Source: a bacterium (GTDB lineage Bacteria; Patescibacteriota; Minisyncoccia; Phycocordibacterales; Phycocordibacteraceae). From it: a stretch of 64,000 bases of DNA. Under the pieces are notes generated by a model. That model saw only the letters and a list, made by a program, of their open reading frames with translations. It was not told the origin of the DNA and made no database searches. Numbering within the stretch: position 1 is the stretch's first letter; each line of letters begins with the position of its first letter. Location of the stretch: the NCBI GenBank assembly GCA_023267755.1, contig JAHFMR010000004.1, positions 8,535 to 72,534 on the forward strand. Reading direction: 5' to 3'. Below are positions 1-64,000 of the stretch, one piece after another. The translations under genes were made by a program, and so were the position numbers.

Positions 1-628
1 TCTCACGGTTGGCGAGCTGACTGCGCTCGCTCGAGACGTGCACCGCGAGATTGGTCGGCTTATGGAGAATACGCACCGCCGTCTCGCGCTTGTTCACGTT
101 CTGGCCGCCCGCGCCGCCTGCATTCGCGAATTGCATCTCGATATCGTCGGGAGCGAGAGTCACCTTATCGGCTGGTACGAGCGTCGGCAATACCTCCACG
201 AGCGCGAAGGAGGTCTGTCGCTTAGCGTTCGCATTAAAGGGTGACTGGCGCACGAGCCGATGCACGCCCGCTTCGTGTTTTAATCGCCCGTAGACGCCTG
301 TGCCATCAATCTCGAGCATTAAATTACGATACCCGCCGCGATCGTTCTCGTTGGCGTGGAGCTCACGCACGCGCCACCCTTTCTGCGTTGCATACCCTTC
401 ATACATCCGCCGAAGCAGGCGCGCGAAGTCTTCGGCGTCGTCGCCACCCGCCCCTGCGAGTATCGCGAGCGTGGCGTTACCGCGGTCGTGCGGGTCGCCC
501 TCGCCAACCTCCTTCAGGCTCTGATATTCCTGCACTACTCGCTGCGCCTCGTCCTTATCCGCCCAGAAATCGGGCGATGCCATCATCGCTTCGATCTCTT
601 TGAGTCGTGGATTCGCAGAATCGTCCAT
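1..628 (-). CDS. prfB: Peptide chain release factor 2 (RF2); C-terminus runs off the left window edge; start uncertain (ATG at 628..626 or read-through from upstream ORF)
   Basis: Minus-strand frame gives GGAGGQNVNKRETAVRILHK (118..59), VHRLVRQSPFNANAKRQTSF with RF2-specific SPF (265..206), KEIEAMMASPDFWADKDEAQ (601..542) and GNATLAILAGAGG (domain 2). Confidence 0.8.
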   Translation of the reverse strand, partial: MDDSANPRLKEIEAMMASPDFWADKDEAQRVVQEYQSLKEVGEGDPHDRGNATLAILAGAGGDDAEDFARLLRRMYEGYATQKGWRVRELHANENDRGGYRNLMLEIDGTGVYGRLKHEAGVHRLVRQSPFNANAKRQTSFALVEVLPTLVPADKVTLAPDDIEMQFANAGGAGGQNVNKRETAVRILHKPTNLAVHVSSERSQLANRE

Positions 629-649
629 CGCGGGGAACGATCACTGCAT

Positions 650-973
650 TCAGTGGACGGCAGGTTCCGTCAATCCCTTCGGATCAACACCAACCTCGCG
701 CAGCTTTGCGGCGAGCTCATTTTTAGCATCCATCAATAGTTCAAACTCGTTAAGTCTCTCGTCCGAGACTCCGCTTTCTCGAGCAATATTCGCCCTAAGA
801 AGCACGAGGCGCTGTTCGGCGATGAGATATTCGTTTGTCAGGGCGTCTATTTTCTCCTCTCGCTCTTCTCTCGCCCCTACACGTGCCGCCTCCTGATAAG
901 CACCCTCTACAACAGGAGCCGGAACGGGAACCTCTTCTTCAGAGGAAGTAACTCTCGGGGGGTGTTCATTCAT
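650..973 (-). CDS. Upstream ORF in the same frame as prfB, separated from it only by UGA-AUG-CAG-UGA; its tail MDAKNELAAKLREVGVDPKGLTEPAVH resembles the RF2 N-terminal helix that normally precedes the frameshift site
   Basis: ORF track; manual translation shows the prfB body continues in-frame after two TGA codons (652..650, 643..641). Confidence 0.35.
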   Translation of the reverse strand: MNEHPPRVTSSEEEVPVPAPVVEGAYQEAARVGAREEREEKIDALTNEYLIAEQRLVLLRANIARESGVSDERLNEFELLMDAKNELAAKLREVGVDPKGLTEPAVH

Positions 974-1019
974 ATGAGACCTATGATAGTACCTTCCCCT
1001 AATAACGCAATATTCCTTT

Positions 1020-1095
1020 TGGAGCCGGGGGTCGGGATTGAACCGACGACCTAGGGTTTACGATACCCTCGCTCTACCAACTGAGCTACCCCGGC
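1020..1095 (-). tRNA. tRNA-Thr (anticodon CGT), CCA encoded
   Basis: Reverse complement folds as GCCGGGG-UA-GCUC..GAGC-G-AGGGU-AUCGUAA-ACCCU-AGGUC-GUCGG-UUCAAUC-CCGAC-CCCCGGC-U-CCA. Confidence 0.85.
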
Positions 1096-1243
1096 GAGTG
1101 AGGAGATACGACTGAATGTCTTCACTCAGACGTATCCTCCGAACGAGCCAAGAGTATGGGAGTTTCCATACCCCGGCACTCTCTCTACTTCTTACCACAA
1201 GACTACGATTATATCTGCGCGCAGAACGCGCAGACCAATCGAG

Positions 1244-1316
1244 AGCCGAGAGTCGGGATTGAACCGACGACCTGCGCCTTACCATGGCGCTGCTCTACCA
1301 ACTGAGCTATCTCGGC
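1244..1316 (-). tRNA. tRNA-Thr (anticodon GGT)
   Basis: Reverse complement: GCCGAGA-UA-GCUCAGUUGGUAGAGC-A-GCGCC-AUGGUAA-GGCGC-AGGUC-GUCGG-UUCAAUC-CCGAC-UCUCGGC-U. Confidence 0.85.
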
Positions 1317-1404
1317 TTATCGCACCAACGCATAGTAGCCGAATTTTCCTATTCTTTCAATTAACATACAACACGGCCCTGTTCGGACCGTGTTGTATGA
1401 ACTG

Positions 1405-1478
1405 CGCGAGGGACGGGACTCGAACCCGCAACCTTCCGCGTGACAGGCGGATGCTCTAACCAGTTGAGCTACCCCCGC
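1405..1478 (-). tRNA. tRNA-Asp (anticodon GTC)
   Basis: Reverse complement: GCGGGGG-UA-GCUCAACUGGUUAGAGC-A-UCCGC-CUGUCAC-GCGGA-AGGUU-GCGGG-UUCGAGU-CCCGU-CCCUCGC-G. Confidence 0.85.
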
Positions 1479-1527
1479 AAAGAGGTCTCACCATCCTAGC
1501 AAATTCCCTGGAAAATGTCGTGCCGTG

Positions 1528-1601
1528 TGCTGACGGGAGGACTTGCACCTCCGACCTTAGGTTTATGAATCCTATGCTCTAACTACCTGAGCTACGCCAG
1601 C
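1528..1601 (-). tRNA. tRNA with CAT anticodon (elongator Met or Ile2-lysidine type); atypical T-loop UGCAAGU and A31:A39 mismatch
   Basis: Reverse complement: GCUGGCG-UA-GCUC-AGGUAGUUA-GAGC-A-UAGGA-UUCAUAA-ACCUA-AGGUC-GGAGG-UGCAAGU-CCUCC-CGUCAGC-A; G1-C72 paired so not initiator. Confidence 0.6.
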
Positions 1602-1711
1602 GGAGTGAGGAAACATGAATACGCGTCCTCGTGTAGGCATGTTCTCCGAACGAGCTGGCGTATGCCTACATACGCCAACAATTATATAGCCTACCTTAAG
1701 ACACTACCAAA

Positions 1712-3367
1712 CTATACCGGAAACTCAACGACGAAGGTCGATCCCTTCCCCGCCCCAGCGCTCTCGGCGCGGACAGTGCCACCATGCGCGGTAACGATAT
1801 TCTTCACGATATAGAGCCCGTAGCCGGTGGAGTGGACGTTAATTGTCTGCGAGTCTTTACCGTGTCCGCCCTCGGTGAAGAGCCGCTGCTTGTCCTCGTC
1901 GGTAATACCCATCCCCGTATCGCGCACCGTGATGATAATCTTCCCATTCCCTGCCCCGAGCGATTTATCCCGAGTGGAATTGAGGGAAGTCGAGGGGTCC
2001 TTCTTAAGTGAGACGTCAATCGTCCCCGACGGGGTGTAGTTGATGGCGTTCTCGATAAGATTGCGCAGCACATGGTCGCCTATTTCGGCCTTATCGCCGG
2101 TGAACATATAGGGCGCGCCCGCAGGGTCGGCAATCAGGTTCAGTGAGAGCCTCTTCGCAGTGGCCGTAGCTTTTTCCTTCTGCACCTTGTCTGCCACGAG
2201 CGCCGCCATATCAAACGGCTCCTTCTTATACTCTGTCGTCCCCTTCTTCTGATTCGACGCCTTGAGGATATTCATCACCGACTCCACCCCCGTGCGTGTC
2301 TCGGCGATAGCACGCTCGACAAACGGCGTGAGCTCTGGCGAGAGTGTGCCGAAGTCGCCCTCCAAGAGGGCGGCGAAGGCGCCGCTGTCTTTAGCAAGAT
2401 AGCCCTTCACTTCGTGACTGATGAAGCGGATAAGCCCCTCCTGCCGCTCATTGGTATCGGCGAGCTCCTTCGCGAGTTTTTCTATTTTCTCGCGCTGCTC
2501 CACTTCGCGAATCACACTTCCGATTAGATTGATACCGAAGATAAGCACGAAGACGAGTACGCCAGTCCTAAACAATACAAGAACGAGCGTGTCCGAAAAG
2601 ATGATTTCTCCAAAGGAGACAATCGAGAGCAAGAAGACAAGCAGCGCGGTTGAGAACACCTTGATATTAAAAAGATGATGGACCCGTATCGCATATGCTG
2701 CACCAATAACCGTGGGGAGAATAAAGATGGCGCTATACAGGATGAAGCGCGAATCATTGAAAAATGCCGGGAGGATAAGATTGAAGGTGATGATGAGCAC
2801 GAAGGTGATGAGAAGTCCCCAGGACACCGGTTTGTATACCGACTGTGCTTCCTTCGGAATTCTTTTCATCTTCTGGATAAAGATGAGTAGCCCCCCGAAG
2901 ATAAGCGCGGTGACCGTCGCGACAAAGAGAAATATGCCCGGACCATTTTCGATACCGACAACCGTCCCATTCGGTGAGAGGGCGCTCACTCGCACGAACA
3001 CAAAGGAGGTGAGGGTGAGAATCGATACGAATGCAGCCCCAGGGACAACGATGCGTTGGTACCATGAGGGGAACGTAAAGTCCGTCTTTGGGAACGCGTA
3101 CAGAAATTGGAAGAGGAAGAGGACAAACCATACCGCCACACAGATTACCAGTCGCATAATATTGAGCGCGAGGTCTGGGTTGGCCACGTGATAGAACGAG
3201 TAATTCAACAGGCTCCAGACCGTCCCCGCCATAGTGAAGAGGAAGAATGAGCGGGTGGTCGTACTCCTCGAGTCACTCATAAAAGCGGTAAAACCGAGTA
3301 CAGCCATACCGGCAGCGGCCACCCCTGTCACGATTAAATCGACATTGAAAGAGAGAATGTTTGTCAT
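1712..3367 (-). CDS. Sensor histidine kinase; N-terminal multi-TM sensor, HisKA (FISHEVKGYL) and HATPase_c (GMGITDEDKQRLF...GYGLYIVKNIV) domains
   Basis: ORF track protein motifs; start ATG overlaps the upstream stop (ATGA at 3364..3367). Confidence 0.75.
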   Translation of the reverse strand: MTNILSFNVDLIVTGVAAAGMAVLGFTAFMSDSRSTTTRSFFLFTMAGTVWSLLNYSFYHVANPDLALNIMRLVICVAVWFVLFLFQFLYAFPKTDFTFPSWYQRIVVPGAAFVSILTLTSFVFVRVSALSPNGTVVGIENGPGIFLFVATVTALIFGGLLIFIQKMKRIPKEAQSVYKPVSWGLLITFVLIITFNLILPAFFNDSRFILYSAIFILPTVIGAAYAIRVHHLFNIKVFSTALLVFLLSIVSFGEIIFSDTLVLVLFRTGVLVFVLIFGINLIGSVIREVEQREKIEKLAKELADTNERQEGLIRFISHEVKGYLAKDSGAFAALLEGDFGTLSPELTPFVERAIAETRTGVESVMNILKASNQKKGTTEYKKEPFDMAALVADKVQKEKATATAKRLSLNLIADPAGAPYMFTGDKAEIGDHVLRNLIENAINYTPSGTIDVSLKKDPSTSLNSTRDKSLGAGNGKIIITVRDTGMGITDEDKQRLFTEGGHGKDSQTINVHSTGYGLYIVKNIVTAHGGTVRAESAGAGKGSTFVVEFPV

Positions 3368-4422
3368 ATGGTCTGAATATCCGGCGCGCGTCGATACGAA
3401 CGTGCTGTCGCTGGTGATGCATAGCCGGTGCGGAAGAGCATTGCTGGCGTATCGCTCGCTTCTACGCCAAACTGCTTCCGTATCGTCGCGTTCGCCCTTC
3501 GTATTTGTTCAAAGTGCTTCGGCAATAACCCTTCCGCACTTCCCCTCTCAAGGCTTCGTGCCAAGAAGAGAATTCCCGTGACCGGATGGAAGGCGAGACC
3601 GTGGCTCGCCGCATCAAGCCACACACGCTCTATCGCTCTCCCTGCGGCAATATAGGCCGACGGACTCTCTTCGGCGATCGTAATGAGACCCATAAGCGGT
3701 GCTGATGCGTAGAGTCCAGTATTCGCCAATCGGGCCATATTCGCGAAACCAATCATGTCCGTGATGCGCGCAACGAAGTGATTATGAAGATGTCGCATAA
3801 TTAGCCGTGCGGGTAAGGGTAACTCCATCGTCTTGATAGCGAGACCTTGTTTGCCCGAGCGATTCTCCTCATCGGTCCACAAGATATCGCCGACGAATAT
3901 CTCCCGCAGTGCTGGCGTCTCGAGCGCCACCTGCTCCATAACCGCCGATGCCGCTGCAACTGCGCGAATGGCCTTTTTGTCCTCAGTGAGGAAGAGTTTT
4001 GTTCCTTTGATTGTTTCTGCTGCCGCAGAGAACGCAGCTGTTACTTCGGTGCCCAGTGGCTGCTTCTTGTACGACTTCCTATTGGTGTGCCGTTCTCGGA
4101 TAAAGGCGGCGAGCGGGTCGGCATCAACGCCCGATTCGGTACAAATAATCTCTGCTGTACAGTAGGGATCGGCCAGGTCTGGGAGGATATGCGCCTCAGC
4201 TCGCACTCCAGAAAGAGACGCTGCGAGGATAATATTCTCGATAAGCGCGCCGTGAGCGATGTAGGTGCCGCTCAATTTGAAATTGAGTATCGGATTATCG
4301 CGATGCGGATCGAGATGGACGCGAATGTTATTGCCGTGAAGTGTAAACGACCACGGCTGCGAGTTATCCCCCGAGGGAGCCCAGACGGCGGTATCGAGAA
4401 TGGCCCGAAGTGTGGCTTCCAT
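3364..4422 (-). CDS. Nitroreductase-superfamily protein with two tandem nitroreductase-like halves (SagB/Acg-like dehydrogenase)
   Basis: N-terminal WAPSGDNSQPW signature typical of the nitroreductase fold; 352 aa is about twice a single domain. Confidence 0.55.
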   Translation of the reverse strand: MEATLRAILDTAVWAPSGDNSQPWSFTLHGNNIRVHLDPHRDNPILNFKLSGTYIAHGALIENIILAASLSGVRAEAHILPDLADPYCTAEIICTESGVDADPLAAFIRERHTNRKSYKKQPLGTEVTAAFSAAAETIKGTKLFLTEDKKAIRAVAAASAVMEQVALETPALREIFVGDILWTDEENRSGKQGLAIKTMELPLPARLIMRHLHNHFVARITDMIGFANMARLANTGLYASAPLMGLITIAEESPSAYIAAGRAIERVWLDAASHGLAFHPVTGILFLARSLERGSAEGLLPKHFEQIRRANATIRKQFGVEASDTPAMLFRTGYASPATARSYRRAPDIQTI

Positions 4423-4433
4423 AGTAGCGGTGA

Positions 4434-5558
4434 TTATGCGAGACCAATCGCTTTCTTGAACATCATACGGATAGTGTCGCGCTCTGCGGTTGCTTCAGGA
4501 GTGTGATAGGTCGGGTCGAATATCGCGTCCATATGTATCTCTGACTTACCGTTTGCAAGCGGCGCTCCGAGAGCAATCCGGCGCAGACAATACGCGATAG
4601 CGACACCCGAGAGCGTCGCGGCGTCGCCGAGCTGCGGCCACGAGTAGAGCGTCTGCCCCACTTCTTTAAGCGAGAGCAACATCCGCGGGACAACGTGGTC
4701 AGCGCCGGCAATCTTGGTAGCGAGTTTAGGCAAATCAGACGGCGGGAAGGTCTTAAATTCTTCAAGCGTCAGGTCTCCAAGCGCGCCGTTGAAGAGCTGT
4801 GTCGAACGATCGAGATCGAAGCGCTCGATCTCGACGATGACTCCGTCGCCGTTGTCAGTGGCCATCACCACCGGGATCCCCTTCTCACGCGCGGCGAGCC
4901 GGAGGCGAATTTTTATCTCTAGATTGTCGGTCTCTTCGATAAGCACATCGGCTCCTGAGAGAAATTGGTCCATCGTCTCTTCAGTGACACCCGCCCCATA
5001 GACCTCTATCTCTGCGTAGGGATTCAGCTGGTAGATATATTCGCTCACGAGGTCAGTCTTCTTGCGTCCGAGGGAGAGGAAGTCGAGGCGGATGCGGTTT
5101 AAGTTCGAGGGAGAGACTTCGTCGGGATCGGCGATCTTGATGCGGCGCGCCCCGCCCATAAGCGCCGTTGTCATCGCGCCGTGACTACCCACCGAGAGGC
5201 CCGCGTACGCGACCGAGAGATTATAAAACTTTTTCTGTTCTTCCTTGGTGATGATGTTGCGATTGCGAGCAGTGCGGATCTCCTGGTGCTCTTCGTGCGG
5301 CAGGTAGTGTGCGAGTGTCTTGTTCCACGGGAAGTAAAACCACTCGCCTACCTCTTCACCGGACTTCCCTGCTGCATACTCTTCCGAGAATGCCTTTACC
5401 TCGGCGCTATGGTCCTTGATAAATTTGAAGCGCGGATTGCGGATGAGGAAAAGATCCTCGAGGAGGAGATCGTAGCGATCAACAACAGTACCAGGTTGGA
5501 GGCGATCACGAAATGCGGCAAACGATTCTTGCGTACGATCGAGTTGTTCCGGTTTCAT
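4434..5558 (-). CDS. ThiF/MoeB/HesA-family E1-like adenylyltransferase with ~110 aa N-terminal extension
   Basis: YAGLSVGSHGAMTTALMGGARRIKIADPDEVSPSNLNRI nucleotide-binding Rossmann region typical of the ThiF family. Confidence 0.6.
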   Translation of the reverse strand: MKPEQLDRTQESFAAFRDRLQPGTVVDRYDLLLEDLFLIRNPRFKFIKDHSAEVKAFSEEYAAGKSGEEVGEWFYFPWNKTLAHYLPHEEHQEIRTARNRNIITKEEQKKFYNLSVAYAGLSVGSHGAMTTALMGGARRIKIADPDEVSPSNLNRIRLDFLSLGRKKTDLVSEYIYQLNPYAEIEVYGAGVTEETMDQFLSGADVLIEETDNLEIKIRLRLAAREKGIPVVMATDNGDGVIVEIERFDLDRSTQLFNGALGDLTLEEFKTFPPSDLPKLATKIAGADHVVPRMLLSLKEVGQTLYSWPQLGDAATLSGVAIAYCLRRIALGAPLANGKSEIHMDAIFDPTYHTPEATAERDTIRMMFKKAIGLA

Positions 5559-5604
5559 ACCGAAATGGTATCACACGACACTACACTACGTGGACGTTAT
5601 TTAC

Positions 5605-7143
5605 TTAGGACGGCTTCACCACCCACTTCTGCTTGATGCCTGCGGGGAAGAATTCAGGATCACCTGATGGGCGGAATACGAGTTTGAAAAGCGGGCGTTC
5701 ATTCACGAACGTCGAGAGCTCGCGATACTCGGAGCTCCGCTCCTTGAAGGCGGCCTCGACCGCACGCGTTGCTTCCTTCTTGAAGATTTCAGACACCGAC
5801 TCGACTCCTCGCTTCTGCTCGACGTTTATTTCGAGATACTGATTTTCTTTATCATCATACTTAGTTACAATCTGGAACTTCCCGGTACAGAAACGCTGTA
5901 TCAAATCGCTCACCATCACGTCACGAAGGTACTCGGGATAGACCTGCAGACCGTAAAGCGTGGTGGCGAGGTCGGATCGCTCATACACGTAGACAAAGGG
6001 GAGCTCGTAGAGCGGCATATTAAGCTTCTTCGCCTCCTTTGCAAGGTTGATACCCGCTTCTGCAAAAATCGCCTTCAACTCGTCATAGGTGTACACACCA
6101 CCGCGATCACCCACTGCATAGCGGATAAGCGGCACGCCGCTGTAGCCGGTGAGAATGACCTCTCCGTCAGGTGCTTCGAACGAGACAAATGCCGGATTGT
6201 ACTGCGCCAGAGTCGGCGTCTTCCGCACATCGCCAAAGATACGGCCGAAGAGCTTTTTATTTTTCATCGCGAGCCGGCGCATAAGGATGGCGGTCGGCGT
6301 CTCGAACGCCATCGCGCCGATATCGGCGGTGCCATAGATGTTCAACGTATCGCGGTAGATATTCTTCATCCCGACCTTCTTTGCGAGATAGTCGCGGAAG
6401 CGCTCGGAGAATGCCTCCGCCGCGAAGAAGAGGCGCATATTAAGCTTCTTCAGATTAATCCCCTCAAACTCTGCTTCATCGAGGACGTCCTTCACGAACG
6501 GCGGGTAGCCGATGAGGATAGTCTGTTTGAATGACGGCGCGAGGTCGTGAAGCGCCTTAAGTATCTCTGCCTTGTTCACGCCCGCTGGGAGTATCGAGAC
6601 CGGGTATCCTCGTCGGCTCGCGATATCGAAGGCTCGATATGTGAGCGTCCCGCCTATCCACACGCCCATTCCGAAGCCCACAATAACGAGTGTCGGGCAG
6701 TCTGGTCCCGGCAACTGTGCTCCATTGCGCAAGAACAGCTCGACGAGCACCGAGTACTGTTCTTCCAAGTTCGAGGTGCGTTGGAAGTAGAAGGGCTTCC
6801 CAGTCGAGCCCGAGGTGGAGGAAAACACGGCCGGGCGACCGAGCGTACCGTCCCAACAGAGATCAGCAAAAGGATATTTCTTAAGATACGCTGCCTTGTT
6901 GGTTGTCGGCAGCTTCTCGAAGTCTTCACGTGTGCGGACGGTTTCCGGGTTGACACCGTGCTCCTTAAGAAAGGCTTTGTACGCGGGCACACGCTCCGCT
7001 GCGTCACGGAAGAGTGTGAGCGCGTTCTTCGTCCGCACGCGCAACCACGTATCTGAATCGCGGGTACAAACTCGATCGGCCATTCTCTGTACCGGTGCTG
7101 TCGGTAGTACAAGCGGGGCCTTCACGTTTGTCTTACTCGCCAT
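5605..7143 (-). CDS. PaaK-like adenylate-forming enzyme (phenylacetate-CoA ligase / coenzyme F390 synthetase family)
   Basis: SSTSGSTGKPFYF matches the PaaK-family AMP-binding loop; size 512 aa. Confidence 0.6.
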   Translation of the reverse strand: MASKTNVKAPLVLPTAPVQRMADRVCTRDSDTWLRVRTKNALTLFRDAAERVPAYKAFLKEHGVNPETVRTREDFEKLPTTNKAAYLKKYPFADLCWDGTLGRPAVFSSTSGSTGKPFYFQRTSNLEEQYSVLVELFLRNGAQLPGPDCPTLVIVGFGMGVWIGGTLTYRAFDIASRRGYPVSILPAGVNKAEILKALHDLAPSFKQTILIGYPPFVKDVLDEAEFEGINLKKLNMRLFFAAEAFSERFRDYLAKKVGMKNIYRDTLNIYGTADIGAMAFETPTAILMRRLAMKNKKLFGRIFGDVRKTPTLAQYNPAFVSFEAPDGEVILTGYSGVPLIRYAVGDRGGVYTYDELKAIFAEAGINLAKEAKKLNMPLYELPFVYVYERSDLATTLYGLQVYPEYLRDVMVSDLIQRFCTGKFQIVTKYDDKENQYLEINVEQKRGVESVSEIFKKEATRAVEAAFKERSSEYRELSTFVNERPLFKLVFRPSGDPEFFPAGIKQKWVVKPS

Positions 7144-7146
7144 AGG

Positions 7147-8211
7147 TTATGCGCGGCTGCCCGCAAAACGTTTCTTCCCTATCTGATCGGCAATCGCGTC
7201 GGGTGCGCAGCGATTCTTCTTTGCGGCAGTGAGAATATCGGTGACGGTCTTGCGTACCTGGGAGACGCGACGCTCAACACGGGCGCGGTCATATCCCTTA
7301 GCATCGAGCTCGTCGACGACATTAATCAATCCCCCTCCATTGGCAACGTAGTCAGGGATGTACACGATGCCGCGCTTCGCGAGGCGCGCACTGTCTCTGG
7401 GCGTCGCGAGCTGATTGTTCGCCGCACCACAGACAATCTTCACCTTGAGCTTCGCGATTGTCTTCTCGGAGAGATCCCCGCCGAGGGCGCAGAGTGAGAG
7501 AATATCCGCCGTTTGCGTCAAGATTGCTTCAGGCGAGACGCTGCGCATACTCGGAATCTTCTTTTGTACCGCGCGGAGCCGATCCTGATTCTTCTCTGCC
7601 CCGACAATTTGCGCTCCGGCCTTATGTAGGAGCATCGCCAAGTCAGAGCCGACATTACCCAATCCCTTAATCGCAACAGTTCGCCCTTTGAACGAATCAT
7701 TCCCAAAGACAGTCTTAAGCGCCGCTCGCATCGACTCGAAAACACTCAAGGCCGCCCAGTGCGCTGGGAGACCTCCTACCGCGGGACGTCCAATGATGCT
7801 TTCTGAATGTTTCGCGAGGATCTCGATATCACGCTTTGTGAGGCCTACGTCCTCCCCAGTAAAAAAATGCCCATCGAGAAGCGCGATCCGACGCGCATAC
7901 GCAGCAAAATATTTCTCATTCTTCAACTTCTCGGCCGCAGAAGCGTTCTTCGGCGCCATCAGCACTGCTTTGCCGCCGCCGTACGGCACCTTCGCGAGTG
8001 CACACTTATAAGTCATCGCACGTGAGAGGCGGAGTGCGTCGCGCAGCGCCTCCTCTTCAGAGGCGTAATGAGCAAATCGTGTCCCGCCGACCGCTGGTCC
8101 GGCATGTGTATTATGAATAGCTATAAATCCACGGAGGTTCGTGGATCGATCGTAGAGCCGGAGGACCATCTCGTGTCCGTCAAATTCCGGCAACTGTTCT
8201 ATCTCAGTCAC
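7147..8211 (-). CDS. Glu/Leu/Phe/Val-family amino-acid dehydrogenase (leucine/phenylalanine dehydrogenase-like)
   Basis: KCALAKVPYGGGKAV catalytic lysine/GGGK motif; C-terminal NAD-binding GLGNVG; 354 aa. Confidence 0.75.
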   Translation of the reverse strand: MTEIEQLPEFDGHEMVLRLYDRSTNLRGFIAIHNTHAGPAVGGTRFAHYASEEEALRDALRLSRAMTYKCALAKVPYGGGKAVLMAPKNASAAEKLKNEKYFAAYARRIALLDGHFFTGEDVGLTKRDIEILAKHSESIIGRPAVGGLPAHWAALSVFESMRAALKTVFGNDSFKGRTVAIKGLGNVGSDLAMLLHKAGAQIVGAEKNQDRLRAVQKKIPSMRSVSPEAILTQTADILSLCALGGDLSEKTIAKLKVKIVCGAANNQLATPRDSARLAKRGIVYIPDYVANGGGLINVVDELDAKGYDRARVERRVSQVRKTVTDILTAAKKNRCAPDAIADQIGKKRFAGSRA

Positions 8212-8239
8212 GCCGAGAATATACCATAGATTTGTGCAG

Positions 8240-8986
8240 TCAGCTAGGTCTTGTGTACGCCCCGAAGCCGCTGGTCATCGTCGCCACGCCTGCGGCGTCT
8301 ATCGCATAACCCTCGAAGCCGGGTAAGCTCTCGATGAACTCGATACCCTGCTTCCCCATCGCAAAAGCGGCTGTCGCGTAGCGGTCAGCCTCGAGCACGT
8401 CGGGTCCGATGACGGTGATGCTCACGATATCGCTTAGTTTCTCTCTTGGCGCGTGCGGATTATAGATATGGTCGCCGCGAATGTACGAGCCTGAAGTCGC
8501 GATACCCCTCCCCCGTGGATACACCACCTTTACTATCTCGTGGATCTTAAAGGGATTACGGATACCGACGCTCCACTCTTCACCCGCCGCATTCTTCCCG
8601 CCCATCGCGATATCACCGCCCGCATTCACAAAATAATTCTCGATCCCCCGCTTCTTGAGAAGCGCTGCCGTGTTCAAAATCGCCCACCCCTTCACGATGC
8701 CGGAGGGATCTATCAACCCATCTGGGCGGCGGATATCGAAATACCCATCGGTTTCTTCCTTCGTCAGCTCGGCAAGTGCGAAGACCTCTTTCATTTCTTC
8801 ACTCATCTCAACTTCTTTTACTTCTCCGCGATTGATGCGTGATATCTCGCTTGTCTCTTTATAGGTACTGAAGCGCTCGTCAACCTCCTTCAGATAGGCG
8901 AAAGCCGCGTCGAGCGCTTCCTGCTCGTTTTGGCCAAGTATTTCGATCTCAATCGGCATCCCCATACTGATCCTCGTCTCTTTCAT
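8240..8986 (-). CDS. apbE: FAD:protein FMN transferase (ApbE family), short form
   Basis: FSTYKETSEISRINRG, NAGGDIAMGG and ATSGSYIRGDHIYNPH match conserved ApbE motifs. Confidence 0.7.
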   Translation of the reverse strand: MKETRISMGMPIEIEILGQNEQEALDAAFAYLKEVDERFSTYKETSEISRINRGEVKEVEMSEEMKEVFALAELTKEETDGYFDIRRPDGLIDPSGIVKGWAILNTAALLKKRGIENYFVNAGGDIAMGGKNAAGEEWSVGIRNPFKIHEIVKVVYPRGRGIATSGSYIRGDHIYNPHAPREKLSDIVSITVIGPDVLEADRYATAAFAMGKQGIEFIESLPGFEGYAIDAAGVATMTSGFGAYTRPS

Positions 8987-9049
8987 ACCTTCTATAGTAC
9001 TCCCCAGCAGGCACTTCCGTTCCCCGCTATCTCTCTATAGAATAGAGCT

Positions 9050-9610
9050 ATGAACAACCACACCGTCTCGCAGTCGGCATTTGCTCATTTCTTCACCGCC
9101 AACTCTGCCAGTGCTCCGCTCTGGCTCCTCGCCCGCCTCTATCTCGGATATCAGTTTATTATGGCCGGCTGGGAGAAAGTCATAAATCCCGTGTGGTTCG
9201 GCTCGGGCGCTGGCGCGGCGCTCCAAGGATTCATAAACGGCGCGCTCGCCAAGACGGTCTGCGCTCCGGGGGTCCCTGCGGCGGCCTGCCACCCTGATGT
9301 ACAGATGTGGTACGCCTCCTTCCTCCAGAGTGCAGTGCTTCCCCACGTCAATCTTTGGTCAAACGCGGTCGCTCTCGGAGAACTCGCAATCGGCCTCGGC
9401 CTCATTGTCGGGCTCTGCACCGGTACCGCCGCCTTCTTCGCCTTCTTTATGTCGCTCAACTTCCTCCTCTCTGGCACGGTGAGCATCAATCCCATCATCA
9501 TCGTGATCGCGATAAGCATCTTCTCGGCACGACGCGTCGCCGGCTACTGGGGTCTCGATCGTTATGCACGGCCGTTTCTAGAGAAGAGTTTCGGCTCTCG
9601 CAGTCAATAA
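9050..9610 (+). CDS. DoxX-family membrane protein
   Basis: 4-TM profile, LARLYLGYQFIMAGWEK motif typical of DoxX. Confidence 0.5.
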   Translation: MNNHTVSQSAFAHFFTANSASAPLWLLARLYLGYQFIMAGWEKVINPVWFGSGAGAALQGFINGALAKTVCAPGVPAAACHPDVQMWYASFLQSAVLPHVNLWSNAVALGELAIGLGLIVGLCTGTAAFFAFFMSLNFLLSGTVSINPIIIVIAISIFSARRVAGYWGLDRYARPFLEKSFGSRSQ

Positions 9611-9618
9611 TATTTTCC

Positions 9619-10122
9619 GTGGAAAAGTGGATTAGAAAATTACCCCGCTCGCGCGTGGACTATCCTTCGCAGAAACGCGACCAGCTGAAGTACTGGGTCT
9701 GGAAAGCGTACACTCCGCTTCACCCGCTTGTGCGCAATGCGTCATATCGCCTCGGCGTCGGGAGATTCTTATTGCGACGCGTGTTCCCAGAGATGAAACA
9801 GACCGGCCGACAGGATTTCCTCATCGGGACGCTTGACCCCGCGCATTCGGTACGCGATTTCGTCTCGTTCCTCATCGAACAAGGATTCGGAAATCACTTT
9901 GTCGCGTGGAAGGATTCTGACGAGCTTGTGAGTCTTCGGCGCACTGACGGCTTTCGACATCAATATCATATCCGCATCTTCAAAGACGGAGAGGTGCGCT
10001 GTCACTACGAGTTTACGCCGGAGTATCACCCTATTCGCCACCTTATACGCATCGGCTTTGAAGACCGTAACCAGGAGTTCAGAACGCTTATGCAAGACTG
10101 GCTCCTCCCGCTCACACGATGA
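9619..10122 (+). CDS. Hypothetical protein (start uncertain: GTG 9619 or ATG ~9793); stop overlaps the glycerate kinase start (ATGA)
   Basis: ORF track; translational coupling with the next gene; no recognisable domain. Confidence 0.3.
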   Translation: MEKWIRKLPRSRVDYPSQKRDQLKYWVWKAYTPLHPLVRNASYRLGVGRFLLRRVFPEMKQTGRQDFLIGTLDPAHSVRDFVSFLIEQGFGNHFVAWKDSDELVSLRRTDGFRHQYHIRIFKDGEVRCHYEFTPEYHPIRHLIRIGFEDRNQEFRTLMQDWLLPLTR

Positions 10123-11432
10123 TCCACCGCATACAAAACCTCGAGGAGCTTGCTACTGGTAACGCCAAGCGTCTCGACGCACTCGCTATCGCCGAAGCTG
10201 GCTATGCGGCTATCAACACCGGCGAAGCATTGCGGCGCAAGATGTGGGTGGAGACGGATGGGATTCATATCGGCGGGAAGATATACCCCACCGCCGAGCG
10301 GCAAGTATATTTCGTCGGCATCGGCAAGTGCGCCTTTGACGCCGCAGAAGCTATTGAGGATATCTTCGGCGATCTCCTCATTGCTGGCATTGCCTTCGGT
10401 GTGGGCTCCCAAGAAAAAAGCCAACTCAATAAGATACAACCCTATAGCGGGACACACCCGCTCCCGAGCGAAGCGAATGTGGTGGCAACAAGGCACGTTA
10501 TGGAGTTCCTTTCGGATCGCACGGAAAACGACCTCGTCATTATGCTCATCTCGGGTGGCGGTTCGACACTGCTCTGCTCCCCCTCCGGAGTGATGACCTG
10601 TCTCGATGAGAGCACCCTCTTCAGCGAACTCACCGCACGTGGCGCAACAATTCAAGACATCAACACCGTACGCAAACACACCTCGCTCGCGCGCGGCGGT
10701 GCGCTCGCAGAAGCTGCCTACCCAGCCGAAGTTCTCGCTCTCATCGCTTCTGACGTCCCTGGGAATGACATCCCCTCTATTGCTTCTGGCCCGACCGTTC
10801 TCGATTCCTCGACCATCGCCGACGCGGAAATAATCCTCGCGAAGTACAGTGTCGCCGCCGCAGGCATCACGCTCATTGAGACGCCGAAGGACGCAAGATA
10901 TTTTGAGCGTGTCACAAACACGCTCTTCATCACCAGCCAGGATGCTCTCCTTGCGATGCAGGAAGAGGCGACACGACGCGGTTATCAGGCCACTATCGTG
11001 GCCGACTGCTTCACTGGTGAGGCACGCGAGGTGGGGCGCTCTGTTGTAGAGAAGTTGCATACAGTGAACACTGGCTCTGCTCTGCTCTACGCGGGTGAAA
11101 GCACTGTTATGATTAACGGTGACGGCAAGGGTTCCTCGACTCCGCTCGGGGCAGGCGGGCGCAATCAGGAGATGTCGCTCGCCGCGCTTAGCGACATTCG
11201 CGAGGGAGAGCTTCTTCTCCCCTTTGCCTCCGACGGGCGCGATAACACCGACCACGCGGGCGCGATTGCCGATAGTACGACGCTCGCTCACGCGCACGAA
11301 CAAAACCTCGCCCCCGAAGATTATCTCGCCACCCATCGCTCCTACGACTTCTTTACAACAACGCGCGATGCCCTCTTAACGGGGTATACTGGATCTAATG
11401 TATCTGACCTTATTATCGCCCTTAAGAAATAA
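10119..11432 (+). CDS. Glycerate 2-kinase (MOFRL family; hydroxypyruvate reductase-associated GckA/TtuD type)
   Basis: DLVIMLISGGGSTLLCSP and C-terminal MOFRL-like region; 437 aa. Confidence 0.7.
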   Translation: MIHRIQNLEELATGNAKRLDALAIAEAGYAAINTGEALRRKMWVETDGIHIGGKIYPTAERQVYFVGIGKCAFDAAEAIEDIFGDLLIAGIAFGVGSQEKSQLNKIQPYSGTHPLPSEANVVATRHVMEFLSDRTENDLVIMLISGGGSTLLCSPSGVMTCLDESTLFSELTARGATIQDINTVRKHTSLARGGALAEAAYPAEVLALIASDVPGNDIPSIASGPTVLDSSTIADAEIILAKYSVAAAGITLIETPKDARYFERVTNTLFITSQDALLAMQEEATRRGYQATIVADCFTGEAREVGRSVVEKLHTVNTGSALLYAGESTVMINGDGKGSSTPLGAGGRNQEMSLAALSDIREGELLLPFASDGRDNTDHAGAIADSTTLAHAHEQNLAPEDYLATHRSYDFFTTTRDALLTGYTGSNVSDLIIALKK

Positions 11433-11436
11433 CCCT

Positions 11437-11895
11437 ATGAAAACTCGTTCTCAAGGCTTCACTCTTATCGAACTTCTCGTCGTCATCGCTATCATCGGTG
11501 TGCTCTCGGCGGTCGTCCTCGCTTCGCTCAACACCGCCCGCTCCAAGGGCAACGATGCCGCAATCCAGTCAGATCTGGCCGCAATCCAGACTCAATCAGA
11601 GATTTTCTATGGATCCAATGGCAACAAATATGACTCTTCTGGTGGTACTACATCCACGTGTTCTGGTGCTGGCACGCTGTGGTCCGACACAACGATTATT
11701 AAAGCAGTAACGGCGGCTCAGAAAGCTGCAGGTAATGTAGCGGCAGTCTGCGGTTCGAACGCTTCTGCATATGCTATTCAAGTAAAGTTGAATAGTCTTA
11801 AATCTGGTGCCACTCAATTCTGGTGCGTTGATGCGTCAGGGATGGCATCGACGTCACCGACGCTTATGCTTGGTGGTGCTATCGCTTGTCCGTAA
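11437..11895 (+). CDS. Type IV pilin (prepilin with N-terminal cleavage/methylation domain)
   Basis: MKTRSQG-FTLIELLVVIAIIGVLSAVVLASLNTARSKGNDAA; paralog of 32584..32997 and 33035..33490. Confidence 0.85.
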   Translation: MKTRSQGFTLIELLVVIAIIGVLSAVVLASLNTARSKGNDAAIQSDLAAIQTQSEIFYGSNGNKYDSSGGTTSTCSGAGTLWSDTTIIKAVTAAQKAAGNVAAVCGSNASAYAIQVKLNSLKSGATQFWCVDASGMASTSPTLMLGGAIACP

Positions 11896-11921
11896 GATTG
11901 CTCGGCGCGTAATCCATAACA

Positions 11922-14345
11922 ATGAAAAACGCCCACATACTCTGGATGAAAGACACCAGTATGGACGATGTCGCTCAGGTCGGCGGCAAGAACGCCTCGC
12001 TCGGCGAGCTTATCCGTTCGATGGTTCCCCGGGGAGTGCGCGTGCCTGAGGGGTTCTGTGTCACTGCCGAGGCGTACTATTATTTTCTCAAAGAGACTGG
12101 GCTTGATGTGTTTATCGAGGAAACGCTTCGCGGATTGGACACGCGCAATCTGAAAGAACTCTCTCGCTGCGGCAAGCTCATACGCGATAAGATGCGCGCC
12201 ACGCCGCTCCCCACCCGTCTCGAGCGCTCTATCATCGACGCGTACACGCAGATGGAGAAGCAGTACGGAAAGAAGACTGACGTCGCGGTGCGCTCCTCGG
12301 CGACCGCTGAGGATCTTCCGGGCGCCTCGTTTGCCGGCGAACAGGAGACTTATTTGAATATTCGCGGAGCTAAGGACGTTGTTCGCGCCACGGTCTGGAC
12401 GATGGCCTCCCTCTTCACCGATCGCGCCATCTCCTATCGCGCTGACAGAGGATTCGACCATATGCGAGTCGCGCTCTCGGTGGGGGTACAGAAGATGGTC
12501 CGCTCAGACAAAGGTGCGTCCGGGGTGATGTTCACTGTGGACACCGAGAGTGGCTTCCGCGATATCGTCGTCGTGAACGCCACCTACGGGCTTGGCGAGA
12601 TGATTGTACAGGGCCACGTCACTCCAGACGAGTACCTCGTGAGCAAATCGCGCATCGGCAAGGTAAAGACACCCATCATCTCCAAGAAGATTGGTAAGAA
12701 CACCCGGAAGATGATCTACGATACTGGCAAGGCGGCGGTCGAGCAGACCAAAATAGTTGCGACGCCAGTCGCCGATACCAAACGCTTCGTCCTCACCGAC
12801 GATGAAATAGTCACGATGGCGACCTGGGGAAAAATTGTTGAGGAGCATTACAGCGAGCGAGCTAAGAAGTGGACACCGATGGATATGGAGTGGGCCAAGG
12901 ACGGTATCTCGGGTGAACTCTTTATTGTGCAGGCACGCCCCGAGACAGTACAGGCAGGGCGCGACTTCACCACGCTTGTCGAATATAAAGTGACCGGCCA
13001 AGGCAAGGAGCTCGTACGCGGTATCTCGGTGGGCTCGAAGGTCGCGGTGGGCAAGGTGCACGTGATTATGAACCCGAAACAGATTAGAGAGTTCAAGAAG
13101 GGCGAAGTGCTCGTCACAGCGATGACCGATCCCGACTGGGAGCCGATTATGAAGATGGCGAGTGCTATTGTCACCGACAAGGGCGGTCGCACGAGCCACG
13201 CCGCTATCGTCTCACGCGAGCTCGGCCTCCCCGCTATCGTGGGTACCGAGAATGCGACGAAGGCGCTTAAGACCGGCACACTGATTACGGTCGACACGAC
13301 CGGTAGCGCCGGCGTCGTCACGCTCGGTAAAGCAAAGAAGATTGAGATGCGCGAGCACTCACTCGGTGCCCTGCCCTCCACCAAGACCAAGATTATGGTC
13401 AACATCGCTTCGCCGGATATCGCGTTCGAGAATTCCTTCTTGCCGGTACAGGGCGTGGGGCTCGCGCGCGAGGAATTCATCATCGCAAGCGAGATCGGGG
13501 TGCACCCGCTCGCCATCCTCAATCTTAAGAAGCAGTCGCCGCGTGTGAAGAAGGCTATTCTCGAGCGAAGCGCTGGCTGGGATAATCCGGTGGACTTCTA
13601 CGTCGACAATCTCGCGTACGGCATCGCCAAGATCGGTGCCGCCTTCGCCCCGCGACCAGTCATCGTCCGCTTCTCCGATTTCAAGACCAACGAGTACGCA
13701 ACACTGCTTGGCGGTGAGGCCTACGAACCCAAAGAAGAGAACCCGATGCTCGGCTGGCGCGGCGCCTCTCGCTACTATGACCCGAAGTTTAAAGATGCAT
13801 TCGCGCTCGAGTGTAAAGCGCTCGTGAAGGTCCGCACCGATATGGGACTCACCAACGTGGTCCCGATGATCCCCTTCTGTCGCACACCGCACGAGGGCGA
13901 ACAGGTATTGAAGATTATGGCCGAGCACGGCCTTGTCGCCAAATCACTCTCCAAGGGAAACAATAAAACCACGCCGGTCTACGTGATGTGCGAGATACCG
14001 AGCAACATCCTCTTAGCTGAAGAGTTCCTCGACCTCTTCGACGGAATGTCGATAGGCAGCAACGATCTCACCCAGCTCACACTCGGTCTCGATCGTGACT
14101 CCGGCATCGTGACACATATTAGTAATGAGAACGATGAAGCCGTCCGCGCGCTCGTGAGCCAGATTATCCGCAAGTGTACGGCGCGTGGAAAATATATCGG
14201 CATCTGCGGACAAGGCCCCTCCGACCTGCCCGATTTCGCTGAATTTCTCGTGAAGGAGGGTATCGAGAGTATGTCGCTGAACCCGGACTCGGTCGTGAAG
14301 ACGCTCGAGCACATCGCCCAAATAGAGGAGAGGCTCGATCGCTAA
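11922..14345 (+). CDS. ppsA: Phosphoenolpyruvate synthase (pyruvate, water dikinase)
   Basis: N-terminal WMKDTSMDDVAQVGGKNASLGE and PEP-utilising/mobile His domains; 807 aa. Confidence 0.9.
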   Translation: MKNAHILWMKDTSMDDVAQVGGKNASLGELIRSMVPRGVRVPEGFCVTAEAYYYFLKETGLDVFIEETLRGLDTRNLKELSRCGKLIRDKMRATPLPTRLERSIIDAYTQMEKQYGKKTDVAVRSSATAEDLPGASFAGEQETYLNIRGAKDVVRATVWTMASLFTDRAISYRADRGFDHMRVALSVGVQKMVRSDKGASGVMFTVDTESGFRDIVVVNATYGLGEMIVQGHVTPDEYLVSKSRIGKVKTPIISKKIGKNTRKMIYDTGKAAVEQTKIVATPVADTKRFVLTDDEIVTMATWGKIVEEHYSERAKKWTPMDMEWAKDGISGELFIVQARPETVQAGRDFTTLVEYKVTGQGKELVRGISVGSKVAVGKVHVIMNPKQIREFKKGEVLVTAMTDPDWEPIMKMASAIVTDKGGRTSHAAIVSRELGLPAIVGTENATKALKTGTLITVDTTGSAGVVTLGKAKKIEMREHSLGALPSTKTKIMVNIASPDIAFENSFLPVQGVGLAREEFIIASEIGVHPLAILNLKKQSPRVKKAILERSAGWDNPVDFYVDNLAYGIAKIGAAFAPRPVIVRFSDFKTNEYATLLGGEAYEPKEENPMLGWRGASRYYDPKFKDAFALECKALVKVRTDMGLTNVVPMIPFCRTPHEGEQVLKIMAEHGLVAKSLSKGNNKTTPVYVMCEIPSNILLAEEFLDLFDGMSIGSNDLTQLTLGLDRDSGIVTHISNENDEAVRALVSQIIRKCTARGKYIGICGQGPSDLPDFAEFLVKEGIESMSLNPDSVVKTLEHIAQIEERLDR

Positions 14346-14346
14346 T

Positions 14347-15552
14347 ATGCGAATCGACGCTCTCACTGCCCGATCAATCCCGGATACGCGTGGCCGTCCG
14401 ACTATCGAAGTCACGCTTCAAGGTTCGACCTTGAAGGCCACTGCAAGCGTCCCCTCGGGTAAGTCCACCGGCTCGCATGAAGCGTTCGAGCTGCGCGACG
14501 AGGATGGCGGCGTGCAGACGGCAGTCGCTCATGCAAACGGAGAGATTGCACAAACAATCGTTGGACGACAATTCGACACGCTCGACGAGCTGGACACGCT
14601 CCTCATCGAGCTCGACGGCACACCGAATAAGTCACGCCTCGGAGCCAACGCTATCCTCGCTGTCTCTATCGCCGCACAACGTCTCGCGGCACAGCTCGAA
14701 GGCATCCCGCTCTGGAGAGCGATTGCAACCCGCGCGGGTACGACTCCGTCTGCACCACGCCTCTATGTGAACGTGATGAATGGCGGTGTGCACGCTGACT
14801 TCCGTCTCCCCTTCCAGGAGTACATCCTCGTCGTCGAGGGGGCGACGAGCGAAGCACTCCCTATCGCCCGCGAAGTATTCGCGAAGCTCGGTGAGAAGCT
14901 CGGTAACGCCCCGATGGGTGACGAGGGCGGTTACGCGCCGACCTTCGCCACGCTCGAAGAGCCGTTTGACCTGCTCGCTCCACTTGTCGCGGAGCATTCG
15001 CACACTTCTATCGCTATCGACGCCGCCGCAAGCGAATTTTATAAAGATGGAGTCTACACTCTTCTCAGCAAAGCATATTCTCCCGACGAACTCACAACGG
15101 TTTACCGTGAGCTCACCGAACGCTTCCCTATCCATAGCATAGAAGACCCTTTTTCTGAAGATGCCGCGAGAGATTTCACTCGTCTCACTGCCGCCATCGG
15201 CAACCCCTCGACTTCGCTCGGGGCAGGCAAAGTACTTATCGTTGGCGACGATCTCACCGTCACCAATCCGTCGCGCATCGCCTCTGCAGCGAATACTAAA
15301 GAGATAAACGCTGTCCTCATCAAGCCCAATCAGATTGGCTCGGTGAAAGAAGCAATTGAGGCGGTGCGGGCTACCTATGCCGCCGGCTTTGTCGCTATCG
15401 CCTCACATCGCTCCGGCGAGACCGACGACACCTTCATCGCCGACTTTGCCTACGGCATCGGCGCACACGGCATCAAGGCCGGCGGCCTCGGCCAGAAGGA
15501 ACGCCTGGAGAAATATGAGCGCCTGCTTGAGATAGAACAAGAAGCTCGTTAA
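14347..15552 (+). CDS. eno: Enolase
   Basis: SGKSTGSHEAFELRD and IKPNQIGSVKEAIEAV motifs. Confidence 0.9.
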   Translation: MRIDALTARSIPDTRGRPTIEVTLQGSTLKATASVPSGKSTGSHEAFELRDEDGGVQTAVAHANGEIAQTIVGRQFDTLDELDTLLIELDGTPNKSRLGANAILAVSIAAQRLAAQLEGIPLWRAIATRAGTTPSAPRLYVNVMNGGVHADFRLPFQEYILVVEGATSEALPIAREVFAKLGEKLGNAPMGDEGGYAPTFATLEEPFDLLAPLVAEHSHTSIAIDAAASEFYKDGVYTLLSKAYSPDELTTVYRELTERFPIHSIEDPFSEDAARDFTRLTAAIGNPSTSLGAGKVLIVGDDLTVTNPSRIASAANTKEINAVLIKPNQIGSVKEAIEAVRATYAAGFVAIASHRSGETDDTFIADFAYGIGAHGIKAGGLGQKERLEKYERLLEIEQEAR

Positions 15553-15629
15553 TTTGCATATACGGCGATACCGTTGTATCGTCCCTTCGGAAAGCAGCAC
15601 TTCATAATCCCCCTACGGAGGAACACACC

Positions 15630-17093
15630 GTGAGATATATCAGCACACGCGGGCTCGCGCCTGCAGTACCCTTCTGCGACGTCCTGCTCGCCGGGCTCGC
15701 GCCCGATGGCGGGCTCTACGTGCCAGAAACATATCCGAAGATGACCACGAAGGAACTTGCCGCTCTGCGATATGCCTCATATTCTGAAGTGGCATTCAAG
15801 GTCCTGTCCAGGTTCATCGACGACATCCCGCCTGCGGATCTTCTGGCTATTTGCGATAAGACGTACACCGCGGAGAACTTCAAACATTCCCGCAATGGCG
15901 CCGATCCCAAACAGATTGTCCCGCTTACCTGGCTCTGGGAGACAACGTCCCGTCTCGGAAATCACGGCCTAGGCATCCTTGAGCTCTCAAACGGCCCGAC
16001 ACTCGCCTTCAAGGATCTCGGCCTGCAACTGCTCGGCAACTTGTTCGAGTACGTGCTGGCGAAGCGCGACGAGACGCTCAACGTCCTCGGCGCGACCTCC
16101 GGCGATACTGGCTCGGCCGCAGAGTACGCGCTGCGCGGGAAGAAAGGCATCAATGTCTTTATGCTCTCACCAGAGGGCAAGATGTCGCCCTTCCAGCGAG
16201 CGCAGATGTACAGTCTGCTGGACTCCAACATCTACAACATCGCCGTCAGAGGAATGTTCGACGATGCACAGGACGTGGTGAAGGCCGTCTCAAACGACGC
16301 CGAGTTCAAGGCCGAGTTCAAGATCGGCGCGGTCAACTCGATTAATCTGGCACGCATCATCGCTCAGGTGGTCTATTACGTGTGGGGATACCTGCGCGCG
16401 ACTGATCGAGAAAATAGCTGCGAAAAGCCCATCGACTTCGCTGTCCCGACCGGCAACTTCGGCAATATCTGTGCCGGCCACGTGGCGCGCGAGATGGGGA
16501 TCCCGATCAGGATGCTGATTCTCGCCACCAACGAGAACGACGTGCTCCACGAGTTCTTCCGCACGGGTGTCTATCGGCCGCGCAAGGCGGCTGATGTGAG
16601 CATCACTTCGAGCCCATCGATGGATATCTCGAAGGCATCAAACTTCGAGCGGTTCATCTACGACCTCGTCGCGAGCGATAGCAAGCGGGTCCGGGAATTA
16701 TTCTCGAGCAGTGACGGCTTCAATCTCTCGGGAGATGCGCACTTCAGGTCGTTGCAGAAGCGCTACCCGATGCCAAGTCACGCGAGCACGCACCTGAACC
16801 GGCTCTCGATGATCCGGACGACCTGGGAGAAATACTGCATCTTGATCGATCCGCACACAGCCGACGCAATGGCCGCTGCGAGCTATCACTTCCGGCCCAA
16901 CGAGGAGGTATCGATGATTGTTCTCGAGACCGCCCAGCCGTGCAAGTTCGACGAAACAATCCTTGAAGCAACCAGAGTTGCTCCCAAAATACCGCAAGGA
17001 CTTGTTGGCATCGAGGATCTCCCTCAGCGGGTCGTCGTGATGAACCCTGATCCGGGGGAAGTAAAGCAGTTCATTCGAGACCATTGCGCGTAA
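15630..17093 (+). CDS. thrC: Threonine synthase (long form), GTG start with GGAGG SD 9 nt upstream
   Basis: MRYISTRG...GLAPDGGLYVPETYP N-terminus; PLP-fold. Confidence 0.85.
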   Translation: MRYISTRGLAPAVPFCDVLLAGLAPDGGLYVPETYPKMTTKELAALRYASYSEVAFKVLSRFIDDIPPADLLAICDKTYTAENFKHSRNGADPKQIVPLTWLWETTSRLGNHGLGILELSNGPTLAFKDLGLQLLGNLFEYVLAKRDETLNVLGATSGDTGSAAEYALRGKKGINVFMLSPEGKMSPFQRAQMYSLLDSNIYNIAVRGMFDDAQDVVKAVSNDAEFKAEFKIGAVNSINLARIIAQVVYYVWGYLRATDRENSCEKPIDFAVPTGNFGNICAGHVAREMGIPIRMLILATNENDVLHEFFRTGVYRPRKAADVSITSSPSMDISKASNFERFIYDLVASDSKRVRELFSSSDGFNLSGDAHFRSLQKRYPMPSHASTHLNRLSMIRTTWEKYCILIDPHTADAMAAASYHFRPNEEVSMIVLETAQPCKFDETILEATRVAPKIPQGLVGIEDLPQRVVVMNPDPGEVKQFIRDHCA

Positions 17094-17111
17094 CCCCTAT
17101 GCGCAGATAGT

Positions 17112-17148
17112 AGAGCCCGCCGGCGCAAGTCGGCGGCTCTTTTTTATA
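17112..17148 (+). terminator. Rho-independent terminator after thrC
   Basis: GAGCCCGCCGG-loop-CGGCGGCTC followed by TTTTTT. Confidence 0.6.
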
Positions 17149-17188
17149 TGCAGTGGAGTAAGAAGCGGTGGCAGTGTAAAATACCTTT

Positions 17189-18160
17189 ATGAAAATACAT
17201 TACTTTATGAGCGAGGCGTGGGAGGAGGCGTACGTGCGCGAGCGACTCGCTGGTGAGGAGATAGTCTTCCACACCGGTACACTCACCGCCCACCCGGAGC
17301 TCTCGGATCCTGCTGCAGATGCTCTATGCATCTTTATCGATTCCTCCATCGGCGCAGCCGAGCTCGACCGCTTCCCTGCATTGAAGCTCATCGCCACGCG
17401 CTCCACCGGCTTTGACCATATCGACCTTGCTGCTGCCAAAGCGCGCGGCATTACCGTCGTCACCGTCCCCTTCTATGGCGAGAACACTGTTGCCGAGTTT
17501 ACCTTCGCACTCATCCTCGCGCTCTCCAGGCGCATTATCGATGCCGACGAACGCGTGCGGGAGGGCACCTTCTCGCCGCTCGGGCTGCGTGGTTTCGATC
17601 TTGAGGGTAAGACACTCGGTGTGGTTGGCACCGGCCATATCGGCGCGCACGTGATCCGTATGGCGCAAGGATTCAATATGAAGGTTGTCGGCTTCGATGC
17701 ATTCCCCAATCAGGATCTCTCGCACACGCTTAACTTCCCCTACCTCCCGCTCACCGAGCTTCTCGCGACCGCCGATATCGTGACGCTCCACGTCCCCTAC
17801 AACGAGCACACGCACCACCTTATCAATAAAGAAAATATCGGGATGTTGAAGAAGGGCTCCTATCTCATCAACACCGCTCGCGGCGCAGTCGTCGAGACCG
17901 ACGCGCTCCTCGACGCGCTTAAGAGCGAGCTGCTCGCTGGCGCAGGACTCGATGTGCTCGAGGAGGAGAGCACGATTCAGGACACTGCTTCAAAAGTTGC
18001 CGAGGAGAATCGCTACCTTATCGACCACCCGCGCGTCATCGTCACGCCGCACCTCGCCTTCAACACCACCGAAGCAGTCGAGCGGATTCTCGATACCGCC
18101 GCAGCAAACATCAAGAACTTCGCGTCGGGAGCGCCGACAAACGTCCTCCCCCTTCCCTAA
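17189..18160 (+). CDS. D-isomer-specific 2-hydroxyacid dehydrogenase (hydroxypyruvate/glyoxylate reductase or D-lactate dehydrogenase type)
   Basis: GKTLGVVGTGHIGAHV NAD-binding motif, catalytic His/Glu region. Confidence 0.8.
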   Translation: MKIHYFMSEAWEEAYVRERLAGEEIVFHTGTLTAHPELSDPAADALCIFIDSSIGAAELDRFPALKLIATRSTGFDHIDLAAAKARGITVVTVPFYGENTVAEFTFALILALSRRIIDADERVREGTFSPLGLRGFDLEGKTLGVVGTGHIGAHVIRMAQGFNMKVVGFDAFPNQDLSHTLNFPYLPLTELLATADIVTLHVPYNEHTHHLINKENIGMLKKGSYLINTARGAVVETDALLDALKSELLAGAGLDVLEEESTIQDTASKVAEENRYLIDHPRVIVTPHLAFNTTEAVERILDTAAANIKNFASGAPTNVLPLP

Positions 18161-18191
18161 AATCCGATACTCCCTACGATAAGACTTTTTT

Positions 18192-18791
18192 ATGACTCCC
18201 TCGCAAGAAAAGCCTATTGGGCCGAAGTTATTTCTTTCTCTCGGCCTTATCATCGTCTCGGGCGCGTATGCGCTCTGGCAGAATATGTCCGGCGCAAGCC
18301 AGACAGCTTTGACCACACCCACTCCTCCACAGGATCAGCAGCCCACTTCTATTCAGATTACGCCCAGTCAACCGTATATAAAAGAAGACGATGAAGACTC
18401 CGAGGAAACATCTCCTGTTGTGGTGCCCGTCAGTGCCCCGACTCCGACGCCGACTCCTGTACCTGCTCCAACCCCTGCATCGAAGCCTACGTCAAAACCC
18501 GCTGGGCTGTACGCCGACGGCTCGTACACCGGCAGCGCCGCCGATGCCTATTACGGCACCGTCCAGGTGAAGGCGGTTATCGCCGGCGGCAAGATTATCG
18601 ACGTACAGTTCCTTCAGTACCCCAACACCCGTTCCAACTCTCGCGTCATCAACAGCCAAGCATTGCCGCTCCTGACCCAAGAAGCAATCCAGGCGCAGAG
18701 CGCAAATGTAAACGGTGTTTCTGGTGCGACCTTCACTAGTGGAGCGTTCAAAGTATCTCTCGCCGCCGCGCTCGCTCTCGCGAAGAATTAA
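18192..18791 (+). CDS. Membrane-anchored FMN-binding domain protein with predicted flavinylation site
   Basis: N-terminal TM, Pro/Thr-rich linker, C-terminal FMN_bind domain with NGVSGATFTSG (ApbE target motif). Confidence 0.65.
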   Translation: MTPSQEKPIGPKLFLSLGLIIVSGAYALWQNMSGASQTALTTPTPPQDQQPTSIQITPSQPYIKEDDEDSEETSPVVVPVSAPTPTPTPVPAPTPASKPTSKPAGLYADGSYTGSAADAYYGTVQVKAVIAGGKIIDVQFLQYPNTRSNSRVINSQALPLLTQEAIQAQSANVNGVSGATFTSGAFKVSLAAALALAKN

Positions 18792-20306
18792 ATGAACATT
18801 ATCGACAATTTCCTCAATCGCATCACGATGTACCGTCTCGTGCTGTACTACCTCCTCGTACTGCTCGGCGCAGCCGGTGTCTTCGGTTTATTCGGCATCC
18901 TCCCCTACAGTCCCGCCGACCTGCTCTTCTCGACGCTCATCATCCTCGTCTCCTGCTGGGCAAGTAACACACTCTTTTCGCGAATCTTCGGGGCGGTACC
19001 GAACGTCGAGTCGGTCTACATCACCGGCTTCATCCTCGCTCTCATCATCACGCCAGTTGGCCCGACGAGTGTTACTGGCATCGGCTTCCTTATTTTCGCC
19101 TCAGTGTGGGCGATGGCATCCAAATATATTTTCGCCCTCGGGAAGAAACACATCTTCAATCCCGCGGCGTTCGGCGTGGTGCTCTCAGCACTCGTCATCG
19201 GCCAGTCAGCTACCTGGTGGGTCGCCGGCAACTATGCCCTGCTCCCTTTCGTCCTCCTTGGCGGCCTACTCATCACGCGCAAGATTCACCGTTTTGATCT
19301 TGTCCTCTCGTTCTCAATCGTCTCGCTCGCAACCATCGCCCTGACCACTTCTGGCACCAGCCCGTTCACTGCACTACTTCAGACCTTCTCGCACTCTCCC
19401 TTCTTTTTCCTCGCACTCGTGATGCTTACCGAGCCGCTCACGATGCCGCCCATTCGCCTCTTGCGGTTTATCTACGGCGCGCTGGTCGGCCTTCTCTTCG
19501 CCCCAAATATCCACCTCGGCTCGTTCTACTTCTCTCCCGAACTCGCGCTTCTTATCGGCAACGTGTTCGCGTACGCAGTAAGCCCCAAGGGGCGCTTTAT
19601 GCTCACCCTCCTCGAGAAGAAGGAAATAGCAGCAGGCACCTACGAGCTCATCTTCTCACCTGACCGGCCGCTCGCCTTCCGTCCTGGACAGTACCTAGAA
19701 TGGACGCTCGCACATAGTCCGAGTGACGCGCGCGGCAACCGCCGCTACTTCACTATTGCGTCATCGCCAACCGAGAGCACAGTGCGTCTGGGCGTCCGCG
19801 TCTACGAACCCGAGAGCACCTTTAAGCGTGCGCTAAAGGATATGAAGATTGGTGATGTTATCTCTGTCTCGAGTCTCGCTGGCGACTTCACGCTGCCGAA
19901 GAAATCGCGGAAGAAGCTCGTCTTCATCGCCGGAGGCATCGGCGTTACCCCATTCCGCAGTATGGTGCAATATCTCGTAGACACTAAGGACACTCGCCCG
20001 GCGGTGCTCCTCTATTCAAACAAGATGGCGAGTGAGATTGCCTACCGAGAAGTGTTCGATCGCGCCGGACAAGAGATTGGGCTCCAAACACTCTATGCGC
20101 TTACCGACGAGCCGAGTGCTGTCCCGGGAACCTATGCCGGCAGACTAGATGCCACGATTATTGCCAAGGAGATTCCCGATTATAAAAACTGCACCTTCTA
20201 TATCTCCGGCCCACACGGGATGGTCGAAGCCTTTAAGAGCACACTTATCGGGATGGGCGTCTCGCGTTTCAATATTAAAACCGACTACTTCCCCGGCTTC
20301 GCATAG
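18792..20306 (+). CDS. Integral membrane protein fused to a C-terminal FNR-like FAD/NAD(P)-binding reductase domain
   Basis: ~260 aa polytopic N-terminus; RRYFTIASSP (RxYS FAD motif) and LVFIAGGIGVTPF (NAD(P) motif). Confidence 0.65.
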   Translation: MNIIDNFLNRITMYRLVLYYLLVLLGAAGVFGLFGILPYSPADLLFSTLIILVSCWASNTLFSRIFGAVPNVESVYITGFILALIITPVGPTSVTGIGFLIFASVWAMASKYIFALGKKHIFNPAAFGVVLSALVIGQSATWWVAGNYALLPFVLLGGLLITRKIHRFDLVLSFSIVSLATIALTTSGTSPFTALLQTFSHSPFFFLALVMLTEPLTMPPIRLLRFIYGALVGLLFAPNIHLGSFYFSPELALLIGNVFAYAVSPKGRFMLTLLEKKEIAAGTYELIFSPDRPLAFRPGQYLEWTLAHSPSDARGNRRYFTIASSPTESTVRLGVRVYEPESTFKRALKDMKIGDVISVSSLAGDFTLPKKSRKKLVFIAGGIGVTPFRSMVQYLVDTKDTRPAVLLYSNKMASEIAYREVFDRAGQEIGLQTLYALTDEPSAVPGTYAGRLDATIIAKEIPDYKNCTFYISGPHGMVEAFKSTLIGMGVSRFNIKTDYFPGFA

Positions 20307-20315
20307 GACACTAAC

Positions 20316-20352
20316 AACATAGCCGCCGGCCTTACGGCCGGCGGCTATGTTG
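20316..20352. terminator. Bidirectional rho-independent terminator between the reductase gene and cspA
   Basis: AACATAGCCGCCGGCC-TTAC-GGCCGGCGGCTATGTT perfect palindrome. Confidence 0.6.
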
Positions 20353-20366
20353 CAGACAAAGATAGC

Positions 20367-20579
20367 TTACGCGACCTTGCTGACGTTGAGAGCGTTCGGG
20401 CCCTTCGGGCTCTCACCAATCTCAAACGAGACCTTGTCTCCCTCCTGGAGCTCGTCGAACGAAATGTTCTGGAGCTCGTTGGTGTGGAAGAAAAGATCCT
20501 TAGAACCATCCGGTTCTCCGGCGACCTTGATGAAGCCGAAGCCCTTATCGTTCTTCTTGATTACTGTTCCTTCTTTCAT
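20367..20579 (-). CDS. cspA: Cold-shock protein (CspA family)
   Basis: GTVIKKNDKGFGFIKV...DLFFH cold-shock domain RNP motifs; 70 aa. Confidence 0.85.
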   Translation of the reverse strand: MKEGTVIKKNDKGFGFIKVAGEPDGSKDLFFHTNELQNISFDELQEGDKVSFEIGESPKGPNALNVSKVA

Positions 20580-20715
20580 GCTAGTGATAGATAGAGTGCG
20601 TGACTAAGATATCAAATCAGAAGCCGAAGATAGAAGCTCGATCCCACTTCTCTGGATCCAGCACTGGTTGATGTATTGATAATAGCACCCCCTCCTATTT
20701 TTGTCAAAGACCGTG

Positions 20716-21156
20716 TTAATTCCCTGACATCTCGCTATTCCCTGCGCTTGACCCATCACCCGTCCCTGCCGGTGCTCCACAAGCAATCGCTGCGGTGCGA
20801 TATGTCCTCCACGCCGCGTCACGAGAGGTCTGCCACGTGTTATGAGCGCTTCTCGTCGAAGTCCTGAAGGTGTTCCACACCGTTCTTGTTGCTGCCGAGA
20901 CAGCTCGGGTCGTCGTCGTGGCATAGGCCTGCTGAAGCGCAGTTGCGCGGGCGCTATATGCTGTAGTGATCGCGCCATTATAGATTGTCACGGCGGTTCC
21001 GATTGCAGTCTCGCGCGTGTTCACCGCGGTGCCGACGCAGGTAATCTTCGTCGCCATAGTTGCTGCTGACGTTGTGGTCGCAGTATCGGCAAAAGCCGGC
21101 ACAGCGGCCATCAGCCCTGCGGCCACGACTGCTCCTGCGATTATCTTTTTATACAT
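20716..21156 (-). CDS. Secreted Ala/Thr/Arg-rich hypothetical protein with signal peptide
   Basis: MYKKIIAGAVVAAGLMAAVPAFA signal peptide; low-complexity repeats. Confidence 0.4.
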   Translation of the reverse strand: MYKKIIAGAVVAAGLMAAVPAFADTATTTSAATMATKITCVGTAVNTRETAIGTAVTIYNGAITTAYSARATALQQAYATTTTRAVSAATRTVWNTFRTSTRSAHNTWQTSRDAAWRTYRTAAIACGAPAGTGDGSSAGNSEMSGN

Positions 21157-21250
21157 AATGATTGGATTACTTTGTTAACAAGAGAATCTTCTCCTTCTTT
21201 AAAGGATACCATTTCTAAGATAGATGCCGAATCTGTGGACTACGGCGAGG

Positions 21251-22030
21251 CTAGCAGGCGATGTTCTGATCAATAGCAGTCGAGCTCGCCTCGTACTGCA
21301 CAATCCAGATTGGACTTCCTGTGATGAAGCTCTTGCCGGTCACGCACGCATTAATCGCGCCTACCTGGCTCTTGACCCCCACTGGTAGCCAGACCGGGAT
21401 GAGCACATCTTGTCCTGCTATCTTCTGCACGGGGATGAAACCGCTTCCGGCAATCGTCCGCCACATACGCGGCATCGAGTAGATGCCGACGCGGAGCCCC
21501 TTTGTATTCAGATAATCAATCGCGCCTTGAATTGTCGCGGCGTTTACCGCCGTATCCTTCGACCAGCTATTGGCCTCTTCGATATCGAGCCACCAGAGCG
21601 CCGACTGCACCCCCTTCTCTAGCGCGTAGCGGTAGGAGTGTTCTGCCGCCTGATAGCCGTAGTTGTAGCCCTGACACGCGGTGGGCTCTGCGCCCGCCTT
21701 CGTACCACTGCACGCCTTCGGACTGCCCACGTGCCCTTCTACCGTGCTCCCATAGGGCGCATTCAAATTCATATACACGGTCGCGGCGGTGTGCGAGGCA
21801 AACTTCGTCCACGCATAGCCGGCTGAGAGCCGTTTATTATCGACGAACGCCTTCCCTCCGGTGACGCCCACAATCGCGAAGCCAAACGACTCCGCGGGGA
21901 AATAACGCGTGCTGAAGGTTACGTCAAAGCCGAGATTGCTCGGCACATACGGACTCCCCACCGCCGCCACAGCGAGTGCGGGCAATGCCGTAAAAAGAAC
22001 TCCGAGTGCCGCGAAAATCACTTTCCTCAT
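21251..22030 (-). CDS. Secreted glycoside hydrolase family 25-like muramidase
   Basis: Signal peptide; GFDVT, FAIVGVTGGKAFVD, WWLDIEE and PIWIVQYE resemble the GH25 motifs GIDVS/FAIIKATEG/WLDVE/WIAQY. Confidence 0.5.
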   Translation of the reverse strand: MRKVIFAALGVLFTALPALAVAAVGSPYVPSNLGFDVTFSTRYFPAESFGFAIVGVTGGKAFVDNKRLSAGYAWTKFASHTAATVYMNLNAPYGSTVEGHVGSPKACSGTKAGAEPTACQGYNYGYQAAEHSYRYALEKGVQSALWWLDIEEANSWSKDTAVNAATIQGAIDYLNTKGLRVGIYSMPRMWRTIAGSGFIPVQKIAGQDVLIPVWLPVGVKSQVGAINACVTGKSFITGSPIWIVQYEASSTAIDQNIAC

Positions 22031-22045
22031 TACTCAAGTATACCT

Positions 22046-22265
22046 CTCAAGCAAAGCAAAAGCCGCCCTAGTGGGCGGCTTTTGCTTTGCGTGTTGCCCG
22101 AGGCGGTACTGTACCTGTCACTACAGGCAAACCAAAGGTTCTTTCAGCATCGTTCTCCCCTCTTTAGCGATGGGGGCCGGTATGGGTCTGGTTTGAGATG
22201 TTCAAAGAATTTTCAATGGGTTTGGCCAGATGAGAAGACGGAGCGGTACAGTACCAAGAAATCAA
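22046..22265. repeat. Intergenic repeat copy A (begins with perfect GC-rich hairpin 22051..22090; shares 60-nt block with copy B)
   Basis: Shared block ccaaaggttctttc[ag]gcatcgttct.ccctc..tagcgatgggg.ccggtatgg.tc and GGTACTGTACC palindromes. Confidence 0.6.
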
Positions 22266-22367
22266 CATGCCATATTTTTAGTATCAAAATTAAAACAACG
22301 AAACTTAATACCCATATCGCAACGTCCGGCGCCCAACTTGATGCCTTACCTAGTAAGCTTCGTTTAC

Positions 22368-22688
22368 TCAACTCAACTCAACTTCACCCGTTAATTTGCC
22401 CAGGGTATCCTTATTTCTCATTGCGGTTTTCTTGAGATCATCATTATAAAGATAAAGAGGTGTTGGAATTAAGAGTAAAAGTGCACTGACCAAAAAACGA
22501 ACAAGATTATCTAGCGGGATGAGATTTGAATTGAATGTGGCTATAACAAGAAGTGTCGCTGCTAAACCGGCCATCAATGGCAAAAGTGCCATTCTCGAAC
22601 GAACAGTCGACTGAAGCATATCGAGATGCTCCTTGACGACTATCCACTGATGCTCCTTCGGTAGACGGTCAAAATATTTCTTGTCCAT
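22368..22688 (-). CDS. Small 2-TM membrane protein, low-GC (foreign) gene
   Basis: ORF track; AT-rich codon usage distinct from the window; translationally coupled to upstream ORF. Confidence 0.45.
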   Translation of the reverse strand: MDKKYFDRLPKEHQWIVVKEHLDMLQSTVRSRMALLPLMAGLAATLLVIATFNSNLIPLDNLVRFLVSALLLLIPTPLYLYNDDLKKTAMRNKDTLGKLTGEVELS

Positions 22689-22942
22689 TAGACTTCTTTG
22701 TTCACTTCTTCATTCTTTGGGTACCCCCATTTGCCACGAACGATATACCAAAATAGCCCCTCTACTGCGCCCATAGAGAAAACAATGACTACATTTGTTA
22801 TTACAAAAGACCCGAAATCAAACGAATAATAAAGAGCTGTATTTGCAATCAGTAGAAATAAACCAAAAAAGAAAACATATAGAGATTTAACTACTCTATA
22901 CCACCTCTTATCTTCATATTCCGCGATTACCTTGTTTTTCAT
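22688..22942 (-). CDS. Small 2-TM membrane protein, low-GC (foreign) gene
   Basis: ORF track; AT-rich; start/stop overlap with 22368..22688. Confidence 0.45.
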   Translation of the reverse strand: MKNKVIAEYEDKRWYRVVKSLYVFFFGLFLLIANTALYYSFDFGSFVITNVVIVFSMGAVEGLFWYIVRGKWGYPKNEEVNKEV

Positions 22943-23035
22943 TTTGTTATTTATATTCTACCAAGAGTTCCTTTTGTCCACCACACTGCTTCCAACATTG
23001 TTGGATTTGATGCTGGCTAGGGTCTCTAGCGATGC

Positions 23036-23290
23036 GACGCAAAAGCCGCCCTTTCAGGGCGCCTTTTGCTAACGTGATGCCGAGCGGTACTGTACTGCCC
23101 TTGATGGGGGACGGTACTGGTTCCTGGCGTCACAACCGTGTTGCCCGTGTCGGTACTGTACCCGCCACAATAAGCAAACCAAAGGTTCTTTCGGCATCGT
23201 TCTTCCCTCCCTAGCGATGGGGACCGGTATGGATCGGCTTTCAATGTTTTCAAGGATTTTTGATCAATTTCGAGCTCGAGAAACGGGAGC
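23036..23290. repeat. Intergenic repeat copy B (hairpin 23038..23068; composite of the copy A block and the copy C block)
   Basis: Contains gatggggga.ggtactggttcctggcgtcacaaccgtgttgc (as in C) followed by the A-type block. Confidence 0.6.
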
Positions 23291-23350
23291 CGGTATCGTA
23301 CTGAGATTTTATTATGTTAATCTCACAAATATCGTGATCATCCGAAAACT

Positions 23351-24259
23351 ATGACCGACTTCGAGACCCGGCTTACTGCGTACATCCACAAGATTCTCGC
23401 CCACGAAGGCGATGACTGGAGCGTTTCATCGCCACCTCAGGGTATGAGCAGCAGCGTCTTCTTCCTGACATTGGGAGGCATGGAATATGCGGTGAAGTAC
23501 GGTGTGGATGCGGCTAAAGATGTACCCGCCATCGCACTCATCCGTGATCACGGCGCACGCGTCCCGGTGCCCGAGGTCGTGGAAAGTTTTGTGTTCGAAG
23601 AAGTGCCGATAGTGGTGATGAAGCGGATCGTGTTTCCCCTACTCGAGAGCGTACCAGTCGCGGATCTCCCGGCGTATCTTCCGAGCATGCTAGATCTCAT
23701 GGAGGAACTCCACACGATTACCAACCCAACACCAAAGATAGTGTCTGCGCCGGGTGAGCTTGCTTCGTGGAAGGAATATCTGCTCGCGCAATTCGACGGG
23801 CGCACAATAGACTGGGAAGAAATACTCGGGCGCAAAGCCTTGGATCGCGCGCTCGTTGCGGATGCGCTCGACCGATTCCGCGCGCTCCTCGCCGCAAGCG
23901 ATCTCGAGCTTTCGTCTTATACGCTTCTCCATACGGACTTCAACCAGCGCAATCTCTTCGTCGATCTGGCCACAAAGACTATCAGTGGGATTGTTGACTG
24001 GGAGGACGCGGTCTTTGGCGATTCCATCTATGATTTTGCGCGGATACGCATGTTCCTCTGGCATTTCGACCTGCCTGAAATGGCCATCTCCGTGTACTAC
24101 AACCGGACGCGTTATAACGATACGGAGAAGCAGCGCGAATGGTTGTATTTAACGGCGCGAGTCATCCAATACCTTGCCTGGTATTCGGAGGAAGATACGA
24201 CATTCAATACCTCCCGAATCGCGTTGCACCAGAACTATCTGCGGGCGATCCGGTGGTGA
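23351..24259 (+). CDS. Aminoglycoside-phosphotransferase/choline-kinase-like protein kinase fold enzyme (APH family)
   Basis: LLHTDFNQRNLFVD (HxDxxxxN catalytic loop) and GIVDWEDAVFGD (IDWE/DFG-like) motifs. Confidence 0.65.
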   Translation: MTDFETRLTAYIHKILAHEGDDWSVSSPPQGMSSSVFFLTLGGMEYAVKYGVDAAKDVPAIALIRDHGARVPVPEVVESFVFEEVPIVVMKRIVFPLLESVPVADLPAYLPSMLDLMEELHTITNPTPKIVSAPGELASWKEYLLAQFDGRTIDWEEILGRKALDRALVADALDRFRALLAASDLELSSYTLLHTDFNQRNLFVDLATKTISGIVDWEDAVFGDSIYDFARIRMFLWHFDLPEMAISVYYNRTRYNDTEKQREWLYLTARVIQYLAWYSEEDTTFNTSRIALHQNYLRAIRW

Positions 24260-24290
24260 TAATCTGTGGCCGCCTCGGATCGAGGTGGTA

Positions 24291-24448
24291 GCAAAAGCCG
24301 CCCATAAGGGCGGCTTTTGCGTACGTGATGCACTACAAGAGTACTTCTCGTTTTCTAACTCGCTTCGCTCCTAAGAAAACAATGTCGCCGGGCGGTACTG
24401 TGCTGACCCTGATGGGGGAAGGTACTGGTTCCTGGCGTCACAACCGTG
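24291..24448. repeat. Repeat copy C (terminator hairpin 24291..24320 plus the 60-nt block shared with B), immediately 3' of the intron-containing tRNA
   Basis: gcaaaagccgccc-ataa-gggcggcttttgc; block ctgatgggggaaggtactggttcctggcgtcacaaccgtgttgc. Confidence 0.6.
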
Positions 24449-24769
24449 TTGCGGGGGCCGGAATCGAACCGGCGTCTGGAGGTTCTTCTGTACCTACTGT
24501 TTCCAGCAGGAATGGACTATCCCATAATCCTATAAGGATTCTCCCATTATAGTCTCTGAACCTTTCCTCCGCCTCAGGCGGAAGACTTGGCTGCTGATTG
24601 CCGAATCTTCTCGTTTTTCACGCATTCGCGCCCACCCTTTCGAGTCACGTTGTAGCATGAGAAGCTCTCACGGTATTCCAGCAATTTAGAGAGTTTTTCC
24701 ACTACCCGTTACCGGATAGGGTCACGTTATTCACATGAGCCTCCCGAGGTACCTCTCCTCTACCCCGCT
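24449..24769 (-). tRNA. Initiator-like tRNA-Met (anticodon CAT) interrupted by a group I intron; exons 24769..24735 and 24484..24449
   Basis: Spliced: AGCGGGG-UA-GAGG-AGAGGUA-CCUC-G-GGAGG-CUCAU|AA-CCUCC-AGAC-GCCGG-UUCGAUU-CCGGC-CCCCGCA-A; 3' half identical to E. coli tRNA-fMet (CCGGCCCCCGCAA), 1:72 mismatch. Confidence 0.75.
24485..24734 (-). ncRNA. Group I self-splicing intron (~250 nt, no ORF) in the tRNA anticodon loop after U36
   Basis: Exon ends in U, intron ends in G; IGS GUGA pairs with UCAU; core-like CUAAAUUGCUGG...CGAAAGGGUGGG (J3/4-P4) and CAGAGACUAUAAUGGGAG (J6/7-P7) motifs. Confidence 0.65.
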
Positions 24770-24837
24770 GTATCAAAGTATACACAGAAAAAAAACTCGG
24801 GCAACCGTATTTCAGAAATGAAGATGTTTCGTCTTTA

Positions 24838-25410
24838 TCAAATCACCTTGAACTCTCTGAAGACCGCTTCGTAGCGCGCGATGGTGCGCTGCGCGAGCGT
24901 CTCGGAGAGGTCGAAGGCGGAGCCGTCGTGCGCGATCCGGTTGCGCACTTTGTGTGCCTCCCACGCGTCGTTCAGACTGCCGAATGTGGCGTTATCAGCG
25001 GTCTTCAACTTCTCGGCGACACCCTCGCCCACATACCCCTGCTGCACGAGCACATCGTCGAGCATAATATCCGCCTCGATAATAGCGTCGCGCCACTCGC
25101 TCGAGGTCGTCCCCGCCGCGAGCGTCTTGATGTGTTGCCAGCGTGGGTGCTCATCGTCGAGGGAAGCGGCGACTGTAAGCGGTGTGGAGTAGAACTCTTC
25201 TTCGCGGTGTCGGAGCTCGAAGAGGCGCACTGTGCAATACACAATAATGAAGAGTGCTACCACCGAAACCGTGTAGCCAATACCGACAATCCAGAGCCAG
25301 AGGTGCGAGAGAAAGGCTTCAATCCCACTTAGCGAGCCATAGCACGCACCGTGCAAGCAGTCGTAGAGGAGACGGAAGAAGTATTCGGTATTCGTCTGCG
25401 TAGAAGACAT
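24838..25410 (-). CDS. Membrane-anchored HEPN-domain (DUF4145-like) protein
   Basis: N-terminal TM helices; C-terminal AHKVRNRIAHDG contains an Rx4H HEPN motif. Confidence 0.45.
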   Translation of the reverse strand: MSSTQTNTEYFFRLLYDCLHGACYGSLSGIEAFLSHLWLWIVGIGYTVSVVALFIIVYCTVRLFELRHREEEFYSTPLTVAASLDDEHPRWQHIKTLAAGTTSSEWRDAIIEADIMLDDVLVQQGYVGEGVAEKLKTADNATFGSLNDAWEAHKVRNRIAHDGSAFDLSETLAQRTIARYEAVFREFKVI

Positions 25411-25433
25411 CCTCTCTAGTATAGACGAAAAAA

Positions 25434-26882
25434 CTAGCGAGAACGCTCAACAGCGTTGCCGATGGTGAAAAGGGTCTCCTCTGCCTGGTGTAGCGCGGTG
25501 AAGTGGATACCGATCGGAAGCGCTTTACCATCACGCTCGACCGTACCCATTGGGGCTGAGAGAGCGGGCATACCGGTGAGATTCGCCGTCACGGTAAAGA
25601 TATCCTCGAGGTACATAGAGACCGGGTCGCTCTTCTCGCCAAATTTAAATGCTGGCGAGAGCGTCGTCGGGAAGGCGACTACGTCGCACGACTCAAATGC
25701 CTTCTCGTATTCCTGGCGGAGTACTGCACGTGCAGCGTCAGCCTTACGATAGTACGCATCGATATAACCAGAGGAGAGCACGAAGGTGCCAAGTAGGATA
25801 CGCCTGCGCGTCTCGGGACCAAATCCCTCGGTGCGCGAGAGGAGGTAGTCATCGAGGAGCGCCGCGCCCCGAGCAGCGTGGCCGTAGCGGATACCGTCGA
25901 GACGCGCGAGATTGGCCGAGACCTCTGCCGGCATAATCACGTAGTAGGCGGCGAGGGCGTGCCCGCTGGTGGGCAGCTCGACGTCGACGAGTGTGTGCCC
26001 CTGCTGTTCGAGCTTCGCGAGTGTTGCGTCGAAGGCGGCTCGCACGTCGGCGTTTACGCTCTCGCCGAGCAGGTGGCGTGGTACTCCGATACGTAGATGC
26101 TCGGCAGTCTGGCGTGCAGAGTAGAGACCGTCGGGTATGGTTGTCGAATCGAGCGGGTCGATACCGCGGATAGTGTCATAGAGAATACGGGCATCCTCGA
26201 CCGTCTTTGTAAGCGGACCAATCTGATCGAGCGACGAACCCATCGCGATAGCGCCGTTCCGCGAGACGGCGCCGTAGGTCGGCTTCAGCCCCACGAGACC
26301 GGTCAGTCCCGCTGGTTGACGTATCGAGCCGCCCGTATCAGTACCGAGTGCGGCGATGGCCAGATGCGCGGCGACCGCAGCGGCCGATCCGCCAGAGGAG
26401 CCGCCGGGGACGCGCGAGGTGTCGTGCGGATTACGGGTTGCACCGAATGCGGAGTGCTCGGTCGACGAACCCATCGCAAACTCGTCCATATTGGTGCGTC
26501 CCAAGAAGAGTGCCCCCGCCTCTTTCAGCTTCTTGATGACTGTGGCGTCGTAGGTCGCCGTATAATTCTCGAGCATCTTGCTCGCTGCGCTCGCGATCTT
26601 CCCTTCTATTAAAATGTTGTCCTTAATCGCAAGCGGGATCCCGCAGAGCGGGCTTGCATCGCCCGCGTCGATTCTCTTCTGTGCTAACTCGATAGCAGTA
26701 TCATCGGCAGCAAAGAGCTCGAGGTAAGCATTCAATTCAGGATTCTTCGCGTGTGCGGCTGTCGCGCACGCGTCCCAGAGCTCGCGGACGGTCAATTCGC
26801 GCGCGCGGAGCGCGCGCGCCGCCTCGACTATCGTCATCTCGTTTGGCCGAAGGTCCCGAGGTTTTGTCGAGGGATTAGTCAT
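25434..26882 (-). CDS. gatA: Asp-tRNA(Asn)/Glu-tRNA(Gln) amidotransferase subunit A
   Basis: Amidase signature GGSSGGSAAAVAA...; 482 aa. Confidence 0.85.
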   Translation of the reverse strand: MTNPSTKPRDLRPNEMTIVEAARALRARELTVRELWDACATAAHAKNPELNAYLELFAADDTAIELAQKRIDAGDASPLCGIPLAIKDNILIEGKIASAASKMLENYTATYDATVIKKLKEAGALFLGRTNMDEFAMGSSTEHSAFGATRNPHDTSRVPGGSSGGSAAAVAAHLAIAALGTDTGGSIRQPAGLTGLVGLKPTYGAVSRNGAIAMGSSLDQIGPLTKTVEDARILYDTIRGIDPLDSTTIPDGLYSARQTAEHLRIGVPRHLLGESVNADVRAAFDATLAKLEQQGHTLVDVELPTSGHALAAYYVIMPAEVSANLARLDGIRYGHAARGAALLDDYLLSRTEGFGPETRRRILLGTFVLSSGYIDAYYRKADAARAVLRQEYEKAFESCDVVAFPTTLSPAFKFGEKSDPVSMYLEDIFTVTANLTGMPALSAPMGTVERDGKALPIGIHFTALHQAEETLFTIGNAVERSR

Positions 26883-27195
26883 GGGTGATAATCTGCTTCA
26901 CTTCCAAATACACCCCCTCTTCGGGCCTGCCCTTCGTAGCTTCAGCGGAGAAGGGGAATTGTGCCGCAATCTTCTCGGTATACGTGCCAGCAGGTGTTGG
27001 CTGCCCATCCTCACGCATCACGTTACGGAGCGGCGGTTTCCCACCTTTCGCGCTCTGCGCTACTTCGAGCGATTCGAGTTGCCCGATATACGCGAGAATA
27101 GCGTCAAACTCGCTCGTGAACTTCTCGAGCTCCGCATCACTTATCTCGACACGCGCGAGCGCTGCGAGCTTCTTCACCTCTTCAGTCGTTGCCAT
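26875..27195 (-). CDS. gatC: Asp-tRNA(Asn)/Glu-tRNA(Gln) amidotransferase subunit C
   Basis: MATTEEVKKLAALARVEISDAELEKFTSE; overlaps gatA start. Confidence 0.75.
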   Translation of the reverse strand: MATTEEVKKLAALARVEISDAELEKFTSEFDAILAYIGQLESLEVAQSAKGGKPPLRNVMREDGQPTPAGTYTEKIAAQFPFSAEATKGRPEEGVYLEVKQIITHD

Positions 27196-27217
27196 ACTAT
27201 TTATTATGGGCACTGTA

Positions 27218-29224
27218 TCATGCATTGAGCTTTTTGAGGAAATCGATCTCACTCACGACCGGGACACCAAGCGCCTGCGCCTTCGCGAGTTTGGAGCCGG
27301 CGGCTTCGCCCGCCACGACAAACGATGTCTTGGCCGAGACCGATGCTGCCGCCTTGCCGCCGGCGTTGCGGACGCGCGCCTCGGCCTCCTCGCGCGAGAG
27401 AGTCGGAAGTGTCCCAGTGATGACGACCGTCTGGCCTTGCAAGGGTGCCCCTTGTGCAACGAGGGGCACCCTCGTGATTCGGAGATGCTTCTGCAGCCGC
27501 ACGAGTAGTGCGCGATTCCCCGCATCGCGGAACCAGCCGGCAACTGACGCGCCGATAACAGTACCGATACCCTCGATACGTGAGAGTTCTTCCTCGCTCG
27601 CTCCGCGTAGTCGCGCAAGAGTTCCCAGATGTGTCGCGAGCAGGTACGCAATCTCCTCCCCGACATGGAAGATACCTAGTCCGATTAGCAGTCGGCTGAG
27701 TGCTACTCTCCGCGCCGCACCAATAGCCCGTATCAAATTGTTTGCTTTTGTCTCCTCGAAGCTCGGAAGGGTGAGGAGCTCGTCCTTGGTGAGCGTGAAG
27801 ATATCGTCAAACTCCGACACGAGCTCGTGCTCCATCAGGAGCCGTACCGTCTCACGACCCATCCCCTCGATATCGAGCGCACTCTTCCCCGCGAAGTGGA
27901 TCAGGCGTCGCGCCTGCTGGTCGAACGAGCCCGCTACCTTACAGCGGTGCGCCGCCTCTCCCGCCACACGCTCGGTGCTCCCGTCTCCCCCACACAAAGG
28001 TGAGTGGGTCGGGAAGATCCACGCCCTTGCTCCCTTGCTCCGAAGCTCTTTGATAACAGAAACAATTTCCGGAATAACATCACCCGCTTTCTGTAAGATG
28101 ACCGTATCGCCGATACGAATATCCTTCTCCTTGATGAAATCTTCGTTGTGGAGCGTCGCGCGCGCGACGACGCTCCCCGCGACGAGGACTGGTCGCAGGT
28201 GCGCCACCGGCGTGAGCTTCCCGGTGCGCCCCACCTGGAGCGCGATATCCTCGATTACCGTCTGGACCTGCTCTGCCGGGAACTTATACGCGATAGCGAA
28301 GCGTGGCGCCTTACCCGTGTAGCCAAGCATCTCCTGGAGGGCACGCTCCTCCACCTTCACCACAACGCCGTCGAGTTGATAATCGACCTTATCGCGCGCA
28401 CCTCCTCGCCACTTTTCCCAATACGCAAACGCCTCGTCGAGCGAGTTCACGTGACGATGTTCCGGATTGACCGGGAGCCCGAGCCCTTTCAGGTATTCAA
28501 GCTCTTCGCTCTGCGTCTGCGGGAGCGCCTCTGACGTCTGTGCCACGTCGTACAGGAAGGCGCCAAGCGGCCGAGAGGCCGCCACCTTCGGGTCGAGCTG
28601 GCGGACAGAGCCGGCGGCGGCATTGCGCGGATTGGCGAATTCTGATTCGCCCTGAGCTTGTCGAAGGGCATTTAACTTTTTAAAACCAGAGCGCGTGAGA
28701 TACACCTCCCCTTCGGCCACCAGGTCGACCGAGCGGTTGAGCCGCTCGGGCACCGCAACAATCGTCCGGATATTGTGCGTGACGTCTTCGCCGACAACGC
28801 CGTCACCGCGCGTCGCGGCGAGCACCAGCTCCCCTTTTATATAGGTGAAGACAATCTTGAGTCCGTCTATCTTAAGCTCGAGGTCATAGGTCGGCGACTT
28901 CCCGGTCAGGCGCTGTACGCGCGTATCGAAGGCACGCAGCTCCTCTTCGGTAAACGCATCATTAAACGACCACTGTGGTGCTGTGTGGCGTACCTTGGAG
29001 AGCTCGGGAAGCGCGTCTCCCACGATGCGCCCGGTCACCGAGGAGGTATCGGCAAGCTCGGGATAGCGCTCCTCGAGCTCGATGAGTTCCCGGTGGAGCC
29101 CGTCGTAGGCGCTGTCAGAGAGCTCGGGTGCGTCGAGCGTGTAGTAGAGGTGCGCGTGATGCGCGAGGAGCTCACGCAGCTGCGCTACGCGTGTCCGTGC
29201 TTTCTGGGGAGCCATATGCCCCAT
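27218..29224 (-). CDS. ligA: NAD-dependent DNA ligase
   Basis: ELKIDGLKIV adenylation KxDG motif, OB fold, Zn finger cysteines, HhH and BRCT C-terminus. Confidence 0.9.
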   Translation of the reverse strand: MGHMAPQKARTRVAQLRELLAHHAHLYYTLDAPELSDSAYDGLHRELIELEERYPELADTSSVTGRIVGDALPELSKVRHTAPQWSFNDAFTEEELRAFDTRVQRLTGKSPTYDLELKIDGLKIVFTYIKGELVLAATRGDGVVGEDVTHNIRTIVAVPERLNRSVDLVAEGEVYLTRSGFKKLNALRQAQGESEFANPRNAAAGSVRQLDPKVAASRPLGAFLYDVAQTSEALPQTQSEELEYLKGLGLPVNPEHRHVNSLDEAFAYWEKWRGGARDKVDYQLDGVVVKVEERALQEMLGYTGKAPRFAIAYKFPAEQVQTVIEDIALQVGRTGKLTPVAHLRPVLVAGSVVARATLHNEDFIKEKDIRIGDTVILQKAGDVIPEIVSVIKELRSKGARAWIFPTHSPLCGGDGSTERVAGEAAHRCKVAGSFDQQARRLIHFAGKSALDIEGMGRETVRLLMEHELVSEFDDIFTLTKDELLTLPSFEETKANNLIRAIGAARRVALSRLLIGLGIFHVGEEIAYLLATHLGTLARLRGASEEELSRIEGIGTVIGASVAGWFRDAGNRALLVRLQKHLRITRVPLVAQGAPLQGQTVVITGTLPTLSREEAEARVRNAGGKAAASVSAKTSFVVAGEAAGSKLAKAQALGVPVVSEIDFLKKLNA

Positions 29225-29235
29225 TATACCGTGTA

Positions 29236-29730
29236 TCAATAATGAGCGCTGACGCCGCGTGAGACGAAGCGTGCGACATCGGGATTCACCAATACGTCGC
29301 AAGACACGTCATAGCCAACTGCGTACAGGAACGTGGAGAGATTGCTCGGCGGCTGCGGTGTCGTGTATTTATAGACCGTAACATCCGCGCACCGTGTTCC
29401 TGCGTCAAATGAGAGCCGTGCGGTTGAAATGAGACTCTCTGATGAAGAAAACTGAACTGCCGCGACCGTTGTTCCATCACAGGTGAGACTCTTAGGTTTT
29501 CCGTCATATTTTGAATACGCGAAGAGATCTTGTTGCTGGTCGGCATAGAGTGCGCATTCGAGTGCTGTATCGGCAACATAAAACGCGTATTGCGATTCGA
29601 TAGAACCCGAGGCGAGTACTTGCTGTTTATAACCAATCGAGGAGAGCGCCAGACCAAAAGAAAGCATCACCGACATAAAAATGACTGCAATAAGGAGCGT
29701 AAACCCGCGCTGTGTATCTTTTATTGCCAT
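29236..29730 (-). CDS. Type IV minor pilin/pseudopilin
   Basis: MAIKDTQRG-FTLLIAVIFMSV prepilin leader. Confidence 0.6.
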   Translation of the reverse strand: MAIKDTQRGFTLLIAVIFMSVMLSFGLALSSIGYKQQVLASGSIESQYAFYVADTALECALYADQQQDLFAYSKYDGKPKSLTCDGTTVAAVQFSSSESLISTARLSFDAGTRCADVTVYKYTTPQPPSNLSTFLYAVGYDVSCDVLVNPDVARFVSRGVSAHY

Positions 29731-30311
29731 GCCGTAAGGTGGTCGGAGACCGTTATTGAATACGGCGTACCATGATAATTCCATGAAACCTTTGAGAGTA
29801 CTTTTGTTTCGCTTGCTGTTATTTCGAGCACTTGGATTGTGCGCGTAAAGGGTGTCGGAGTTCCTCCACTACTTTGCTGACGGTAGAGCGATCGTCCCGA
29901 ATCATCTTTTATAAGACGGAGTGGCATACAAGAACCCTCTACTCCCGTCGAACAGGACTGGGTCGAGACGCCGCTGACCGGATCGAGCGTACACGCCTGC
30001 AATGCGTTTACCGTTGCATTGCAGTTGTTAACTGAAGAAAGGTCTGTGCTCGGATTATTCAAAAACGCGCTCCACGCGTCTCCCGATATATTTTGTCCAC
30101 CTGTATGATACGCGAGAAGGTATTCGTTATCGCGCATTGCACGAACGTATTCGATCCCCTCTTGGGCGAGATACGCGGCGGTGAGCTGGTCGCGAGACGT
30201 CTCTGCCGCGATAATCGCACGGCTTGCGGTAAAAAGCGGTCCTGTCATCGCGAGCGTGAGGATAGTAATCGCGACCATAGACTCGATGAGGGTAAAGCCT
30301 TTCATATTCAA
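29721..30311 (-). CDS. Type IV minor pilin/pseudopilin (PilV/GspH-like)
   Basis: MNMKG-FTLIESMVAITIL prepilin leader. Confidence 0.7.
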   Translation of the reverse strand: MNMKGFTLIESMVAITILTLAMTGPLFTASRAIIAAETSRDQLTAAYLAQEGIEYVRAMRDNEYLLAYHTGGQNISGDAWSAFLNNPSTDLSSVNNCNATVNALQACTLDPVSGVSTQSCSTGVEGSCMPLRLIKDDSGRSLYRQQSSGGTPTPFTRTIQVLEITASETKVLSKVSWNYHGTPYSITVSDHLTAWQ

Positions 30312-31141
30312 GGGGTGATGGTAACCGTGACGCTACAGGTAGCTGTGTTCCCTGCACTATTGGTCACCGTACCTACATAGGTAGTATCCGCAGTAATCGC
30401 ATTTACCGCAGATATCGAACCCGCCACTGCCGGCGAGACCGCTCCGACACCTTGGTTAATCGAAAACCCATTTGATTTTGCATTCGTGGTCGTCCACGAC
30501 AGGGTGGGTTTACCGCCAGAGAGCACCGATGTCGGATTTGCAGTAAGCACGCAGACCGGCACGATAGGTGCCGTGAGCGACCCTGTCACCGTCAAGTCGA
30601 CCCCGCGCAAGGTCGAGCTGGTCTCAATAGTAAACGGCTGCGAGGTCTTTCCGACGCGAGAAGAGGTCATACCCGATACAATAATAGTCACGTGTGGCTG
30701 CAGATAATCGTTCGACGCAACCGTTCCAGTCCCCGTGACATAGAAAGTAAGCTTCGTGACGCTCACCGTCGGGTCGGTCAATATGATACCGTTTTCGGTG
30801 ATAGTTCCTACGGAACCATCTACTCCCTGTGTACCTCGTGCGTACGTGATATTCTCCCCATTTACATCTTTGAATGAAAAGACTTCGTCTCCGTCTGGAC
30901 AATCACCGCCATATACTCCACAAGAATACGCGGTGCCCGTGCGGATATTACGTGTCATTGTCTCGAGCGCGAAGGAGAGACTATTAACACCAGTAGCAAC
31001 ATCTTGTGTTTGCCGATTCAGATCCATCATCAGGAGATAGGCTCCCGAGGCGAGTGTCATCACGAGTGCAAAAAGCCCCACGGCGACAATAAGCTCTATG
31101 AGGGTATACCCGCGCGAGGTTGTAGAAATACTAGATTTCAT
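30308..31141 (-). CDS. Type IV minor pilin/pseudopilin (PilW/GspJ-like)
   Basis: RG-YTLIELIVAVGLFALV prepilin leader. Confidence 0.65.
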   Translation of the reverse strand: MKSSISTTSRGYTLIELIVAVGLFALVMTLASGAYLLMMDLNRQTQDVATGVNSLSFALETMTRNIRTGTAYSCGVYGGDCPDGDEVFSFKDVNGENITYARGTQGVDGSVGTITENGIILTDPTVSVTKLTFYVTGTGTVASNDYLQPHVTIIVSGMTSSRVGKTSQPFTIETSSTLRGVDLTVTGSLTAPIVPVCVLTANPTSVLSGGKPTLSWTTTNAKSNGFSINQGVGAVSPAVAGSISAVNAITADTTYVGTVTNSAGNTATCSVTVTITP

Positions 31142-31791
31142 GGGCAGGAGGGGGCATTAGCGATAATCTGTCCTGAGGCTGCGACTGAGATGAAGCGAGA
31201 AGTTTTTTGCGGCGAAGTAATAGTGAGGCACGCTGCTGAATATGACGTGAAGGTGGAACCATTCGCATTAATGAACGCGTCTGGATTGGGGCGCGAGAAC
31301 ACGATATCGAGCGTACTCAAATCACCGGTTGCCGCACAACGCCACCCTCCAGAAGAGAACGCGCAGAAATCGCTGACGACTATCCCGTTCCCGAGCGTAT
31401 ACGTTCGCACAAGCGCGTCCGTCGGAGAATAAAGATGGTCCCCGGGTTTACAATCAGGCCGAGTGCATACTAAATCGGTTGCGGGCCAAATGTCGGCGAA
31501 GAGCATAAAGGATCCCGTTGTTCCGCTATCAAAATGAAGACCGTATCCAGCATTTGCATTAGTACCTAGAGCGCGACTGCCCAGTCCAAAATTTTCAGCA
31601 GATCGCAGCGTGAGTGCGATATCGTATGCAGTATTGGCGAGAACAAGTGTCTTATTGAACGAACTCTGACTTGTAAGAACGATAGTGGAGATCGCGCCGA
31701 TAATCGCGAGCACGACCAGAAGCTCAATCAGTGTAAAACCACTCGAGTCTAGCGACTGAGTATATTTGCGATAAAGACGAAAGGATCCCAT
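31138..31791 (-). CDS. Type IV minor pilin/pseudopilin
   Basis: SSG-FTLIELLVVLAIIGAIS prepilin leader. Confidence 0.7.
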   Translation of the reverse strand: MGSFRLYRKYTQSLDSSGFTLIELLVVLAIIGAISTIVLTSQSSFNKTLVLANTAYDIALTLRSAENFGLGSRALGTNANAGYGLHFDSGTTGSFMLFADIWPATDLVCTRPDCKPGDHLYSPTDALVRTYTLGNGIVVSDFCAFSSGGWRCAATGDLSTLDIVFSRPNPDAFINANGSTFTSYSAACLTITSPQKTSRFISVAASGQIIANAPSCP

Positions 31792-32519
31792 TGGGTGAAG
31801 TATGCGAGGAGAAACCCTGCGGCCAAGAACGGCGCGAATGGCACCTCAACTCCCATTCTAGAGCCAGCAGGCCTGCCTAACAACACGAATATACCTATGA
31901 CGGCCCCAATCCAAAACGAAAATATGAACCCGGGCAATGCGGCTAGCCCGGTGAGGAGCGCAAGACCGAAGGCGAAAGGAGCATCAGCAAAGCCCATTGC
32001 GCGTCCGCGCGAGAAGTAGTGGATAAGCGCGAGTGAAAGGCCGATAAGCAGCGCGGTAGAGAGAGCGGCGAGGAACTCCGCGAACGACGGCGCGAGCAGG
32101 TAGCCCTCGAGCGCGCTCACGAGGACGAACGTCGTGAGTAGAGACGCCGGCAGTATCTGGTGCACAAGGTCGTAGAGCACCAGAGCGAGGAGCAGCGAGA
32201 GTGCGAGCAACATACCGGCGAGCGGCACCGAGAGGCCGAGTACCGAGTACGCAAGTACGAAGAGCCCGCCGAGCAGGAGCTCGGTAAGCGGCGACCACTT
32301 TGAAATAGTTGCCCCGCAACACTGTGCGCGCCCGCGCGCGAGAAGGAAGGAGAAGATAGGCACGAGTGCAAACGGGGAGAGCGGCTTGGCGCACGCATCA
32401 CAGCGGGAGCGGCCAGCGAGTATCCCCTCTCCAGTATTGAGGCGCGCCACCACAACACCGACAAAGCTCGCGATAAGAGCACCGAGACAGAAGAGAGCTG
32501 TCGCGAAGAGTGGATCCAT
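31749..32519 (-). CDS. pilD: Prepilin peptidase (A24 family)
   Basis: MDPLFATALF...CDAC...CCGATIS zinc-binding cysteine pairs and polytopic core; N-terminal part of the listed ORF is artefactual. Confidence 0.8.
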   Translation of the reverse strand: MDPLFATALFCLGALIASFVGVVVARLNTGEGILAGRSRCDACAKPLSPFALVPIFSFLLARGRAQCCGATISKWSPLTELLLGGLFVLAYSVLGLSVPLAGMLLALSLLLALVLYDLVHQILPASLLTTFVLVSALEGYLLAPSFAEFLAALSTALLIGLSLALIHYFSRGRAMGFADAPFAFGLALLTGLAALPGFIFSFWIGAVIGIFVLLGRPAGSRMGVEVPFAPFLAAGFLLAYFTQWDPFVFIANILSR

Positions 32520-32583
32520 AGAGGCATCATACCAGAAGCCCGCGGCAGAGCCGCGGGCTTCTCTCACTTCACACGTATCTAGC

Positions 32584-32997
32584 TTACGGACAGACCGTCG
32601 CCGCTGCGAGAGCGGTTGCTGAGGTGGTCGCCGTTCCGAGGCTGTCCACACAGTAGTTCGTTCCTGCTGTCGCGATAAGATCAGCAGCCACTGCGTAGGC
32701 AGTACCATTTGCAGCTTCGTTGCAGTGGACTGCGCCGCCAGAACCGTTTGCTGTATCAGCAGCAGTTGTCTGCTTGGTAACAGTCGCGTCCCCACAGAGG
32801 CCGATGTACGAATTGGCATGATCGCCGTAGTAGAGCTGTGCCTGGGTGCGGATGCCGTCGAGATCGCTCATCACCGCTGCATCGTTGCCCTTGGAACGAG
32901 CGGTGTTAAGCGAGGCGAGGACGACCGCCGAGAGGACGCCGATGATGGCGATGACGACGAGAAGTTCGATAAGAGTGAAACCGCGTTGTTTGTTCAT
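32584..32997 (-). CDS. Type IV pilin
   Basis: MNKQRG-FTLIELLVVIAIIGVLSAVVLASLNTARSKGNDAA. Confidence 0.85.
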   Translation of the reverse strand: MNKQRGFTLIELLVVIAIIGVLSAVVLASLNTARSKGNDAAVMSDLDGIRTQAQLYYGDHANSYIGLCGDATVTKQTTAADTANGSGGAVHCNEAANGTAYAVAADLIATAGTNYCVDSLGTATTSATALAAATVCP

Positions 32998-33034
32998 AGT
33001 ATGTTTGTTACGTAATTATATTTCTTAATAAGAG

Positions 33035-33490
33035 CTACGGGCAAGATGTAGCACCAGGAGACATAGTCGTCGGTGACGTCGACGCCATTCCTGAGGCATC
33101 AACGCACCAGTACTGAGTAGCGTTGCTAACCGTCTTGGAATTCAATTTTACTTGAATAGCGTACGCAGTAGCACTCGAACCACAAATCGGCGCTGTACCG
33201 CCCGCAGCGCTCTGCGCTGCGGTTACCGCCTTAATGATTGTTGTATCAGCCCACAGCGTGCCAGCGCCAGCACAGGCACTTACAGTACTGCCATAACTAT
33301 TGCTGTTGGAGCCATAGAAAATCTCCGATTGTGTTTGGATCGCAGCAAGATCGGACTGGATTGCCGCGTCGTTCCCCTTGGAACGGGCGGTGTTGAGTGA
33401 AGCGAGGACGACCGCCGAGAGCACGCCGATGATAGCGATGACGACGAGAAGTTCGATAAGAGTGAAGCCGCGAGAACGATTTTTGTACAT
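33035..33490 (-). CDS. Type IV pilin (close paralog of 11437..11895)
   Basis: MYKNRSRG-FTLIELLVV...; shared C-terminal YAIQVKLNS...WCVDASGMASTSPT. Confidence 0.85.
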   Translation of the reverse strand: MYKNRSRGFTLIELLVVIAIIGVLSAVVLASLNTARSKGNDAAIQSDLAAIQTQSEIFYGSNSNSYGSTVSACAGAGTLWADTTIIKAVTAAQSAAGGTAPICGSSATAYAIQVKLNSKTVSNATQYWCVDASGMASTSPTTMSPGATSCP

Positions 33491-33566
33491 AAAATTATAT
33501 GGGGAGTTAATAATTGCATTGTACGCCCTAGAGGACCCCGCTAGAACCAGGGGTGTGGATAGCTCT

Positions 33567-34772
33567 TTAGATAGACCCTGCGAGGTTATAGATCGGGAGC
33601 AGTATGGCAGCAAGCAAAATGGCGACCCCAAGACCGAGAAGGACAATCATAATCGGCTCGATAAGGCCGACTAGCGTGTCGACGGAGTTCGATACTTCAC
33701 GATTATAGAACTTCGCAAGCGTCGTGAGGATCTGTCCGAGTTCGCCGGTCTCTTCCCCTACCCTTGTCATCGCGACCATAATGCCAGGGATTTCTGCATG
33801 CCGGCCGAGCGCGTCGCTAATAGGTAACCCTCCCTTCACGTCTGAAGCGACCTGATGCAATACGCGCGAGTACACGACATTGTCGACAACCGAGCCGGTA
33901 ATATCTATTGCCGCGATGACCGAGACGCCTGAGAGAAGCATCGTCGAGAAGTTGTCTGCGATGCGCGAGAGATACAGTTTCTTATACAAATCACCGACAT
34001 ACGGGATCGATAATTTAATCCCGTCGAGAACGTTCTTCCCGTCCTCGGTCTTTCCGAGTTGCCACACGTACACGCCGACAGCTGCAAGTGCAATAAGTAT
34101 GAAAATACCGTACTGAATGATGAGATTGGAGAAGCCGATGACAATCTTTGTGTAGATAGGTATATCCTGCCCGGAATCGAGTAGAACTGCGCTAATCTTC
34201 GGTATCACGAGCGTAAGCATCAATGTCATCACACCAAAGAAGACAAAGATAACGAAGATTGGATAAATAAGCGCATTTTCAGCCTTGCTCGCAAGGTCGT
34301 ATGAGCGATCGAGATAATCAGCGAGATAACTGAAGGTCTGCGAAAGCTTGCCTGACTCTTCTCCTGCACGCACCATATTCACGTAGAACGTCGAGAAGAT
34401 ATCGGGGTGCCGCGAGAGCGCTTTACTGATAGGGCTTCCCCCTTGCAGGTCGTCCCCGATTGTCGAGAGGATGCCTGCGAGCTTCGCATTGCCAACCTCA
34501 GAGGCGAGAAGACGGAAAACGCGCAGCGCCGATACCTGCGCTTCAAACAGGGTCGCAATCTGACGCGAGAGGATAACTATTTCTTTATTCGATACGCGCT
34601 CAAGAAATGAGAATTTGAGTTCTAAAAATGAACGCTCCTCGGCAGACGTAATCGCTGAGATGATGAGATTACGACGTTGAAGAGCGGGGATCGCGGCTTC
34701 CTTTGAAGGGGCTTCGATAGTCCCCTCTCGCTCGTGCCCATCCTGATCAATCGCGTGATACTTAAAAAGCAT
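33567..34772 (-). CDS. pilC: Type IV pilus inner-membrane platform protein
   Basis: Two T2SS-F (GspF) domain repeats, 401 aa. Confidence 0.85.
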   Translation of the reverse strand: MLFKYHAIDQDGHEREGTIEAPSKEAAIPALQRRNLIISAITSAEERSFLELKFSFLERVSNKEIVILSRQIATLFEAQVSALRVFRLLASEVGNAKLAGILSTIGDDLQGGSPISKALSRHPDIFSTFYVNMVRAGEESGKLSQTFSYLADYLDRSYDLASKAENALIYPIFVIFVFFGVMTLMLTLVIPKISAVLLDSGQDIPIYTKIVIGFSNLIIQYGIFILIALAAVGVYVWQLGKTEDGKNVLDGIKLSIPYVGDLYKKLYLSRIADNFSTMLLSGVSVIAAIDITGSVVDNVVYSRVLHQVASDVKGGLPISDALGRHAEIPGIMVAMTRVGEETGELGQILTTLAKFYNREVSNSVDTLVGLIEPIMIVLLGLGVAILLAAILLPIYNLAGSI

Positions 34773-34775
34773 AAT

Positions 34776-35837
34776 TTAGAGGTAATGCTCGAAGGTCTTC
34801 GGATCCATCGCGTGTTCGTAGGCATGCTCGGCGGTCACTTCGCCACGTCGCACCAGCTCGGCGAGTGAACGATCCATATCGATCATCCCTTCTTGTGAAG
34901 ATGTCTGGATAACCGTGCTTATCTCGTGCGTCCGCCCATCGCGGATGAGCGTACTTACGGCATTATTGTTGATGAGGAGCTCATACGCTGGAATAAGTCC
35001 TCCTGAAACACGCGGGATAAGCCGCTGTGAAAATATACCGGCAAGACTTCCAGCGAGCTGCACTCGCACCTGTCCTTGTTGCTCAGCCGGGAACATATCG
35101 ATAATGCGATCGATAGTTTGTGCTGCATTGTTGGTGTGCAAGGTCGAGAACACGAGGTGCCCTGTCTCGGCAGCCGTCACCGCCGATGAAATCGTCTCGT
35201 AGTCGCGCATCTCTCCCACCATAATGACATCGACGTCTTCACGAAACGCGCCTTGCAGCGCCGCGTGGAAGTCGGGAGTGTCGATATGCACTTCGCGTTG
35301 GTGGATGAGCGAGCGTTTCGGCGTAAAAACGTACTCGACCGGATCTTCGATGGTGAGAATATGTTCCGCGCGCGAATCGTTAATACGATCAATCATCGTA
35401 GCGAGCGTGGTCGACTTACCCTGGCCGACCGGCCCCACGACGAGGAAGAACCCTTGCTCGCGCTGCGTGAAGACCTCGAGGATAGTGGGGAGATTGAGCT
35501 CGGTGAAGGTGCTAATTGCCCGCGGAATGAGTCGAAACGCGAGAGCAGTGGCTCCCTGCGCGTAGTAGCCGTTCACCCGGAACCGCTGATCTGCCTGGTG
35601 CGCGTACGAAAGGTCGATAGACTGATCCCTCTCAAAGGTCGCCCACCGATCCGAGGGCACGATACTCTTGAGCATTTCCTCGGTCTCAGCGGGAGTAAGC
35701 GCCGGATATTTATTAAGAGAGATAAGCGCACCCGAAACGCGGAGCATTGGCGATCCTCCGGCGAAGATATGCAGATCTGAACCGCCCTGGGAGACGACGA
35801 CGTCGAGCAGTTCTTCGAGGCGTTTGTTAGCGGCCAT
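34776..35837 (-). CDS. pilT: Twitching-motility retraction ATPase
   Basis: MAANKRLEELLDVVVSQGGSDLHI, Walker A GPVGQGKST, 350 aa. Confidence 0.85.
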   Translation of the reverse strand: MAANKRLEELLDVVVSQGGSDLHIFAGGSPMLRVSGALISLNKYPALTPAETEEMLKSIVPSDRWATFERDQSIDLSYAHQADQRFRVNGYYAQGATALAFRLIPRAISTFTELNLPTILEVFTQREQGFFLVVGPVGQGKSTTLATMIDRINDSRAEHILTIEDPVEYVFTPKRSLIHQREVHIDTPDFHAALQGAFREDVDVIMVGEMRDYETISSAVTAAETGHLVFSTLHTNNAAQTIDRIIDMFPAEQQGQVRVQLAGSLAGIFSQRLIPRVSGGLIPAYELLINNNAVSTLIRDGRTHEISTVIQTSSQEGMIDMDRSLAELVRRGEVTAEHAYEHAMDPKTFEHYL

Positions 35838-35841
35838 GACG

Positions 35842-36249
35842 CTAGCGAGTGGCGCCGGCAGCAGGCGCATTTGATTCGATGGTGCGAATAGTTTCGGCGA
35901 ACACTTCAGACGGGATAGCTGACGCTTTTATGATGTATCCATCTGCAAGGAGTTTTTTCGCCTTCTCAAGGTCTGAATCCTGGCCCTGATTTGAGAGAAT
36001 CACTATCTTTGAACCTTGGACGAGGTTTTCTTTCCGGATTGCCTCAAGCGCGCCAAAACCGCCGATACCCGGCATAATGAGGTCGAGAAGAATGACATCG
36101 GGTGCTTTTGTATCTGCTTTGTGAAGCGCGGCAAGAAGGTCTTCCCCGCTATTGAACACGCTCACATCGTGTCCAGCCGTGCGGAACTTCACTGCGTACA
36201 AATCCACAAGAAATCTATCGTCGTCAACTAGGAAAATACGATATGCCAT
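35842..36249 (-). CDS. Single-domain response regulator (CheY-like receiver) embedded in pilus cluster
   Basis: IFLVDDD...VILLDLIMPGIGGFGALEAI receiver motifs. Confidence 0.8.
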   Translation of the reverse strand: MAYRIFLVDDDRFLVDLYAVKFRTAGHDVSVFNSGEDLLAALHKADTKAPDVILLDLIMPGIGGFGALEAIRKENLVQGSKIVILSNQGQDSDLEKAKKLLADGYIIKASAIPSEVFAETIRTIESNAPAAGATR

Positions 36250-36276
36250 TACGATAAGTATACCCCATTACAGGAG

Positions 36277-38058
36277 TCAAGCCCCTTCCCCTTCGGGGAA
36301 AAGCTTTCCGCCGAGCGTATTAATCTCTTCGAATGGAATTTCTCCTTTGAGCGCCTTAATAATGGCGTCCTCGCGCATAGTCAGCATCCCGCCAGCGCGC
36401 GCCGTCGCATAAATCCGCTCCTCAACCGGCTCTTTGAGCACTACCTGCTCCAGATCCTTATTCATATGCAATAGTTCGAAAACAGCAGTGCGCCCGCGCG
36501 TTCCGCTTGGACATTCGTCAGTCGAACCTGCGCGATAAAATTCAGTAAACGCCGGCAATTCTTTGCGATATTTCTCCGGAAGATCTGCAAAATCCTGTTC
36601 GAGAAAGGCCTTAAAACTATCTTTAATCGGGAAAGGCACCCCTGCTCCTGGGCAGAGCTTCCGAACGAGGCGCTGTCCGATGACAGAAACAAGGGTTGGC
36701 GCGATAAGGAAAGGGTCGACTCCCATATCGATGAGACGCGGAATTGCTCCCGCAGCGGTATTGGTGTGTATGGTCGAGAGTACCAGGTGCCCGGTCAGAG
36801 CCGCCTGCACCGCGAGTGCGGCTGTTTCTTTATCGCGAATTTCGCCGACCATAATGATGTCCGGGTCTTGCCGCAAGATAGAGCGCAGTCCGCTCGCGAA
36901 TGTATATCCTATTTCCGGCCGCACCTGGCTCTGCGAGACGCCAGGAATCTCGTATTCGACCGGATCCTCGAGCGACACGACGTTATTCCCTTCGCGATCC
37001 GTCTCGGAGAGCATCGCAAACAGTGTTGTCGACTTTCCTGATCCGGTCGGTCCTGCAATCAAGATGATGCCGTACGGTGCTCTCATCATCTCGCGGATGC
37101 TCGCCAGCTGACCCTTTGAGAGCCCAATCGACTCAATCGTCGTTGTCATATCGGAATGATCGAGGATACGCATTTCAACCTTCTCGCCGTATTCGGTCGG
37201 GAATGTCGAAACGCGGAAATCGATACGTCGATTTTCTATCGTAACCGAGAATCGTCCGTCCTGGGGTTGCCGCTTCTCGTCGAGACGTAGTTTTGAGAGA
37301 ATCTTGATGCGCGCTACTACCGCATCGTGCACCTTCCCCGGTAACTCAAGCGAGGTGTGCAACTCACCGTCCATACGAAATCGGATACGCGTCTTTGTCG
37401 GCGTCGGTTCGATGTGAATGTCGGACGAACGCCCTTCGATAGCATAACGGAGTATCGTCGACACGATCTTTGTTACCGGCGCATCCTCTTTAAGCGTTTC
37501 GTGTCGGCCGGTCGAGAGTGTAAGTGATTCCTCATCGTTTAAGACGGGCGTCCCTCCAGCAGGGGTCGGGTGTGCCTCATCAGTAAGCTTCGCGACAGTC
37601 TCGTATTCAGAAAGCGCCTTCCCCACCTCGTCTGAAAGGTTCTGATAGGCGTCAAGCACACGATCGAAGTCCTCTTTGGTGATAAGAGTAATCTTGTAGG
37701 GCATACCAGTCTTCCCAGAGATAAATTGCAGCGCGTCAAATGCTTCGATGTTGTCTGGATCGGTGATGCCGATCTCAAGCGCGCCGTCGGTGATGCCGAG
37801 CGGGACGAAGCCGTAATGACGAGCGGAATCGATTGGGATGTAGCGGAAAACTTCTTCGTTTGCAGGAGGATCGCCCAATATGCGCGCAGGAAGCCCATAG
37901 GTCTCCCCTGCTATTCGGAGCGCATCGGAGAGCGAGATACCACGATCGGCGAGGATATCCGCGAGAGAACGATCTTTTTTAGCAAGCGACGCTTCAACAG
38001 AAGCGCGATCGCTCGCTAACAGGATCCCCTTGTCTACAAGTAATTCGAGGAGGTTCAT
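36277..38058 (-). CDS. pilB: Type IV pilus assembly ATPase (GspE/PilB family) with N-terminal T2SSE_N domains
   Basis: Walker A GPTGSGKST, Asp/His boxes, tetracysteine region; 593 aa. Confidence 0.9.
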   Translation of the reverse strand: MNLLELLVDKGILLASDRASVEASLAKKDRSLADILADRGISLSDALRIAGETYGLPARILGDPPANEEVFRYIPIDSARHYGFVPLGITDGALEIGITDPDNIEAFDALQFISGKTGMPYKITLITKEDFDRVLDAYQNLSDEVGKALSEYETVAKLTDEAHPTPAGGTPVLNDEESLTLSTGRHETLKEDAPVTKIVSTILRYAIEGRSSDIHIEPTPTKTRIRFRMDGELHTSLELPGKVHDAVVARIKILSKLRLDEKRQPQDGRFSVTIENRRIDFRVSTFPTEYGEKVEMRILDHSDMTTTIESIGLSKGQLASIREMMRAPYGIILIAGPTGSGKSTTLFAMLSETDREGNNVVSLEDPVEYEIPGVSQSQVRPEIGYTFASGLRSILRQDPDIIMVGEIRDKETAALAVQAALTGHLVLSTIHTNTAAGAIPRLIDMGVDPFLIAPTLVSVIGQRLVRKLCPGAGVPFPIKDSFKAFLEQDFADLPEKYRKELPAFTEFYRAGSTDECPSGTRGRTAVFELLHMNKDLEQVVLKEPVEERIYATARAGGMLTMREDAIIKALKGEIPFEEINTLGGKLFPEGEGA

Positions 38059-38450
38059 TGATTTGTTGTATTCGTCGCGGGACTGCTCGTTCCGAGAGCA
38101 CCCACGTCGCTCGGCCCACTAGTCCCAGCGCCCGCTGCAGGACGTGCGGCCGGAACGGAGGATCCTGACGCTGCTGTTGGCGCGAACGGATCGCTCCTTC
38201 TGAAGGACTCCGGAGTGATCGGTGTTGCAATATCCACTAACGCGTTAAACCGTGCGTCCGAAAAGATGCTCGTCTTAAAGGAAATTGACTCCAGCTCACC
38301 CACTGCTGCTGCAAATTGCATCTGACTTGAAGAAGCCCCCGCGTCGACGGAAAGAGGTGGTTGGTTCCCTGTCCCGGTAAAGAAGAACCAATACGCCGCA
38401 ACAGCGACGAGAAGTGTGATGATGCTGATGAGTACGATGTTCGGTTTCAT
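38055..38450 (-). CDS. Small membrane-anchored pilus-assembly-associated protein (PilP-like position)
   Basis: N-terminal TM; gene order pilMNO-this-pilB. Confidence 0.35.
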   Translation of the reverse strand: MKPNIVLISIITLLVAVAAYWFFFTGTGNQPPLSVDAGASSSQMQFAAAVGELESISFKTSIFSDARFNALVDIATPITPESFRRSDPFAPTAASGSSVPAARPAAGAGTSGPSDVGALGTSSPATNTTNQ

Positions 38451-38460
38451 ATCATATGGG

Positions 38461-39015
38461 TTACCGCAGCCAATAGAGCGTTATTTTCATCTGGTAGGTA
38501 TACACGCCTGTATCGGATCCTTTTACGACGATATCTCGAACATCGAGCAATCGTTGGCTCTTTTCGACACCACGGAGGAAGGACTGCAGTGCAGGATACG
38601 TACCGACCGCTGAAAGGGACAAGTCGACTGAACCAACCGGTTTCGCCGTCGAGGACTGCGTGGCGCTCCCTTTTGCGTCAGATGCAGAGGAAGCTGCGAG
38701 CACGTCGATATTGGAGAGGGTTAACCCGTTACGTGCCGCGACCGCGTTTAGATCAAGGATGATGCCGACGTTATCGACCGAATCAGGAAGGAATACGCCC
38801 AATCGCGCGAGATCGGCTGGATCGATTGCATTACGCGCGGCGGCAAGCTCATTTTGCTGTCTCGAGTATGCTGTCGCGGCGGAAAGCGCCTGATCATCTG
38901 AGGTGATGGCGGTTCGCTTCTCGGTTATTGGGCCCGCCCATGTTGGCATAGCGTACCCGAACAATATCCCGGCAGCGATAATGAGCGCGAACGTTGGAAT
39001 GACGTTGTGGTTCAT
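38461..39015 (-). CDS. pilO: Pilus assembly protein PilO-like
   Basis: Single N-terminal TM, coiled-coil, periplasmic domain; synteny. Confidence 0.55.
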   Translation of the reverse strand: MNHNVIPTFALIIAAGILFGYAMPTWAGPITEKRTAITSDDQALSAATAYSRQQNELAAARNAIDPADLARLGVFLPDSVDNVGIILDLNAVAARNGLTLSNIDVLAASSASDAKGSATQSSTAKPVGSVDLSLSAVGTYPALQSFLRGVEKSQRLLDVRDIVVKGSDTGVYTYQMKITLYWLR

Positions 39016-39590
39016 GGTATGAAAGCGACGACCTTTGGGTCGAGTGCCGCGGAAAGCACGAAAGAGACTGAACTATCTTTATTTACTACGAGATTCGAAA
39101 AAATGGCATCTTTTATACGGCCGTCGTTCGCAGCCGCGGCAGATAGCGCCGCGAGCGCGTTGAAACTCCTCGCCACACCGGTGCCATCGATCTTCACCTT
39201 CTTTGCCGCGTCGAGCGACAGGTGAAGAGATGAGAGGCGTACGCTTGTTGGTAGAAGTGCCTCAATAACGGCAAAGAACCCGGAGAGCGCGATATGGCTT
39301 GAAAGGAGTGCTGTGCTTGAGTTGAGGCGATTGCGCAGTTGCACGAACCCTTCGACCGTTGCGGGATCGATCTTCGCATTCGCTTCCTTCAAGGCCTCCT
39401 CCTTAGTGACCTGCATTCCGGAGAGAACACGGTCATAGCCAAAAAGTCCGAGTGCGAGCACAAAAACAACGCACAGAACAGTGTAAGCAAACAGCGCATA
39501 TCCACCGGTAAACTCAAAACGCGATTGTTGCGCGGCCGCAGATGCCGAACGCGGTACGAATGAAGTCGGTATCGTTGGGGGAATGTCCAT
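39012..39590 (-). CDS. pilN: Pilus assembly protein PilN-like
   Basis: Short cytoplasmic N-terminus, TM, periplasmic coiled coil; synteny. Confidence 0.55.
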   Translation of the reverse strand: MDIPPTIPTSFVPRSASAAAQQSRFEFTGGYALFAYTVLCVVFVLALGLFGYDRVLSGMQVTKEEALKEANAKIDPATVEGFVQLRNRLNSSTALLSSHIALSGFFAVIEALLPTSVRLSSLHLSLDAAKKVKIDGTGVARSFNALAALSAAAANDGRIKDAIFSNLVVNKDSSVSFVLSAALDPKVVAFIP

Positions 39591-39655
39591 TTCCCTTCAG
39601 TATACGGCACTCACGCGCCTCTCTTAGACAACGTCTGTGCAAAACATCTTGCTTT

Positions 39656-40756
39656 TTATATCTCTTCTAGCTTGCGCAAGGCGAGACCAACGGCCACCGC
39701 AAATTCAGGCCCTATCTCCTCGAGAACCGGGCGCATAAACGCGGGCGCTTCTGTTTTCATAAAAGGATCGGCGACATGCACATCAATCGAAAATGTGTTC
39801 TTCGCGTACGCTCCGAGCTGCTTGGTCACGCCGCCACCACCGGTGAGAACAATGGAGCCCACTGATTTCCCATTTGCCGTCTCGTACTGCACCAGGACGC
39901 GACGCGCTTCGGCGAAGATGCGCGAGAACACAAGCTCACCCCCCTCAAGAGTAGTCCCTGGGCTCGCGAGACCCTCCTTCTTCTTCAGTGCTTCAGCGCG
40001 CGGGATAGAGACATTGGTCGAGACTGAGATAGCACGCGTGATATCTTGGCTCCCGATACTGATAGCGTGCGAGAGCGCAACGACGCCCGACTCGATGATA
40101 TACGCCTTCGTCGAAGCAGCCCCAACATCAAGCACCATCACTGGGCGCGTCTGTTCCTCGACCACGGCACGGATAGTGCTGAAGATCTCAATCTCATAGA
40201 AGCTCGCGGTGAGATTTGCATTCGTGACAACGCTCTGAAGTAGCGCGAGTTCGTCATTATGCACAGCCACAAGGAGCACGTCGATTGTCTCAGGAGCACT
40301 GCTCGCTGCGTGAGGATCGGCCTCGGTAAGCTGCACCGGGTCTGATTTCGGAACGACAAACCAGTCGAGCTGCACTTCGCTCACCGGGACAGGGATATAT
40401 TTACGCGCTTCGAGCTCGATGACCGTTTTCTGCTCTGCAGGGTCCTTCCGATACGGCAAGGTGACGAGGATAAGGAGTGAGCGGGCAAACGGTATGGAGA
40501 CGCCGCAATTCTTCGTTGTCACCTTTGCTTCGCGCAGAAGATCCCTCAGCGTCTCGGTAATCTGTTCGACCGAGAGATTCGTCGCCTGTCCTACCTCCGA
40601 TCCGCCATAGGGACCGAGCGCAAGCTCGCCATAGGTCTCGAGCACTGCCTGTCCGCGCTCCTTGCGCAGCTGGACGACCTTCAAGGACGACGAACCGATA
40701 TCCACGCCGAGAACGCTTTTTTCCTTTTTTCCGAAGAAAGAATCGAGAAACGACAT
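39656..40756 (-). CDS. pilM: Type IV pilus assembly ATPase-like protein PilM (actin fold)
   Basis: MSFLDSFFGKKEKSVLGVDIGSSSLKVV; N-terminal ORF extension artefactual. Confidence 0.8.
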   Translation of the reverse strand: MSFLDSFFGKKEKSVLGVDIGSSSLKVVQLRKERGQAVLETYGELALGPYGGSEVGQATNLSVEQITETLRDLLREAKVTTKNCGVSIPFARSLLILVTLPYRKDPAEQKTVIELEARKYIPVPVSEVQLDWFVVPKSDPVQLTEADPHAASSAPETIDVLLVAVHNDELALLQSVVTNANLTASFYEIEIFSTIRAVVEEQTRPVMVLDVGAASTKAYIIESGVVALSHAISIGSQDITRAISVSTNVSIPRAEALKKKEGLASPGTTLEGGELVFSRIFAEARRVLVQYETANGKSVGSIVLTGGGGVTKQLGAYAKNTFSIDVHVADPFMKTEAPAFMRPVLEEIGPEFAVAVGLALRKLEEI

Positions 40757-40770
40757 GCGAGAATAATACC

Positions 40771-41385
40771 ATGTGGCGTTTTCTCGACATCCTCTTCCCG
40801 CCGCGCTCCGATGAAGCTGCGCTTCGCGGTATATCCACTGACGAATTCCTTGGGCTCGTCGCCCCACGCCTCGTCTCCGACACTCGCCCGGGAACAGCGG
40901 CACTCCTCTCCTACGCTGACTCTCGCGTGCGCGCGGCTATTCACGAAGCGAAGTACCACGGGAACGAGCGCGCTTTTGAACTGCTCAGCCTCGTGCTCGC
41001 CGACTACCTCCGCGAGAGTGATGATATCTATAGGAATCGTACGTCTCTCATTATCCCCGTGCCGCTCGGCACTGCCCGGCGGAAAGAGCGAGGTTTTAAT
41101 CAAGTTGAGGAAGTGGCACGACGAGCGGCACGGGAGCTTAATCTCACTGTTAACGCTTCCCTGCTCGTGCGCACACGCGAGACTGTCTCGCAGGTATCGC
41201 TCCCGCGCGAGAAACGAGAGGAGAATATGCGTAACGCTTTTCGTGCCACGCATTCTATCGACCCCAAGCACACGTATGTGCTCCTCGACGACGTCATCAC
41301 CACCGGCGCCACACTCCAAGCAGCTATCGACGCGCTCCGCGAAGCGGGCGCGGAACATATCGTCCCGCTCGCTCTCGCGCATTAA
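40771..41385 (+). CDS. comFC: ComF-family phosphoribosyltransferase (competence protein ComFC-like)
   Basis: C-terminal PRTase motif VLLDDVITTGATL; divergent from pilM. Confidence 0.75.
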   Translation: MWRFLDILFPPRSDEAALRGISTDEFLGLVAPRLVSDTRPGTAALLSYADSRVRAAIHEAKYHGNERAFELLSLVLADYLRESDDIYRNRTSLIIPVPLGTARRKERGFNQVEEVARRAARELNLTVNASLLVRTRETVSQVSLPREKREENMRNAFRATHSIDPKHTYVLLDDVITTGATLQAAIDALREAGAEHIVPLALAH

Positions 41386-41407
41386 ATTTGATATTGTGAC
41401 GCAACAC

Positions 41408-41496
41408 GGAGGGGTCGCATAGAGGCCTAGTGCGGCGGGTTGCTAACTCGCTATACGGGTAATACCGTATCGAGGGTTCGAATCCCTCCCCCTCCG
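41408..41496 (+). tRNA. tRNA-Ser (anticodon GCT), class II with long variable arm
   Basis: GGAGGGG-UC-GCA..UGC-G-GCGGG-UUGCUAA-CUCGC-[UAUACGG-GUAA-UACCGUAUC]-GAGGG-UUCGAAU-CCCUC-CCCCUCC-G. Confidence 0.85.
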
Positions 41497-41511
41497 CACC
41501 AGACAGACAAA

Positions 41512-41547
41512 AACACTCGCCGGCGTACGCCGGCGAGTGTTTTGTTT
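41512..41547. terminator. Bidirectional rho-independent terminator
   Basis: AACACTCGCCGGCG-TACG-CCGGCGAGTGTT followed by TTGTTTG. Confidence 0.65.
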
Positions 41548-41561
41548 GAGAGACGTAAAAA

Positions 41562-41792
41562 TTACATCCCTGCCGGATTGCACGTGCGGCAATCTGCTTT
41601 GTGGCCGAAGCCGATGACGAGCGCCGAGGCGCCCACAAGCAAGTAGACGAGATTCTCGACCGTTGGCCAAGCGCCGAGGAGGAGATTCACGACGTTCCAG
41701 TTGCTGCCTGCCCAGTTGCCTACTGCGACGAGACCCCAGTTGAGAGCGCCGATAATCACGAGAGCGAACGCGATACCATGTAGTCCTTTCAT
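41562..41792 (-). CDS. DUF378-family small membrane protein
   Basis: 2-TM, GALNWGLVAV motif. Confidence 0.5.
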   Translation of the reverse strand: MKGLHGIAFALVIIGALNWGLVAVGNWAGSNWNVVNLLLGAWPTVENLVYLLVGASALVIGFGHKADCRTCNPAGM

Positions 41793-41888
41793 AGGAATTA
41801 GAGGATGGTTAAAGCGGTGGTGGTAACCCGCTCCCTTTAGTATGACCTTTTTTTAGCTCGCCAAGAGACCCCCTGTGCACAGCGGTCG

Positions 41889-42887
41889 TCACTCAAATAT
41901 AATCTGGAATCCATACATCCCCATCCCGCAGGTGCCGTGCAGGGTGCCGTGCGCCTGCTCTGCCGAGATAGAAACTTCCTCAATACCAGAAGGCTGAAGC
42001 GATTTCTGATATGAAAGTGCCGGGATAACGAGCGTCGAGGAACAGTCATAGGTATCGCTTGTCGTAATGCGTAGGAGTGTCGGCACACCTGCCTTCGCCA
42101 CTACTTCACGCGGCGAGTACCCGCTCTTCGCGGTCATATCGATAATCTGCTTCCCGTCGACAAGTGTCGCCACCGGCGCTGTCGAAGACTGTTTTTGTGA
42201 GAAAGAAGGCATGATACCGAGTACCGCGAGAATATTCACCAAACTGAAGATCGCGAGCGTGATAATCGCAACGCCGGCAATCTTGAAGAATGTCCCTCTC
42301 CACGACTGCTGCGCGAGCGAGAAGGAGCCAAACGAGATGAGCGCAAGTACCGGGAGGGTGCCGAGCGAAAAGAAGAACATAATGAGCGCACCCTGCATAA
42401 AGCTGCCCGTCGAGAGTGCCGCGAGCTGCATCGACTGGGTAAACCCGCAGGGTAAGAAGAATGTCCCAGCACCAAAGAGGAGCGGCGCGAGCGCGTGATC
42501 GAGTGTGCTCCAACTCGTCACCAGTTCAGTAAATCGTCTCGGCATCTTAACCTGGAGCTTCTTTACCGACGGGAAGAGATCGAGGAGACTGATGCCGAGA
42601 ACAAGCATCACGAGTGCAACGAATCCTTCCAATAGAACATTCGTCGTTGCACTAAGGTGCAGAGAACTGCCGATGACCCCGATAAGACCTCCAAGTAAGA
42701 AGAATCCGCCCAGCCGACCGATATGAAAGAGTGCTTGTGTTCGCCAGGAGCCGCCGCTTTTAGCTGAATTTGCCGCGAGCGTCAGCACGACTCCGCCGAC
42801 AATCGCGAGACACGAAGAAACTGAAGCAACGAGTCCAACGCCAAACGCCAGCTCGTAACTCACTTTCGAAGTAGCAAAAAAGTCCAT
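41889..42887 (-). CDS. DsbD_2/CcdA-like polytopic membrane protein with C-terminal Cys/Met/His-rich (cupredoxin-like?) domain
   Basis: TM Cys motifs VSSC and FFLPCGF; C-terminal HGTLHGTCGMGMYG. Confidence 0.4.
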   Translation of the reverse strand: MDFFATSKVSYELAFGVGLVASVSSCLAIVGGVVLTLAANSAKSGGSWRTQALFHIGRLGGFFLLGGLIGVIGSSLHLSATTNVLLEGFVALVMLVLGISLLDLFPSVKKLQVKMPRRFTELVTSWSTLDHALAPLLFGAGTFFLPCGFTQSMQLAALSTGSFMQGALIMFFFSLGTLPVLALISFGSFSLAQQSWRGTFFKIAGVAIITLAIFSLVNILAVLGIMPSFSQKQSSTAPVATLVDGKQIIDMTAKSGYSPREVVAKAGVPTLLRITTSDTYDCSSTLVIPALSYQKSLQPSGIEEVSISAEQAHGTLHGTCGMGMYGFQIIFE

Positions 42888-42898
42888 AGCTTATTTTC

Positions 42899-44146
42899 CT
42901 ATTCGTACCGAAGTGCGTCAATAGGGTTCTTCTTCCCTGCCTTGCGCGCTGGATAGATGCCGAATACCAGTCCAGCGATGGTCGACACGCCGAGACCCAG
43001 AAGCACCGCCGAGACCGGGAATGCAAAGACCCAGCCGATAGAGAAGAAATTCGACAGGACAAAATAGATGAGGCCGACGACTGCCGCACCCAGTACGATG
43101 CCGACGACCCCGCCTACCGAGGTGAGAAGTACCGACTCGATGAGGAATTGCTGGAGGATGTCGCGGTCGGTGGCACCCACCGCCTTACGCAGGCCTATCT
43201 CGCGAGTGCGCTCGGTGACCGACACCAGCATAATGTTCATAATCCCGATACCGCCGACAATAAGCGAGATGGAGGCGATGGCCGCCAAGAAGAGTGTGAG
43301 GATAGAGGTGATATTGCCGAGGATTGCGAGCGCGTCTTCCTGTGTGCGAATAGTGAAATCGTCCTTGCTCGGATCGGTGATAGCGTGATTCTGTCGAAGG
43401 ACGAAGGTGACACGCGATTTGACGAAGTTGATATCATAATCCGGGTCCGCTTCGATTATCACATCGCCGAAGTAGGTGGTGCCGAGCATCTGGCGCTGTG
43501 CCACGGTGAGCGGGATAATGACGATATTGTCCTGATCGACGCCGAAAGCACCGGTGCCCCCCTTAGCAAGCACCCCCACGACACGGAACGAGATGTCCTT
43601 AAGCCGTATCGTCTTCCCTATCGGATCGAGATGCGCACCGAAAAGCTTGGTGGCGAGCACTGGTCCGATAACTGCGACGTGTGCCCCGGACTCGACATCG
43701 CCCTTGGTAAAGGTCTGTCCCTTGCCCACCGGCATATTACGCACCGTAAAGAATTCAGCTTCCGTGCCTTCATAACCCACGTTAATATTGTTGTTGTCAT
43801 ACACTACTTGAGCTTGTCCACGCACTTCGGGGACTGCTGCGGTGATAGACGGCTCGCGGATGAAGGCGTCAACATCACGCTGCACTAAGCTCGTGATGAT
43901 GATGCCTTGTGACGAAGCTGGCGCGGAGAACTTACCTCCTCCAGAGCCGCCCGGCACCACAAAGATAAGATTGCTCCCGATACCCTGCACCTGATTCAAA
44001 ATAAGATCTTGCGCAGATTGTCCGATAGACATCAGGATAATGACCGAAGCGATACCTATCACGATACCGAGCATCGTGAGCACCGAACGCATCTTGCCGT
44101 GGGCGAGGCTGCGAGTGGAAGTCTTAAATGCGTCTCGGAAAAGCAT
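42899..44146 (-). CDS. ABC transporter permease, MacB/FtsX family
   Basis: N-terminal TM, large periplasmic MacB_PCD, C-terminal FtsX 3-TM bundle. Confidence 0.85.
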   Translation of the reverse strand: MLFRDAFKTSTRSLAHGKMRSVLTMLGIVIGIASVIILMSIGQSAQDLILNQVQGIGSNLIFVVPGGSGGGKFSAPASSQGIIITSLVQRDVDAFIREPSITAAVPEVRGQAQVVYDNNNINVGYEGTEAEFFTVRNMPVGKGQTFTKGDVESGAHVAVIGPVLATKLFGAHLDPIGKTIRLKDISFRVVGVLAKGGTGAFGVDQDNIVIIPLTVAQRQMLGTTYFGDVIIEADPDYDINFVKSRVTFVLRQNHAITDPSKDDFTIRTQEDALAILGNITSILTLFLAAIASISLIVGGIGIMNIMLVSVTERTREIGLRKAVGATDRDILQQFLIESVLLTSVGGVVGIVLGAAVVGLIYFVLSNFFSIGWVFAFPVSAVLLGLGVSTIAGLVFGIYPARKAGKKNPIDALRYE

Positions 44147-44147
44147 A

Positions 44148-44855
44148 TTATTTAAGTGCGCCGTTATGGATGCGCTTGTTCTGTATCGGCTCGTCGCTCT
44201 CTATCATCCCGTCCTTCACACGGATAATGCGATCGGCAAATTCAGCCGTCTGTGTCTCGTGCGTCACGAGTATTACCGTGCGTCCTTTCTCGTGAAGCGC
44301 CTCGAGAATTTCCATAATCTGCAGCCCCGACTTGGAGTCGAGATTGCCGGTGGGCTCGTCGGCAAAAATAACGTTCGGATCGGTGACGAGAGCGCGCGCG
44401 ATAGCCACTCGTTGTTTCTGACCGCCCGAGAGTTTCCCCGCTTCGGTATAGAGCTTGTCCTCGAGCCCAACCGCGCGGACCGCTTTCTCTACCAGTCCCG
44501 TGCGTTCTCCCGCGAGAATATCTGAATAGAGCAGCGGTATCTCCACGTTGTCATAGACCGAAAGTCGCGAAAGAAGGTTGAATGATTGAAAGACGAAGCC
44601 CATATCCTTATTGCGGACGTGCGCGAGTTCTTGATCGGTCATATCGTCGATACTCTTCCCTTGGAAGGTGTAGGTCCCTCCGGTGGGCCGGTCGAGGAAA
44701 CTCAATATCTGCAGTAGCGTCGACTTACCCGATCCAGAGGGGCCCATAATAGAAACAAACTCGCCCTTCGCGATAGAGAAGGTCACGCTCTGGAGTGCCA
44801 CGGTCGGCGTCTCCTCGTCGGTGTACTCCTTCTGTAAGCCGCGAATATCGATCAT
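44148..44855 (-). CDS. ABC transporter ATP-binding protein (MacB/LolD-like)
   Basis: Walker [10 protein letters not shown], signature [15 protein letters not shown], Walker B ILVTHE. Confidence 0.9.
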
Positions 44856-46291
44856 TTCGTCTTGAGTCCGATATTAATCACCTGCTCGCCCTGCGTGACG
44901 CCGGAGAGTACTTCGACGTTCCCATTCTGGTCTTGGATACCGAGCGTCACCGGACTCGTCGAAGCAACGCCCTTCACCAGCGTCTGCACAAATGTGCCAT
45001 TGTCGTTCTGCAGGATTGCGTATTGCGGGAGGATGAGCACATTGTCGTTTTGCTTGGCGCGTATGGTGAGATTGGCGGTAAGTCCGCTCTTCAGACGCTG
45101 GTCCGCTTTATTAAATGACACTTTAATCAGGTAGCTGATGACGCCCTGCGTGTTCGTCTGTGCTGGAGCGATGTAAAACACTGATCCGAGGAAGGTCTCG
45201 TTGGGGAACGCATCAAGCGTCATCGAGACTGCATCCCCCACCGAGAGCTTCCCAACGTCGGTCTCTGACACACCAGCGTCTACCTCAAACCCGCTCGTGC
45301 CGATGATAGAGACAAGCGGCGTGCCGAGTGTCGCGAGCTGCCCTATCTTCGCGTCCTGCTGCGTGATAGTGCCGCTTATTGGAGCAACTATTTGCGCGTT
45401 CCCTAGATTAGCACTCGCACTCGCAACGCCGGCCTTCGCCTGTGCCAGCTGCGCCTGTGCCTGTGCGACAATCGACTTCTGCGAAGCAATCGTCTGCGAG
45501 ATAGTGTTCAAACTCTTAGTGGCAGTATTCACCTCAGCGAGTGCTGTAGAGACGTTTGTCCGGTAAGCGGCGAGTGTCGTCGCCGAGACGCCGGACGCGC
45601 TGTTCAGTGTCGCCGAGACGTTATTGAGAAGCTGCCACACTGTAGCGAGGTACCCGAGCTCGTCCTTAGACAAGGCTTCGAGACTCGCTGTGGTCTGATC
45701 ACCCATCGCGAGTTCGGTCTGCCAGGCGTTCAACGCTGTCGTCGCAGCAACACGAGTAGCCTGCGCCGCTGTTTGAGATTGAAAGTCGGAGACGTTGTAT
45801 GTAATTTGTGCACTCGACGTTTCAGCATTGGAGAAGAACTGGTTGAGCTGGTTACGCACCGCGTCAGTGGCCTTAGCATATGCGTCAATCGATGCGTCCG
45901 GGATGCTGGCGTAGAGATTCGCGAGGTCCTGCTTCGATTTGTCGAGTGCCGCTTGACCTGAACTTACATTTGCCTGTGCCTGTTCCAGTGCTGCTGAGAG
46001 ACTTGCGGTGGAAAGTTCAGCGATAACCGCCCCAGCGGTCACGTACTCGCCGAGACCGTAGTTAATGCGCGCGATGGTGCCCGTATTCTGAAAGCCCAGT
46101 GTGACGCTCTTCATCGGTGTGGTGTTCCCGGTCACCGTCACCGTCTGGATGATAGAGCCGCGCGTCACCGCGATGAATTGGTAAGGAGATGCGCTCTTCT
46201 GCACAAAGAACCAGTATCCAGCACCAATGATGACGAGCGCCGCGAGTACATACTTCCATCCTGAAAATGTGAATCGAGAAAAGAAGCTCAT
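44852..46291 (-). CDS. HlyD/MacA-family periplasmic adaptor (efflux membrane fusion protein)
   Basis: N-terminal TM anchor MSFFSRFTFSGWKYVLAALVIIG, long coiled coil, beta-barrel C-terminus. Confidence 0.75.
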   Translation of the reverse strand: MSFFSRFTFSGWKYVLAALVIIGAGYWFFVQKSASPYQFIAVTRGSIIQTVTVTGNTTPMKSVTLGFQNTGTIARINYGLGEYVTAGAVIAELSTASLSAALEQAQANVSSGQAALDKSKQDLANLYASIPDASIDAYAKATDAVRNQLNQFFSNAETSSAQITYNVSDFQSQTAAQATRVAATTALNAWQTELAMGDQTTASLEALSKDELGYLATVWQLLNNVSATLNSASGVSATTLAAYRTNVSTALAEVNTATKSLNTISQTIASQKSIVAQAQAQLAQAKAGVASASANLGNAQIVAPISGTITQQDAKIGQLATLGTPLVSIIGTSGFEVDAGVSETDVGKLSVGDAVSMTLDAFPNETFLGSVFYIAPAQTNTQGVISYLIKVSFNKADQRLKSGLTANLTIRAKQNDNVLILPQYAILQNDNGTFVQTLVKGVASTSPVTLGIQDQNGNVEVLSGVTQGEQVINIGLKTK

Positions 46292-46310
46292 ATCGTCAGT
46301 GTACACGACC

Positions 46311-46339
46311 TCTCTGCACAAAAAAAGCCGGGCATTCCC
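46311..46339. terminator. Bidirectional terminator downstream of groEL
   Basis: AAAAAAAGCCGGG-CATT-CCCGGCTTTTTT. Confidence 0.7.
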
Positions 46340-46349
46340 GGCTTTTTTG

Positions 46350-48294
<1,945 letters not shown>

Positions 48295-48388
48295 AGTCTC
48301 TATATATAAATGAATAAACACTCTGCCCTGATAAGAGGAGTATAGGGAACCATGCGTCCACAAGCAAGTTGCGTCGAGCGACCTTCCT

Positions 48389-48646
48389 GTGCTATCCTTC
48401 CTCTTACAGATGGAGACACTCGTATCGGCACTGCCGTACGCGGAAGTCACCCTTTCAGTCCTGCTCATTATCGGTATCGTGCTCCAGCAGCGCGGTGCGA
48501 CCTTGGGGGGAGCCTTTGGAGGAGACAATTTCGCGTCAACGTTCTATAAGCGCCGCGGCGCTGAGAAATTCCTATTTAATGCGACAATCGTTATCGCGGT
48601 GCTACTCGTACTCGCAGCAATAGTGAACTTCCTCCTTGTAGGATAA
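48389..48646 (+). CDS. secG: Preprotein translocase subunit SecG
   Basis: LQQRGATLGGAFGG motif between two TM helices. Confidence 0.65.
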   Translation: MLSFLLQMETLVSALPYAEVTLSVLLIIGIVLQQRGATLGGAFGGDNFASTFYKRRGAEKFLFNATIVIAVLLVLAAIVNFLLVG

Positions 48647-50388
48647 TGGACAACGAGCGCTCCACCTGGAGAGAGCATCTTCAACGTTCCTGGAACGTTT
48701 CCGCCTGCGACCGAGTGAGTGAGCGCGTACGAGCGTTCTCGAGCGGCGATCGCATCATCTTCTATTCTCTCGCGGCTCTGGTGGGCATCGCAGCGCTCTT
48801 AAGCCTCTATGCTCTCGAGCAATCGCTTCTTATCGAGATCCCTACTTATGGAGGGAGCCTCACCGAGGGGGAGCTCGGGAGCCCGCAATTTATCAATCCG
48901 CTACTCGCCATTAGTGATGCCGACCGCGATCTCGCGACCCTCACCTATGCCGGACTGATGGGCCTCTCGGGTATTGGCGCGCTGGTCCCGGTGCTCGCCG
49001 AGGGATACGATATTTCGCCTGATGGTAAGTCTTATACCTTCACCTTGAGGAAGGGGGTGACCTTCTCAGACGGCTCGCCAGTCACTGCAGACGACATCGT
49101 CTTCACGGTAAAGAAGGCTCAGGACCCCTCTCTGAAGAGCCCGGAGTATGCAGACTGGGCTGGCGTCAATATCGTCGCGGTAGATGCACGCACCGTCCGC
49201 TTCACACTCGCGAAGCCCTACGCGCCGTTTCTCGGACTCACCACGCTCGGCATCCTCCCCGCGCGCCTCTGGCAGAACGTTTCGAGCGGAGAATTCCCTT
49301 TCTCCACACTCGAGACGAGTCCTGTTGGTGCCGGCCCTTTCAAGGTCGCAAGCGTTTCTCGAGACGCGTCTGGACTTATCAAGAGTGTTTCGCTCACCGC
49401 AAATCAGCGCTACGTCCTCGGACGACCGTATCTCGACACTATCAACGTTAATTTCTATTCTCGCACCGAGGATCTCGCGGGAGCACTTGCAAGTAGAGCT
49501 GTCGAGAGTGTGTACGACGTTCCTTCCACCTCGAAGAAACTCACCGCCCCTTATGCGCGCGTCTTCGGTGTATTCTTCAATCCGAGTGAAAAGCAAGTTT
49601 ACGCTCGCACCGAGGTGCGTAAGGCACTCTCGCTCGCGCTCGATCGTGAAAGTATCGTTAAGAACGTTCTCGACGGATATGCGACGCCTATTATGGGGCC
49701 CGTACCGCCCGGCGGCGACGTCAATCAGACTCCTGTGCCGCAATCGGATAATCCGACGGCGACTGCAGCAAAAGTGCTCCAGTCTGCCGGATGGACCTAT
49801 GATGGCGCCGCACGCCTCTGGCAGCTCGCCGCTCCCAAGGGTGCTAAGCAGACGCTCGATCGTGTGACGATACGTACCTCGAACGTACCGGAGCTAAAGA
49901 GTGTCGCGGGCGCGGTGAAGGCCGACTGGGAGAAACTCGGTATTCCGGTAGATATCGAGCTTTATGAGCCGGGCGACCTCTCGCAGAACGTCATCCGTCC
50001 ACGCAAGTATGAGGCTTTGCTTTACGGAATGGTCATCGGCCGCGATCAAGATCTCTACGCCTTCTGGGACTCGCAAGAGCGTAATGATCCGGGACTCAAT
50101 ATCGCACTGTATGCCAACAAGACGGTCGACTCTCTTCTTGAGAGCGCACGCGGCTCTACCGATGACACGCTCCGCACGACGAATCTGCAGAAAATCGAGG
50201 ACGCCGTGTCAGCCGACTACCCAGCTGCGTTCATCTACGCGCCAGACTTCACCTACGCAGTGCCGGAAAACTTGCGTGGTGTTACGCTCCCTCAGATCAT
50301 CATCCCTGCAGATCGCTTCGCCACCGTTGCGTCGTGGTATCGCGTGACTGACGCAGTCTGGCCCTTTTTTGCCCACCTCAATCGTTAA
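48646..50388 (+). CDS. ABC transporter substrate-binding protein, family 5 (oligopeptide/dipeptide/nickel)
   Basis: N-terminal TM/signal anchor; SBP_bac_5-like core. Confidence 0.65.
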   Translation: MDNERSTWREHLQRSWNVSACDRVSERVRAFSSGDRIIFYSLAALVGIAALLSLYALEQSLLIEIPTYGGSLTEGELGSPQFINPLLAISDADRDLATLTYAGLMGLSGIGALVPVLAEGYDISPDGKSYTFTLRKGVTFSDGSPVTADDIVFTVKKAQDPSLKSPEYADWAGVNIVAVDARTVRFTLAKPYAPFLGLTTLGILPARLWQNVSSGEFPFSTLETSPVGAGPFKVASVSRDASGLIKSVSLTANQRYVLGRPYLDTINVNFYSRTEDLAGALASRAVESVYDVPSTSKKLTAPYARVFGVFFNPSEKQVYARTEVRKALSLALDRESIVKNVLDGYATPIMGPVPPGGDVNQTPVPQSDNPTATAAKVLQSAGWTYDGAARLWQLAAPKGAKQTLDRVTIRTSNVPELKSVAGAVKADWEKLGIPVDIELYEPGDLSQNVIRPRKYEALLYGMVIGRDQDLYAFWDSQERNDPGLNIALYANKTVDSLLESARGSTDDTLRTTNLQKIEDAVSADYPAAFIYAPDFTYAVPENLRGVTLPQIIIPADRFATVASWYRVTDAVWPFFAHLNR

Positions 50389-50448
50389 CTATTTTCGTAC
50401 GGGTCTTACATATTATTCATTTTAAAAGCCCGATTAATTAACCAATCT

Positions 50449-52416
50449 ATGAATCCTTCACCAGCACCAGCCCCCGCGCCATCTCCCGCGCCGAGCCGTC
50501 CTCCGAGACGAAGCTCTACTCCTCGTTCACCTCGCCCCGCGAGCGATGAGCATAGTACAAGCACAGGAGAGCGCCCTGCACGCCGCTTCGAGCGTGGCGG
50601 CCGGCCACCGGCCGGCCGCGGCGACGGCGCCGCCCGCCCCGGAAGCGCCACCAGGCGCATTCAGCGCATTCTCCGTCGCCCTTCCTCCAATCCCTCACGC
50701 ACCACACGCACGGCAGACTACTTCCCCGAGCCGGCTGGCCCGACCACGGTCCGCATCATCCCGCTCGGCGGTTCTGAAGAAGTTGGTCGCAATATGATTG
50801 CAATCGAAGTGGGCGCCACCGGCGACATCCTCGTCCTCGATGCCGGCTTCCAGTTCGTCTCCGAAGACGCCTCTCCAGGCGTGGACTACATCCTTCCGAA
50901 CACAAAGTATCTCGAAAAGAATGCGAGCCGTGTCAAAGGCGTCATTATCACCCACGGTCACCTCGACCATATCGGCGGTATTCCCTTCACTCTTCCACGT
51001 TTCGGCACCCCGCCTATCTACACCCAGAATCTGACTTCGATTATGATCCAACGCCGCCAGGAGGAATATCCTGATGTGCCCAAGTCTGAAATGGTCGTTG
51101 TCGAAGTCGGCCAGTCGGTCGTTATCGGCAGCACACGAGTGAAGTTCTTCCCGGTCACGCACTCGATTCCCGACTCGATGGGTGTCTCTATAGAGACCCC
51201 GCAAGGCAACGTCGTCGTCACCGGTGACTTGAAGCTCGACCACGATGACAGCATCCCCTCGGAGAAGGAACAGAAGACGTGGGGCGACCTCGGCAAGGAT
51301 AAGAACATCTTCTTCATCGCCGACTCCACCAACGCGGAGAAGGACGGCTTCTCTATCCCCGAGAAGCGCGTCATCCAGACGCTCGAGGATATCATCAAGA
51401 CAGTCTCCGGCCGTCTTATCATCGGCACCTTCGCCTCGCAGTTCGAGCGTATGATCCACATCATCGAGGTCGCTGAGAAGCTCGGAAAGAAGGTCGTCAC
51501 TGAGGGCCGCTCTATCAAAACGAACCTTGAGATAGCCGAGAAGACCGGCCTCCTGAAGATTAAGAAGGAGACGCTCATCCCCGCCCAGGACATCAGTAAT
51601 TATCCGCCTGATAAGATAGTCATCCTCTCGACCGGTGCACAGGGAGAAGAGTTCGCCGCCCTGATGCGCATCGCGACCAAGCAGCACAAGTACATCACGC
51701 TCTCTGAGCGCGACACAATCGTCCTCTCCTCTTCTGTTATCCCGGGCAACGAGATCTCGGTGCAGAAGCTGAAGGACAATCTCTATCGGCACAACGTCTC
51801 CCTCATTCACTATCGCTCTTCAGACGTGCACTCGACCGGCCACGGCAACACCGGAGAGCTCGTGTGGATTAACAAGCAGGTGCATCCGAACTTCTTTATG
51901 CCCTCCTACGGCTACCGCTCGATGACCGCCTGCCACGCGAAGGCGCTCGAGCAGTCGGGCTTCCCGCGCGAGAACATCATCATCCCAGATAACGGTATCG
52001 TTATTGATATTGAAGACGGCGTGAAGATGAACGTGCATAAGCAGAAGGTCCCTTCGGCACCGATGGTGGTAGACGGCTTCACGATTGGCGATATTCAAGA
52101 GGTCGTGATTCGCGACCGTCAGTCGCTCGCCAAGGACGGTATGTTCGTCATTATCGCGAGCGTCAATCTCAAGACCGGCAAGCTCCGCAAGTCGCCCGAC
52201 ATCATCAGCCGCGGCTTCGTCTACCTGCGCGAGTCGCAGAACCTCCTGAACGAGGGCCGCGTCCTGATTAAGAAGACGATTGAGGATTCAACCCGCAATA
52301 TGAACCCAATTGACCTCGACTATGTGAAGAACAACCTCACTGATGTGATGGCCGGTTTCCTCTTCGCGCGCACCAACAAAGCGCCGATGGTGATTCCCGT
52401 GCTCATAGGGATGTAA
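50449..52416 (+). CDS. rnj: Ribonuclease J (metallo-beta-lactamase/beta-CASP) with ~100 aa Pro/Ala/Arg-rich N-terminal extension
   Basis: VRIIPLGGSEEVGRNM..., HGHLDHIGG motif, beta-CASP and RNase J C-terminal domain. Confidence 0.85.
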   Translation: MNPSPAPAPAPSPAPSRPPRRSSTPRSPRPASDEHSTSTGERPARRFERGGRPPAGRGDGAARPGSATRRIQRILRRPSSNPSRTTRTADYFPEPAGPTTVRIIPLGGSEEVGRNMIAIEVGATGDILVLDAGFQFVSEDASPGVDYILPNTKYLEKNASRVKGVIITHGHLDHIGGIPFTLPRFGTPPIYTQNLTSIMIQRRQEEYPDVPKSEMVVVEVGQSVVIGSTRVKFFPVTHSIPDSMGVSIETPQGNVVVTGDLKLDHDDSIPSEKEQKTWGDLGKDKNIFFIADSTNAEKDGFSIPEKRVIQTLEDIIKTVSGRLIIGTFASQFERMIHIIEVAEKLGKKVVTEGRSIKTNLEIAEKTGLLKIKKETLIPAQDISNYPPDKIVILSTGAQGEEFAALMRIATKQHKYITLSERDTIVLSSSVIPGNEISVQKLKDNLYRHNVSLIHYRSSDVHSTGHGNTGELVWINKQVHPNFFMPSYGYRSMTACHAKALEQSGFPRENIIIPDNGIVIDIEDGVKMNVHKQKVPSAPMVVDGFTIGDIQEVVIRDRQSLAKDGMFVIIASVNLKTGKLRKSPDIISRGFVYLRESQNLLNEGRVLIKKTIEDSTRNMNPIDLDYVKNNLTDVMAGFLFARTNKAPMVIPVLIGM

Positions 52417-52423
52417 AGTCTAC

Positions 52424-52462
52424 AAAAAAGCGCGCCCCCGCTCTGCTGGGGCGCGCTTTTTT
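52424..52462 (+). terminator. Rho-independent terminator after rnj
   Basis: AAAAAAGCGCGCCCC-GCTCTGCT-GGGGCGCGCTTTTTT. Confidence 0.75.
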
Positions 52463-52482
52463 ATGTTATCGTTCTGAGTATT

Positions 52483-53640
52483 ATGCGACCGCGCATTATT
52501 CTTTTTGTCGCGAACTTCTTCTTCTCGATATTCTCGACGCTCCTTGTCTATCTCCTTCTCCCCTACCTCTCCACGCTCATCCCCGAGACATCCACCGGTA
52601 TCGTTATAGCGTTCGGCGGCCTCGCGGCGCTCCTCGTCTTCCCCTTCCTGCCGCGCCTTGTCGCGCGCTATGGCGCACAGGAGCTCACGCTCGTTTTCGC
52701 TATTGCCGAGATGATTGCTCTCTTCGCACTCGCGACAGCGCCCGGCGTCGCAGTGGTGGGGATACTCTGCATCGCTCTCACGGTCGCTCTGGAGCCCTTC
52801 ATCGCCTACGAGCTCGACCTCCTCCTCGAAGCCACTGGCGCTGAAGAGGGCTCGGCGGGACGTGTGCGCTCCCTCTTCCTCACTGCGTGGAATATCGGCG
52901 TCTTCACCGCGCCGCTCATTATCGGGGCATTGCTCGATAGTACAAACGATTACGGCCGCGGATTCTTCGCCGCCGCCATCGTCCTCATCCCCTTTGTCGT
53001 TCTCTTTGCGGTGCGCAATCTCCCCAAGGGGGCTGCCCCCAAGACTGCCCACCTGCGAGACACACTCGTTTGTATCTCACACGATCGCGACCTCTCCGCT
53101 GTCACGATCTGCCACCAGATACTCTGGCTCTTCTACGTCTGGGCACCTTTCTATGTCCCGGTGTACCTCCACACCGAACTCGGGATGCCGTGGTCGAGTC
53201 TTGGCTGGATGTTCTCGGTGATGCTTATCCCGTATGTGCTCCTCGAGTACCCGGCCGGGTGGGTAGCCGACCGTTTTATCGGCGATAAGGAGATGATGTT
53301 TGTGGGCTTCCTTATCGCGGGCGGCGCACTCGCCGCAATCAGCCTCATCTCTGCGAGCACCCCACTCTTCATCATCCTTATCATCCTGCTCGCCTCGCGC
53401 GCGGGTGCCGCCCTCATCGAGAGCACCACCGAGGGGCACTTCTTCCGTCGCGTCTCAGCACAAGATATTAACTCGATGAGCATCTTCCGCGCATCATGGC
53501 CGCTCTCCTACGTTGTTGCACCTATCATCGCCAGTATCATCCTCTCCGTAAGCAGCTACCACGTGTTCTTTCTCCTGGCAGGTGGCTTTATTGCCCTCGC
53601 TGGCGCCGGCACAACGCTTCTTATCAAAGATTTTCGCTAG
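52483..53640 (+). CDS. MFS transporter
   Basis: 12 predicted TM helices, MFS loop motifs. Confidence 0.7.
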   Translation: MRPRIILFVANFFFSIFSTLLVYLLLPYLSTLIPETSTGIVIAFGGLAALLVFPFLPRLVARYGAQELTLVFAIAEMIALFALATAPGVAVVGILCIALTVALEPFIAYELDLLLEATGAEEGSAGRVRSLFLTAWNIGVFTAPLIIGALLDSTNDYGRGFFAAAIVLIPFVVLFAVRNLPKGAAPKTAHLRDTLVCISHDRDLSAVTICHQILWLFYVWAPFYVPVYLHTELGMPWSSLGWMFSVMLIPYVLLEYPAGWVADRFIGDKEMMFVGFLIAGGALAAISLISASTPLFIILIILLASRAGAALIESTTEGHFFRRVSAQDINSMSIFRASWPLSYVVAPIIASIILSVSSYHVFFLLAGGFIALAGAGTTLLIKDFR

Positions 53641-54473
53641 TCGGCGAGGGCATAGTTCGAGCCTTCTTTTTTTATCAACCCTTCGGTGAAGAGGGCGCGG
53701 AGCGCTTCACGCATCTGTGCGCGACGAGTGTCGCCAAGCAGGTTGGCGAGACGCGTCGAAGAGGTCGCTCCCTGGGAGAGTTCGCGGAGGATAGCGCCAC
53801 GTGCCTCGCGAAGCGAGCCGGTAAAGGCCGGCTGCTTCGTGTAGGTCACGCTCTTGGAGTTATGCGAGATACCCGAGCGCTTGAGCGATGCACCGTAGTC
53901 CATCAGCGCGCTATACCACTCGCGCGCCTTCCCTTTCGGCAAAACTCGCTGCAACACTTCTTCAATCTCTTCATCGCGCACGTCCTCCTTATCGGCGAAA
54001 AAATGCTGGATGATAGCGGTGCGGATATTGGTCTCGACGAAAACGACATTTTCATTAAGCGCGAAGGCGGCGACCGCGCGCGCAGTGTAGGGACCCACGC
54101 CCGGCAATTTCTCGAGCTCCTCGACTGAGAGTGTCTTCTTCCCCACTAACTCTTTTGCTGCAGAATGCAGCGTCTTCGCGCGACGATTGTAGCCAAGCCC
54201 CTGCCACGTAGTGAGTACCTCGGCGAGCGGCGCAGCAGCAAGCTTCTTCGCTGTTGGAAATTTCTTAATGAAGGATTGATAAAACGGGATTACTCGCTCT
54301 ACTTGCGTCTGCTGGAGCATCACCTCTGATACGAGAATCTTGTACGGGTCCTGTGTTGCCCTCCACGGGAGCGTATGCCGTCCGTGCTTCTTGTAATACG
54401 CCCAGACGACCCTACGGAAGTGTGCGACCGTCACCGACGGCTCGTTCACCCGCAATTTGACTGTTGCTGTCAT
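53637..54473 (-). CDS. HhH-GPD family DNA glycosylase (MutY/Nth-like) apparently lacking the 4Fe-4S cysteine cluster
   Basis: VSEVMLQQTQVERV, LPGVGPYTARAVAAFA HhH-GPD; no Cx6Cx2Cx5C. Confidence 0.7.
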   Translation of the reverse strand: MTATVKLRVNEPSVTVAHFRRVVWAYYKKHGRHTLPWRATQDPYKILVSEVMLQQTQVERVIPFYQSFIKKFPTAKKLAAAPLAEVLTTWQGLGYNRRAKTLHSAAKELVGKKTLSVEELEKLPGVGPYTARAVAAFALNENVVFVETNIRTAIIQHFFADKEDVRDEEIEEVLQRVLPKGKAREWYSALMDYGASLKRSGISHNSKSVTYTKQPAFTGSLREARGAILRELSQGATSSTRLANLLGDTRRAQMREALRALFTEGLIKKEGSNYALAD

Positions 54474-54488
54474 AATCCTTATCTTAGC

Positions 54489-55148
54489 TTATTTCGCTTT
54501 CGGCCAGCGAGCGGCGGCGGGCGGATAGAGCTTGGTGAGCGGGTGGAGCGCGCAGTCATGCGGACGCGCCGGGCAGACATAGCGGCCGTAGAGTACGAGC
54601 CCGTTGTTCACGTATTTCCAGTCTTTTTTCGGAATGAGCGCCTCAAGGTCTTTTGAAATCTTCTTCAGGTCATCATTGTCAGTGAGGTCAAAGCGCTTCG
54701 CGAAGCGCTTGACGTGTGTATCGGTAGCGATACCCTCCCACCTGTCAAAGAGCTCACCGAGGACCACGTGCGCCGTCTTGTAGCCCACCCCAGGCAACGA
54801 GACCAAATCCGTCTCGTTGCGGGGCACGCGCCCATAAAAATGGTTTTCCACGAGCTTTGCGGCGCCGATAATCGCCTTCGCTTTATTTCTAAAAAATGGC
54901 ACCGATGAAATTTCTTTCGTAAAAGTCTGCGGCTTGGTCCCTGCAAAGTTGCGGACGGTCTTATATTTCTTAAAGAGCGTTGCGGTCAGCTTATTCACCG
55001 CTTTGTCCGTACATTGCGCCGAGAGAATCACCGCTACGACAAATTGGAAAGGTGTTTGGTACATAAGCTCGCTTTTCGGCTCCGGATACACCTTTTTCAA
55101 GTACGCGACTATCTTCTTAGCGCGCAACGCGCGCTCAACGACGCTCAT
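54489..55148 (-). CDS. nth: Endonuclease III
   Basis: HhH-GPD LPGVGYKTAHVVL, catalytic K/D, C-terminal cysteine cluster (only two Cys visible in VCPARPHDC). Confidence 0.8.
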   Translation of the reverse strand: MSVVERALRAKKIVAYLKKVYPEPKSELMYQTPFQFVVAVILSAQCTDKAVNKLTATLFKKYKTVRNFAGTKPQTFTKEISSVPFFRNKAKAIIGAAKLVENHFYGRVPRNETDLVSLPGVGYKTAHVVLGELFDRWEGIATDTHVKRFAKRFDLTDNDDLKKISKDLEALIPKKDWKYVNNGLVLYGRYVCPARPHDCALHPLTKLYPPAAARWPKAK

Positions 55149-56311
55149 ATGAGCTCTGTCTCGTGTTCGTTGTGCGGAAATGCAAAACGGAAGAAGAGCT
55201 GCAAGAACGCCCCTACCAAGAAGAGCGCGAGCATCGTCACCGCGAGGAGCCCGATGACCGGCACAAGCGATACGAGCGAGAGCGCGAGCATACCAAGCAC
55301 GCCGTCGCGCCACAGCACTGCTGTGCGTCGGGTGAAGCGTCTTGCGAAGACACTCCCGAGAAGAATGCCTGCGTACAGGAAAGAAATCAGGAGGAGGAAT
55401 GCGTAGATGATGCACAGAAAGAGCGCGAGCCAGATTCCGACAAAGGTGAGCAGGAGCAGGAGAATAAGGACTGGTGTCGCCACCGAGATCCCGAAGCCTA
55501 AGAGCATCGTGAGTAGCGTGTCGCGCGGACGTCCGCTATATACACGTTCAGTGAGTTGCTCGGCGAGTCGGGGGAAGAGGCCAGCGAGCAATCCAGCGAG
55601 GATAAGCGCCCCGAGAACACGCACAAAGAGGAAAAGCCCGACACTCAAGAGCGCGAGCGTGCGCGACGTGCCTGCGTCAGGCAGGTACGAAGCGTTCGTA
55701 TACTCAACGCCGCCGTCTATTATCGCCGAGCTAGGAATTGTCGTCGCCTCAGGCGCCTCGTATGAGAGCTTCCCGCGAATCGTTGTGCCCTCGCCGACAG
55801 AGACGTGTCCCGTTGCGACCACTCTCACATCGCCAGAGAACTCACCCGCCAATGCAACATTGTTACCATATACCGTGACGGGGCCGGACGCTCCATCCTC
55901 AACACTCGTATTCACCGCGACGATAAATATGTTCCCCCAGACGCGGTTTGCAACGCGAACCGAATAGCCCAGGGCGGCGAGGTCACCAGTGACGGGTCCT
56001 TCGAGAAGGATGCTGCCCCCCATAGCACGTAGATCCCCGGCCACTGATGAGCGCGAGTTTATCGAGCCAGCGAGGAGGAGCCCATCGCCCGCTATCGGAG
56101 CCGCCGAAATGATTGAGCCACCAAGGATAGAAAGGTCGCCCGCAACGGGAGCGGTGCTCACGACCGAGAGGCCGGCGAAGTAGGCATTCCCGGGAGAAGA
56201 GCTTGCGACGACGAGCGAACGGCCGACAGAGAAAGAGGCAGGAACGTGTGCAGCAGAAACGCCCGTCGGTGCGAGAACGAGGACGAGGAGTGTAAGAAAG
56301 ATATTTCGCAT
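55145..56311 (-). CDS. Secreted/membrane protein with glycine-rich beta-helical (bactofilin-like) repeats and C-terminal multi-TM anchor
   Basis: Signal peptide; repeated GDL..GGSI.. units; C-terminal 4-5 TM helices. Confidence 0.4.
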   Translation of the reverse strand: MRNIFLTLLVLVLAPTGVSAAHVPASFSVGRSLVVASSSPGNAYFAGLSVVSTAPVAGDLSILGGSIISAAPIAGDGLLLAGSINSRSSVAGDLRAMGGSILLEGPVTGDLAALGYSVRVANRVWGNIFIVAVNTSVEDGASGPVTVYGNNVALAGEFSGDVRVVATGHVSVGEGTTIRGKLSYEAPEATTIPSSAIIDGGVEYTNASYLPDAGTSRTLALLSVGLFLFVRVLGALILAGLLAGLFPRLAEQLTERVYSGRPRDTLLTMLLGFGISVATPVLILLLLLTFVGIWLALFLCIIYAFLLLISFLYAGILLGSVFARRFTRRTAVLWRDGVLGMLALSLVSLVPVIGLLAVTMLALFLVGAFLQLFFRFAFPHNEHETELI

Positions 56312-56317
56312 AGTGTG

Positions 56318-56815
56318 CTACGCCGTCGGCGGCATCGGCAAACTTCCCTTCTGAAGTTCTTGAGCCAACGACGGGGGCGGGAGACCTTTCTTCCATCCTG
56401 ATACCGGCTCGATAAGACTCGCGAACACGAGAACGACGAGTTCGATGAGGGCCGAAGCAAAGCAGTAGATGCAGAAGGCGTTGATGACAAATATCTGCAG
56501 GAAGGTGAAATAGAGCGAGGAAATAAACCCGAAAACGGCAGCAATCTGGAGCAGACGGCGGAGAAAACGATCGAAAAGCGCGAGTTCAAGTGCCGCTAGG
56601 ATGAAAAGAACACTGTAAAAAAAGACACCGTACTCGGCAAGCGGAATGCCGAAGAGTCGAGAGTACGCGCTTTGTGCGACGAGATTGCATCCGGAGAGAT
56701 TCTGGATATTGCAGATAAGCGGCGTTCCTGCCACTTCATTCTGGGTAAGATAGAGCGAATCTGCGAGGCCGCAGAAAGCGAGGATGAGGATGAAAACCAC
56801 TCCGAGACGCTTCAT
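56318..56815 (-). CDS. Vitamin K epoxide reductase (VKOR) family protein (DsbB analogue)
   Basis: Loop Cys pair CNIQNLSGC (Cx7C) and active-site CIYC at TM start. Confidence 0.65.
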   Translation of the reverse strand: MKRLGVVFILILAFCGLADSLYLTQNEVAGTPLICNIQNLSGCNLVAQSAYSRLFGIPLAEYGVFFYSVLFILAALELALFDRFLRRLLQIAAVFGFISSLYFTFLQIFVINAFCIYCFASALIELVVLVFASLIEPVSGWKKGLPPPSLAQELQKGSLPMPPTA

Positions 56816-56883
56816 AGGCCTAGGATACGCGTCTCTCCATCCAAGTGCAAATGAGGAAAAAGCTGATACCATAAGCGGTACCG

Positions 56884-57510
56884 ATGTCTGAGTCCTCTCC
56901 ATTTCTCGCTCACTTGATCGGCGGCGCCTTAGGCAGCTATCTTCTCCTCGCGTTCGCGATTATCATTGCGACTTTCATTCTTGAAGACACCACCGTCGTT
57001 ATTGTCGGCCTCCTCGCCGCCGATGGGACGATCCCGTTGCCGCTCGCCCTCGGCTCCCTCTATACCGGCATCATTCTCGGTGATATCACGATGTACTCCA
57101 TCGGCTATTTCGCGAGCACCCATCCGCGTCTCGGCCGATATGTGAATCACGATTTCATCGCTCCATTCCGTGCGTGGCTAGAGAATCGATTCATCTTGAC
57201 CGTGTTCTCGGCGCGCTTCATCCCCGGCTCGCGCATCCCGGCCTACACCGCGAGCGGCTTCTTCCGTTCCTCATTCTCTACCTTCCTCCTGACTGTCATC
57301 GCCGCCACCTCTGTCTGGACCACCTTTCTCTTCACTATCTCCTTTCTCTTCGGCAGTCTGACCACGCAGTGGATGCGAGAAATACGCTGGGGAATCGCCT
57401 TCGTCGTGCTTGCTGCTCTCTTCCTTATCGCACGGCACAATATCCACGCCTATCTCGCTAAGAAGGAAGCGACGGATATCGCCGTCGATACTCATACGAC
57501 GTCAGAATAA
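56884..57510 (+). CDS. DedA/VTT-domain family membrane protein
   Basis: GxxxG-rich VTT domain motifs. Confidence 0.65.
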   Translation: MSESSPFLAHLIGGALGSYLLLAFAIIIATFILEDTTVVIVGLLAADGTIPLPLALGSLYTGIILGDITMYSIGYFASTHPRLGRYVNHDFIAPFRAWLENRFILTVFSARFIPGSRIPAYTASGFFRSSFSTFLLTVIAATSVWTTFLFTISFLFGSLTTQWMREIRWGIAFVVLAALFLIARHNIHAYLAKKEATDIAVDTHTTSE

Positions 57511-57958
57511 GCACCGAGAAGTCGAACACGGCAAGCGCTTGTAGAAAGAGGTCCCCGAGTACGAAGCCTCGATACGCTTCATACATACCGAAAAGAGCGA
57601 GCGCCCCCATAAAGAGCGGATACGCGATGCGCTTCCCTGCGAAGATGCCCATCACGAGCACCACCTTTATCGCACCGTGAAGCACGAGATAGAGCGCGAG
57701 CAGATAGTGCGTATGCACGGTAAACGTCTGCGCCGCACTCCGAATAATGTTTGTGATGACATCACCCGGGTCTTGGGCTATCTCGCCGCTCGTCGTGAAT
57801 TCGACAATCTTCAAGATGAACGCCGGCGGTACGAGGAGGATAAGGACAGCCCCGAGAATCTCGAGTGCGCCATTGACCGCTTTCAGCAGGAGGGCTAAGT
57901 CGAAGAACCAGAGAATATCCTTCTCCTGTTCTTCTTTATTGCTAGGGAGAATATCCAT
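57458..57958 (-). CDS. DUF2127-like membrane protein
   Basis: 4-TM topology. Confidence 0.4.
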   Translation of the reverse strand: MDILPSNKEEQEKDILWFFDLALLLKAVNGALEILGAVLILLVPPAFILKIVEFTTSGEIAQDPGDVITNIIRSAAQTFTVHTHYLLALYLVLHGAIKVVLVMGIFAGKRIAYPLFMGALALFGMYEAYRGFVLGDLFLQALAVFDFSVLILTSYEYRRRYPSLPS

Positions 57959-57971
57959 CTCCCGTAGCGTA

Positions 57972-58505
57972 TCACGCCACGCGAGCAGCCAACACCTCGA
58001 GTGCCTTCGCGAGCGATGCTTTCGTCGCCTCGTCGGTCAGACTCCCTGCGCCGTCGAAGAGTTCCTGTGCGGGACCGAGATAGAGCTCGGGCTGCCCCAC
58101 GAGCTGCGTGTCCAGATAGTTCAGTATCTGTCGCAAGTGGCTCTGCGCGACCGCAGTGCCGAGCTTCCCTACCGAGACGCCCATAAGAAGCACCGGCTTA
58201 CCCGCAAACGAGTTCTGTCCCCATGGACGGCTCGCCCAATCGATAGCGTTCTTAAGCACCCCCGGGATTGAACGGTTGTATTCTGGCGTCGCGATAATGA
58301 CACCATCGGCTGCCTCAATCGCGTCTTTAAGCGCCTGTGCTGTCGCGGGGAACGCTGCCTCGCTCTCCTGATTGAAGAGCGGGAGCGCGCTGATGTCCGC
58401 GATGGTAATCGTCATCCCCTCAGGTGCGAGCGCTGGCAGAGCACGTAGAAGTGCCGTGTTAAAAGAATCCTTCCTCAAGCTGCCTGAAATTGCGATGATG
58501 TTCAT
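57972..58505 (-). CDS. NAD(P)H-dependent FMN reductase (flavodoxin-like fold)
   Basis: MNIIAISGSLRKDSFNTALL N-terminal FMN_red motif. Confidence 0.8.
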   Translation of the reverse strand: MNIIAISGSLRKDSFNTALLRALPALAPEGMTITIADISALPLFNQESEAAFPATAQALKDAIEAADGVIIATPEYNRSIPGVLKNAIDWASRPWGQNSFAGKPVLLMGVSVGKLGTAVAQSHLRQILNYLDTQLVGQPELYLGPAQELFDGAGSLTDEATKASLAKALEVLAARVA

Positions 58506-58532
58506 TGTTTATTTTTGAATGGCTAACGTAGT

Positions 58533-59519
58533 TTGAATATACACGGCTTCGGAAATGACACTTCTGTGGATAGTCTTCCGGCGTATATACTAGGCGATAT
58601 GTCCACCCGCCTCAGCCGTGCTCTCGTTGCACTCGTCTTCGCGCTCGCCGCGGGCGGCGCGGGGTATACACTCGGAAACGATAGTGCTCCCAGACAGGTC
58701 GCAAGTGTCGCGATACCAGTACAGACCGTCACTGTGCCACTTACTGGCACTACTCGTGTCATATACAGTCTTGATCAGAAACGTAATGATAAAGAGCTTA
58801 TTGCGCTCATCGACGCGGCGAAGACGCATATCTATTTTGCTATCTACGAATTCACACTCAAGGATGTCGCCGATGCACTCGTGGCGGCCAAGAAACGCGG
58901 TGTCGAGGTCCGCGGGCTCGTCGACGCCGGTGAGAGTGCTAAGAGCTACGATAAGCCGATTATGAACGAGCTTGCTACTGCCGGTATTCCTATCGAAACA
59001 CAGAAGCACGCGAGTGGTAATGGCATTATGCATATCAAGCTTCTCGTCACCGACTCGGCGTATGCACTCGGAAGCTACAACTGGACCAGCTCCGCGACAA
59101 ACGTGAACGATGAGATTCTCGAAATAGGCACCGACCCAGGTCTCCGGCAGGCATATGAGAATATCCTGACGAGACTACTCGATGCCTACAAGGGCAACAG
59201 CGTGGCCGCGGGAGCGGCCACGAATATTTCTATCGGCACTATCGATTATACTGAAGCCGCTAAACACATCGGCGCTACCGCGAGCGTGCGCGGCACGCTC
59301 GTCGAGGCCTATACCTCGGCGAGCGGAACGGTCTTCCTCGATTTCTGTAAGAGCTACAAGACCTGCCCTTTCTCGGGTGTCATCTTCGCTGACGATGTAA
59401 AAGCATTTGGCGACCTCTCTTCCCTCGCCGGCAAGACTATCACCCTCACCGGCTCCATCTCCTCCTATCAAGGTAAAGCCGAGATCGTCCTCTCCGACCC
59501 GAGCCAGCTCACAAAATAG
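58533..59519 (+). CDS. Membrane-anchored phospholipase D-like (HKD) nuclease-family protein
   Basis: HKD motif MHIKLLVTDSAYALGSYNWT; N-terminal TM. Confidence 0.6.
   Translation: MNIHGFGNDTSVDSLPAYILGDMSTRLSRALVALVFALAAGGAGYTLGNDSAPRQVASVAIPVQTVTVPLTGTTRVIYSLDQKRNDKELIALIDAAKTHIYFAIYEFTLKDVADALVAAKKRGVEVRGLVDAGESAKSYDKPIMNELATAGIPIETQKHASGNGIMHIKLLVTDSAYALGSYNWTSSATNVNDEILEIGTDPGLRQAYENILTRLLDAYKGNSVAAGAATNISIGTIDYTEAAKHIGATASVRGTLVEAYTSASGTVFLDFCKSYKTCPFSGVIFADDVKAFGDLSSLAGKTITLTGSISSYQGKAEIVLSDPSQLTK
59479..59519. repeat. Left copy of 41-bp imperfect direct repeat flanking the mazF-like cassette (right copy 60027..60067)
   Basis: aaagccgagatcgtcctctccga[ct]ccgag[ct]cag[ct]t[cg]ac, 37/41 identical. 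Confidence 0.8.
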
Positions 59520-59540
59520 ATTGAGTGATAAAATCATCGT

Positions 59541-59930
59541 ATGAAAGATTTTGACTCTTGGAACGAAATTAAAAAGAAGATCGATAGCGAGACTGATGCC
59601 CCAGACAGATTCCCAAAAGAAGGTGAAGTGTGGATGAGTAATCTTGGCCGGAATGTCGGATTTGAACAGAATGGCGGTGGCGATAATTTCTCACGACCAA
59701 TTTTAGTTATCAAAAAATTCAACAACCATATGTTTTGGTGCGTTCCTCTCTCGACAAAACAGAAGCCGCTCGACTTCTATTTCAATTTTACTGATCCGCA
59801 CAATCAGAAAGTCTCTGCTATTCTCGCGCAAATCCGATTGATGAGTGTGAAGAGACTGCGACGAAAGCTGTACGAACTTAACAGTGAGATTCTTGATGGA
59901 ATCAGAACGGCGCTCAAATCGTTTCTATGA
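59541..59930 (+). CDS. MazF/PemK-family endoribonuclease toxin-like protein in a low-GC cassette; no adjacent canonical antitoxin
   Basis: EGEVWMSNLGRNVGFEQNGGGDNFSRPILVIKKFNNHMFWCVPLSTKQK matches the MazF/Kid fold signature. Confidence 0.65.
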   Translation: MKDFDSWNEIKKKIDSETDAPDRFPKEGEVWMSNLGRNVGFEQNGGGDNFSRPILVIKKFNNHMFWCVPLSTKQKPLDFYFNFTDPHNQKVSAILAQIRLMSVKRLRRKLYELNSEILDGIRTALKSFL

Positions 59931-59937
59931 AAACTCG

Positions 59938-59963
59938 AAGCCCCGCCAATTGGCGGGGCTTCT
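59938..59963 (+). terminator. Hairpin after the mazF-like gene (weak, no T-tract)
   Basis: GAAGCCCCGCC-AATT-GGCGGGGCTTC. Confidence 0.4.
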
Positions 59964-60011
59964 CGGAGCCTTGCGGCACTTTATACCCACAGTGTAGCGC
60001 GATACTATCCT

Positions 60012-60419
60012 GTGTCAAGCGAAGCCAAAAGCCGAGATCGTCCTCTCCGATCCGAGTCAGTTGACGCGGTAGACACTTCGTGCTTTACTCACGCTGGACG
60101 ATTTGATCCGCAATCTAAGGAGACGACTGTGAGTGATAGCGACGAAGTCGCCGACGGCCAAGAACTGGCTATCGAGATGGCACGTGAACTGTACAAAGCA
60201 AACCCCGACCATGATCTGTTGCGCCTGTTCCCGAAGACCGAATTGACCGATGAGGAGTACGATCCGATCTGGGAGGAATTCCAGCAGCACTTCGGCAAGC
60301 CTGGCATCAGCCGCGAAGTGCGCGCCACCTACCCCGCGCAGGCATACTTCTGGGCGAAATACTTCCTCGCTCTGAAGAAAGCTGTCGAGGAACTTGCTCC
60401 ACAGGCCCTATCCGCCTGA
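60012..60419 (+). CDS. Acidic hypothetical protein (start uncertain; 5' end overlaps the right direct repeat)
   Basis: ORF track only. Confidence 0.3.
   Translation: MSSEAKSRDRPLRSESVDAVDTSCFTHAGRFDPQSKETTVSDSDEVADGQELAIEMARELYKANPDHDLLRLFPKTELTDEEYDPIWEEFQQHFGKPGISREVRATYPAQAYFWAKYFLALKKAVEELAPQALSA
60027..60067. repeat. Right copy of the 41-bp direct repeat
   Basis: See 59479..59519. Confidence 0.8.
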
Positions 60420-60522
60420 TGATGTCTTATCCGTGCGCCGACTCAAGGGTCGGCGCGTTTTGTTTATCTCGGCAGAAGTTGCGTATTCGCTCGTTTTTAT
60501 GCTATAGTAGCGAGTACTTCCA

Positions 60523-61089
60523 GTGGCTACTGACCGAATTCGCATCAATAACGAGATCCGCGCACAAGAACTGCGCGTTATTGGCGCACAGGGTGAAAAC
60601 TTGGGCGTCCTCTCCCTCGAGGCCGCTCTGGCGGCCGCCAAGACCGCCGGGACCGATCTTATCGAAATTTCGCCCTCGGCCGTCCCGCCCGTTGCGAAGA
60701 TTATGGATTATGGTAAATTTGAATACGAGCGCAGTAAGAAGGAAAAGGCAGCAAAAGCCAAGGTAAAAGTCTCGGAAACCAAGGAGGTCCAGATCAAGGT
60801 GGGTACCGGAGACGGCGATATGGCGCTGAAGGCTAAGAAGGCCGCCGAGTGGCTCGCCGAGGGCCACCGGGTGCGTGCCGAACTCTTCTTGAAAGGCCGC
60901 TACAAGGGTATGGAGGAGAAGTTCCTGAAGGATCGCCTTGAGAAATTTCTTCTCCGTGTCCCGTATGCTTATAAGGTCGCTGAGCCAATAGCGCGGAGCC
61001 CCAAGGGCTTTGCTGGCGTTATCGAGCGAGACCTGATAGCTCAAGCGAAGCGTGAGAAAGAATCCAAACCGAAAAATGAAAACCAATAA
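60523..61089 (+). CDS. infC: Translation initiation factor IF-3 (GTG start)
   Basis: [25 protein letters not shown]...[18 protein letters not shown]. Confidence 0.9.
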
Positions 61090-61267
61090 ATCTTATTCCA
61101 AGAGAATCCGCGTCACTCGCAATGGCAAGCTCGTTGCGCGCGCCAAGGGTCAGAACCATTTCAATGCAAAGGAGAGCGGCTCATCGCGCTCGGCAAAACG
61201 CCGCACGGTCACTCTTTCTCTTACCGCAAAGGTCCGCCGCCGCTTCCTGCCGGCGACCGGTGCTTAA
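61076..61267 (+). CDS. rpmI: 50S ribosomal protein L35
   Basis: [29 protein letters not shown]; overlaps infC end. Confidence 0.8.
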
Positions 61268-61286
61268 TCCTCGTAATTAATACCGT

Positions 61287-61634
61287 ATGACAAGAATCAA
61301 AGGAGGGGTGATGGCGCTTAAGAAGCGCAACAATGTCTTGGAGCGAGCCAAGGGTTACCGCGGCCTCCGTTCTAAGAAGAAGAACTATGCGCACGAGGCG
61401 CTTATGCGTGCCGGCCGCTACGCCTTCGCCCATCGTCGCGACAAGAAGACGGTCTTCCGCCAGCTCTGGATTGTCCGCCTCAACGCCGCGGTCCGCGAGG
61501 CCGGACACAAGTCCTACTCTGTCTTCATTGCCAAATTGAAGAAGGCTGGCTTTGGTCTCGACCGTAAGGTCCTCGCCGAGTTTGCCTCTGATCGCCCCGA
61601 GATCTTCGAACGCATCTCTAAACAGGTCGTCTAA
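61287..61634 (+). CDS. rplT: 50S ribosomal protein L20
   Basis: ERAKGYRGLRSKKKNYAHEALMRAGRYAFAHRRDKK. Confidence 0.9.
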   Translation: MTRIKGGVMALKKRNNVLERAKGYRGLRSKKKNYAHEALMRAGRYAFAHRRDKKTVFRQLWIVRLNAAVREAGHKSYSVFIAKLKKAGFGLDRKVLAEFASDRPEIFERISKQVV

Positions 61635-61640
61635 ATACTC

Positions 61641-61664
61641 AAAACCGCCCTTACGGGCGGTTTT
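61641..61664. terminator. Bidirectional terminator between rplT and the convergent MBL gene
   Basis: AAAACCGCCC-TTAC-GGGCGGTTTT. Confidence 0.75.
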
Positions 61665-61667
61665 GAT

Positions 61668-63056
61668 TTACATCTTCGTCACTGACTCTTTGGTAATCTC
61701 CCAGATCTGCCCCGCTTCAGCCACCACAGCGCGGGCGCCGAGATAGTCGTGGATGCGCTGCGCGAGGAATCGCTCGGAAGAGGGCTCGCCGAGGCCGACA
61801 AAAATCGTCTTGGTCCGCTTTCCTGCGAGCGCTGCCTCTGCGAACTTGAGGAGTTCGTCGCGATCGGCGTGCGCTGACCAGCCTTCCAGGTTTTCTATCT
61901 TGGCCTTTATCCGCACATCGTTCCCGCTGATACGCACGCTCGAGGCGCCCTCCATCATCCGCCGCCCCGGAGTACCGGGTGCCTGGTAGCCGACCATAAA
62001 GAGCGTTGTGGAGGGGTCAGGCAGGTAACGCGTCTCCCAGCGGCCGATGCGGCCGCCGTGACTCATCCCCGCGCCAGCGATGATAATCTTGGGTCCCGGC
62101 ACCTCTTCTATCGCCGCTGACTCCTGACGCGAGAGAGTCTGCTTCAAGAATGGGAACTCGAAGATGCTCCCCTCTCGCTTCATCTCGTCCTCGGTCTCGC
62201 TCTTGAAATAGGTCATCCCCCACTTCTCATACACCGCGGTCACGTGTATCGCGAGCGGTGAGTCGAGGAAGACGGGGATCTTGGGCAGGTCGCCTGCAGA
62301 AAAGAAGTTGGAGAGCTCGTAGAGCATCAGCTGGGTGCGCTCGAGCGAGAAGGCGGGGATGAGGATAGTACCGCCGCGCGCTATGGCCGCCTTAAGTGCC
62401 TCAAGCAGGATCTCAACACGCCGCTTCACCTCTGGGTGATTCCGGTCGCCATAAACGCTCTCCATCAGGAGCGCGTCGGCGTCTGGTACTGGCTCCCAGT
62501 CGGGCAGGAGCGGCGAGGGTGAGTTGCCGATGTCGCCCGTGAGCGCGAGTGTGACACCCTCTTCATCGGTAATCCGCACACTCGCCGAGCCGAGGATGTG
62601 GCCCGTGTTACGCAGGTAGACCGAGAGTCCGGGTGCAACCTCCTTTTCCTGATGGTAGTCGAGTGTCTCGATAAGCGCACAGGCCGCATCGACGTCCTGC
62701 TCCTGATAGAGCGGCGGTCGGCCGAGGCGGGAGGCTTCTTCCCCGAGGATACCGACCGAGTCGCGCATAATGAGCTCGGCGAGATCCTTGGTCGGCGCTG
62801 TCATATAGATCTTCCCGTGGAAACCGTCCCGGACGAGCTTCGGGATAAGCCCTACGTGGTCGAGATGCGCGTGCGTCACCACGAGCGCATCCACCGTCTT
62901 GGCGTCGTAGGGAAATGGCCCATACACCTCTTCTACCGCAAAGTCGCCGCCCTGTTCGATGCCGCAATCGACTAAGAGCTTTCCGTGTGCGCCCTCAATC
63001 AAAAAATTAGACCCCGTCACCTTCCCCGCTCCGCCACAGAATGTAAGACGCATCAT
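61668..63056 (-). CDS. MBL-fold metallo-hydrolase of the beta-CASP RNA-metabolising family
   Basis: VVTHAHLDHVGLIP (HxHxDH), beta-CASP motifs; 462 aa. Confidence 0.75.
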   Translation of the reverse strand: MMRLTFCGGAGKVTGSNFLIEGAHGKLLVDCGIEQGGDFAVEEVYGPFPYDAKTVDALVVTHAHLDHVGLIPKLVRDGFHGKIYMTAPTKDLAELIMRDSVGILGEEASRLGRPPLYQEQDVDAACALIETLDYHQEKEVAPGLSVYLRNTGHILGSASVRITDEEGVTLALTGDIGNSPSPLLPDWEPVPDADALLMESVYGDRNHPEVKRRVEILLEALKAAIARGGTILIPAFSLERTQLMLYELSNFFSAGDLPKIPVFLDSPLAIHVTAVYEKWGMTYFKSETEDEMKREGSIFEFPFLKQTLSRQESAAIEEVPGPKIIIAGAGMSHGGRIGRWETRYLPDPSTTLFMVGYQAPGTPGRRMMEGASSVRISGNDVRIKAKIENLEGWSAHADRDELLKFAEAALAGKRTKTIFVGLGEPSSERFLAQRIHDYLGARAVVAEAGQIWEITKESVTKM

Positions 63057-63065
63057 TTCTCTATG

Positions 63066-63431
63066 CTACGCTACAACCTTCTCGACCCGTAAGAGGCGAC
63101 GCTCGTGATCGAAGATCTGTTCACCATTCTCCTCGAGCATCTCGGCGACATCTTCGACTCTGTTTTGAGTATTGATAAGCCGTCGATCGATATCATTCAG
63201 TCGATCAGTGAGATTCTCTTGTCCCTCGTATAAAGCGGTGATGATCTTCTCGTGCCGATCAAACTTTTCTTCATTCCGAGCAAAACCGGTTTGCACAGCC
63301 TCAGTTAAATCCTGCAAAGATTCAGTCAGACTATCCATCTTGCCGGTCAGTCCATCTACGACTCCCATCACGTCCGATATAGTCGGCTCTTTCTTCGTCA
63401 TCTTTTTGACCTTCTTCATGACGGCTATCAT
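63066..63431 (-). CDS. Coiled-coil hypothetical protein
   Basis: ORF track; heptad-rich. Confidence 0.35.
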   Translation of the reverse strand: MIAVMKKVKKMTKKEPTISDVMGVVDGLTGKMDSLTESLQDLTEAVQTGFARNEEKFDRHEKIITALYEGQENLTDRLNDIDRRLINTQNRVEDVAEMLEENGEQIFDHERRLLRVEKVVA

Positions 63432-63455
63432 AGCACGGACCGCCCATCGGGCGGC

Positions 63456-64000
63456 TTATGGTGTATCGCTAATACCCAAAGCGGCTCTTAGTCGCTCAAC
63501 TTCTTTTTTATCTCGAGTTTCTGAAAATCCATTTAGTAATTCTTTGATCTTCTTTCCTGTTTCCCTTTCCTCTTCCGTGAGCGGAACCAATTCTGTTCCT
63601 ATCGGCTTAATTGAAGAGTCGAAGCTGTGTTCTACTTCATCACGGTACACATCTTTAAGTTTTGGGGTGCGCAATATATCCCCTTTAAAATCAGTGAGAG
63701 GCAATGCTTCAGTGCCGTTGATAAGCCAACCAGTCCCTGTCTCGTCAATGCGGACTTTTGCCCCCGGATTACTTTCGCCTGGGAATTGAATCAATTCTCT
63801 TGGCACAGAATATCTAAAGCCAGCATCACCAGGTTTCCAAAACTGGCCAACCGGAAAAATAGAAAGGCAAGGGCCGCTTCTTTGTTGCACTCCTTTTTCG
63901 GGGGATTCCAAAACAGCTAGCGCGCCCTCCATGCCTCCATTTAACCCGTGATACAACTCTACAGAACCACTAGATGAAATGTTCTTCTCTTCTTCGATAA
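63456..64000 (-). CDS. Hypothetical protein, low-GC, continues beyond the right window edge
   Basis: ORF track; AT-rich composition distinct from the window. Confidence 0.3.
   Translation of the reverse strand, partial: IEEEKNISSSGSVELYHGLNGGMEGALAVLESPEKGVQQRSGPCLSIFPVGQFWKPGDAGFRYSVPRELIQFPGESNPGAKVRIDETGTGWLINGTEALPLTDFKGDILRTPKLKDVYRDEVEHSFDSSIKPIGTELVPLTEEERETGKKIKELLNGFSETRDKKEVERLRAALGISDTP

Follow-up and report, generated by a model that had tools for sequence, protein, structure and literature searches.

In-frame UGA codons between a conserved small ORF and a short prfB in Paceibacteria: a candidate site of RF2 autoregulation

In the stretch of DNA analysed here, 64,000 nucleotides long and referred to as the window, prfB is preceded on the minus strand by a small ORF that ends in UGA in frame with the prfB start codon, and this stop and shared frame recur in every junction variant recovered from relatives. 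The UGA stop and the shared frame are held and a second UGA is kept or re-created in about half of the variants, so that the likeliest role of the junction is to report RF2 activity. That the junction regulates RF2 is put forward tentatively, from comparison of sequences, at a probability that we place slightly short of even, and the explanatory chain as a whole is given the same weight. As the small-ORF stop is always UGA, a codon read by RF2 itself, RF2 may gauge its own abundance by a route other than the classical frameshift.

Results

Organization of the prfB junction

The features of the junction are listed in Table 1. The initial annotation had described two in-frame ORFs split by two UGAs, and direct reading and translation bear this out: the small ORF, both TGAs, the 12 bases that follow and the RF2 ORF all lie in one minus-strand frame, with 21 bases from the small-ORF stop to the prfB start in the window. 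Its statements that there is no CUU-UGA-C shift site and that the other frames are closed also hold, as CTTTGA is absent from positions 500..1000 of the minus strand and the other two frames reach stops 22 and 31 codons past the first TGA. A Shine-Dalgarno-like stimulator (AGGGGG, 3 nt before the shift site) is absent from 629..700. Distant full-length RF2 loci retrieved alongside do contain CTTTGA. Of the 18 long ORFs in the window that end in TGA, none has another TGA three codons further on. Conceptual in-frame read-through across the junction, with Trp, Cys or Arg at the UGAs (Trp is written here), gives ...GLTEPAVH-W-MQ-W-SFPAMDDSANPR.

Table 1. Features of the prfB junction by position in the window
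Feature	Position	Strand	Remarks
prfB	1..628	-	ATG start at 628; gene leaves the window at base 1; first 209 codons held
PDFW motif of RF2	574..563		
SPF motif of RF2	244..236		
GGQ motif of RF2	109..101		
12-nt spacer TCGTTCCCCGCG	629..640	-	TCG TTC CCC GCG; without Shine-Dalgarno motif and without -10 box
Second in-frame UGA	641..643	-	12 nt ahead of the prfB ATG
AUG-CAG	644..649	-	two-codon mini-ORF between both UGAs; direct reading
First UGA	650..652	-	stop codon of the small ORF; next base A
Small ORF	653..973	-	107 codons; ATG at 973; last sense codon CAC; ORF list and translation
-10-like box TACTAT / TATCAT	983..991	-	9-12 nt 5' of the small-ORF ATG; putative promoter; the transcript would be leaderless or nearly so
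tRNA-Thr(CGU)	1020..1095	-	last of the tRNA cluster Met, Asp, Thr-GGU, Thr-CGU; ARAGORN and Rfam

The junction does not stem from an assembly error, a possibility that the initial annotation had allowed for. An assembly of a different, diverged population (L001) shows 18 substitutions within the small ORF but no change at the junction. Another ENA contig (15.5 kb) encodes an identical small-ORF protein, and the gene that follows is called at an offset of 22 nt. Together with the same design in 10 other lineages and an RF2 that is intact and highly conserved, these independent copies leave a negligible probability that a sequencing or assembly error made the stops or that prfB is a pseudogene. 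No points in favour of such a reading were found.

prfB encodes a short RF2 with its own start codon

The window prfB product matches PF03462 (PCRF; 1.7e-41) and PF00472 (RF-1; 6.4e-18) in Pfam, and its best NCBIfam match is TIGR00020 (2e-66); the score for this model, 224, misses the cut-off of 370 but was obtained with the 209-residue fragment contained in the window. A full-length protein of 292 aa (P0002), which begins with MDDSANPR, is 100 % identical to the window RF2, and thousands of homologues of ~290 aa align from query residue 1 onward. When aligned to RF2 chains of solved structure, query residues 4-40 pair with chain residues 28-64 and residues 41-290 with chain residues 116-364. 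The short RF2 is accordingly without canonical domain-1 residues ~1-24 and 65-115, falling short of a full-length domain 1 of ~110 residues, and keeps SPF, GGQ and domains 2-4. Since residues ~1-24 are missing, its first residue matches the position just after the classical frameshift site. The RF2 start is conserved in 80 of 80 species-level loci, with the start codon ~16-20 residues ahead of PDFW and usually an in-frame stop just 5' of it. What the initial annotation had offered as an alternative, an RF2 that begins at ATG 628 without the N-terminal helix, is by the homologues, the 80 loci and the structure alignment the norm of the lineage.

The source organism is a Patescibacterium (Paceibacteria), and the short RF2 is its regular RF2, not a rescue factor. 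The N-terminal helical domain of RF2 contacts RF3 and the stalk in E. coli. A reduced or absent domain 1 is also a feature of PrfH, ArfB/ICT1 and engineered RF1/RF2 domain-1 deletions, and Paceibacteria RF2 is down by ~75 N-terminal residues; in contrast to PrfH and ArfB/ICT1, it retains SPF, GGQ and domains 2-4 and serves as the regular factor.

With the start so placed, it is highly probable that the locus comprises two distinct genes and that RF2 begins at ATG 628. The initial annotation had favoured a single prfB with its N-terminal domain encoded upstream, in which functional RF2 would arise solely by reading through both UGAs. The shared frame and the conservation of the UGAs in relatives would fit such a split gene, but ATG 628 is invariant and coincides with the start of the ~290-aa RF2 of thousands of relatives in which no small ORF precedes prfB, no homology of the small ORF to the N-terminus of RF2 was detected (see below), and double read-through would yield too little of an essential factor. 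Because the prfB ATG is invariant, obligatory read-through is not required for making RF2, and we regard the split gene as very improbable.

The small ORF is a separate gene of a narrow family

Comparison of the small ORF with that of L001 gave a dN/dS of 0.18, and values over nine pairs of the family range from 0.06 to 0.35. Judged by this substitution pattern, the small ORF is an independent gene under purifying selection. Both alignment A1 and the position between tRNA-Thr(CGU) and prfB place it in an unnamed family upstream of prfB, the members of which are ~80-125 aa long and share the motif PS-x-AAR-x-x-A-x-E at the N-terminus, a coiled-coil hairpin, and G-x-x-P ... (V/I)(Q/H) at the C-terminus, where the residues are biased to hydrophobic-Gln/His. 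Matches in a profile search of the family range from 2e-24 to 5e-5. A homologous small ORF is called as a gene 5' of prfB in every recovered contig, and the family is restricted to one sub-clade, always between tRNA-Thr(CGU) and prfB. The AlphaFold2 model of the small protein (pLDDT 80) has helices at residues 24-65 and 71-93 and a disordered N-terminus, and the protein is predicted with confidence to be a helical hairpin.

The small ORF of the window has no match in Pfam or NCBIfam, with scattered coiled-coil matches only across the family; a PDB sequence search returned nothing below E 0.2, and Foldseek against the PDB returned generic helical hairpins alone (E > 0.4). An hhalign comparison of the family profile with a canonical RF2 domain 1, reconstructed from four loci that contain the frameshift and one that does not, gave a probability of 0.5 % and a P of 0.11, and the small ORF was rejected as a candidate for the missing part of RF2 domain 1. 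The resemblance of the upstream ORF to the RF2 N-terminal helix proposed in the initial annotation thus finds no support in these searches, and the ORF is absent from most relatives that have a short RF2.

The small protein could instead act in trans as a partner of the short RF2, for example by replacing the domain-1 helices at the ribosomal stalk, in which case coupling of the two genes would secure a fixed ratio or co-assembly with no feedback. Its strict linkage to prfB in every contig, the purifying selection on its sequence and the size of the predicted hairpin, about that of the missing helices, are consistent with such a partner. The absence of sequence or profile similarity to RF2 domain 1, the generic outcome of the fold search and the many short-RF2 organisms that do without the small protein argue against it, and a requirement for UGA would go unexplained; we consider this role improbable.

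The tRNA-Thr/prfB synteny is conserved across Paceibacteria, and in many relatives tRNA-Thr(CGU) directly adjoins prfB. The spacer between them is a general insertion site that holds many unrelated genes. Most short-RF2 relatives have no small ORF, including ones with an RF2 that is 86 % identical, in which the end of tRNA-Thr and the prfB ATG are 2 nt apart. Relatives without the small ORF show either TTGCTATACT-N6-7-ATG(prfB) or a tRNA-Thr end 0-10 nt ahead of the ATG. The lineages with the small ORF are spread across the whole clade in the RF2 tree.

Conservation of the UGA stop and the reading frame

In 11 of 11 distinct junction variants the small ORF ends in TGA in frame with prfB, and a twelfth contig, represented without its DNA, has the same frame and a 21-nt gap. 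The gap is 12 nt in eight of the variants, 15 nt in one and 21 nt in two, both changes in length being multiples of three. The first TGA is followed by A in 9 of 11 variants. TGA-N6-TGA is present in 6 of 11, at -24/-15 relative to the prfB ATG in the window and at -15/-6 in L082, L083, L165, L175 and L009; the second UGA of the window sits where most relatives have their first, and in other lineages GTG or ATG immediately precedes the second TGA. The two registers of the tandem TGA suggest more than one origin, and its loss in 4-5 variants implies that the second UGA is not essential. The check proposed in the initial annotation, conservation of the tandem in-frame UGAs in relatives, has a positive outcome: no family member found lacks the first UGA or the shared frame, and the tandem UGA persists in about half.

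Synonymous sites in the small ORF are saturated (dS > 1), yet its stop is TGA in all 11 variants. TGA ends 18 of 57 long ORFs in the window (32 %), 24 % of ORFs in the clade loci, the upstream gene at 9 of 39 short same-strand junctions and 2 of 15 unrelated genes located just 5' of prfB. The stops of prfB, ftsE and ftsX vary among TAA, TAG and TGA across the same lineages, with TGA as the stop of prfB itself in 0 of 7. Selection on the small-ORF UGA is, in our assessment, likely. The family is small, with 11 junction variants in perhaps six deep lineages from a single ancestor, and part of the conservation of UGA and frame could be inheritance; the constraint on frame is tested by two indel events only, an outcome that chance alone would give about 1 in 9 times. 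Frame statistics from the junctions of neighbouring genes were set aside because they are biased by the longest-ORF start rule.

The same observations bear on whether this is an ordinary operon junction, at which an accessory gene was inserted and coupled to prfB and the UGA, the frame and the second UGA were inherited or are driven by reinitiation, with no sensing of RF2. The narrow family of monophyletic origin, the spacer that hosts many unrelated insertions and the close relatives without the small ORF are all expected of such a junction; the 12-nt gap of most members fixes the frame automatically, the second UGA can be lost, and the GUGA sequence could weakly pair with the 16S 3' end. An ordinary junction accounts less well for a stop that remains TGA in 11 of 11 variants at dS > 1 when those of prfB, ftsE and ftsX turn over, for the rarity of TGA in unrelated genes 5' of prfB, for a tandem TGA in two registers and for gap changes that are both divisible by three. 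We regard it as a serious possibility, though at distinctly less than even probability.

Initiation and transcript signals

Homologous small ORFs have TACACT, TACAAT, TAGGAT or TAAGAT 6-8 nt ahead of the ATG, and TATACT-N5-8-ATG occurs six times in the window against 0.53 expected; the site at 983..991 was not called in a strict two-hexamer promoter scan. Shine-Dalgarno motifs (GGAG-type) are rare genome-wide. None was found for prfB in the spacer, and the weak pairing of GUGA with the 16S tail was judged badly spaced. No internal promoter or terminator was found between the small ORF and prfB, and RNAalifold over the junction gave no pairs and no covariation, with a z-score of -1.15 for the window's own fold. 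A short stop-start gap (12, 15 or 21 nt) and a downstream start that lacks both a Shine-Dalgarno motif and a -10 box are the hallmarks of termination-reinitiation on a common transcript, and we infer from these signals that the small ORF and prfB lie on one transcript starting at or a few bases before the small-ORF ATG. As prfB has neither a Shine-Dalgarno motif nor a -10 box of its own, it would be translated by reinitiating ribosomes.

Discussion

In the mechanism that we propose, a leaderless two-gene transcript would begin at or just before the small-ORF ATG, and ribosomes would terminate at the small-ORF UGA and reinitiate at the prfB AUG 12-21 nt downstream. With ample RF2, ribosomes would terminate and start again at the prfB AUG; with scarce RF2, those stalled at UGA-A may read through in frame into prfB, which would allow an N-terminally extended RF2 to be produced independently of RF2. 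With the tandem UGA, this route would depend steeply on the level of RF2. Past the stop, the frame stays open into the prfB coding region in the window and in each of the 11 variants. In E. coli, a UGA with A or C as the next base is reportedly a weak, read-through-prone stop. The commoner interpretation of a tandem stop is protection against read-through, not its promotion. Simple termination-reinitiation ties prfB translation positively to RF2 and is not homeostatic on its own. Also against the mechanism, most Paceibacteria, very close relatives among them, do without the small ORF, no conserved RNA structure or stimulatory element was found at the junction, and the hypothetical RF2 fusion would have to function with an N-terminal extension of ~115 residues. 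We consider it unlikely that the fusion protein is made and functional. A history that we rate as less likely than not is that the sub-clade lost the RF2 segment containing the frameshift site and rebuilt autoregulation through a leaderless upstream gene that ends in one or two RF2-specific UGAs, in frame with the prfB AUG and 12 nt from it, with RF2 abundance setting the balance between termination-reinitiation and read-through.

Among cases of recoding, the autoregulation of RF2 by +1 frameshifting has textbook status. The junction described here resembles the E. coli-type prfB frameshift in that an RF2-only UGA stands in the path of the ribosome just before the RF2 body, and since this UGA can be read only by RF2, termination there competes with an RF2-independent event. 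The E. coli-type site has CUU UGA C and an upstream Shine-Dalgarno-like element, whereas here there is neither a slippery CUU-U nor such a stimulator. In the classical arrangement the RF2 body lies in the +1 frame of a short ORF0 encoding the first ~25 residues of RF2; here it lies in frame 0, behind a 107-codon ORF that shows no relation to those residues and codes for a separate conserved protein, and prfB retains its own ATG. A survey of >12,000 genomes deals only with frameshifting or its loss, and a search of its text returned no mention of Patescibacteria or read-through; current surveys take bacteria without the frameshift to be simply unregulated (PMC12421855). Our full-text literature search found no description of a UGA-terminated ORF 5' of prfB or of a short Patescibacteria RF2.

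Other systems share single elements with the junction. Programmed UGA read-through, as for the Qbeta A1 protein, likewise has an in-frame continuation past UGA, and UGA-A contexts, which are leaky in E. coli, have the A that follows the stop in 9 of 11 variants here; unlike in programmed read-through, no stimulatory structure was found. With two UGAs in series in half of the variants, read-through would be very rare at normal RF2 levels. Reinitiation by 70S scanning in operons without Shine-Dalgarno motifs has the same short fixed gap, here 12-21 nt, with no downstream Shine-Dalgarno motif or promoter, in a leaderless genome architecture. Ordinary coupling needs no particular stop, whereas the stop here is invariably RF2-specific and the downstream gene is that for RF2. 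A TnaC-UGA leader, whose action depends on termination by RF2, is also a short upstream ORF ending in UGA, at which termination could control downstream expression, but the present ORF has ~100 codons and is conserved over its full length as a predicted folded helical protein rather than an arrest peptide.

The setting is the Patescibacteria, a group in which ribosomes are reduced, mRNAs are leaderless and RF2 is shortened, and the locus documents that prfB in this lineage typically provides the first codon of a leaderless mRNA or of one released by tRNA processing. Even if the junction has no regulatory role, loci of this kind call for annotation as two genes, of which prfB encodes a short RF2 and contains no frameshift. 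If the proposed mechanism is true, the junction would be an alternative to +1 frameshifting with the same feedback logic and a second, independently evolved way for RF2 to measure itself.

Organization of the prfB locus

The release-factor ORF on the minus strand carries the RF2 motifs PDFW, SPF and GGQ and runs past the window edge at base 1. A 107-codon ORF precedes it, opening at ATG (973) and ending in GCC GTC CAC, followed by TGA (652..650), ATG CAG, a second TGA (643..641), TCG TTC CCC GCG and the prfB start, ATG (628) GAC GAT. Direct reading and translation place the small ORF, both TGAs and the release-factor ORF in one frame, as the initial annotation had described. Its further statements that prfB has no CUU-UGA-C site and that the +1 and -1 frames soon close were also confirmed, with CTTTGA absent from the minus strand between 500 and 1000 and the two other frames closed 22 and 31 codons after the first TGA. 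An error in sequencing or assembly, also proposed there, is essentially excluded, with near certainty: the junction (small-ORF stop through prfB ATG) is identical in L001, a contig from another sample, despite 18 substitutions within the ORF, and an additional contig, from ENA (15.5 kb), encodes this ORF protein unchanged and has its next gene called 22 nt further on.

Coordinates of features in the window and in relatives' prfB loci
Feature	Position or loci	Strand	Remark
PDFW	574..563	minus	RF2 motif in release-factor ORF
SPF	244..236	minus	RF2 motif in release-factor ORF
GGQ	109..101	minus	RF2 motif in release-factor ORF
TATACT	11385-11400, 58586-58601	plus	5-8 nt before ATG
TATACT	22028-22042, 25408-25423, 36247-36262, 39588-39604	minus	5-8 nt before ATG
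tRNA-Thr(CGU)-to-prfB gap	L004, L030, L039, L042, L055		0 nt
tRNA-Thr(CGU)-to-prfB gap	L017, L029, L032		1 nt
tRNA-Thr(CGU)-to-prfB gap	L177, L178		2 nt
tRNA-Thr(CGU)-to-prfB gap	L088, L053		3 nt

The short RF2 of Paceibacteria

The RF2 fragment matches PCRF and RF-1 in Pfam, with TIGR00020 as the best NCBIfam model, and is 100% identical to the full-length protein P0002 (292 aa). Homologues numbered in the thousands in a database search; they are labeled Paceibacteria, Parcubacteria, Kaiserbacteria or Patescibacteria, are nearly all 289-294 aa long and align from query residue 1. In 80 species-level loci the start codon lies about 16-20 residues before PDFW, usually right after an in-frame stop. 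Residues 4-40 of the window RF2 align with residues 28-64 of solved RF2 structures and residues 41-290 with 116-364, indicating that domain 1 lacks about 24 residues at its N-terminus and about 51 internal ones; canonical residues ~1-24 and 65-115 are missing from the ~290-aa Paceibacteria RF2 (window 1-628, minus strand; P0002; loci L002-L161). In E. coli the helical bundle of domain 1 contacts RF3 and the stalk, and most of this bundle is missing here. The first residue of the short RF2 corresponds to the position directly after the classical frameshift site, where the same scans found CTTTGA in distant full-length RF2 genes. Because of this, and because the homologues share the short start, the missing frameshift and short N-terminus are properties of the lineage rather than quirks of the locus. 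RF2 starts at ATG 628, from its own start codon and without a frameshift; the thousands of homologues and the 80 loci bear out this alternative of the initial annotation, an RF2 lacking the N-terminal helix. Full-text literature searches found no description of a short Patescibacteria RF2.

The small ORF is a separate gene

The small ORF has no match in Pfam, NCBIfam or PDB sequences. In the AlphaFold2 model, a disordered N-terminus is followed by a helical hairpin predicted with confidence (helices 24-65 and 71-93, pLDDT 80), for which a fold search returned only generic hairpins. Three relatives came from an exhaustive phmmer search against 1.8 billion representative proteins, inspection of relatives' tRNA-prfB spacers gave further members with 17-27% identity, and a profile search added more. 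The family shares an N-terminal PS-x-AAR..A-x-E motif, a coiled coil, G-x-x-P and a short C-terminal tail, and wherever the context could be read the gene order is small ORF, prfB, ftsE, ftsX, pyrG, with prfB immediately following the small ORF. On the RF2 tree, lineages with and without the ORF are intermingled. Nine pairwise comparisons gave dN/dS values of 0.06-0.35, with dS often >1, indicating that the ORF is translated and constrained as a protein.

Resemblance of this ORF to the RF2 N-terminal helix is not supported, as profile-profile comparison with canonical domain 1 gave a probability of 0.5% (P 0.11). The observation behind the initial annotation stands; of its interpretation, the frameshift-less RF2 with its own start was upheld and the identity of the ORF as RF2 N-terminus was not. 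The locus holds two genes, and a split prfB with obligatory read-through is highly improbable, essentially excluded. That the small protein is a partner of RF2 is conceivable but unsupported, and we regard it as improbable.

Signals upstream of prfB

A tRNA cluster, Met(CAU), Asp(GUC), Thr(GGU) and Thr(CGU), lies upstream of prfB (1020-1601, minus strand) and is syntenic across much of Paceibacteria, where three arrangements occur. In the first, tRNA-Thr adjoins prfB, with 0-10 nt between its end and the prfB ATG in at least 16 of 80 species loci; the gap is 2 nt in two genomes with an RF2 86% identical to that of the window. In this arrangement, 3' processing of tRNA-Thr(CGU) would free a leaderless prfB mRNA, resembling mitochondrial "tRNA punctuation." In the second, found in other close relatives, TTGCTATACT is followed 6-7 nt on by the prfB ATG, forming an extended -10 box spaced for leaderless mRNA. 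In the third, the spacer holds assorted unrelated genes. This spacer is an insertion hotspot (L005 2278-2970, L006 391-1080, L031 2146-2829, L007 418-2576 and others), with cargo varying by lineage: some carry a membrane protein of 227-230 aa, some a histidine kinase together with a response regulator, and others further unrelated genes.

The window genome has few GGAG-type Shine-Dalgarno motifs, and TATACT-N5-8-ATG is enriched in the window (6 seen, 0.53 expected by chance). The genome seems to depend mainly on leaderless mRNAs. A TATACT box lies just upstream of a CAU tRNA (24448-24769, minus strand), identified by ARAGORN as tRNA-Met with a 250-nt intron; this is a group I intron (Rfam RF00028, 83.9 bits; 24493-24746) in the anticodon loop. 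A -10-like box precedes the ATG of the small ORF, at a distance of 9-12 nt in the window and 6-8 nt in relatives, and prfB in small-ORF lineages has no Shine-Dalgarno motif and has lost the -10 box of ORF-less relatives. The pair is therefore probably expressed as one leaderless or near-leaderless transcript.

Conservation of the junction

Eleven distinct junction variants were read as DNA; a twelfth contig, without DNA, has an in-frame gap of 21 nt.

Junction variants, from the last small-ORF codon to the prfB ATG
Source	Codons
Window / L001	CAC TGA ATG CAG TGA TCG TTC CCC GCG ATG
L176	CAT TGA ACC AGG TGG ATG GTC TCT ACA ATG
L082 group	CAG TGA ACA GTG TGA ACA ATG
L083	CAG TGA ACA GAG TGA ACA ATG
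L165	CAA TGA ACG ATG TGA ACA ATG
L175	CAG TGA ACC GTG TGA ACA ATG
L172	CAG TGA GCA TTG CGT ACA ATG
L009	CAG TGA ATT CAG TGA CTC ATG
L087	GAG TGA ACG CCG CGA ACG ATG
L002	CAG TGA TGT TGG TGC GTC ATG
L086 group	AAT TGA ACC TTG CTC GTC ACG ATG

The tandem in-frame UGAs are conserved in part: the small ORF ends in TGA in 11/11 variants, whereas a second TGA two codons on occurs in only 6. The prfB ATG is invariant and the frame is shared in 12/12, a constraint probed by only two changes in gap length (12 to 15 and 12 to 21). Counted back from the ATG, the second TGA of the window occupies the position of the others' first, 12 nt before, so the tandem, present in two registers, probably arose more than once. 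The first TGA is directly followed by A in 9 of the 11. Between the two UGAs, the codons frequently make up a minimal ORF or start-stop that reinitiating ribosomes could engage: AUG-CAG-UGA (window 641-649, minus strand), AUG-UGA (L165 3280-3291) and GUG-UGA (L082 589-600; L175 400-411).

TGA is not the prevailing stop here, ending 18/57 long ORFs in the window, 20/82 in clade loci, 9/39 upstream genes at short same-strand junctions and 2/15 unrelated genes immediately before prfB. Another TGA three codons past the stop occurs in none of the 18 window ORFs that end in TGA. Since neighboring stops also turn over in the same lineages (TGA, TAA and TAG in ftsE; TAG and TGA in ftsX) and codons flanking the conserved TGA changed several times, we consider the UGA likely to be held by selection, an argument limited by a small family of single origin. 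Those same limits favor the main rival, plain translational coupling with an inherited UGA; given an invariant TGA amid such turnover, that explanation is possible but rather doubtful.

Possible role of the junction

From this anatomy, translation of prfB would fall to ribosomes that have terminated at the UGA and start again 12-21 nt further on. Comparison of the variants suggests that only UGA is accepted as the stop; as the gene that follows encodes RF2, this puts the junction in a good position to report RF2 activity. Where RF2 is ample, ribosomes would stop and then reinitiate; with scarce RF2, they would dwell on UGA-A, which in E. coli is a read-through-prone context. Read-through into prfB is possible because the frame is shared, and could provide an RF2-independent route to RF2, averting a collapse caused by RF2 being needed for its own synthesis. 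With a tandem UGA, this route would become steeply RF2-dependent. In small-ORF lineages the prfB stop itself is TAA or TAG, never TGA (0/7; L082, L083, L002, L086, L009, L087 and L165), so finishing RF2 needs no RF2. No conserved RNA structure was found at the junction. A regulatory role on RF2 is a plausible though tentative reading; a functional read-through fusion protein is unlikely.

As in prfB +1 frameshifting, an RF2-only stop stands in front of the RF2 body, but the slippery CUU-U, Shine-Dalgarno-like stimulator and +1 body are missing. In a 2025 survey of >12,000 genomes, the prfB frameshift is described only as present or lost, and a text search of the paper returned no mention of Patescibacteria or read-through (PMC12421855). 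Full-text literature searches turned up no account of a gene that ends in UGA ahead of prfB. The established part is ordinary: prfB encodes a short RF2, has its own start and no frameshift, and follows a small hypothetical gene. The conserved in-frame UGA or UGA-UGA junction is unusual and testable, and on comparative evidence the locus may represent a new variant of RF2 self-sensing.

Follow-up and report, generated by a model that had tools for sequence, protein, structure and literature searches.

Operon organisation

The question raised by this locus is what might be made by a run of genes combining an amino-acid dehydrogenase, a PaaK-like ligase, an E1-like ThiF-family protein and a tandem nitroreductase, and how that product might relate to the multi-transmembrane histidine kinase encoded with them. 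The reading favoured here, with somewhat better than even confidence, is that the cassette represents a coenzyme-A (CoA)-independent variant of the pathway leading from N-acyl amino acids to oxazolones (azlactones), combined with a two-component sensor. If true, this would be a new CoA-independent route to an oxazolone-type small molecule.

Six open reading frames (ORFs) lie on the minus strand at positions 1712-8986 of the window, i.e. the entire 64-kb stretch of DNA analysed, and ENA contains an identical 15.5-kb contig. Their coordinates agree exactly with those of the earlier note and confirm a co-directional operon encoding, in order, ApbE (8986-8240, 248 aa), an ELFV dehydrogenase (8211-7147, 354 aa), the PaaK-like ligase (7143-5605, 512 aa), ThiF (5558-4434, 374 aa), the tandem nitroreductase (4422-3364, 352 aa) and a 7TM histidine kinase (3367-1712, 551 aa), with spacings of 28, 3, 46, 11 and -4 nt. 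Of two junctions previously described as tiny gaps or ATGA overlaps, nitroreductase/kinase (3364/3367) was read in the sequence as a true ATGA overlap, through which the kinase is translationally coupled to the nitroreductase gene, whereas dehydrogenase/ligase (7143/7147) consists of a TAA stop, three nucleotides and an ATG, and is therefore a gap. The six family assignments were reproduced by Pfam and NCBIfam searches.

Conservation across Patescibacteria

The core arrangement was found again in the genomes of approximately 80 different Patescibacteria species, with ligase identities of 49-81%; the ligase family comprises 761 cluster representatives at E<=1e-30, and hundreds of Patescibacteria (CPR), which are tiny and uncultured, have kept the cassette. 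Linkage was counted over GTDB species genomes. ThiF follows the ligase gene on the same strand at 75 of 77 loci, a nitroreductase lies after the ligase at 65/72 (a divergent subgroup included), a 7TM kinase lies after the cassette at 57/62, and all four genes occur together at 56 of 62 informative loci. Recurrence in so many species genomes, maintained despite permutations of gene order, indicates an arrangement beyond chance. In addition, natural gene fusions join the dehydrogenase to the ligase (P0133, P0220), the ligase to ThiF (P0141, P0218, P0220), ThiF to the ligase in the opposite order and, in two independent MAGs, all three as dehydrogenase-ligase-ThiF, from which it is argued that the product of the ligase is the substrate of ThiF. 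The proposal that this unusual gene combination forms a functional unit is borne out by both the linkage and the fusions, the homologs being linked rather than dispersed in the neighbourhood comparison.

A probable split oxazolone synthetase

An indication of function comes from the ThiF and nitroreductase proteins, which are collinear on NF005901, the model of the Rv1355c family, in the order of the natural fusion and together span the whole model. ThiF scores 274 bits (residues 21-360 on model positions 35-352; runner-up model 79 bits) and the nitroreductase 180 bits (model positions 375-713 of 722), so that either half alone misses the cut-off of 476 and their sum is 454; the nitroreductase also scores 186 bits against PRK14851 (model positions 330-671 of 679) and 158 bits against the Acg family. 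By BLASTP, ThiF residues 47-354 share 37% identity with an Rv1355c-family protein of Rhodococcus (E 7e-61), and the nitroreductase aligns over its full length with the C-terminal half of that protein (24% identity, E 2e-14). Rv1355c is TrzS, an oxazolone synthetase in which a ThiF-like ATP-dependent cyclase is fused to a flavin desaturase (PMC12856293), and biochemical work shows that TrzS and its relatives TyzBC and OxzB turn N-acyl Trp, Tyr or Phe into oxazolones (PMC12856293, PMC10404671, bioRxiv 10.1101/2020.06.11.147165). Judged by sequence, ThiF and the nitroreductase are most likely the two halves of a TrzS/OxzB-type oxazolone synthetase that is split here: ThiF the N-terminal one, an ATP-dependent cyclase, and the nitroreductase the C-terminal one, an Acg-type tandem-fold flavoprotein acting as a flavin-dependent C-alpha/C-beta desaturase.

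Residue conservation is consistent with these assignments. ThiF D211, which aligns with Rhodococcus D212 and is the probable counterpart of TrzS D217, is invariant in 77/77 sequences, as are D144, D146, N152, N154, R155 and K167; invariant residues of active-site type, D211 among them, are shared with the Rv1355c family. The roughly 110-aa N-terminal domain of ThiF, previously considered novel, aligns with the N-terminus of the Rv1355c family from residue 21-47 onward, and its conserved P77-W78 match P78-W79 of the Rv1355c-family protein. The nitroreductase conserves APSG-N-QPW (15-24), R111, R115, W182, G193, G261, W268 and R331, residues that are largely common to the Rhodococcus protein, and no counterpart of TrzS R540 or Q651 could be mapped.

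In comparison with the TrzA/TrzS (Rv1356c/Rv1355c) N-acyl tryptazolone pathway of Mycobacterium tuberculosis and related Actinomycetota (PMC12856293), cyclase and desaturase are homologous over their full length and in the same order, the N-terminal extension and the Asp at the inferred D217 position are present in both, an aromatic amino acid substrate is probable here, and signalling genes adjoin both systems (c-di-GMP turnover in M. tuberculosis, a histidine kinase here). The present system differs in encoding cyclase and desaturase as two genes, in having a PaaK-fold adenylating ligase in place of the TrzA-type acyl-CoA N-acyltransferase, in adding a dedicated 7TM kinase, sometimes accompanied by receivers, as well as a dehydrogenase or an aminotransferase, and in its host, a reduced-genome, Kaiserbacteria-like Patescibacterium. 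The split layout matches the separate, adjacent ThiF and nitroreductase-superfamily proteins TyzB and TyzC of the tyrazolone pathway (TyzA/TyzB/TyzC, Rv2336/Rv2338c/Rv2337c; PMC10404671); compared by length, TyzB has 318 aa and the present ThiF protein, which includes the Rv1355c-like N-terminal region, 374 aa. Both the Tyz pathway and OxzA/OxzB of Pseudoalteromonas rubra, whose OxzB relatives are reported from Proteobacteria only (bioRxiv 10.1101/2020.06.11.147165), likewise take an N-acyl aromatic amino acid through ATP-dependent cyclisation and flavin desaturation, but they obtain the acyl group from acyl-CoA via an AHL-synthase/FeeM-like transferase and have no co-encoded kinase.

The principal alternative, which is unlikely but carries appreciable weight, is that the pair has the fold of an oxazolone synthetase and performs different chemistry on a substrate other than an N-acyl amino acid, such as a conjugate derived from a 2-oxo acid or from the ligase. 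The product would then be a heterocycle of another kind, a derivative of a dehydro amino acid or something resembling a cofactor, with coupling to the kinase unchanged. In its favour, the N-acyltransferase that every characterised system has is lacking and another first enzyme stands in its place, and the nitroreductase matches PRK14851 as well as it does the Rv1355c family; its low identity to the actinobacterial protein, together with the sub-threshold scores of the single halves, weakens the oxazolone reading. Against this, the ThiF half is specifically TrzS-like, no other family exceeding 79 bits, its invariant residues are common with the TrzS type in regions beyond the Rossmann core as well, and fusion to an acyl-adenylating ligase suits an N-acylated substrate.

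The PaaK-fold ligase and the first gene

The ligase returned no matches in a Pfam search and 58.6 bits against the PaaK model TIGR02155 (cut-off 646). Its AF2 model (pLDDT 85.6) had PaaK1 (2Y27) as its best structural match in Foldseek (E 4e-24, TM 0.78, 17% identity), with further matches to BT_0428, HCL and the amide/ester ligase ClxA (9S3L/9S45), and the ANL motifs T110-SGSTG-x-P117, Y270-G271, G345-D346, R389-x-D391 and K504 are invariant. With a complete fold and intact adenylation motifs, the protein is a divergent PaaK-fold (ANL) adenylate-forming enzyme. As the TyzBC, TrzS and OxzB systems rely on an acyl-CoA N-acyltransferase and a divergent PaaK-fold ligase occupies that position here, it is proposed that the ligase is a CoA-independent, ATP-dependent N-acyl-amino-acid synthetase replacing OxzA, TyzA or TrzA. 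Besides position and fusions, this proposal draws on the precedent of ClxA/NatL2, PaaK-fold ATP-dependent amide/ester ligases of benzoxazole biosynthesis (PMC12519233, PMC9400959; PDB 9S3L, 9S45) that catalyse CoA-free ligation (PMC12519233). Their two-domain ANL fold is of the same PaaK type (Foldseek E ~1e-12), and they show that an amine or hydroxyl can capture an acyl-adenylate without CoA, but they are only 14-16% identical to the ligase and act on aminohydroxybenzoates in benzoxazole pathways. Searches of the operon, the window and 85 loci turned up no TrzA-like acyltransferase, a negative made weak by its query, an unannotated Rhodococcus neighbour gene with zero Pfam or NCBIfam matches of its own. 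The ligase could instead supply a CoA thioester to a transferase encoded elsewhere, which weakens the oxazolone reading.

The dehydrogenase contains the Pfam domains ELFV_dehydrog_N and ELFV_dehydrog; its best NCBIfam model is Trp_DH_ScyB (284 bits, cut-off 600), and its PDB relatives are LeuDH 6ACF (E 1e-73), TrpDH 5B37 (2e-66) and PheDH (1e-50). Among cassette homologs K69, K81 and D121 do not vary, and the conserved residues G119 (36/36) and L295 (35/36) form a PheDH-type G/L pocket. Such a pocket would fit aromatic substrates, which all known oxazolone pathways use. The protein is a Leu/Phe/Trp-type enzyme that probably converts between a 2-oxo acid, bulky or aromatic, and the matching amino acid. 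As an accessory, its gene often comes first in the cassette: it precedes the ligase gene at 34/73 loci, a HisC-like aminotransferase replaces it in the same position at 13/73, and approximately 36% of loci have neither, a further weakness of the oxazolone reading.

The same two enzymes could be taken to indicate aromatic amino-acid catabolism or fermentation, in which the dehydrogenase supplies an arylpyruvate, the PaaK-like protein is a true aryl-acid CoA ligase, and ThiF, nitroreductase and kinase are functionally separate neighbours. This is improbable: the dehydrogenase family does fit, and the nearest solved structures to the ligase are phenylacetate-CoA ligases (2Y27, 2Y4N, 2Y4O), a name that several sources use, but the ligase is approximately 80 residues longer than PaaK, its identity and equivalog score are far too low, and its linkage to ThiF, with fusion in several proteins, is at odds with separate functions. 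Further, decarboxylase, oxidoreductase and paa genes are all absent from the operon, and the dehydrogenase is dispensable in about one-third of loci.

Improbable peptide-tailoring and sulfur-carrier readings

The earlier note had likened the E1-like and nitroreductase-like proteins to the C and B proteins of TOMM systems, or to other small-molecule tailoring systems; the latter guess was sound, and the former is very improbable and was dropped. Modification of a ribosomal peptide would accord with the superficial resemblance of the pair and with the presence of the RiPP enzymes PaaA and MccB among the PDB folds nearest to the ThiF model. However, SagB-type (TIGR03605) and Ocin_ThiF-type models gave no match at E<=0.01, the best matches being Rv1355c, PRK14851 and Acg; the operon contains no YcaO, as the note had observed, and no extra gene or precursor peptide, its gaps of at most 46 nt leaving no room for one, and when ORFs of 70 aa or more flanking the cassette were clustered over 80 loci, no conserved small ORF came out. 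Least credible of all is MoeB/ThiF-type activation of a sulfur carrier, or a ubiquitin-like or defence E1 (CBASS Cap2-type), to which the Pfam ThiF assignment and weak PADLOC matches (E1-E2, <=40 bits; 6A-MBL cap2_3, 31 bits) point, and of which the sulfur-carrier form is ruled out by scores against the ThiF and MoeB equivalogs (68, 52 and 40 bits) far below the cut-offs (159, 275 and 377), a single Cys with no CxxC zinc motif and no ThiS/MoaD/Ubl-like ORF ending in GG anywhere in the 64-kb window, the E2, JAB and cyclase partners being likewise absent and the other five proteins having no PADLOC match.

Proposed pathway

Under the favoured oxazolone reading, the dehydrogenase (in other lineages, the HisC-like aminotransferase) would first convert between a bulky or aromatic amino acid and the corresponding 2-oxo acid. 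The ligase would adenylate a carboxylic acid and use it to acylate an amino acid directly at the amino group, so that an N-acyl amino acid forms with no need for acyl-CoA. ThiF would then adenylate the carboxylate of this intermediate and the amide oxygen would close the oxazolone ring, a step suggested by homology to the characterised TrzS, TyzB and OxzB; desaturation between C-alpha and C-beta by the nitroreductase flavoprotein, suggested by homology to TrzS, TyzC and OxzB, would yield a conjugated oxazolone. Known systems are defined by their acyl-CoA N-acyltransferase; as this enzyme is lacking here, the pathway could already differ ahead of ThiF. The use of O2 by the characterised desaturases also weakens the oxazolone reading, as many Patescibacteria live in anoxic groundwater.

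Sensor kinase and receivers

The direct coupling of the enzymes to a multi-transmembrane kinase, claimed in the earlier note, was upheld by the overlap and by the linkage counts. The kinase contains Pfam HATPase_c and HisKA_7TM, the latter at 22.6 bits and below its cut-off; in four relatives looked up, HisKA_7TM was unflagged in two and marked weak in a third. Residues 11-279 contain at least seven hydrophobic segments, after which the H-box FISHEVKG lies at approximately residue 316. Stand-alone receivers adjoin the cassette at 16/80 loci, with three in L020, and no DNA-binding response regulator is linked to it. As the cassette almost always lies beside a membrane sensor kinase, it may be a signalling system, in which the co-translated kinase, often with single-domain receivers, possibly detects the lipophilic product or one of its precursors, or couples product synthesis to signalling in some other way; conserved linkage, i.e. 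guilt by association, is the basis for this step.

CqsA-CqsS, LuxM-LuxN and LqsA-LqsS are pairs of an autoinducer synthase and a membrane receptor kinase. As in these pairs, small-molecule enzymes stand beside a multi-transmembrane histidine kinase without a large periplasmic domain, and the likely products are lipophilic and acyl-type. To our knowledge there is no sequence relationship between the autoinducer synthases and the cassette enzymes, and the linked outputs here are single-domain receivers, in contrast to phosphorelay or LuxO-type regulators.

ApbE and the upstream region

ApbE (Pfam ApbE, 154 bits) is a short, cytoplasmic FMN transferase-like protein that the earlier note had placed at the head of the operon. 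A flavinylation-like [ST]G[AS][ST] motif was not found in the cassette enzymes except in the ligase P-loop. The 63-bp divergent intergenic region between ApbE (-) and a DoxX gene (+), at 8987..9049, is presumed from its position to be a promoter region; a consensus promoter scan returned nothing there above shuffled controls. Across relatives, ApbE lies within 1.6 kb of the cassette at only 4/80 loci and accompanies the divergent DoxX gene in Kaiserbacteria-like relatives only. It is a clade-specific neighbour outside the conserved core, standing 4-6 kb away in L006 and L010 and absent in others, with NUDIX or AdoMet_dc genes in its place in L001 and L003.

Conservation and organization of the cassette

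The six genes of the operon, all on the reverse strand, encode ApbE (8986-8240), an ELFV dehydrogenase (8211-7147), a PaaK-like ligase (7143-5605), a ThiF protein (5558-4434), a tandem nitroreductase (4422-3364) and a histidine kinase (3367-1712), with successive spacings of 28, 3, 46, 11 and -4 nt. All six family assignments of the earlier note were obtained again with Pfam and NCBIfam, the ligase giving only a TIGR02155 match of 58.6 bits and no Pfam match, and the kinase matching HATPase_c and, weakly, HisKA_7TM. Direct reading of the two proposed gene overlaps confirmed a genuine ATGA overlap at the nitroreductase/kinase junction (3364/3367), but the dehydrogenase/ligase junction (7143/7147) reads TAA-CCT-ATG and is a 3-nt gap. 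The closest homologs are found in Patescibacteria (Kaiserbacteria and Paceibacteria), which places the origin of the window in that radiation.

A profile of the ligase family detected relatives in 235 GTDB species genomes, and the best 80 loci were examined (related loci and ligase-family proteins are designated by L and P numbers, respectively). Nearly all of these 80 loci are labelled as Patescibacteria lineages (Kaiser-, Wolfe-, Harrison-, Lipton-, Adler-, Brenner-, Wildermuth-, Nomura- and Magasanikbacteria) or as unclassified bacteria, with one labelled Gammaproteobacteria. Among loci with enough sequence around the ligase gene, the ThiF gene lies on the same strand as the ligase gene in 75 of 77, a nitroreductase gene accompanies it in 65 of 72 (counting in a divergent subgroup confirmed by Pfam), a 7TM kinase gene in 57 of 62, and all four genes are present together in 56 of 62. 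This linkage is kept despite changes in gene order, as in the arrangements nitroreductase-ThiF-dehydrogenase-ligase-kinase and ligase-nitroreductase-ThiF-kinase. Natural fusions join dehydrogenase to ligase (P0133), ligase to ThiF (P0141), ThiF to ligase (P0218) and dehydrogenase to ligase to ThiF (P0220). The triple fusion, 1242 aa in length, occurs in two independent MAGs (L088 6001-9729 and L089 819-4547), where its neighbours encode a nitroreductase, an alpha/beta-hydrolase and a 7TM kinase; a ligase-ThiF fusion of 863 aa lies at L090 1114-3705, and P0141 is followed by alpha/beta-hydrolase, kinase and receiver. Comparative genomics therefore shows that the ligase, ThiF protein, nitroreductase and kinase form a single functional unit, and the fusions show that the ligase works beside the ThiF protein.

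Several accessory genes were observed around the cassette. The gene for the alpha/beta-hydrolase (Abhydrolase_1, approximately 291 aa) separates the fusion gene from the 7TM kinase gene in L088, L089 and L090, and the enzyme may serve in additional tailoring or in product hydrolysis. A conserved protein of approximately 312 aa that matches no Pfam or NCBIfam family is encoded immediately after the nitroreductase in five loci (L057 12898-13830, L064 4218-5147, L076 11675-12613, L028 11710-12666 and L004 11699-12712), in three of them between nitroreductase and kinase. An ABC exporter adjoins the cassette in 9 of the 80 loci. A variant with neither dehydrogenase nor kinase was found in L004 (7602-15522, from a MAG labelled Nitrospirae) and in L085 (labelled Gammaproteobacteria), in which genes for an HTH regulator, the ligase, the ThiF protein and the nitroreductase are followed by one for a 323-aa protein without a family match and by a MacB-type efflux system (MacB/FtsX permease, ABC ATPase and periplasmic adaptor), which suggests that the product is exported; the labels of these two loci, which fall outside the candidate phyla radiation (CPR; Patescibacteria), may reflect mis-binning or a true transfer. 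DnaK/DnaJ, TrpRS/TyrRS, AspRS/LysRS and aldolase genes recur as flanking genes and were rejected as cassette members, their recurrence being a matter of synteny.

The ThiF protein and nitroreductase as a probable split oxazolone synthetase

The ThiF protein scores 274 bits against NF005901, the Rv1355c family, with residues 21-360 falling on model positions 35-352, and the next best model of any ThiF type scores 79 bits. On the same model, which has 722 positions, the nitroreductase scores 180 bits over positions 375-713; it also reaches 158 bits against the Acg family and 186 bits against the C-terminal half of PRK14851, another model that both proteins match in the order of the fusion. Given these collinear matches, the two neighbouring genes, which are 11 nt apart here and adjacent in 65 of 72 loci, represent a split form of a known fusion with its order kept. 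The equivalog cut-off of NF005901 is 476 bits, as set on the 722-residue fusion, compared with 274 + 180 = 454 for the separate ThiF protein and nitroreductase, neither of which reaches it alone. An Rv1355c-family fusion protein from a Rhodococcus plasmid scores 839 bits on this model; the ThiF protein is 37% identical to it (E 7e-61, residues 47-354), and the nitroreductase aligns to it along its entire length (E 2e-14).

Almost all residues invariant among the cassette ThiF proteins (n=77) are shared with the Rhodococcus protein, namely P77/W78, R98/N99, G120, G124, D144, D146, N152, N154, R155, K167, D211, K216, R220, E245-R246-x-D248 and P308-Q309. The N-terminal domain of the ThiF protein, which had been considered novel, is consequently a family trait. 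D211, within the motif EETDN, is unchanged in all 77 and falls opposite D212 of the Rhodococcus homolog in the alignment; from its position it is the probable counterpart of D217 in Mycobacterium smegmatis TrzS, the enzyme with which Rv1355c has been identified and in which a D217A variant lost cyclisation (PMC12856293). The nitroreductase shares the motif APSG-N-QPW and residues R111, R115, W182, G193, G261, W268 and R331 with the Rhodococcus protein, the conserved R111, R115 and R331 being aligned to its R486, R490 and R703. Related oxazolone systems are TyzB and TyzC, which are encoded by separate genes (PMC10404671), and OxzB (bioRxiv 10.1101/2020.06.11.147165; reviewed in PMC12596934). 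In M. smegmatis TrzS the desaturase residues are R540 and Q651. Homology to these characterised enzymes shows the ThiF-like protein to be a putative TrzS-type ATP-dependent carboxylate-adenylating cyclase, and the nitroreductase its predicted partner flavin desaturase. A Foldseek search of the ThiF model against the PDB returned only generic ThiF/MoeB/MccB/PaaA/AclA matches and was non-discriminating, since to our knowledge no oxazolone synthetase structure has been solved.

The serious rival to this reading is that the ThiF protein and nitroreductase carry out a related but distinct reaction, with something other than an N-acyl amino acid as substrate. A conventional MoeB/ThiF sulfur-carrier enzyme or ubiquitin-like-protein E1 is poorly supported and was rejected: the ThiF protein, which the earlier note had allowed might score as a standard MoeB/ThiF, reaches 68, 52 and 40 bits against ThiF/MoeB equivalogs with cut-offs of 159, 275 and 377 bits, it has a single Cys and no CxxC, and no plausible ThiS/MoaD-type partner ORF ending in GG was found in the 64-kb window.

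A further arrangement involving a ThiF protein was observed in L087 (5212-8126, on a plasmid of Streptomyces sp. NBC_01431), where the gene for a 622-aa 'ThiF family adenylyltransferase', 34% identical to the window ThiF protein over 94% of the latter, precedes one for a beta-ketoacyl-ACP synthase III in place of a nitroreductase or acyltransferase, and this may be another undescribed variant on the ThiF-cyclase theme.

A PaaK-fold ligase in the place of the acyltransferase

The substrates of TrzS, TyzB/TyzC and OxzB are all supplied by an acyl-CoA-dependent N-acyltransferase (TrzA, TyzA or OxzA). The gene inventory of the operon firmly shows no acyltransferase of this type, and its place in the cassette is occupied by the 512-aa ligase. 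When the putative TrzA encoded beside the Rhodococcus gene served as tblastn query, it gave no match in the window or in 85 loci, though this search is weak because the query gene is itself unannotated. The 58.6 bits scored by the ligase against TIGR02155 (PaaK), relative to a cut-off of 646.3, cover the N-terminal domain alone, and the family profile matches PDB PaaK at E 2.6e-10. The AF2 model (pLDDT 85.6) has a complete PaaK-type two-domain ANL fold, with 2Y27 as the top Foldseek match (E 4e-24, TM 0.78, 17% identity) and BT_0428, 2-hydroxyisobutyryl-CoA ligase and ClxA among the further matches, and the adenylation motifs (P-loop, YG, GD, RxD and C-terminal Lys) are invariant. The family comprises 761 members at E<=1e-30 among 1.84 billion cluster representatives.

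The PaaK fold could be taken to indicate a catabolic PaaK, but such a reading is poorly supported given the 17% identity, the absence of paa genes and the fusion of the ligase to ThiF. Genomic context likewise argues, though not decisively, against the formation of a CoA thioester by the ligase. In the PaaK-fold enzymes ClxA and NatL2 an amine or hydroxyl takes up the acyl-adenylate directly, with no CoA involved (PMC12519233), and their chemistry provides a precedent for CoA-free N-acylation by this fold.

The reading of the operon as a TOMM/RiPP pathway, which the earlier note had brought up as an analogy for the pairing of E1-like and nitroreductase-like proteins, is poorly supported and was rejected: none of the six proteins gives a YcaO or SagB-type match, a precursor gene would not fit into gaps of at most 46 nt, and a search of the loci for ORFs of 70 aa or more brought up no conserved small ORF. 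An anti-phage defence system is also poorly supported and was rejected, with PADLOC giving only generic E1-domain matches of at most 40 bits.

Dehydrogenase or aminotransferase as the first gene

Both ELFV Pfam domains of the dehydrogenase score above their cut-offs, its best PDB matches are LeuDH, TrpDH and PheDH, and its 284 bits against the ScyB equivalog fall below the cut-off of 600. The catalytic residues K69, K81 and D121 are invariant among the cassette dehydrogenases. In the pocket, G119 is found in 36/36 and L295 in 35/36 cassette homologs, at positions where LeuDH has Ala and Val, and we take this combination to be an aromatic-type pocket on the basis of the PheDH G124/L307 mutagenesis.

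A dehydrogenase gene lies upstream of the ligase gene in 34 of 73 loci, and in 13 of 73, including the closest relatives L006 and L010, its slot is filled by a HisC-like class I/II aminotransferase (160 bits on Pfam and 223-226 bits on TIGR01141). This swap is a non-orthologous displacement, and it implies that the first step is an interconversion of 2-oxo acid and amino acid. A third substitute enzyme was sought upstream in the loci with neither gene, and only unrelated genes were found (TrmB, M19 dipeptidase, DnaJ, RNR small subunit, PAP2 and SDR). Taken with the fusions, the displacement shows by comparative genomics that the ligase is fed by the dehydrogenase or the aminotransferase.

Sensor kinase and receiver domains

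The kinase scores 77.7 bits on HATPase_c and 22.6 bits, below the cut-off, on HisKA_7TM, and has at least seven hydrophobic segments and the H-box FISHEVKG. Among its relatives, the HisKA_7TM match was recorded without a weak mark for L001 and L088 and was marked weak for L003. Single-domain receivers adjoin the cassette in 16 of the 80 loci, with three in a row in L020. The sole receiver domain within the 64-kb window is a stand-alone protein (35842-36249, reverse strand), and for this reason it is a candidate partner of the orphan cassette kinase; it is at most 40% identical to the receivers in related loci. It is encoded within a type IV pilus-type cluster (33567-38058, reverse strand), between a PilB-like ATPase with an MshEN domain (36277-38058, reverse strand) and a PilT-like ATPase (34776-35870, reverse strand) followed by a PilC-like platform protein (33567-34772, reverse strand).

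Proposed pathway and significance

Under the favoured CoA-independent route, the ligase would produce an N-acyl amino acid by direct amide ligation, probably using an aromatic or bulky amino acid, with the dehydrogenase providing either that amino acid or a 2-oxo acid as acyl donor. The ThiF protein and nitroreductase would then yield an unsaturated oxazolone, and the kinase would sense this product or its precursor. The characterised desaturase homologs use O2 as electron acceptor, and many CPR bacteria are anaerobes. A tentative and, in our estimation, rather unlikely extension of this route is that the cassette and its CheY-like receivers form a self-contained chemical signalling module of the CPR, in which the PaaK-fold amide ligase and split oxazolone synthetase act as the synthase of an oxazolone-type (azlactone) autoinducer and the 7TM kinase as its cognate receptor, through which episymbionts would monitor how dense their own population is, or detect their host, and might steer type IV pili or attachment. 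If true, no dedicated small-molecule signalling system would have been described earlier for the CPR, and oxazolones would gain their first assigned physiological role.

The discovery of oxazolone synthetases dates only from 2020-2025, and the literature explicitly leaves their physiological role unresolved (PMC12856293); the occurrence of a cyclase/desaturase pair tied to a sensor kinase in a large uncultured radiation makes a signalling role directly testable. Homologs of OxzB have been reported from Proteobacteria only (bioRxiv 10.1101/2020.06.11.147165), and relatives of TrzS mainly from Actinomycetota (PMC12856293). Among the papers listed by full-text literature searches, none connects Patescibacteria, Parcubacteria or CPR with oxazolone synthetases or deals with this cassette, and none listed by a search on CPR quorum sensing deals with CPR signalling; the oxazolone papers searched do not mention a ligase in the acyltransferase's stead or an attached kinase. 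The cyclase/desaturase core is thus already known; the novelty lies in the enzyme that feeds it, the split architecture and natural ligase fusions, the host taxon and the constant association with a two-component sensor.

Patescibacteria have tiny genomes and few biosynthetic pathways, and such a cassette is unexpected in them. The presence of four or five biosynthetic genes as a cassette in at least 235 species genomes, and its retention in a large majority of the 80 loci examined, point to a function of importance to these bacteria, plausibly in their life as episymbionts. In public databases the CPR proteins carry generic names ('ThiF family adenylyltransferase', 'phenylacetate-CoA ligase'), and a corrected annotation would bear on thousands of public entries that read 'phenylacetate-CoA ligase' or 'molybdopterin/thiamine biosynthesis adenylyltransferase'. 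A PaaK-fold ligase acting as a CoA-free N-acyl-amino-acid synthetase would be of interest for biocatalytic amide formation, and the natural dehydrogenase-ligase-ThiF fusions would be handy experimental constructs.

Genomic surroundings of the operon

A scan for promoters and terminators over 900-9700 gave counts no higher than in shuffled controls and is accordingly uninformative, and Rfam revealed no riboswitch or RNA element within the operon. Directly downstream of the kinase gene and on the same strand are four tRNA genes (1020-1601, reverse strand; Met-CAT, Asp-GTC, Thr-GGT and Thr-CGT), whereas aminoacyl-tRNA synthetase genes (TyrRS/TrpRS-type, and class II Asp/Lys/Asn-type) adjoin the cassette in other lineages. 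Elsewhere in the window, the anticodon loop of one tRNA gene (24448-24769, reverse strand) is split by a group I intron (24493-24746; 83.9 bits on Rfam RF00028). ARAGORN, with introns allowed, calls this gene as tRNA-Met(CAT) with a 250-nt intron, an anticodon call that alters if the intron ends move by a base or two.

The flavin transferase ApbE had been placed at the head of the operon as one of its members, but it lies near the cassette in only 4 of the 80 loci, no flavinylation-type motif was found in the cassette enzymes, and it was rejected as a core member and is better described as a neighbour. It travels with DoxX, whose gene lies upstream of the operon and is divergently transcribed, and at other loci peptidase and NUDIX genes intervene before the cassette. 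The short ApbE has no evident N-terminal signal sequence. The divergent pair of DoxX (forward strand) and short ApbE (reverse strand), at 8240-9610 in the window, is also present in L006, L007, L010, L053, L080 and L084. Kaiserbacteria-like genomes keep this pair whichever gene comes after ApbE, which hints at a DoxX-linked role for ApbE, unconnected with the cassette.

Follow-up and report, generated by a model that had tools for sequence, protein, structure and literature searches.

Three repeats at a single locus in the 64 kb stretch of DNA analysed here (the window) are, in our judgement quite probably, the attachment-site junctions of a tandem array in which two decayed, recombinase-less integrative mini-elements occupy the 3´ end of an initiator-type tRNA-Met gene. 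One of the elements delimited by these junctions carries an APH-family kinase and the other carries two small low-GC membrane ORFs. Structures of this kind are already known as tandem island arrays at tRNA genes, and the locus is an ordinary integration hotspot that reveals no new kind of biological system. What is likely new is the lineage, the little-studied Kaiserbacteria (Patescibacteria), together with a clade of large serine recombinases (LSRs) that probably targets tRNA 3´ ends. No description of such an array in Patescibacteria was found in the literature. For annotation, this reading explains a puzzling cluster of repeats.

The copies (A, B and C) each consist of a hairpin plus block sequence. 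We refer to the block common to A and B (about 170 nt, 77% identical) as X and to the block common to B and C (64 nt, 92% identical) as Y. Block order and junctions are given in the sense of the tRNA, which is the minus strand of the window, and L-numbers (L001, L004, L005, etc.) denote the loci from relatives’ genomes that were used in comparisons. The features of the locus, in window coordinates, are the following:

24449-24769, minus strand: initiator-type tRNA-Met(CAT) gene, interrupted after the anticodon by a group I intron (24493-24746; Rfam Intron_gpI, 83.9 bits).
24387-24452, minus strand: Y_C, putative P´ arm adjoining the tRNA, forming an attL-type junction (tRNA to Y); 92% identical to Y_B.
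24420-24452, minus strand: 33-bp core of Y_C, one mismatch; the opening GCAACA (6 nt, 24447-24452) is also where the tRNA ends.
24322-24386, minus strand: 65-nt insertion in Y_C, between the Y body and the ATCAC tail; missing from Y_B in the alignment.
24291-24320, either strand: hairpin C, predicted bidirectional intrinsic terminator of the Y module; 13-bp perfect stem with A-tract and T-tract, -29 kcal/mol on both strands.
23351-24259, plus strand: APH-family kinase gene, cargo of mini-element 1; antisense to the tRNA, 55% GC, Pfam APH 1e-19.
23137-23306, minus strand: X_B, putative P arm and right end of mini-element 1; 77% identical to X_A, ending GGGTACAGTACCGACACGGGCAACAC in the tRNA sense, which resembles a tRNA 3´ end.
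23079-23144, minus strand: Y_B, putative P´ arm, which with X_B would form an intact attP-like internal junction (X to Y); core at 23112-23144 with 0 mismatches.
23039-23069, either strand: hairpin B, terminator of the Y module; one stem mismatch.
22368-22942, minus strand: two small hydrophobic ORFs, cargo of mini-element 2; 84 aa (22688-22942) and 106 aa (22368-22688), 38% GC, in the tRNA sense.
22090-22259, minus strand: X_A, putative P arm and right end of mini-element 2; identified by its sequence match to X_B and to X of other genomes.
22048-22093, either strand: hairpin A, long (18-21 bp) terminator stem at a putative attR-type junction (P to B´); the stem begins directly after the CAACAC that ends X_A, -37 kcal/mol.

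The existence of three hairpin-plus-block copies, and their confinement to this locus, was borne out: a search of the 64 kb window for further copies of any block found none besides A, B and C, and in shuffled versions of the window the expected number of such hairpins is 0.00. The original prediction described the hairpins as near-identical and perfect. This holds for hairpins A (22056-22086) and C (24291-24320), which have perfect 13-bp stems (GCAAAAGCCGCCC/GGGCGGCTTTTGC) and are 94% alike, but hairpin B (23039-23069) has one mismatch in its stem. The predicted RNA folding energies, equal on both strands, are -37 kcal/mol for A, -21 to -24 for B and -29 for C. Each unit is insulated by its hairpin, a bidirectional intrinsic terminator, and transcription of the tRNA and of the kinase would both stop at hairpin C. 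The shared blocks are likewise real, but longer and less alike than the 60 nt first proposed: A and B align over 173 nt (22090-22259 with 23137-23306; 77% identity, E = 4e-31; 81% over 124 nt ungapped), and B and C over 64 nt at 92% (23079-23142 with 24387-24450), or over 87 nt at 84% when the alignment is extended into the tRNA 3´ end. The recurrence of the palindrome GGTACWGTACC was confirmed, with three perfect sites and one with a single mismatch, all within A and B, compared to an expectation of 0.35; none of 100 shuffles reached four sites.

The tRNA gene does contain an intron, as first read, and copy C lies immediately 3´ of it, with Y_C beginning within its last 6 nt. Its exons are identical or near-identical to the intron-less tRNA-Met(CAT) genes of relatives, and the A1·A72 mismatch, read from the sequence, marks it as initiator-type. 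The 3´ end of this gene would be the integration target, i.e. the B half-site. The DNA between the copies was thought to be generally AT-rich. This applies to the A-B interval (39% GC compared to 55% for the window), but not to the kinase interval, where the gene has 55% GC like the window and the genome. The kinase was correctly recognized as APH-like and is only distantly related to aminoglycoside phosphotransferases; a homologue, 62% identical, is found inside the array of another genome (L016) without flanking X and Y. The two small ORFs had no match in Pfam, PADLOC or NCBIfam, and searches of the cargo with PADLOC and NCBIfam gave nothing past the distant APH similarity. The window elements (1.0-1.3 kb each) thus encode only the kinase and the two small ORFs. 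The absence of an integrase, remarked on at the outset, was confirmed in that the island has no recombinase and a search for LSR genes across the 64 kb window came up empty; the mobility of these elements is therefore putative, and both could be inert relics.

Conserved counterparts of X and Y are present in about 40 further genomes of Kaiserbacteria/Paceibacterota. The best identity of a flanking protein to any available genome is 72%, and strain comparisons are therefore all among relatives. In these, Y carries a conserved 33-bp core, GCAACACGGTTGTGACGCCAGGAACCAGTACCG, with 0 mismatches in most of the copies listed and at most 3 in the rest. A search with a 20-mer from the core yielded 46 real stretches; these come from about 40 genomes at species level, of which almost all are Patescibacteria. 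These stretches hold 59 cores, all co-oriented, 751-3086 nt apart and located between unrelated cargo genes. The cores adjoin a real tRNA (23 cases), X (9), tRNA 3´ fragments (9) or other sequence (18). Y directly follows tRNA-Met(CAT) in relatives including L001 and L004, and in species that share about 70% identity in the flanking protein it is found both after the tRNA and at a distance of kilobases, with 80-89% identity. Junctions of X and Y like that of Y_B are seen in L022, L040, L049, L050 (twice), L057 (twice) and L058. At least ten full homologues of X are present in other genomes, every one abutting a Y core or a trailer-terminator. Other genomes likewise conserve the unit of Y plus terminator, in which the stem shows compensatory changes, and insertions related to the 65-nt insertion of Y_C occur at the same place in L055 and L056.

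Comparison of tRNA-Met flanks across relatives had been proposed as a check. When loci were anchored on the neighbouring gene for a 190-aa protein (p190), the stretch after tRNA-Met was found to be hypervariable, with syntenic flanks and with X and Y flanking unrelated cargo. At the level of such comparisons, X and Y are conserved modules that bound variable cargo at tRNA-Met in many Kaiserbacteria. A cassette gene encoding a 187-aa protein is 90% identical between two genomes with p190 proteins that are 54% identical, and by this comparison the cassette is more conserved than the backbone. A generic dispersed element of the REP or MITE type, or a segmental duplication of the tRNA flank that is purely local and unrelated to mobile elements, might also present as short, palindrome-rich intergenic repeats with hairpins, but we give this explanation next to no chance of being correct. 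Random dispersal through the genome is not what was found: the 64 kb window has no copies elsewhere, and a complete 993 kb Kaiserbacteria chromosome (L027) contains a single exact core. Wherever flanks are visible, copies sit just downstream of the gatCA-p190-tRNA-Met locus, and the same modules surround unrelated cargo in many genomes, with strains differing by insertions there.

The blocks were also suggested to represent a structured ncRNA family, and X and/or Y could be ncRNA genes or cis-elements, e.g. a small RNA cut from the trailer of the tRNA or a leader that runs into the terminator hairpin. Each copy does end in a strong terminator in the tRNA sense, an imperfect dyad (GUGACGCC..GGCAUCAC) can be traced in the body of Y, and there is one apparent compensatory change between A and B (CCCC/GGGG versus TCCC/GGGA). 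Even so, we consider an RNA function very improbable. Rfam searches of the whole window at gathering thresholds, and of the region at permissive E-values, returned only the group I intron, tRNAs and sub-threshold, terminator-driven matches, and no family for the repeats. Ten copies of X gave a weak consensus fold (-12 kcal/mol; covariation term -0.54) with essentially no covariation, and the sole long-range helix joins two self-complementary GGTACAGTACC motifs. In Y, compensatory changes were seen in 0 of 15 pairs of the body compared to 9 pairs of the terminator stem. The near-constant 33-bp core is as expected for a protein recognition site, and Y diverges in step with the recombinase (see below). 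Since no Rfam family matches and covariation is restricted to terminator stems, both the ncRNA and the dispersed-element readings were rejected. Two specific candidates within X were discarded as well. A pseudoknot combining CATCG/CGATG with CCCC/GGGG looked promising from A and B, but it is not conserved in L029, L031 or L057, and other copies have lost the CATCG/CGATG helix. An RBS-like AAGAGGGGAG followed by ATG opens a 9-codon ORF in A, the frame of which is lost in other copies.

Support for attachment-site junctions comes from presence/absence polymorphism in relatives, with breakpoints exactly at the att modules. A segment missing in L004 is present in L005/L024 (two entries for the same genome) and in L040, where it encodes an LSR along with a pair of CBASS-like genes (Cap15 and a weakly matching DncV-like gene). 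At the left junction of this insertion the core is kept and a new right part of Y is gained; at the right junction, an X-type end is followed by the core and the original right part of the L004 Y. L007 and L008 diverge right after GCAACA. A larger, 11.8 kb element is seen in L059: the tRNA meets Y at 7723, the LSR gene occupies 9992-11329, and X covers 19344-19508, with AGTACG and a terminator coming after it; a junction of X with a trailer-terminator is also found in L139 and L029. An Rfam scan of the L059 tRNA region gave no match, though a 5´ exon is located about 285 nt upstream. Judged from these alignments, the left end of an element is Y, the right end is X, and the junction is at the terminal GCAACA of the tRNA. 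Crossover at GGTT or in the Y spacer was considered and is ruled out by L004/L005/L040 and the X-trailer junctions, which place the exchange at or before GCAACA(C).

The idea of serial integration at a tRNA 3´ end with att-like repeats is supported, given that X and Y flank unrelated cargo, that strains differ by insertions at the modules and that intact relatives encode an LSR. The likely enzyme for the array is a serine recombinase. The LSR of L005 (444 aa) has the domains Resolvase (PF00239), Recombinase (PF07508) and Zn_ribbon_recom (PF13408), and close homologues are found in the arrays of L027, L032, L036, L037 and L039; the recombinase-encoding relatives are L005, L027, L032, L036, L037, L039, L059 and L061. 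More than 480 relatives make up the clade in metagenomes. In 32 of 60 loci the LSR gene is convergent with a tRNA gene 0.1-6 kb away; the closest relatives are next to tRNA-Met and others next to tRNAs for Ser, His, Arg, Lys, Gly or Trp. The sequence after GCAACA (the P´ arm) diverges stepwise as LSR identity drops (95, 80, 73, 65 and 63%), and among metagenomic relatives a Y core is nearby only at 95% identity or more, with the more distant ones at other tRNAs. At X-Y junctions, GGTAC and GTACC motifs are found about 50 bp apart around CAACAC/GG. The proposed 50-bp attP is a weak dyad, with about 11 of 25 positions symmetric by reading of the sequence. Canonical LSRs recombine attP with attB only and do not need long arms. 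The conservation of X over 170 nt and the origin of the internal P-P´ site are not accounted for by the enzyme alone.

Tandem arrays at tRNA genes are well known from classical islands (PMC4383910). If the locus were of this kind, a tyrosine integrase would have duplicated a segment of identity (the tRNA 3´ end plus flank) at each integration, and the serine recombinases would be passengers. The usual signature of such islands is seen in long identical cores of at least 33 bp at successive junctions and in the partial copies of the tRNA 3´ end that precede some Y cores (L004, L024, L042 and L056). We nevertheless consider this explanation unlikely. Among 150 array ORFs the LSR is the commonest Pfam family and also the top PHROG family; no other recombinase, tyrosine enzymes included, is among the commonest Pfam and PHROG families listed, which leaves room for a rare integrase. 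The LSR clade is consistently located beside tRNA genes, and the tRNA-adjoining arm co-diverges with the LSR. The repeats are not simple duplications of the tRNA flank arising at integration but appear to be arms carried by the elements (P = X, P´ = Y), with a different join at each of A, B and C. By reading of the junctions, X ends are only about 66% similar to the tRNA 3´ end, and the repeat in the window is itself the flank (Y).

Returning to serine recombinase-mediated integration, the array may have been assembled as follows. Element 1 would read, in the tRNA sense, tRNA to Y_C, terminator C, kinase and X_B, and element 2 would read Y_B, terminator B, the two small membrane ORFs and X_A, followed by the displaced tRNA trailer with its terminator (hairpin A). 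Y would be the left arm (P´) and X the right arm (P), the last about 25 nt of which imitate the T-arm and acceptor end of the tRNA. With these assignments, C is attL-type (B-P´), B a complete attP-like site (P-P´) and A attR-type (P-B´). The enzyme would belong to the LSR clade targeting tRNA 3´ ends, and junction comparisons alone place the presumed strand exchange in or next to GCAACA. The internal X-Y junction may have arisen from a second element entering the tRNA-proximal site, either through action of the recombinase on the hybrid site or through homologous recombination of one Y copy with another. Both elements may have lost a recombinase or never had one, and would be movable only by one supplied in trans. 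Hairpin A is probably the original trailer-terminator of the tRNA, displaced by 2.4 kb; its architecture, with the end of X followed by GCAAA..GAAAGC.. in a long stem, is shared with L029, L059 and L139. Given how closely hairpin A matches hairpin C, which is of the Y type (the two are almost identical), copy A could instead be an X-Y junction from which the Y body was lost between the similar CAACAC and CATCAC.

Several known systems resemble this arrangement. Tandem genomic-island arrays at tRNA and tmRNA genes of the Islander/TIGER type (PMC4383910; PMC9580842) share the tRNA 3´ end as target, the outward displacement of older elements by successive insertions, tRNA-3´-like sequence at junctions and strain-specific cargo. 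They differ in that the associated integrase is here an LSR rather than a tyrosine integrase, that the tRNA is barely overlapped (only the last about 6 nt are shared) and that the window elements, at 1.0-1.3 kb, lack an integrase. Tycheposons of Prochlorococcus are islands at tRNA genes with neighbours separated only by partial tRNA copies; most have tyrosine recombinases and replication modules, a minority use large serine recombinases, and degenerate integrase-less remnants occur (bioRxiv 10.1101/2020.12.28.424599). A streamlined host genome, location at tRNA genes and integrase-less remnants are common to both, whereas the modules at the junctions here, X and Y, are long, conserved and non-tRNA; the likeness is one of architecture, with no sequence or protein relationship seen.

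Recombinase-less, att-flanked elements have named parallels in SCC-type elements, the Enterococcus cassette chromosome and streptococcal CIMEs. In SCC-type cassettes (SCCmec/psi-SCC), LSRs insert at the 3´ end of one housekeeping gene, rlmH, and the elements pile up in tandem with integration-site repeats in between, many of them without a recombinase and relying on that of a neighbour. Here the target is a tRNA rather than rlmH, there is no relationship in host, recombinase lineage or site sequence, and mobilisation in trans is only putative. The array is also reminiscent of integron cassette arrays and CALINs in having units of 1-3 genes (0.75-3 kb) on a fixed platform with a conserved recombination module in between. 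By reading, however, the X-Y junctions lack attC architecture (R´´/L´´-L´/R´; RYYYAAC...GTTRRRY), no IntI-type tyrosine recombinase is among the recurrent families listed, cassette genes occur in both orientations and the cassettes carry their own terminators.

As a rule for Kaiserbacteria/Paceibacterota, the stretch after gatCA-p190-tRNA-Met can be treated as an integration hotspot with units delimited by the 33-bp core and the X and Y arms. More generally, an abundant clade of patescibacterial LSRs adjoins, and probably targets, the 3´ ends of specific tRNA genes, such that natural attP/attB pairs are readable from genomes. This may aid research on gene flow among the reduced genomes of uncultivated organisms and is a possible source of new site-specific integrases. 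One more far-reaching possibility, which we find rather doubtful, is that the X-Y junctions are complete, functional attP-like sites and that the tRNA-Met locus is an integron-like gene-capture platform driven by serine recombinases, where single cassettes of 1-3 kb that lack a recombinase are excised, exchanged between species and re-inserted by the LSR of a sibling element acting in trans. If so, the ultra-small genomes of Patescibacteria would gain a dedicated site for accessory and defence genes. A cassette gene encoding a 187-aa protein is 90% identical between two genomes with p190 proteins that are 54% identical, and by this comparison the cassette is more conserved than the backbone.

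The repeats beside the intron-containing tRNA-Met gene probably mark a tandem array of integrative-element remnants. Their features in the window, with the genes on either side, are as follows, where X is the block shared by repeat copies A and B, and Y, which holds a 33-bp core, is the block shared by copies B and C.

Features of the array and its surroundings in the window
20367-20579, minus strand: cold-shock protein gene, the point at which synteny returns
20716-21156: 146-aa gene, between hairpin A and the cold-shock gene
21251-22030: 259-aa gene, between hairpin A and the cold-shock gene
22056-22086: hairpin A, perfect 13-bp stem GCAAAAGCCGCCC/GGGCGGCTTTTGC
23039-23069: hairpin B, one stem mismatch
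24291-24320: hairpin C, perfect 13-bp stem GCAAAAGCCGCCC/GGGCGGCTTTTGC
22090-22259 and 23137-23306: X, A and B copies (X_A, X_B), 77% identity over 173 nt, E = 4e-31
23079-23142 and 24387-24450: Y, B and C copies (Y_B, Y_C), 92% identity over 64 nt
24449-24769, minus strand: tRNA-Met(CAT) gene with a group I intron inside (Rfam, 83.9 bits)

All three hairpins of the original prediction are real, although the stem is perfect in A and C only; in shuffles of the window, the expected count of this hairpin pattern is 0.00. There are indeed two different shared blocks; that of A and B is longer and less conserved than the 60 nt at ~85-90% first described. GGTACWGTACC palindromes recur at four sites (one mismatch allowed) against 0.35 expected, all confined to A and B. 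Neither block has a further copy within the 64 kb window. Both contain repeated (C/A)AGTACCG...CA.CA units that resemble the tRNA 3' end and may be decayed half-sites; in two other loci (L031 and L035) the stretch between two such units is gone.

In other species, Y lies directly after the tRNA and again kilobases downstream, at 80-89% identity. Searching 185,579 species genomes with a 20-mer from Y gave 49 stretches, 46 of them real and nearly all from Kaiserbacteria/Paceibacterota, and many contigs carry several co-oriented copies. The 59 Y cores are spaced 751-3086 nt apart; the adjoining sequence is a true tRNA 3' end in 23, an X-type end in 9, a partial tRNA 3' copy in 9 and something else in 18. 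The invariant part of Y is (C)CCCGCAACAC|GGTTGTGACGCCAGGAACCAGTACCG, and the remainder is variable, always with a terminator hairpin at its end. Full homologues of X number at least 10; all end in ...GGGTACAGTACCGnCnCGGGCAACA(C), and what follows is a Y core in some and a terminator-bearing trailer in the others.

The roles of the two blocks emerge from closely related strains and from loci that carry a large serine recombinase (LSR).

Recombinase and arm features in other loci
L005 14716-16050: LSR, 444 aa
L059 7723: intron-containing tRNA|Y junction, with the LSR at 9992-11329
L059 19344-19508: X, with end CGGGCAACA, then AGTACG and an unrelated terminator
L004 10750-10820, also L016, L024, L032, L042 and L056: a second right-arm family, an inverted plus a direct tRNA-3'-end-like copy, GGGGACCGGAATCGAAC...AGTTCGATTCCGACCCCCGCAACAC

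L004 and L005/L024 are one species: L005 and L024 are 100% identical over 5 kb, and over the parts they share L004 matches L024 at 99.8% and L040 at 100%. L004 differs from L005/L024 by a segment containing a CBASS-like gene pair and the LSR. On the left, this segment retains the core but brings a new Y right part; its right edge (L040 4729) reads X-type end, core, original L004 Y right part and next L004 gene. L059 holds a whole 11.8 kb element, and its X|trailer-terminator junction recurs in L029 and L139, where tRNA-like ends are fused to the same trailer type nearby. The divergence of L007 and L008 begins directly after GCAACA. These junctions indicate that Y is the left arm (P') and X the right arm (P) of the element, with exchange at or beside GCAACA. 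The serial integrations at a tRNA 3' end with att-like repeats that had been proposed for the window are supported by these X/Y junctions and strain differences. Inverted T-arm fragments, like those of the second right-arm family, are found after attR-type junctions in L029, L059 and L139.

Read in tRNA sense (the window's minus strand), element 1 would consist of the tRNA|Y_C junction (attL type), a 65-nt insert, terminator C, the APH kinase gene (antisense) and X_B, and element 2 of Y_B, terminator B, ORFs of 84 and 106 aa, and X_A. X_B and Y_B would together make an intact attP-like junction; for this to form, attP would have to recombine with a hybrid tRNA|Y site, or Y copies would have to undergo homologous recombination with each other. 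The insert in Y_C (24322-24386) has its own inverted repeat (TTTTCTTAGGAGCGAAGCGAGTTAGAAAA), and the Y copies of L055 and L056 carry related insertions at the same position. Beyond X_A would come a long terminator stem (attR type) and then the 259-aa gene. Hairpin A follows CAACAC directly, and its 18-21-bp stem GCAAAGCAAAAGCCGCCC is closer to the displaced trailers of L139 and L029 than to the 13-bp Y terminators. Hairpin A is nevertheless nearly identical to hairpin C, so it may instead have arisen by deletion of a Y body. In the attR-type arrangement, the empty site would read ...CCCCCGCAACA directly joined to CGCAAAGCAAAAGCCGCCC (hairpin A).

The blocks had alternatively been suggested to be a structured ncRNA family, a suggestion that finds no support. 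An Rfam scan returned nothing for X or Y. The consensus fold of 10 X copies is no stronger than -12 kcal/mol, the covariation term being -0.54, and its sole long-range helix pairs two self-complementary motifs. Across 13 copies, the Y body has zero compensatory changes at 15 pairs, and the terminator stem has such changes at 9 pairs. As a coding sequence X was rejected, no reading frame being conserved. X and Y are therefore taken to be recombination modules that act at the DNA level and have terminators attached to them. Canonical LSR sites need only about 50 bp, whereas X is conserved over about 170 nt.

The LSR of L005 has Resolvase, Recombinase and zinc-ribbon domains, and several other genomes carry close homologues within their arrays, in every case antisense to the tRNA. 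Of 150 ORFs located downstream of first cores, more are assigned to the LSR family than to any other, both by Pfam and by PHROG (6 members); the Pfam and PHROG families listed for these ORFs include no other integrase family. The clade is abundant, with more than 480 relatives in metagenomes, and in 32 of 60 loci examined (L059-L138 being metagenome loci) the LSR is followed, 0.1-6 kb past its stop, by a tRNA gene in convergent orientation. For LSRs at 63-95% identity this neighbour is tRNA-Met; more distant LSRs have tRNA-Ser, -His, -Arg, -Lys, -Gly or -Trp instead. Next to tRNA-Met, the stretch that follows GCAACA diverges stepwise with falling LSR identity. Such a pattern is expected if Y is the LSR's site. 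The 64 kb window has no LSR and neither of its elements a recombinase, as originally noted.

Tandem arrays of integrative-element remnants at tRNA genes are a well-known structure (PMC4383910), tycheposon islands being another example. What is new here is the patescibacterial host and a serine-recombinase clade that probably targets tRNA 3' ends, not the type of array; a literature search found no paper describing this array in Patescibacteria.

The 190-aa protein encoded beside the tRNA (p190) has its nearest match in another species at 72% identity, and its sequence indicates that the organism is a Candidatus Kaiserbacteria (Patescibacteria) member. All loci anchored on p190 homologues share the order ligA-gatC-gatA-p190-tRNA-Met, and the content after the tRNA is different in every genome.

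Genes after the tRNA
L001: cation ATPase and cold-shock protein
L004: phosphatase, HIT and kinase genes
L005: the L004 gene set, a CBASS-like gene pair and the LSR
L007: 622-aa resolvase-family gene and Prim-Pol gene

Synteny of the window with relatives is restored at the gene for the cold-shock protein and the 504-aa gene. Neither the 259-aa nor the 146-aa protein matched any Pfam, NCBIfam or PADLOC family, and among fetched loci the former has homologues in only two (L055, L028) and the latter in none; the genes for both may also be accessory. The island is AT-rich, as predicted, between A and B (39% GC against 55% in the window) but not in the kinase interval, the kinase having 55% GC. In L005 (13213-16050) the cyclic-oligonucleotide defence-type pair directly adjoins the LSR and is missing from the sister strain. 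Its first gene carries a precomputed PF26305 CD_NTase_C assignment, our own scan giving only a sub-threshold DncV-like match (E 0.0086); the second encodes a Cap15 effector (1.3e-24). The resolvase/Prim-Pol element of L007, which is likewise inserted at this tRNA, contains a LOOT RNA (15830-15956; RF03000, 66 bits).

A 187-aa cassette gene is 90% identical between two genomes whose p190 proteins share 54%, which hints at exchange of single cassettes. Upstream of this gene in L022 (~6960-7060) and L058 (~7200-7300) is a conserved leader that L008 has as well (12440-12530). A promoter-like TTGCTCT..TATAAT comes first, then hairpin CCUCACCACCUCUGUCCUCGGGCAGGGGUGG with a U-tract behind it; the leader may act as an attenuator or represent an RNA motif that is not yet annotated.

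The tRNA-Met gene itself varies. Its exons in the window match intron-less tRNA-Met genes of relatives, and initiator identity is plausible, since positions 1 and 72 form an A1·A72 mismatch here but a G1-C72 pair in the other tRNA-Met of the window. The gene is intron-less in L001, L004, L005, L007 and L008; the window's group I intron (24493-24746, minus strand), placed after CAT, also occurs in L029 and L046. At least 9 genomes have a different insertion of ~220 nt between GGCT and CATAA, with no Rfam match at gathering score (L059 7438-7729; also L041, L023, L045, L017, L034, L051, L027 and L037). A mini tRNA-like sequence, AGCGGGGTAGAGGAGAGTTGCGCCCCGCAAC, precedes the real tRNA by about 60 nt (L004 8383-8414; L005, L007, L008 10596-10650); in it, the 5' end of the tRNA is fused to an acceptor 3' strand.
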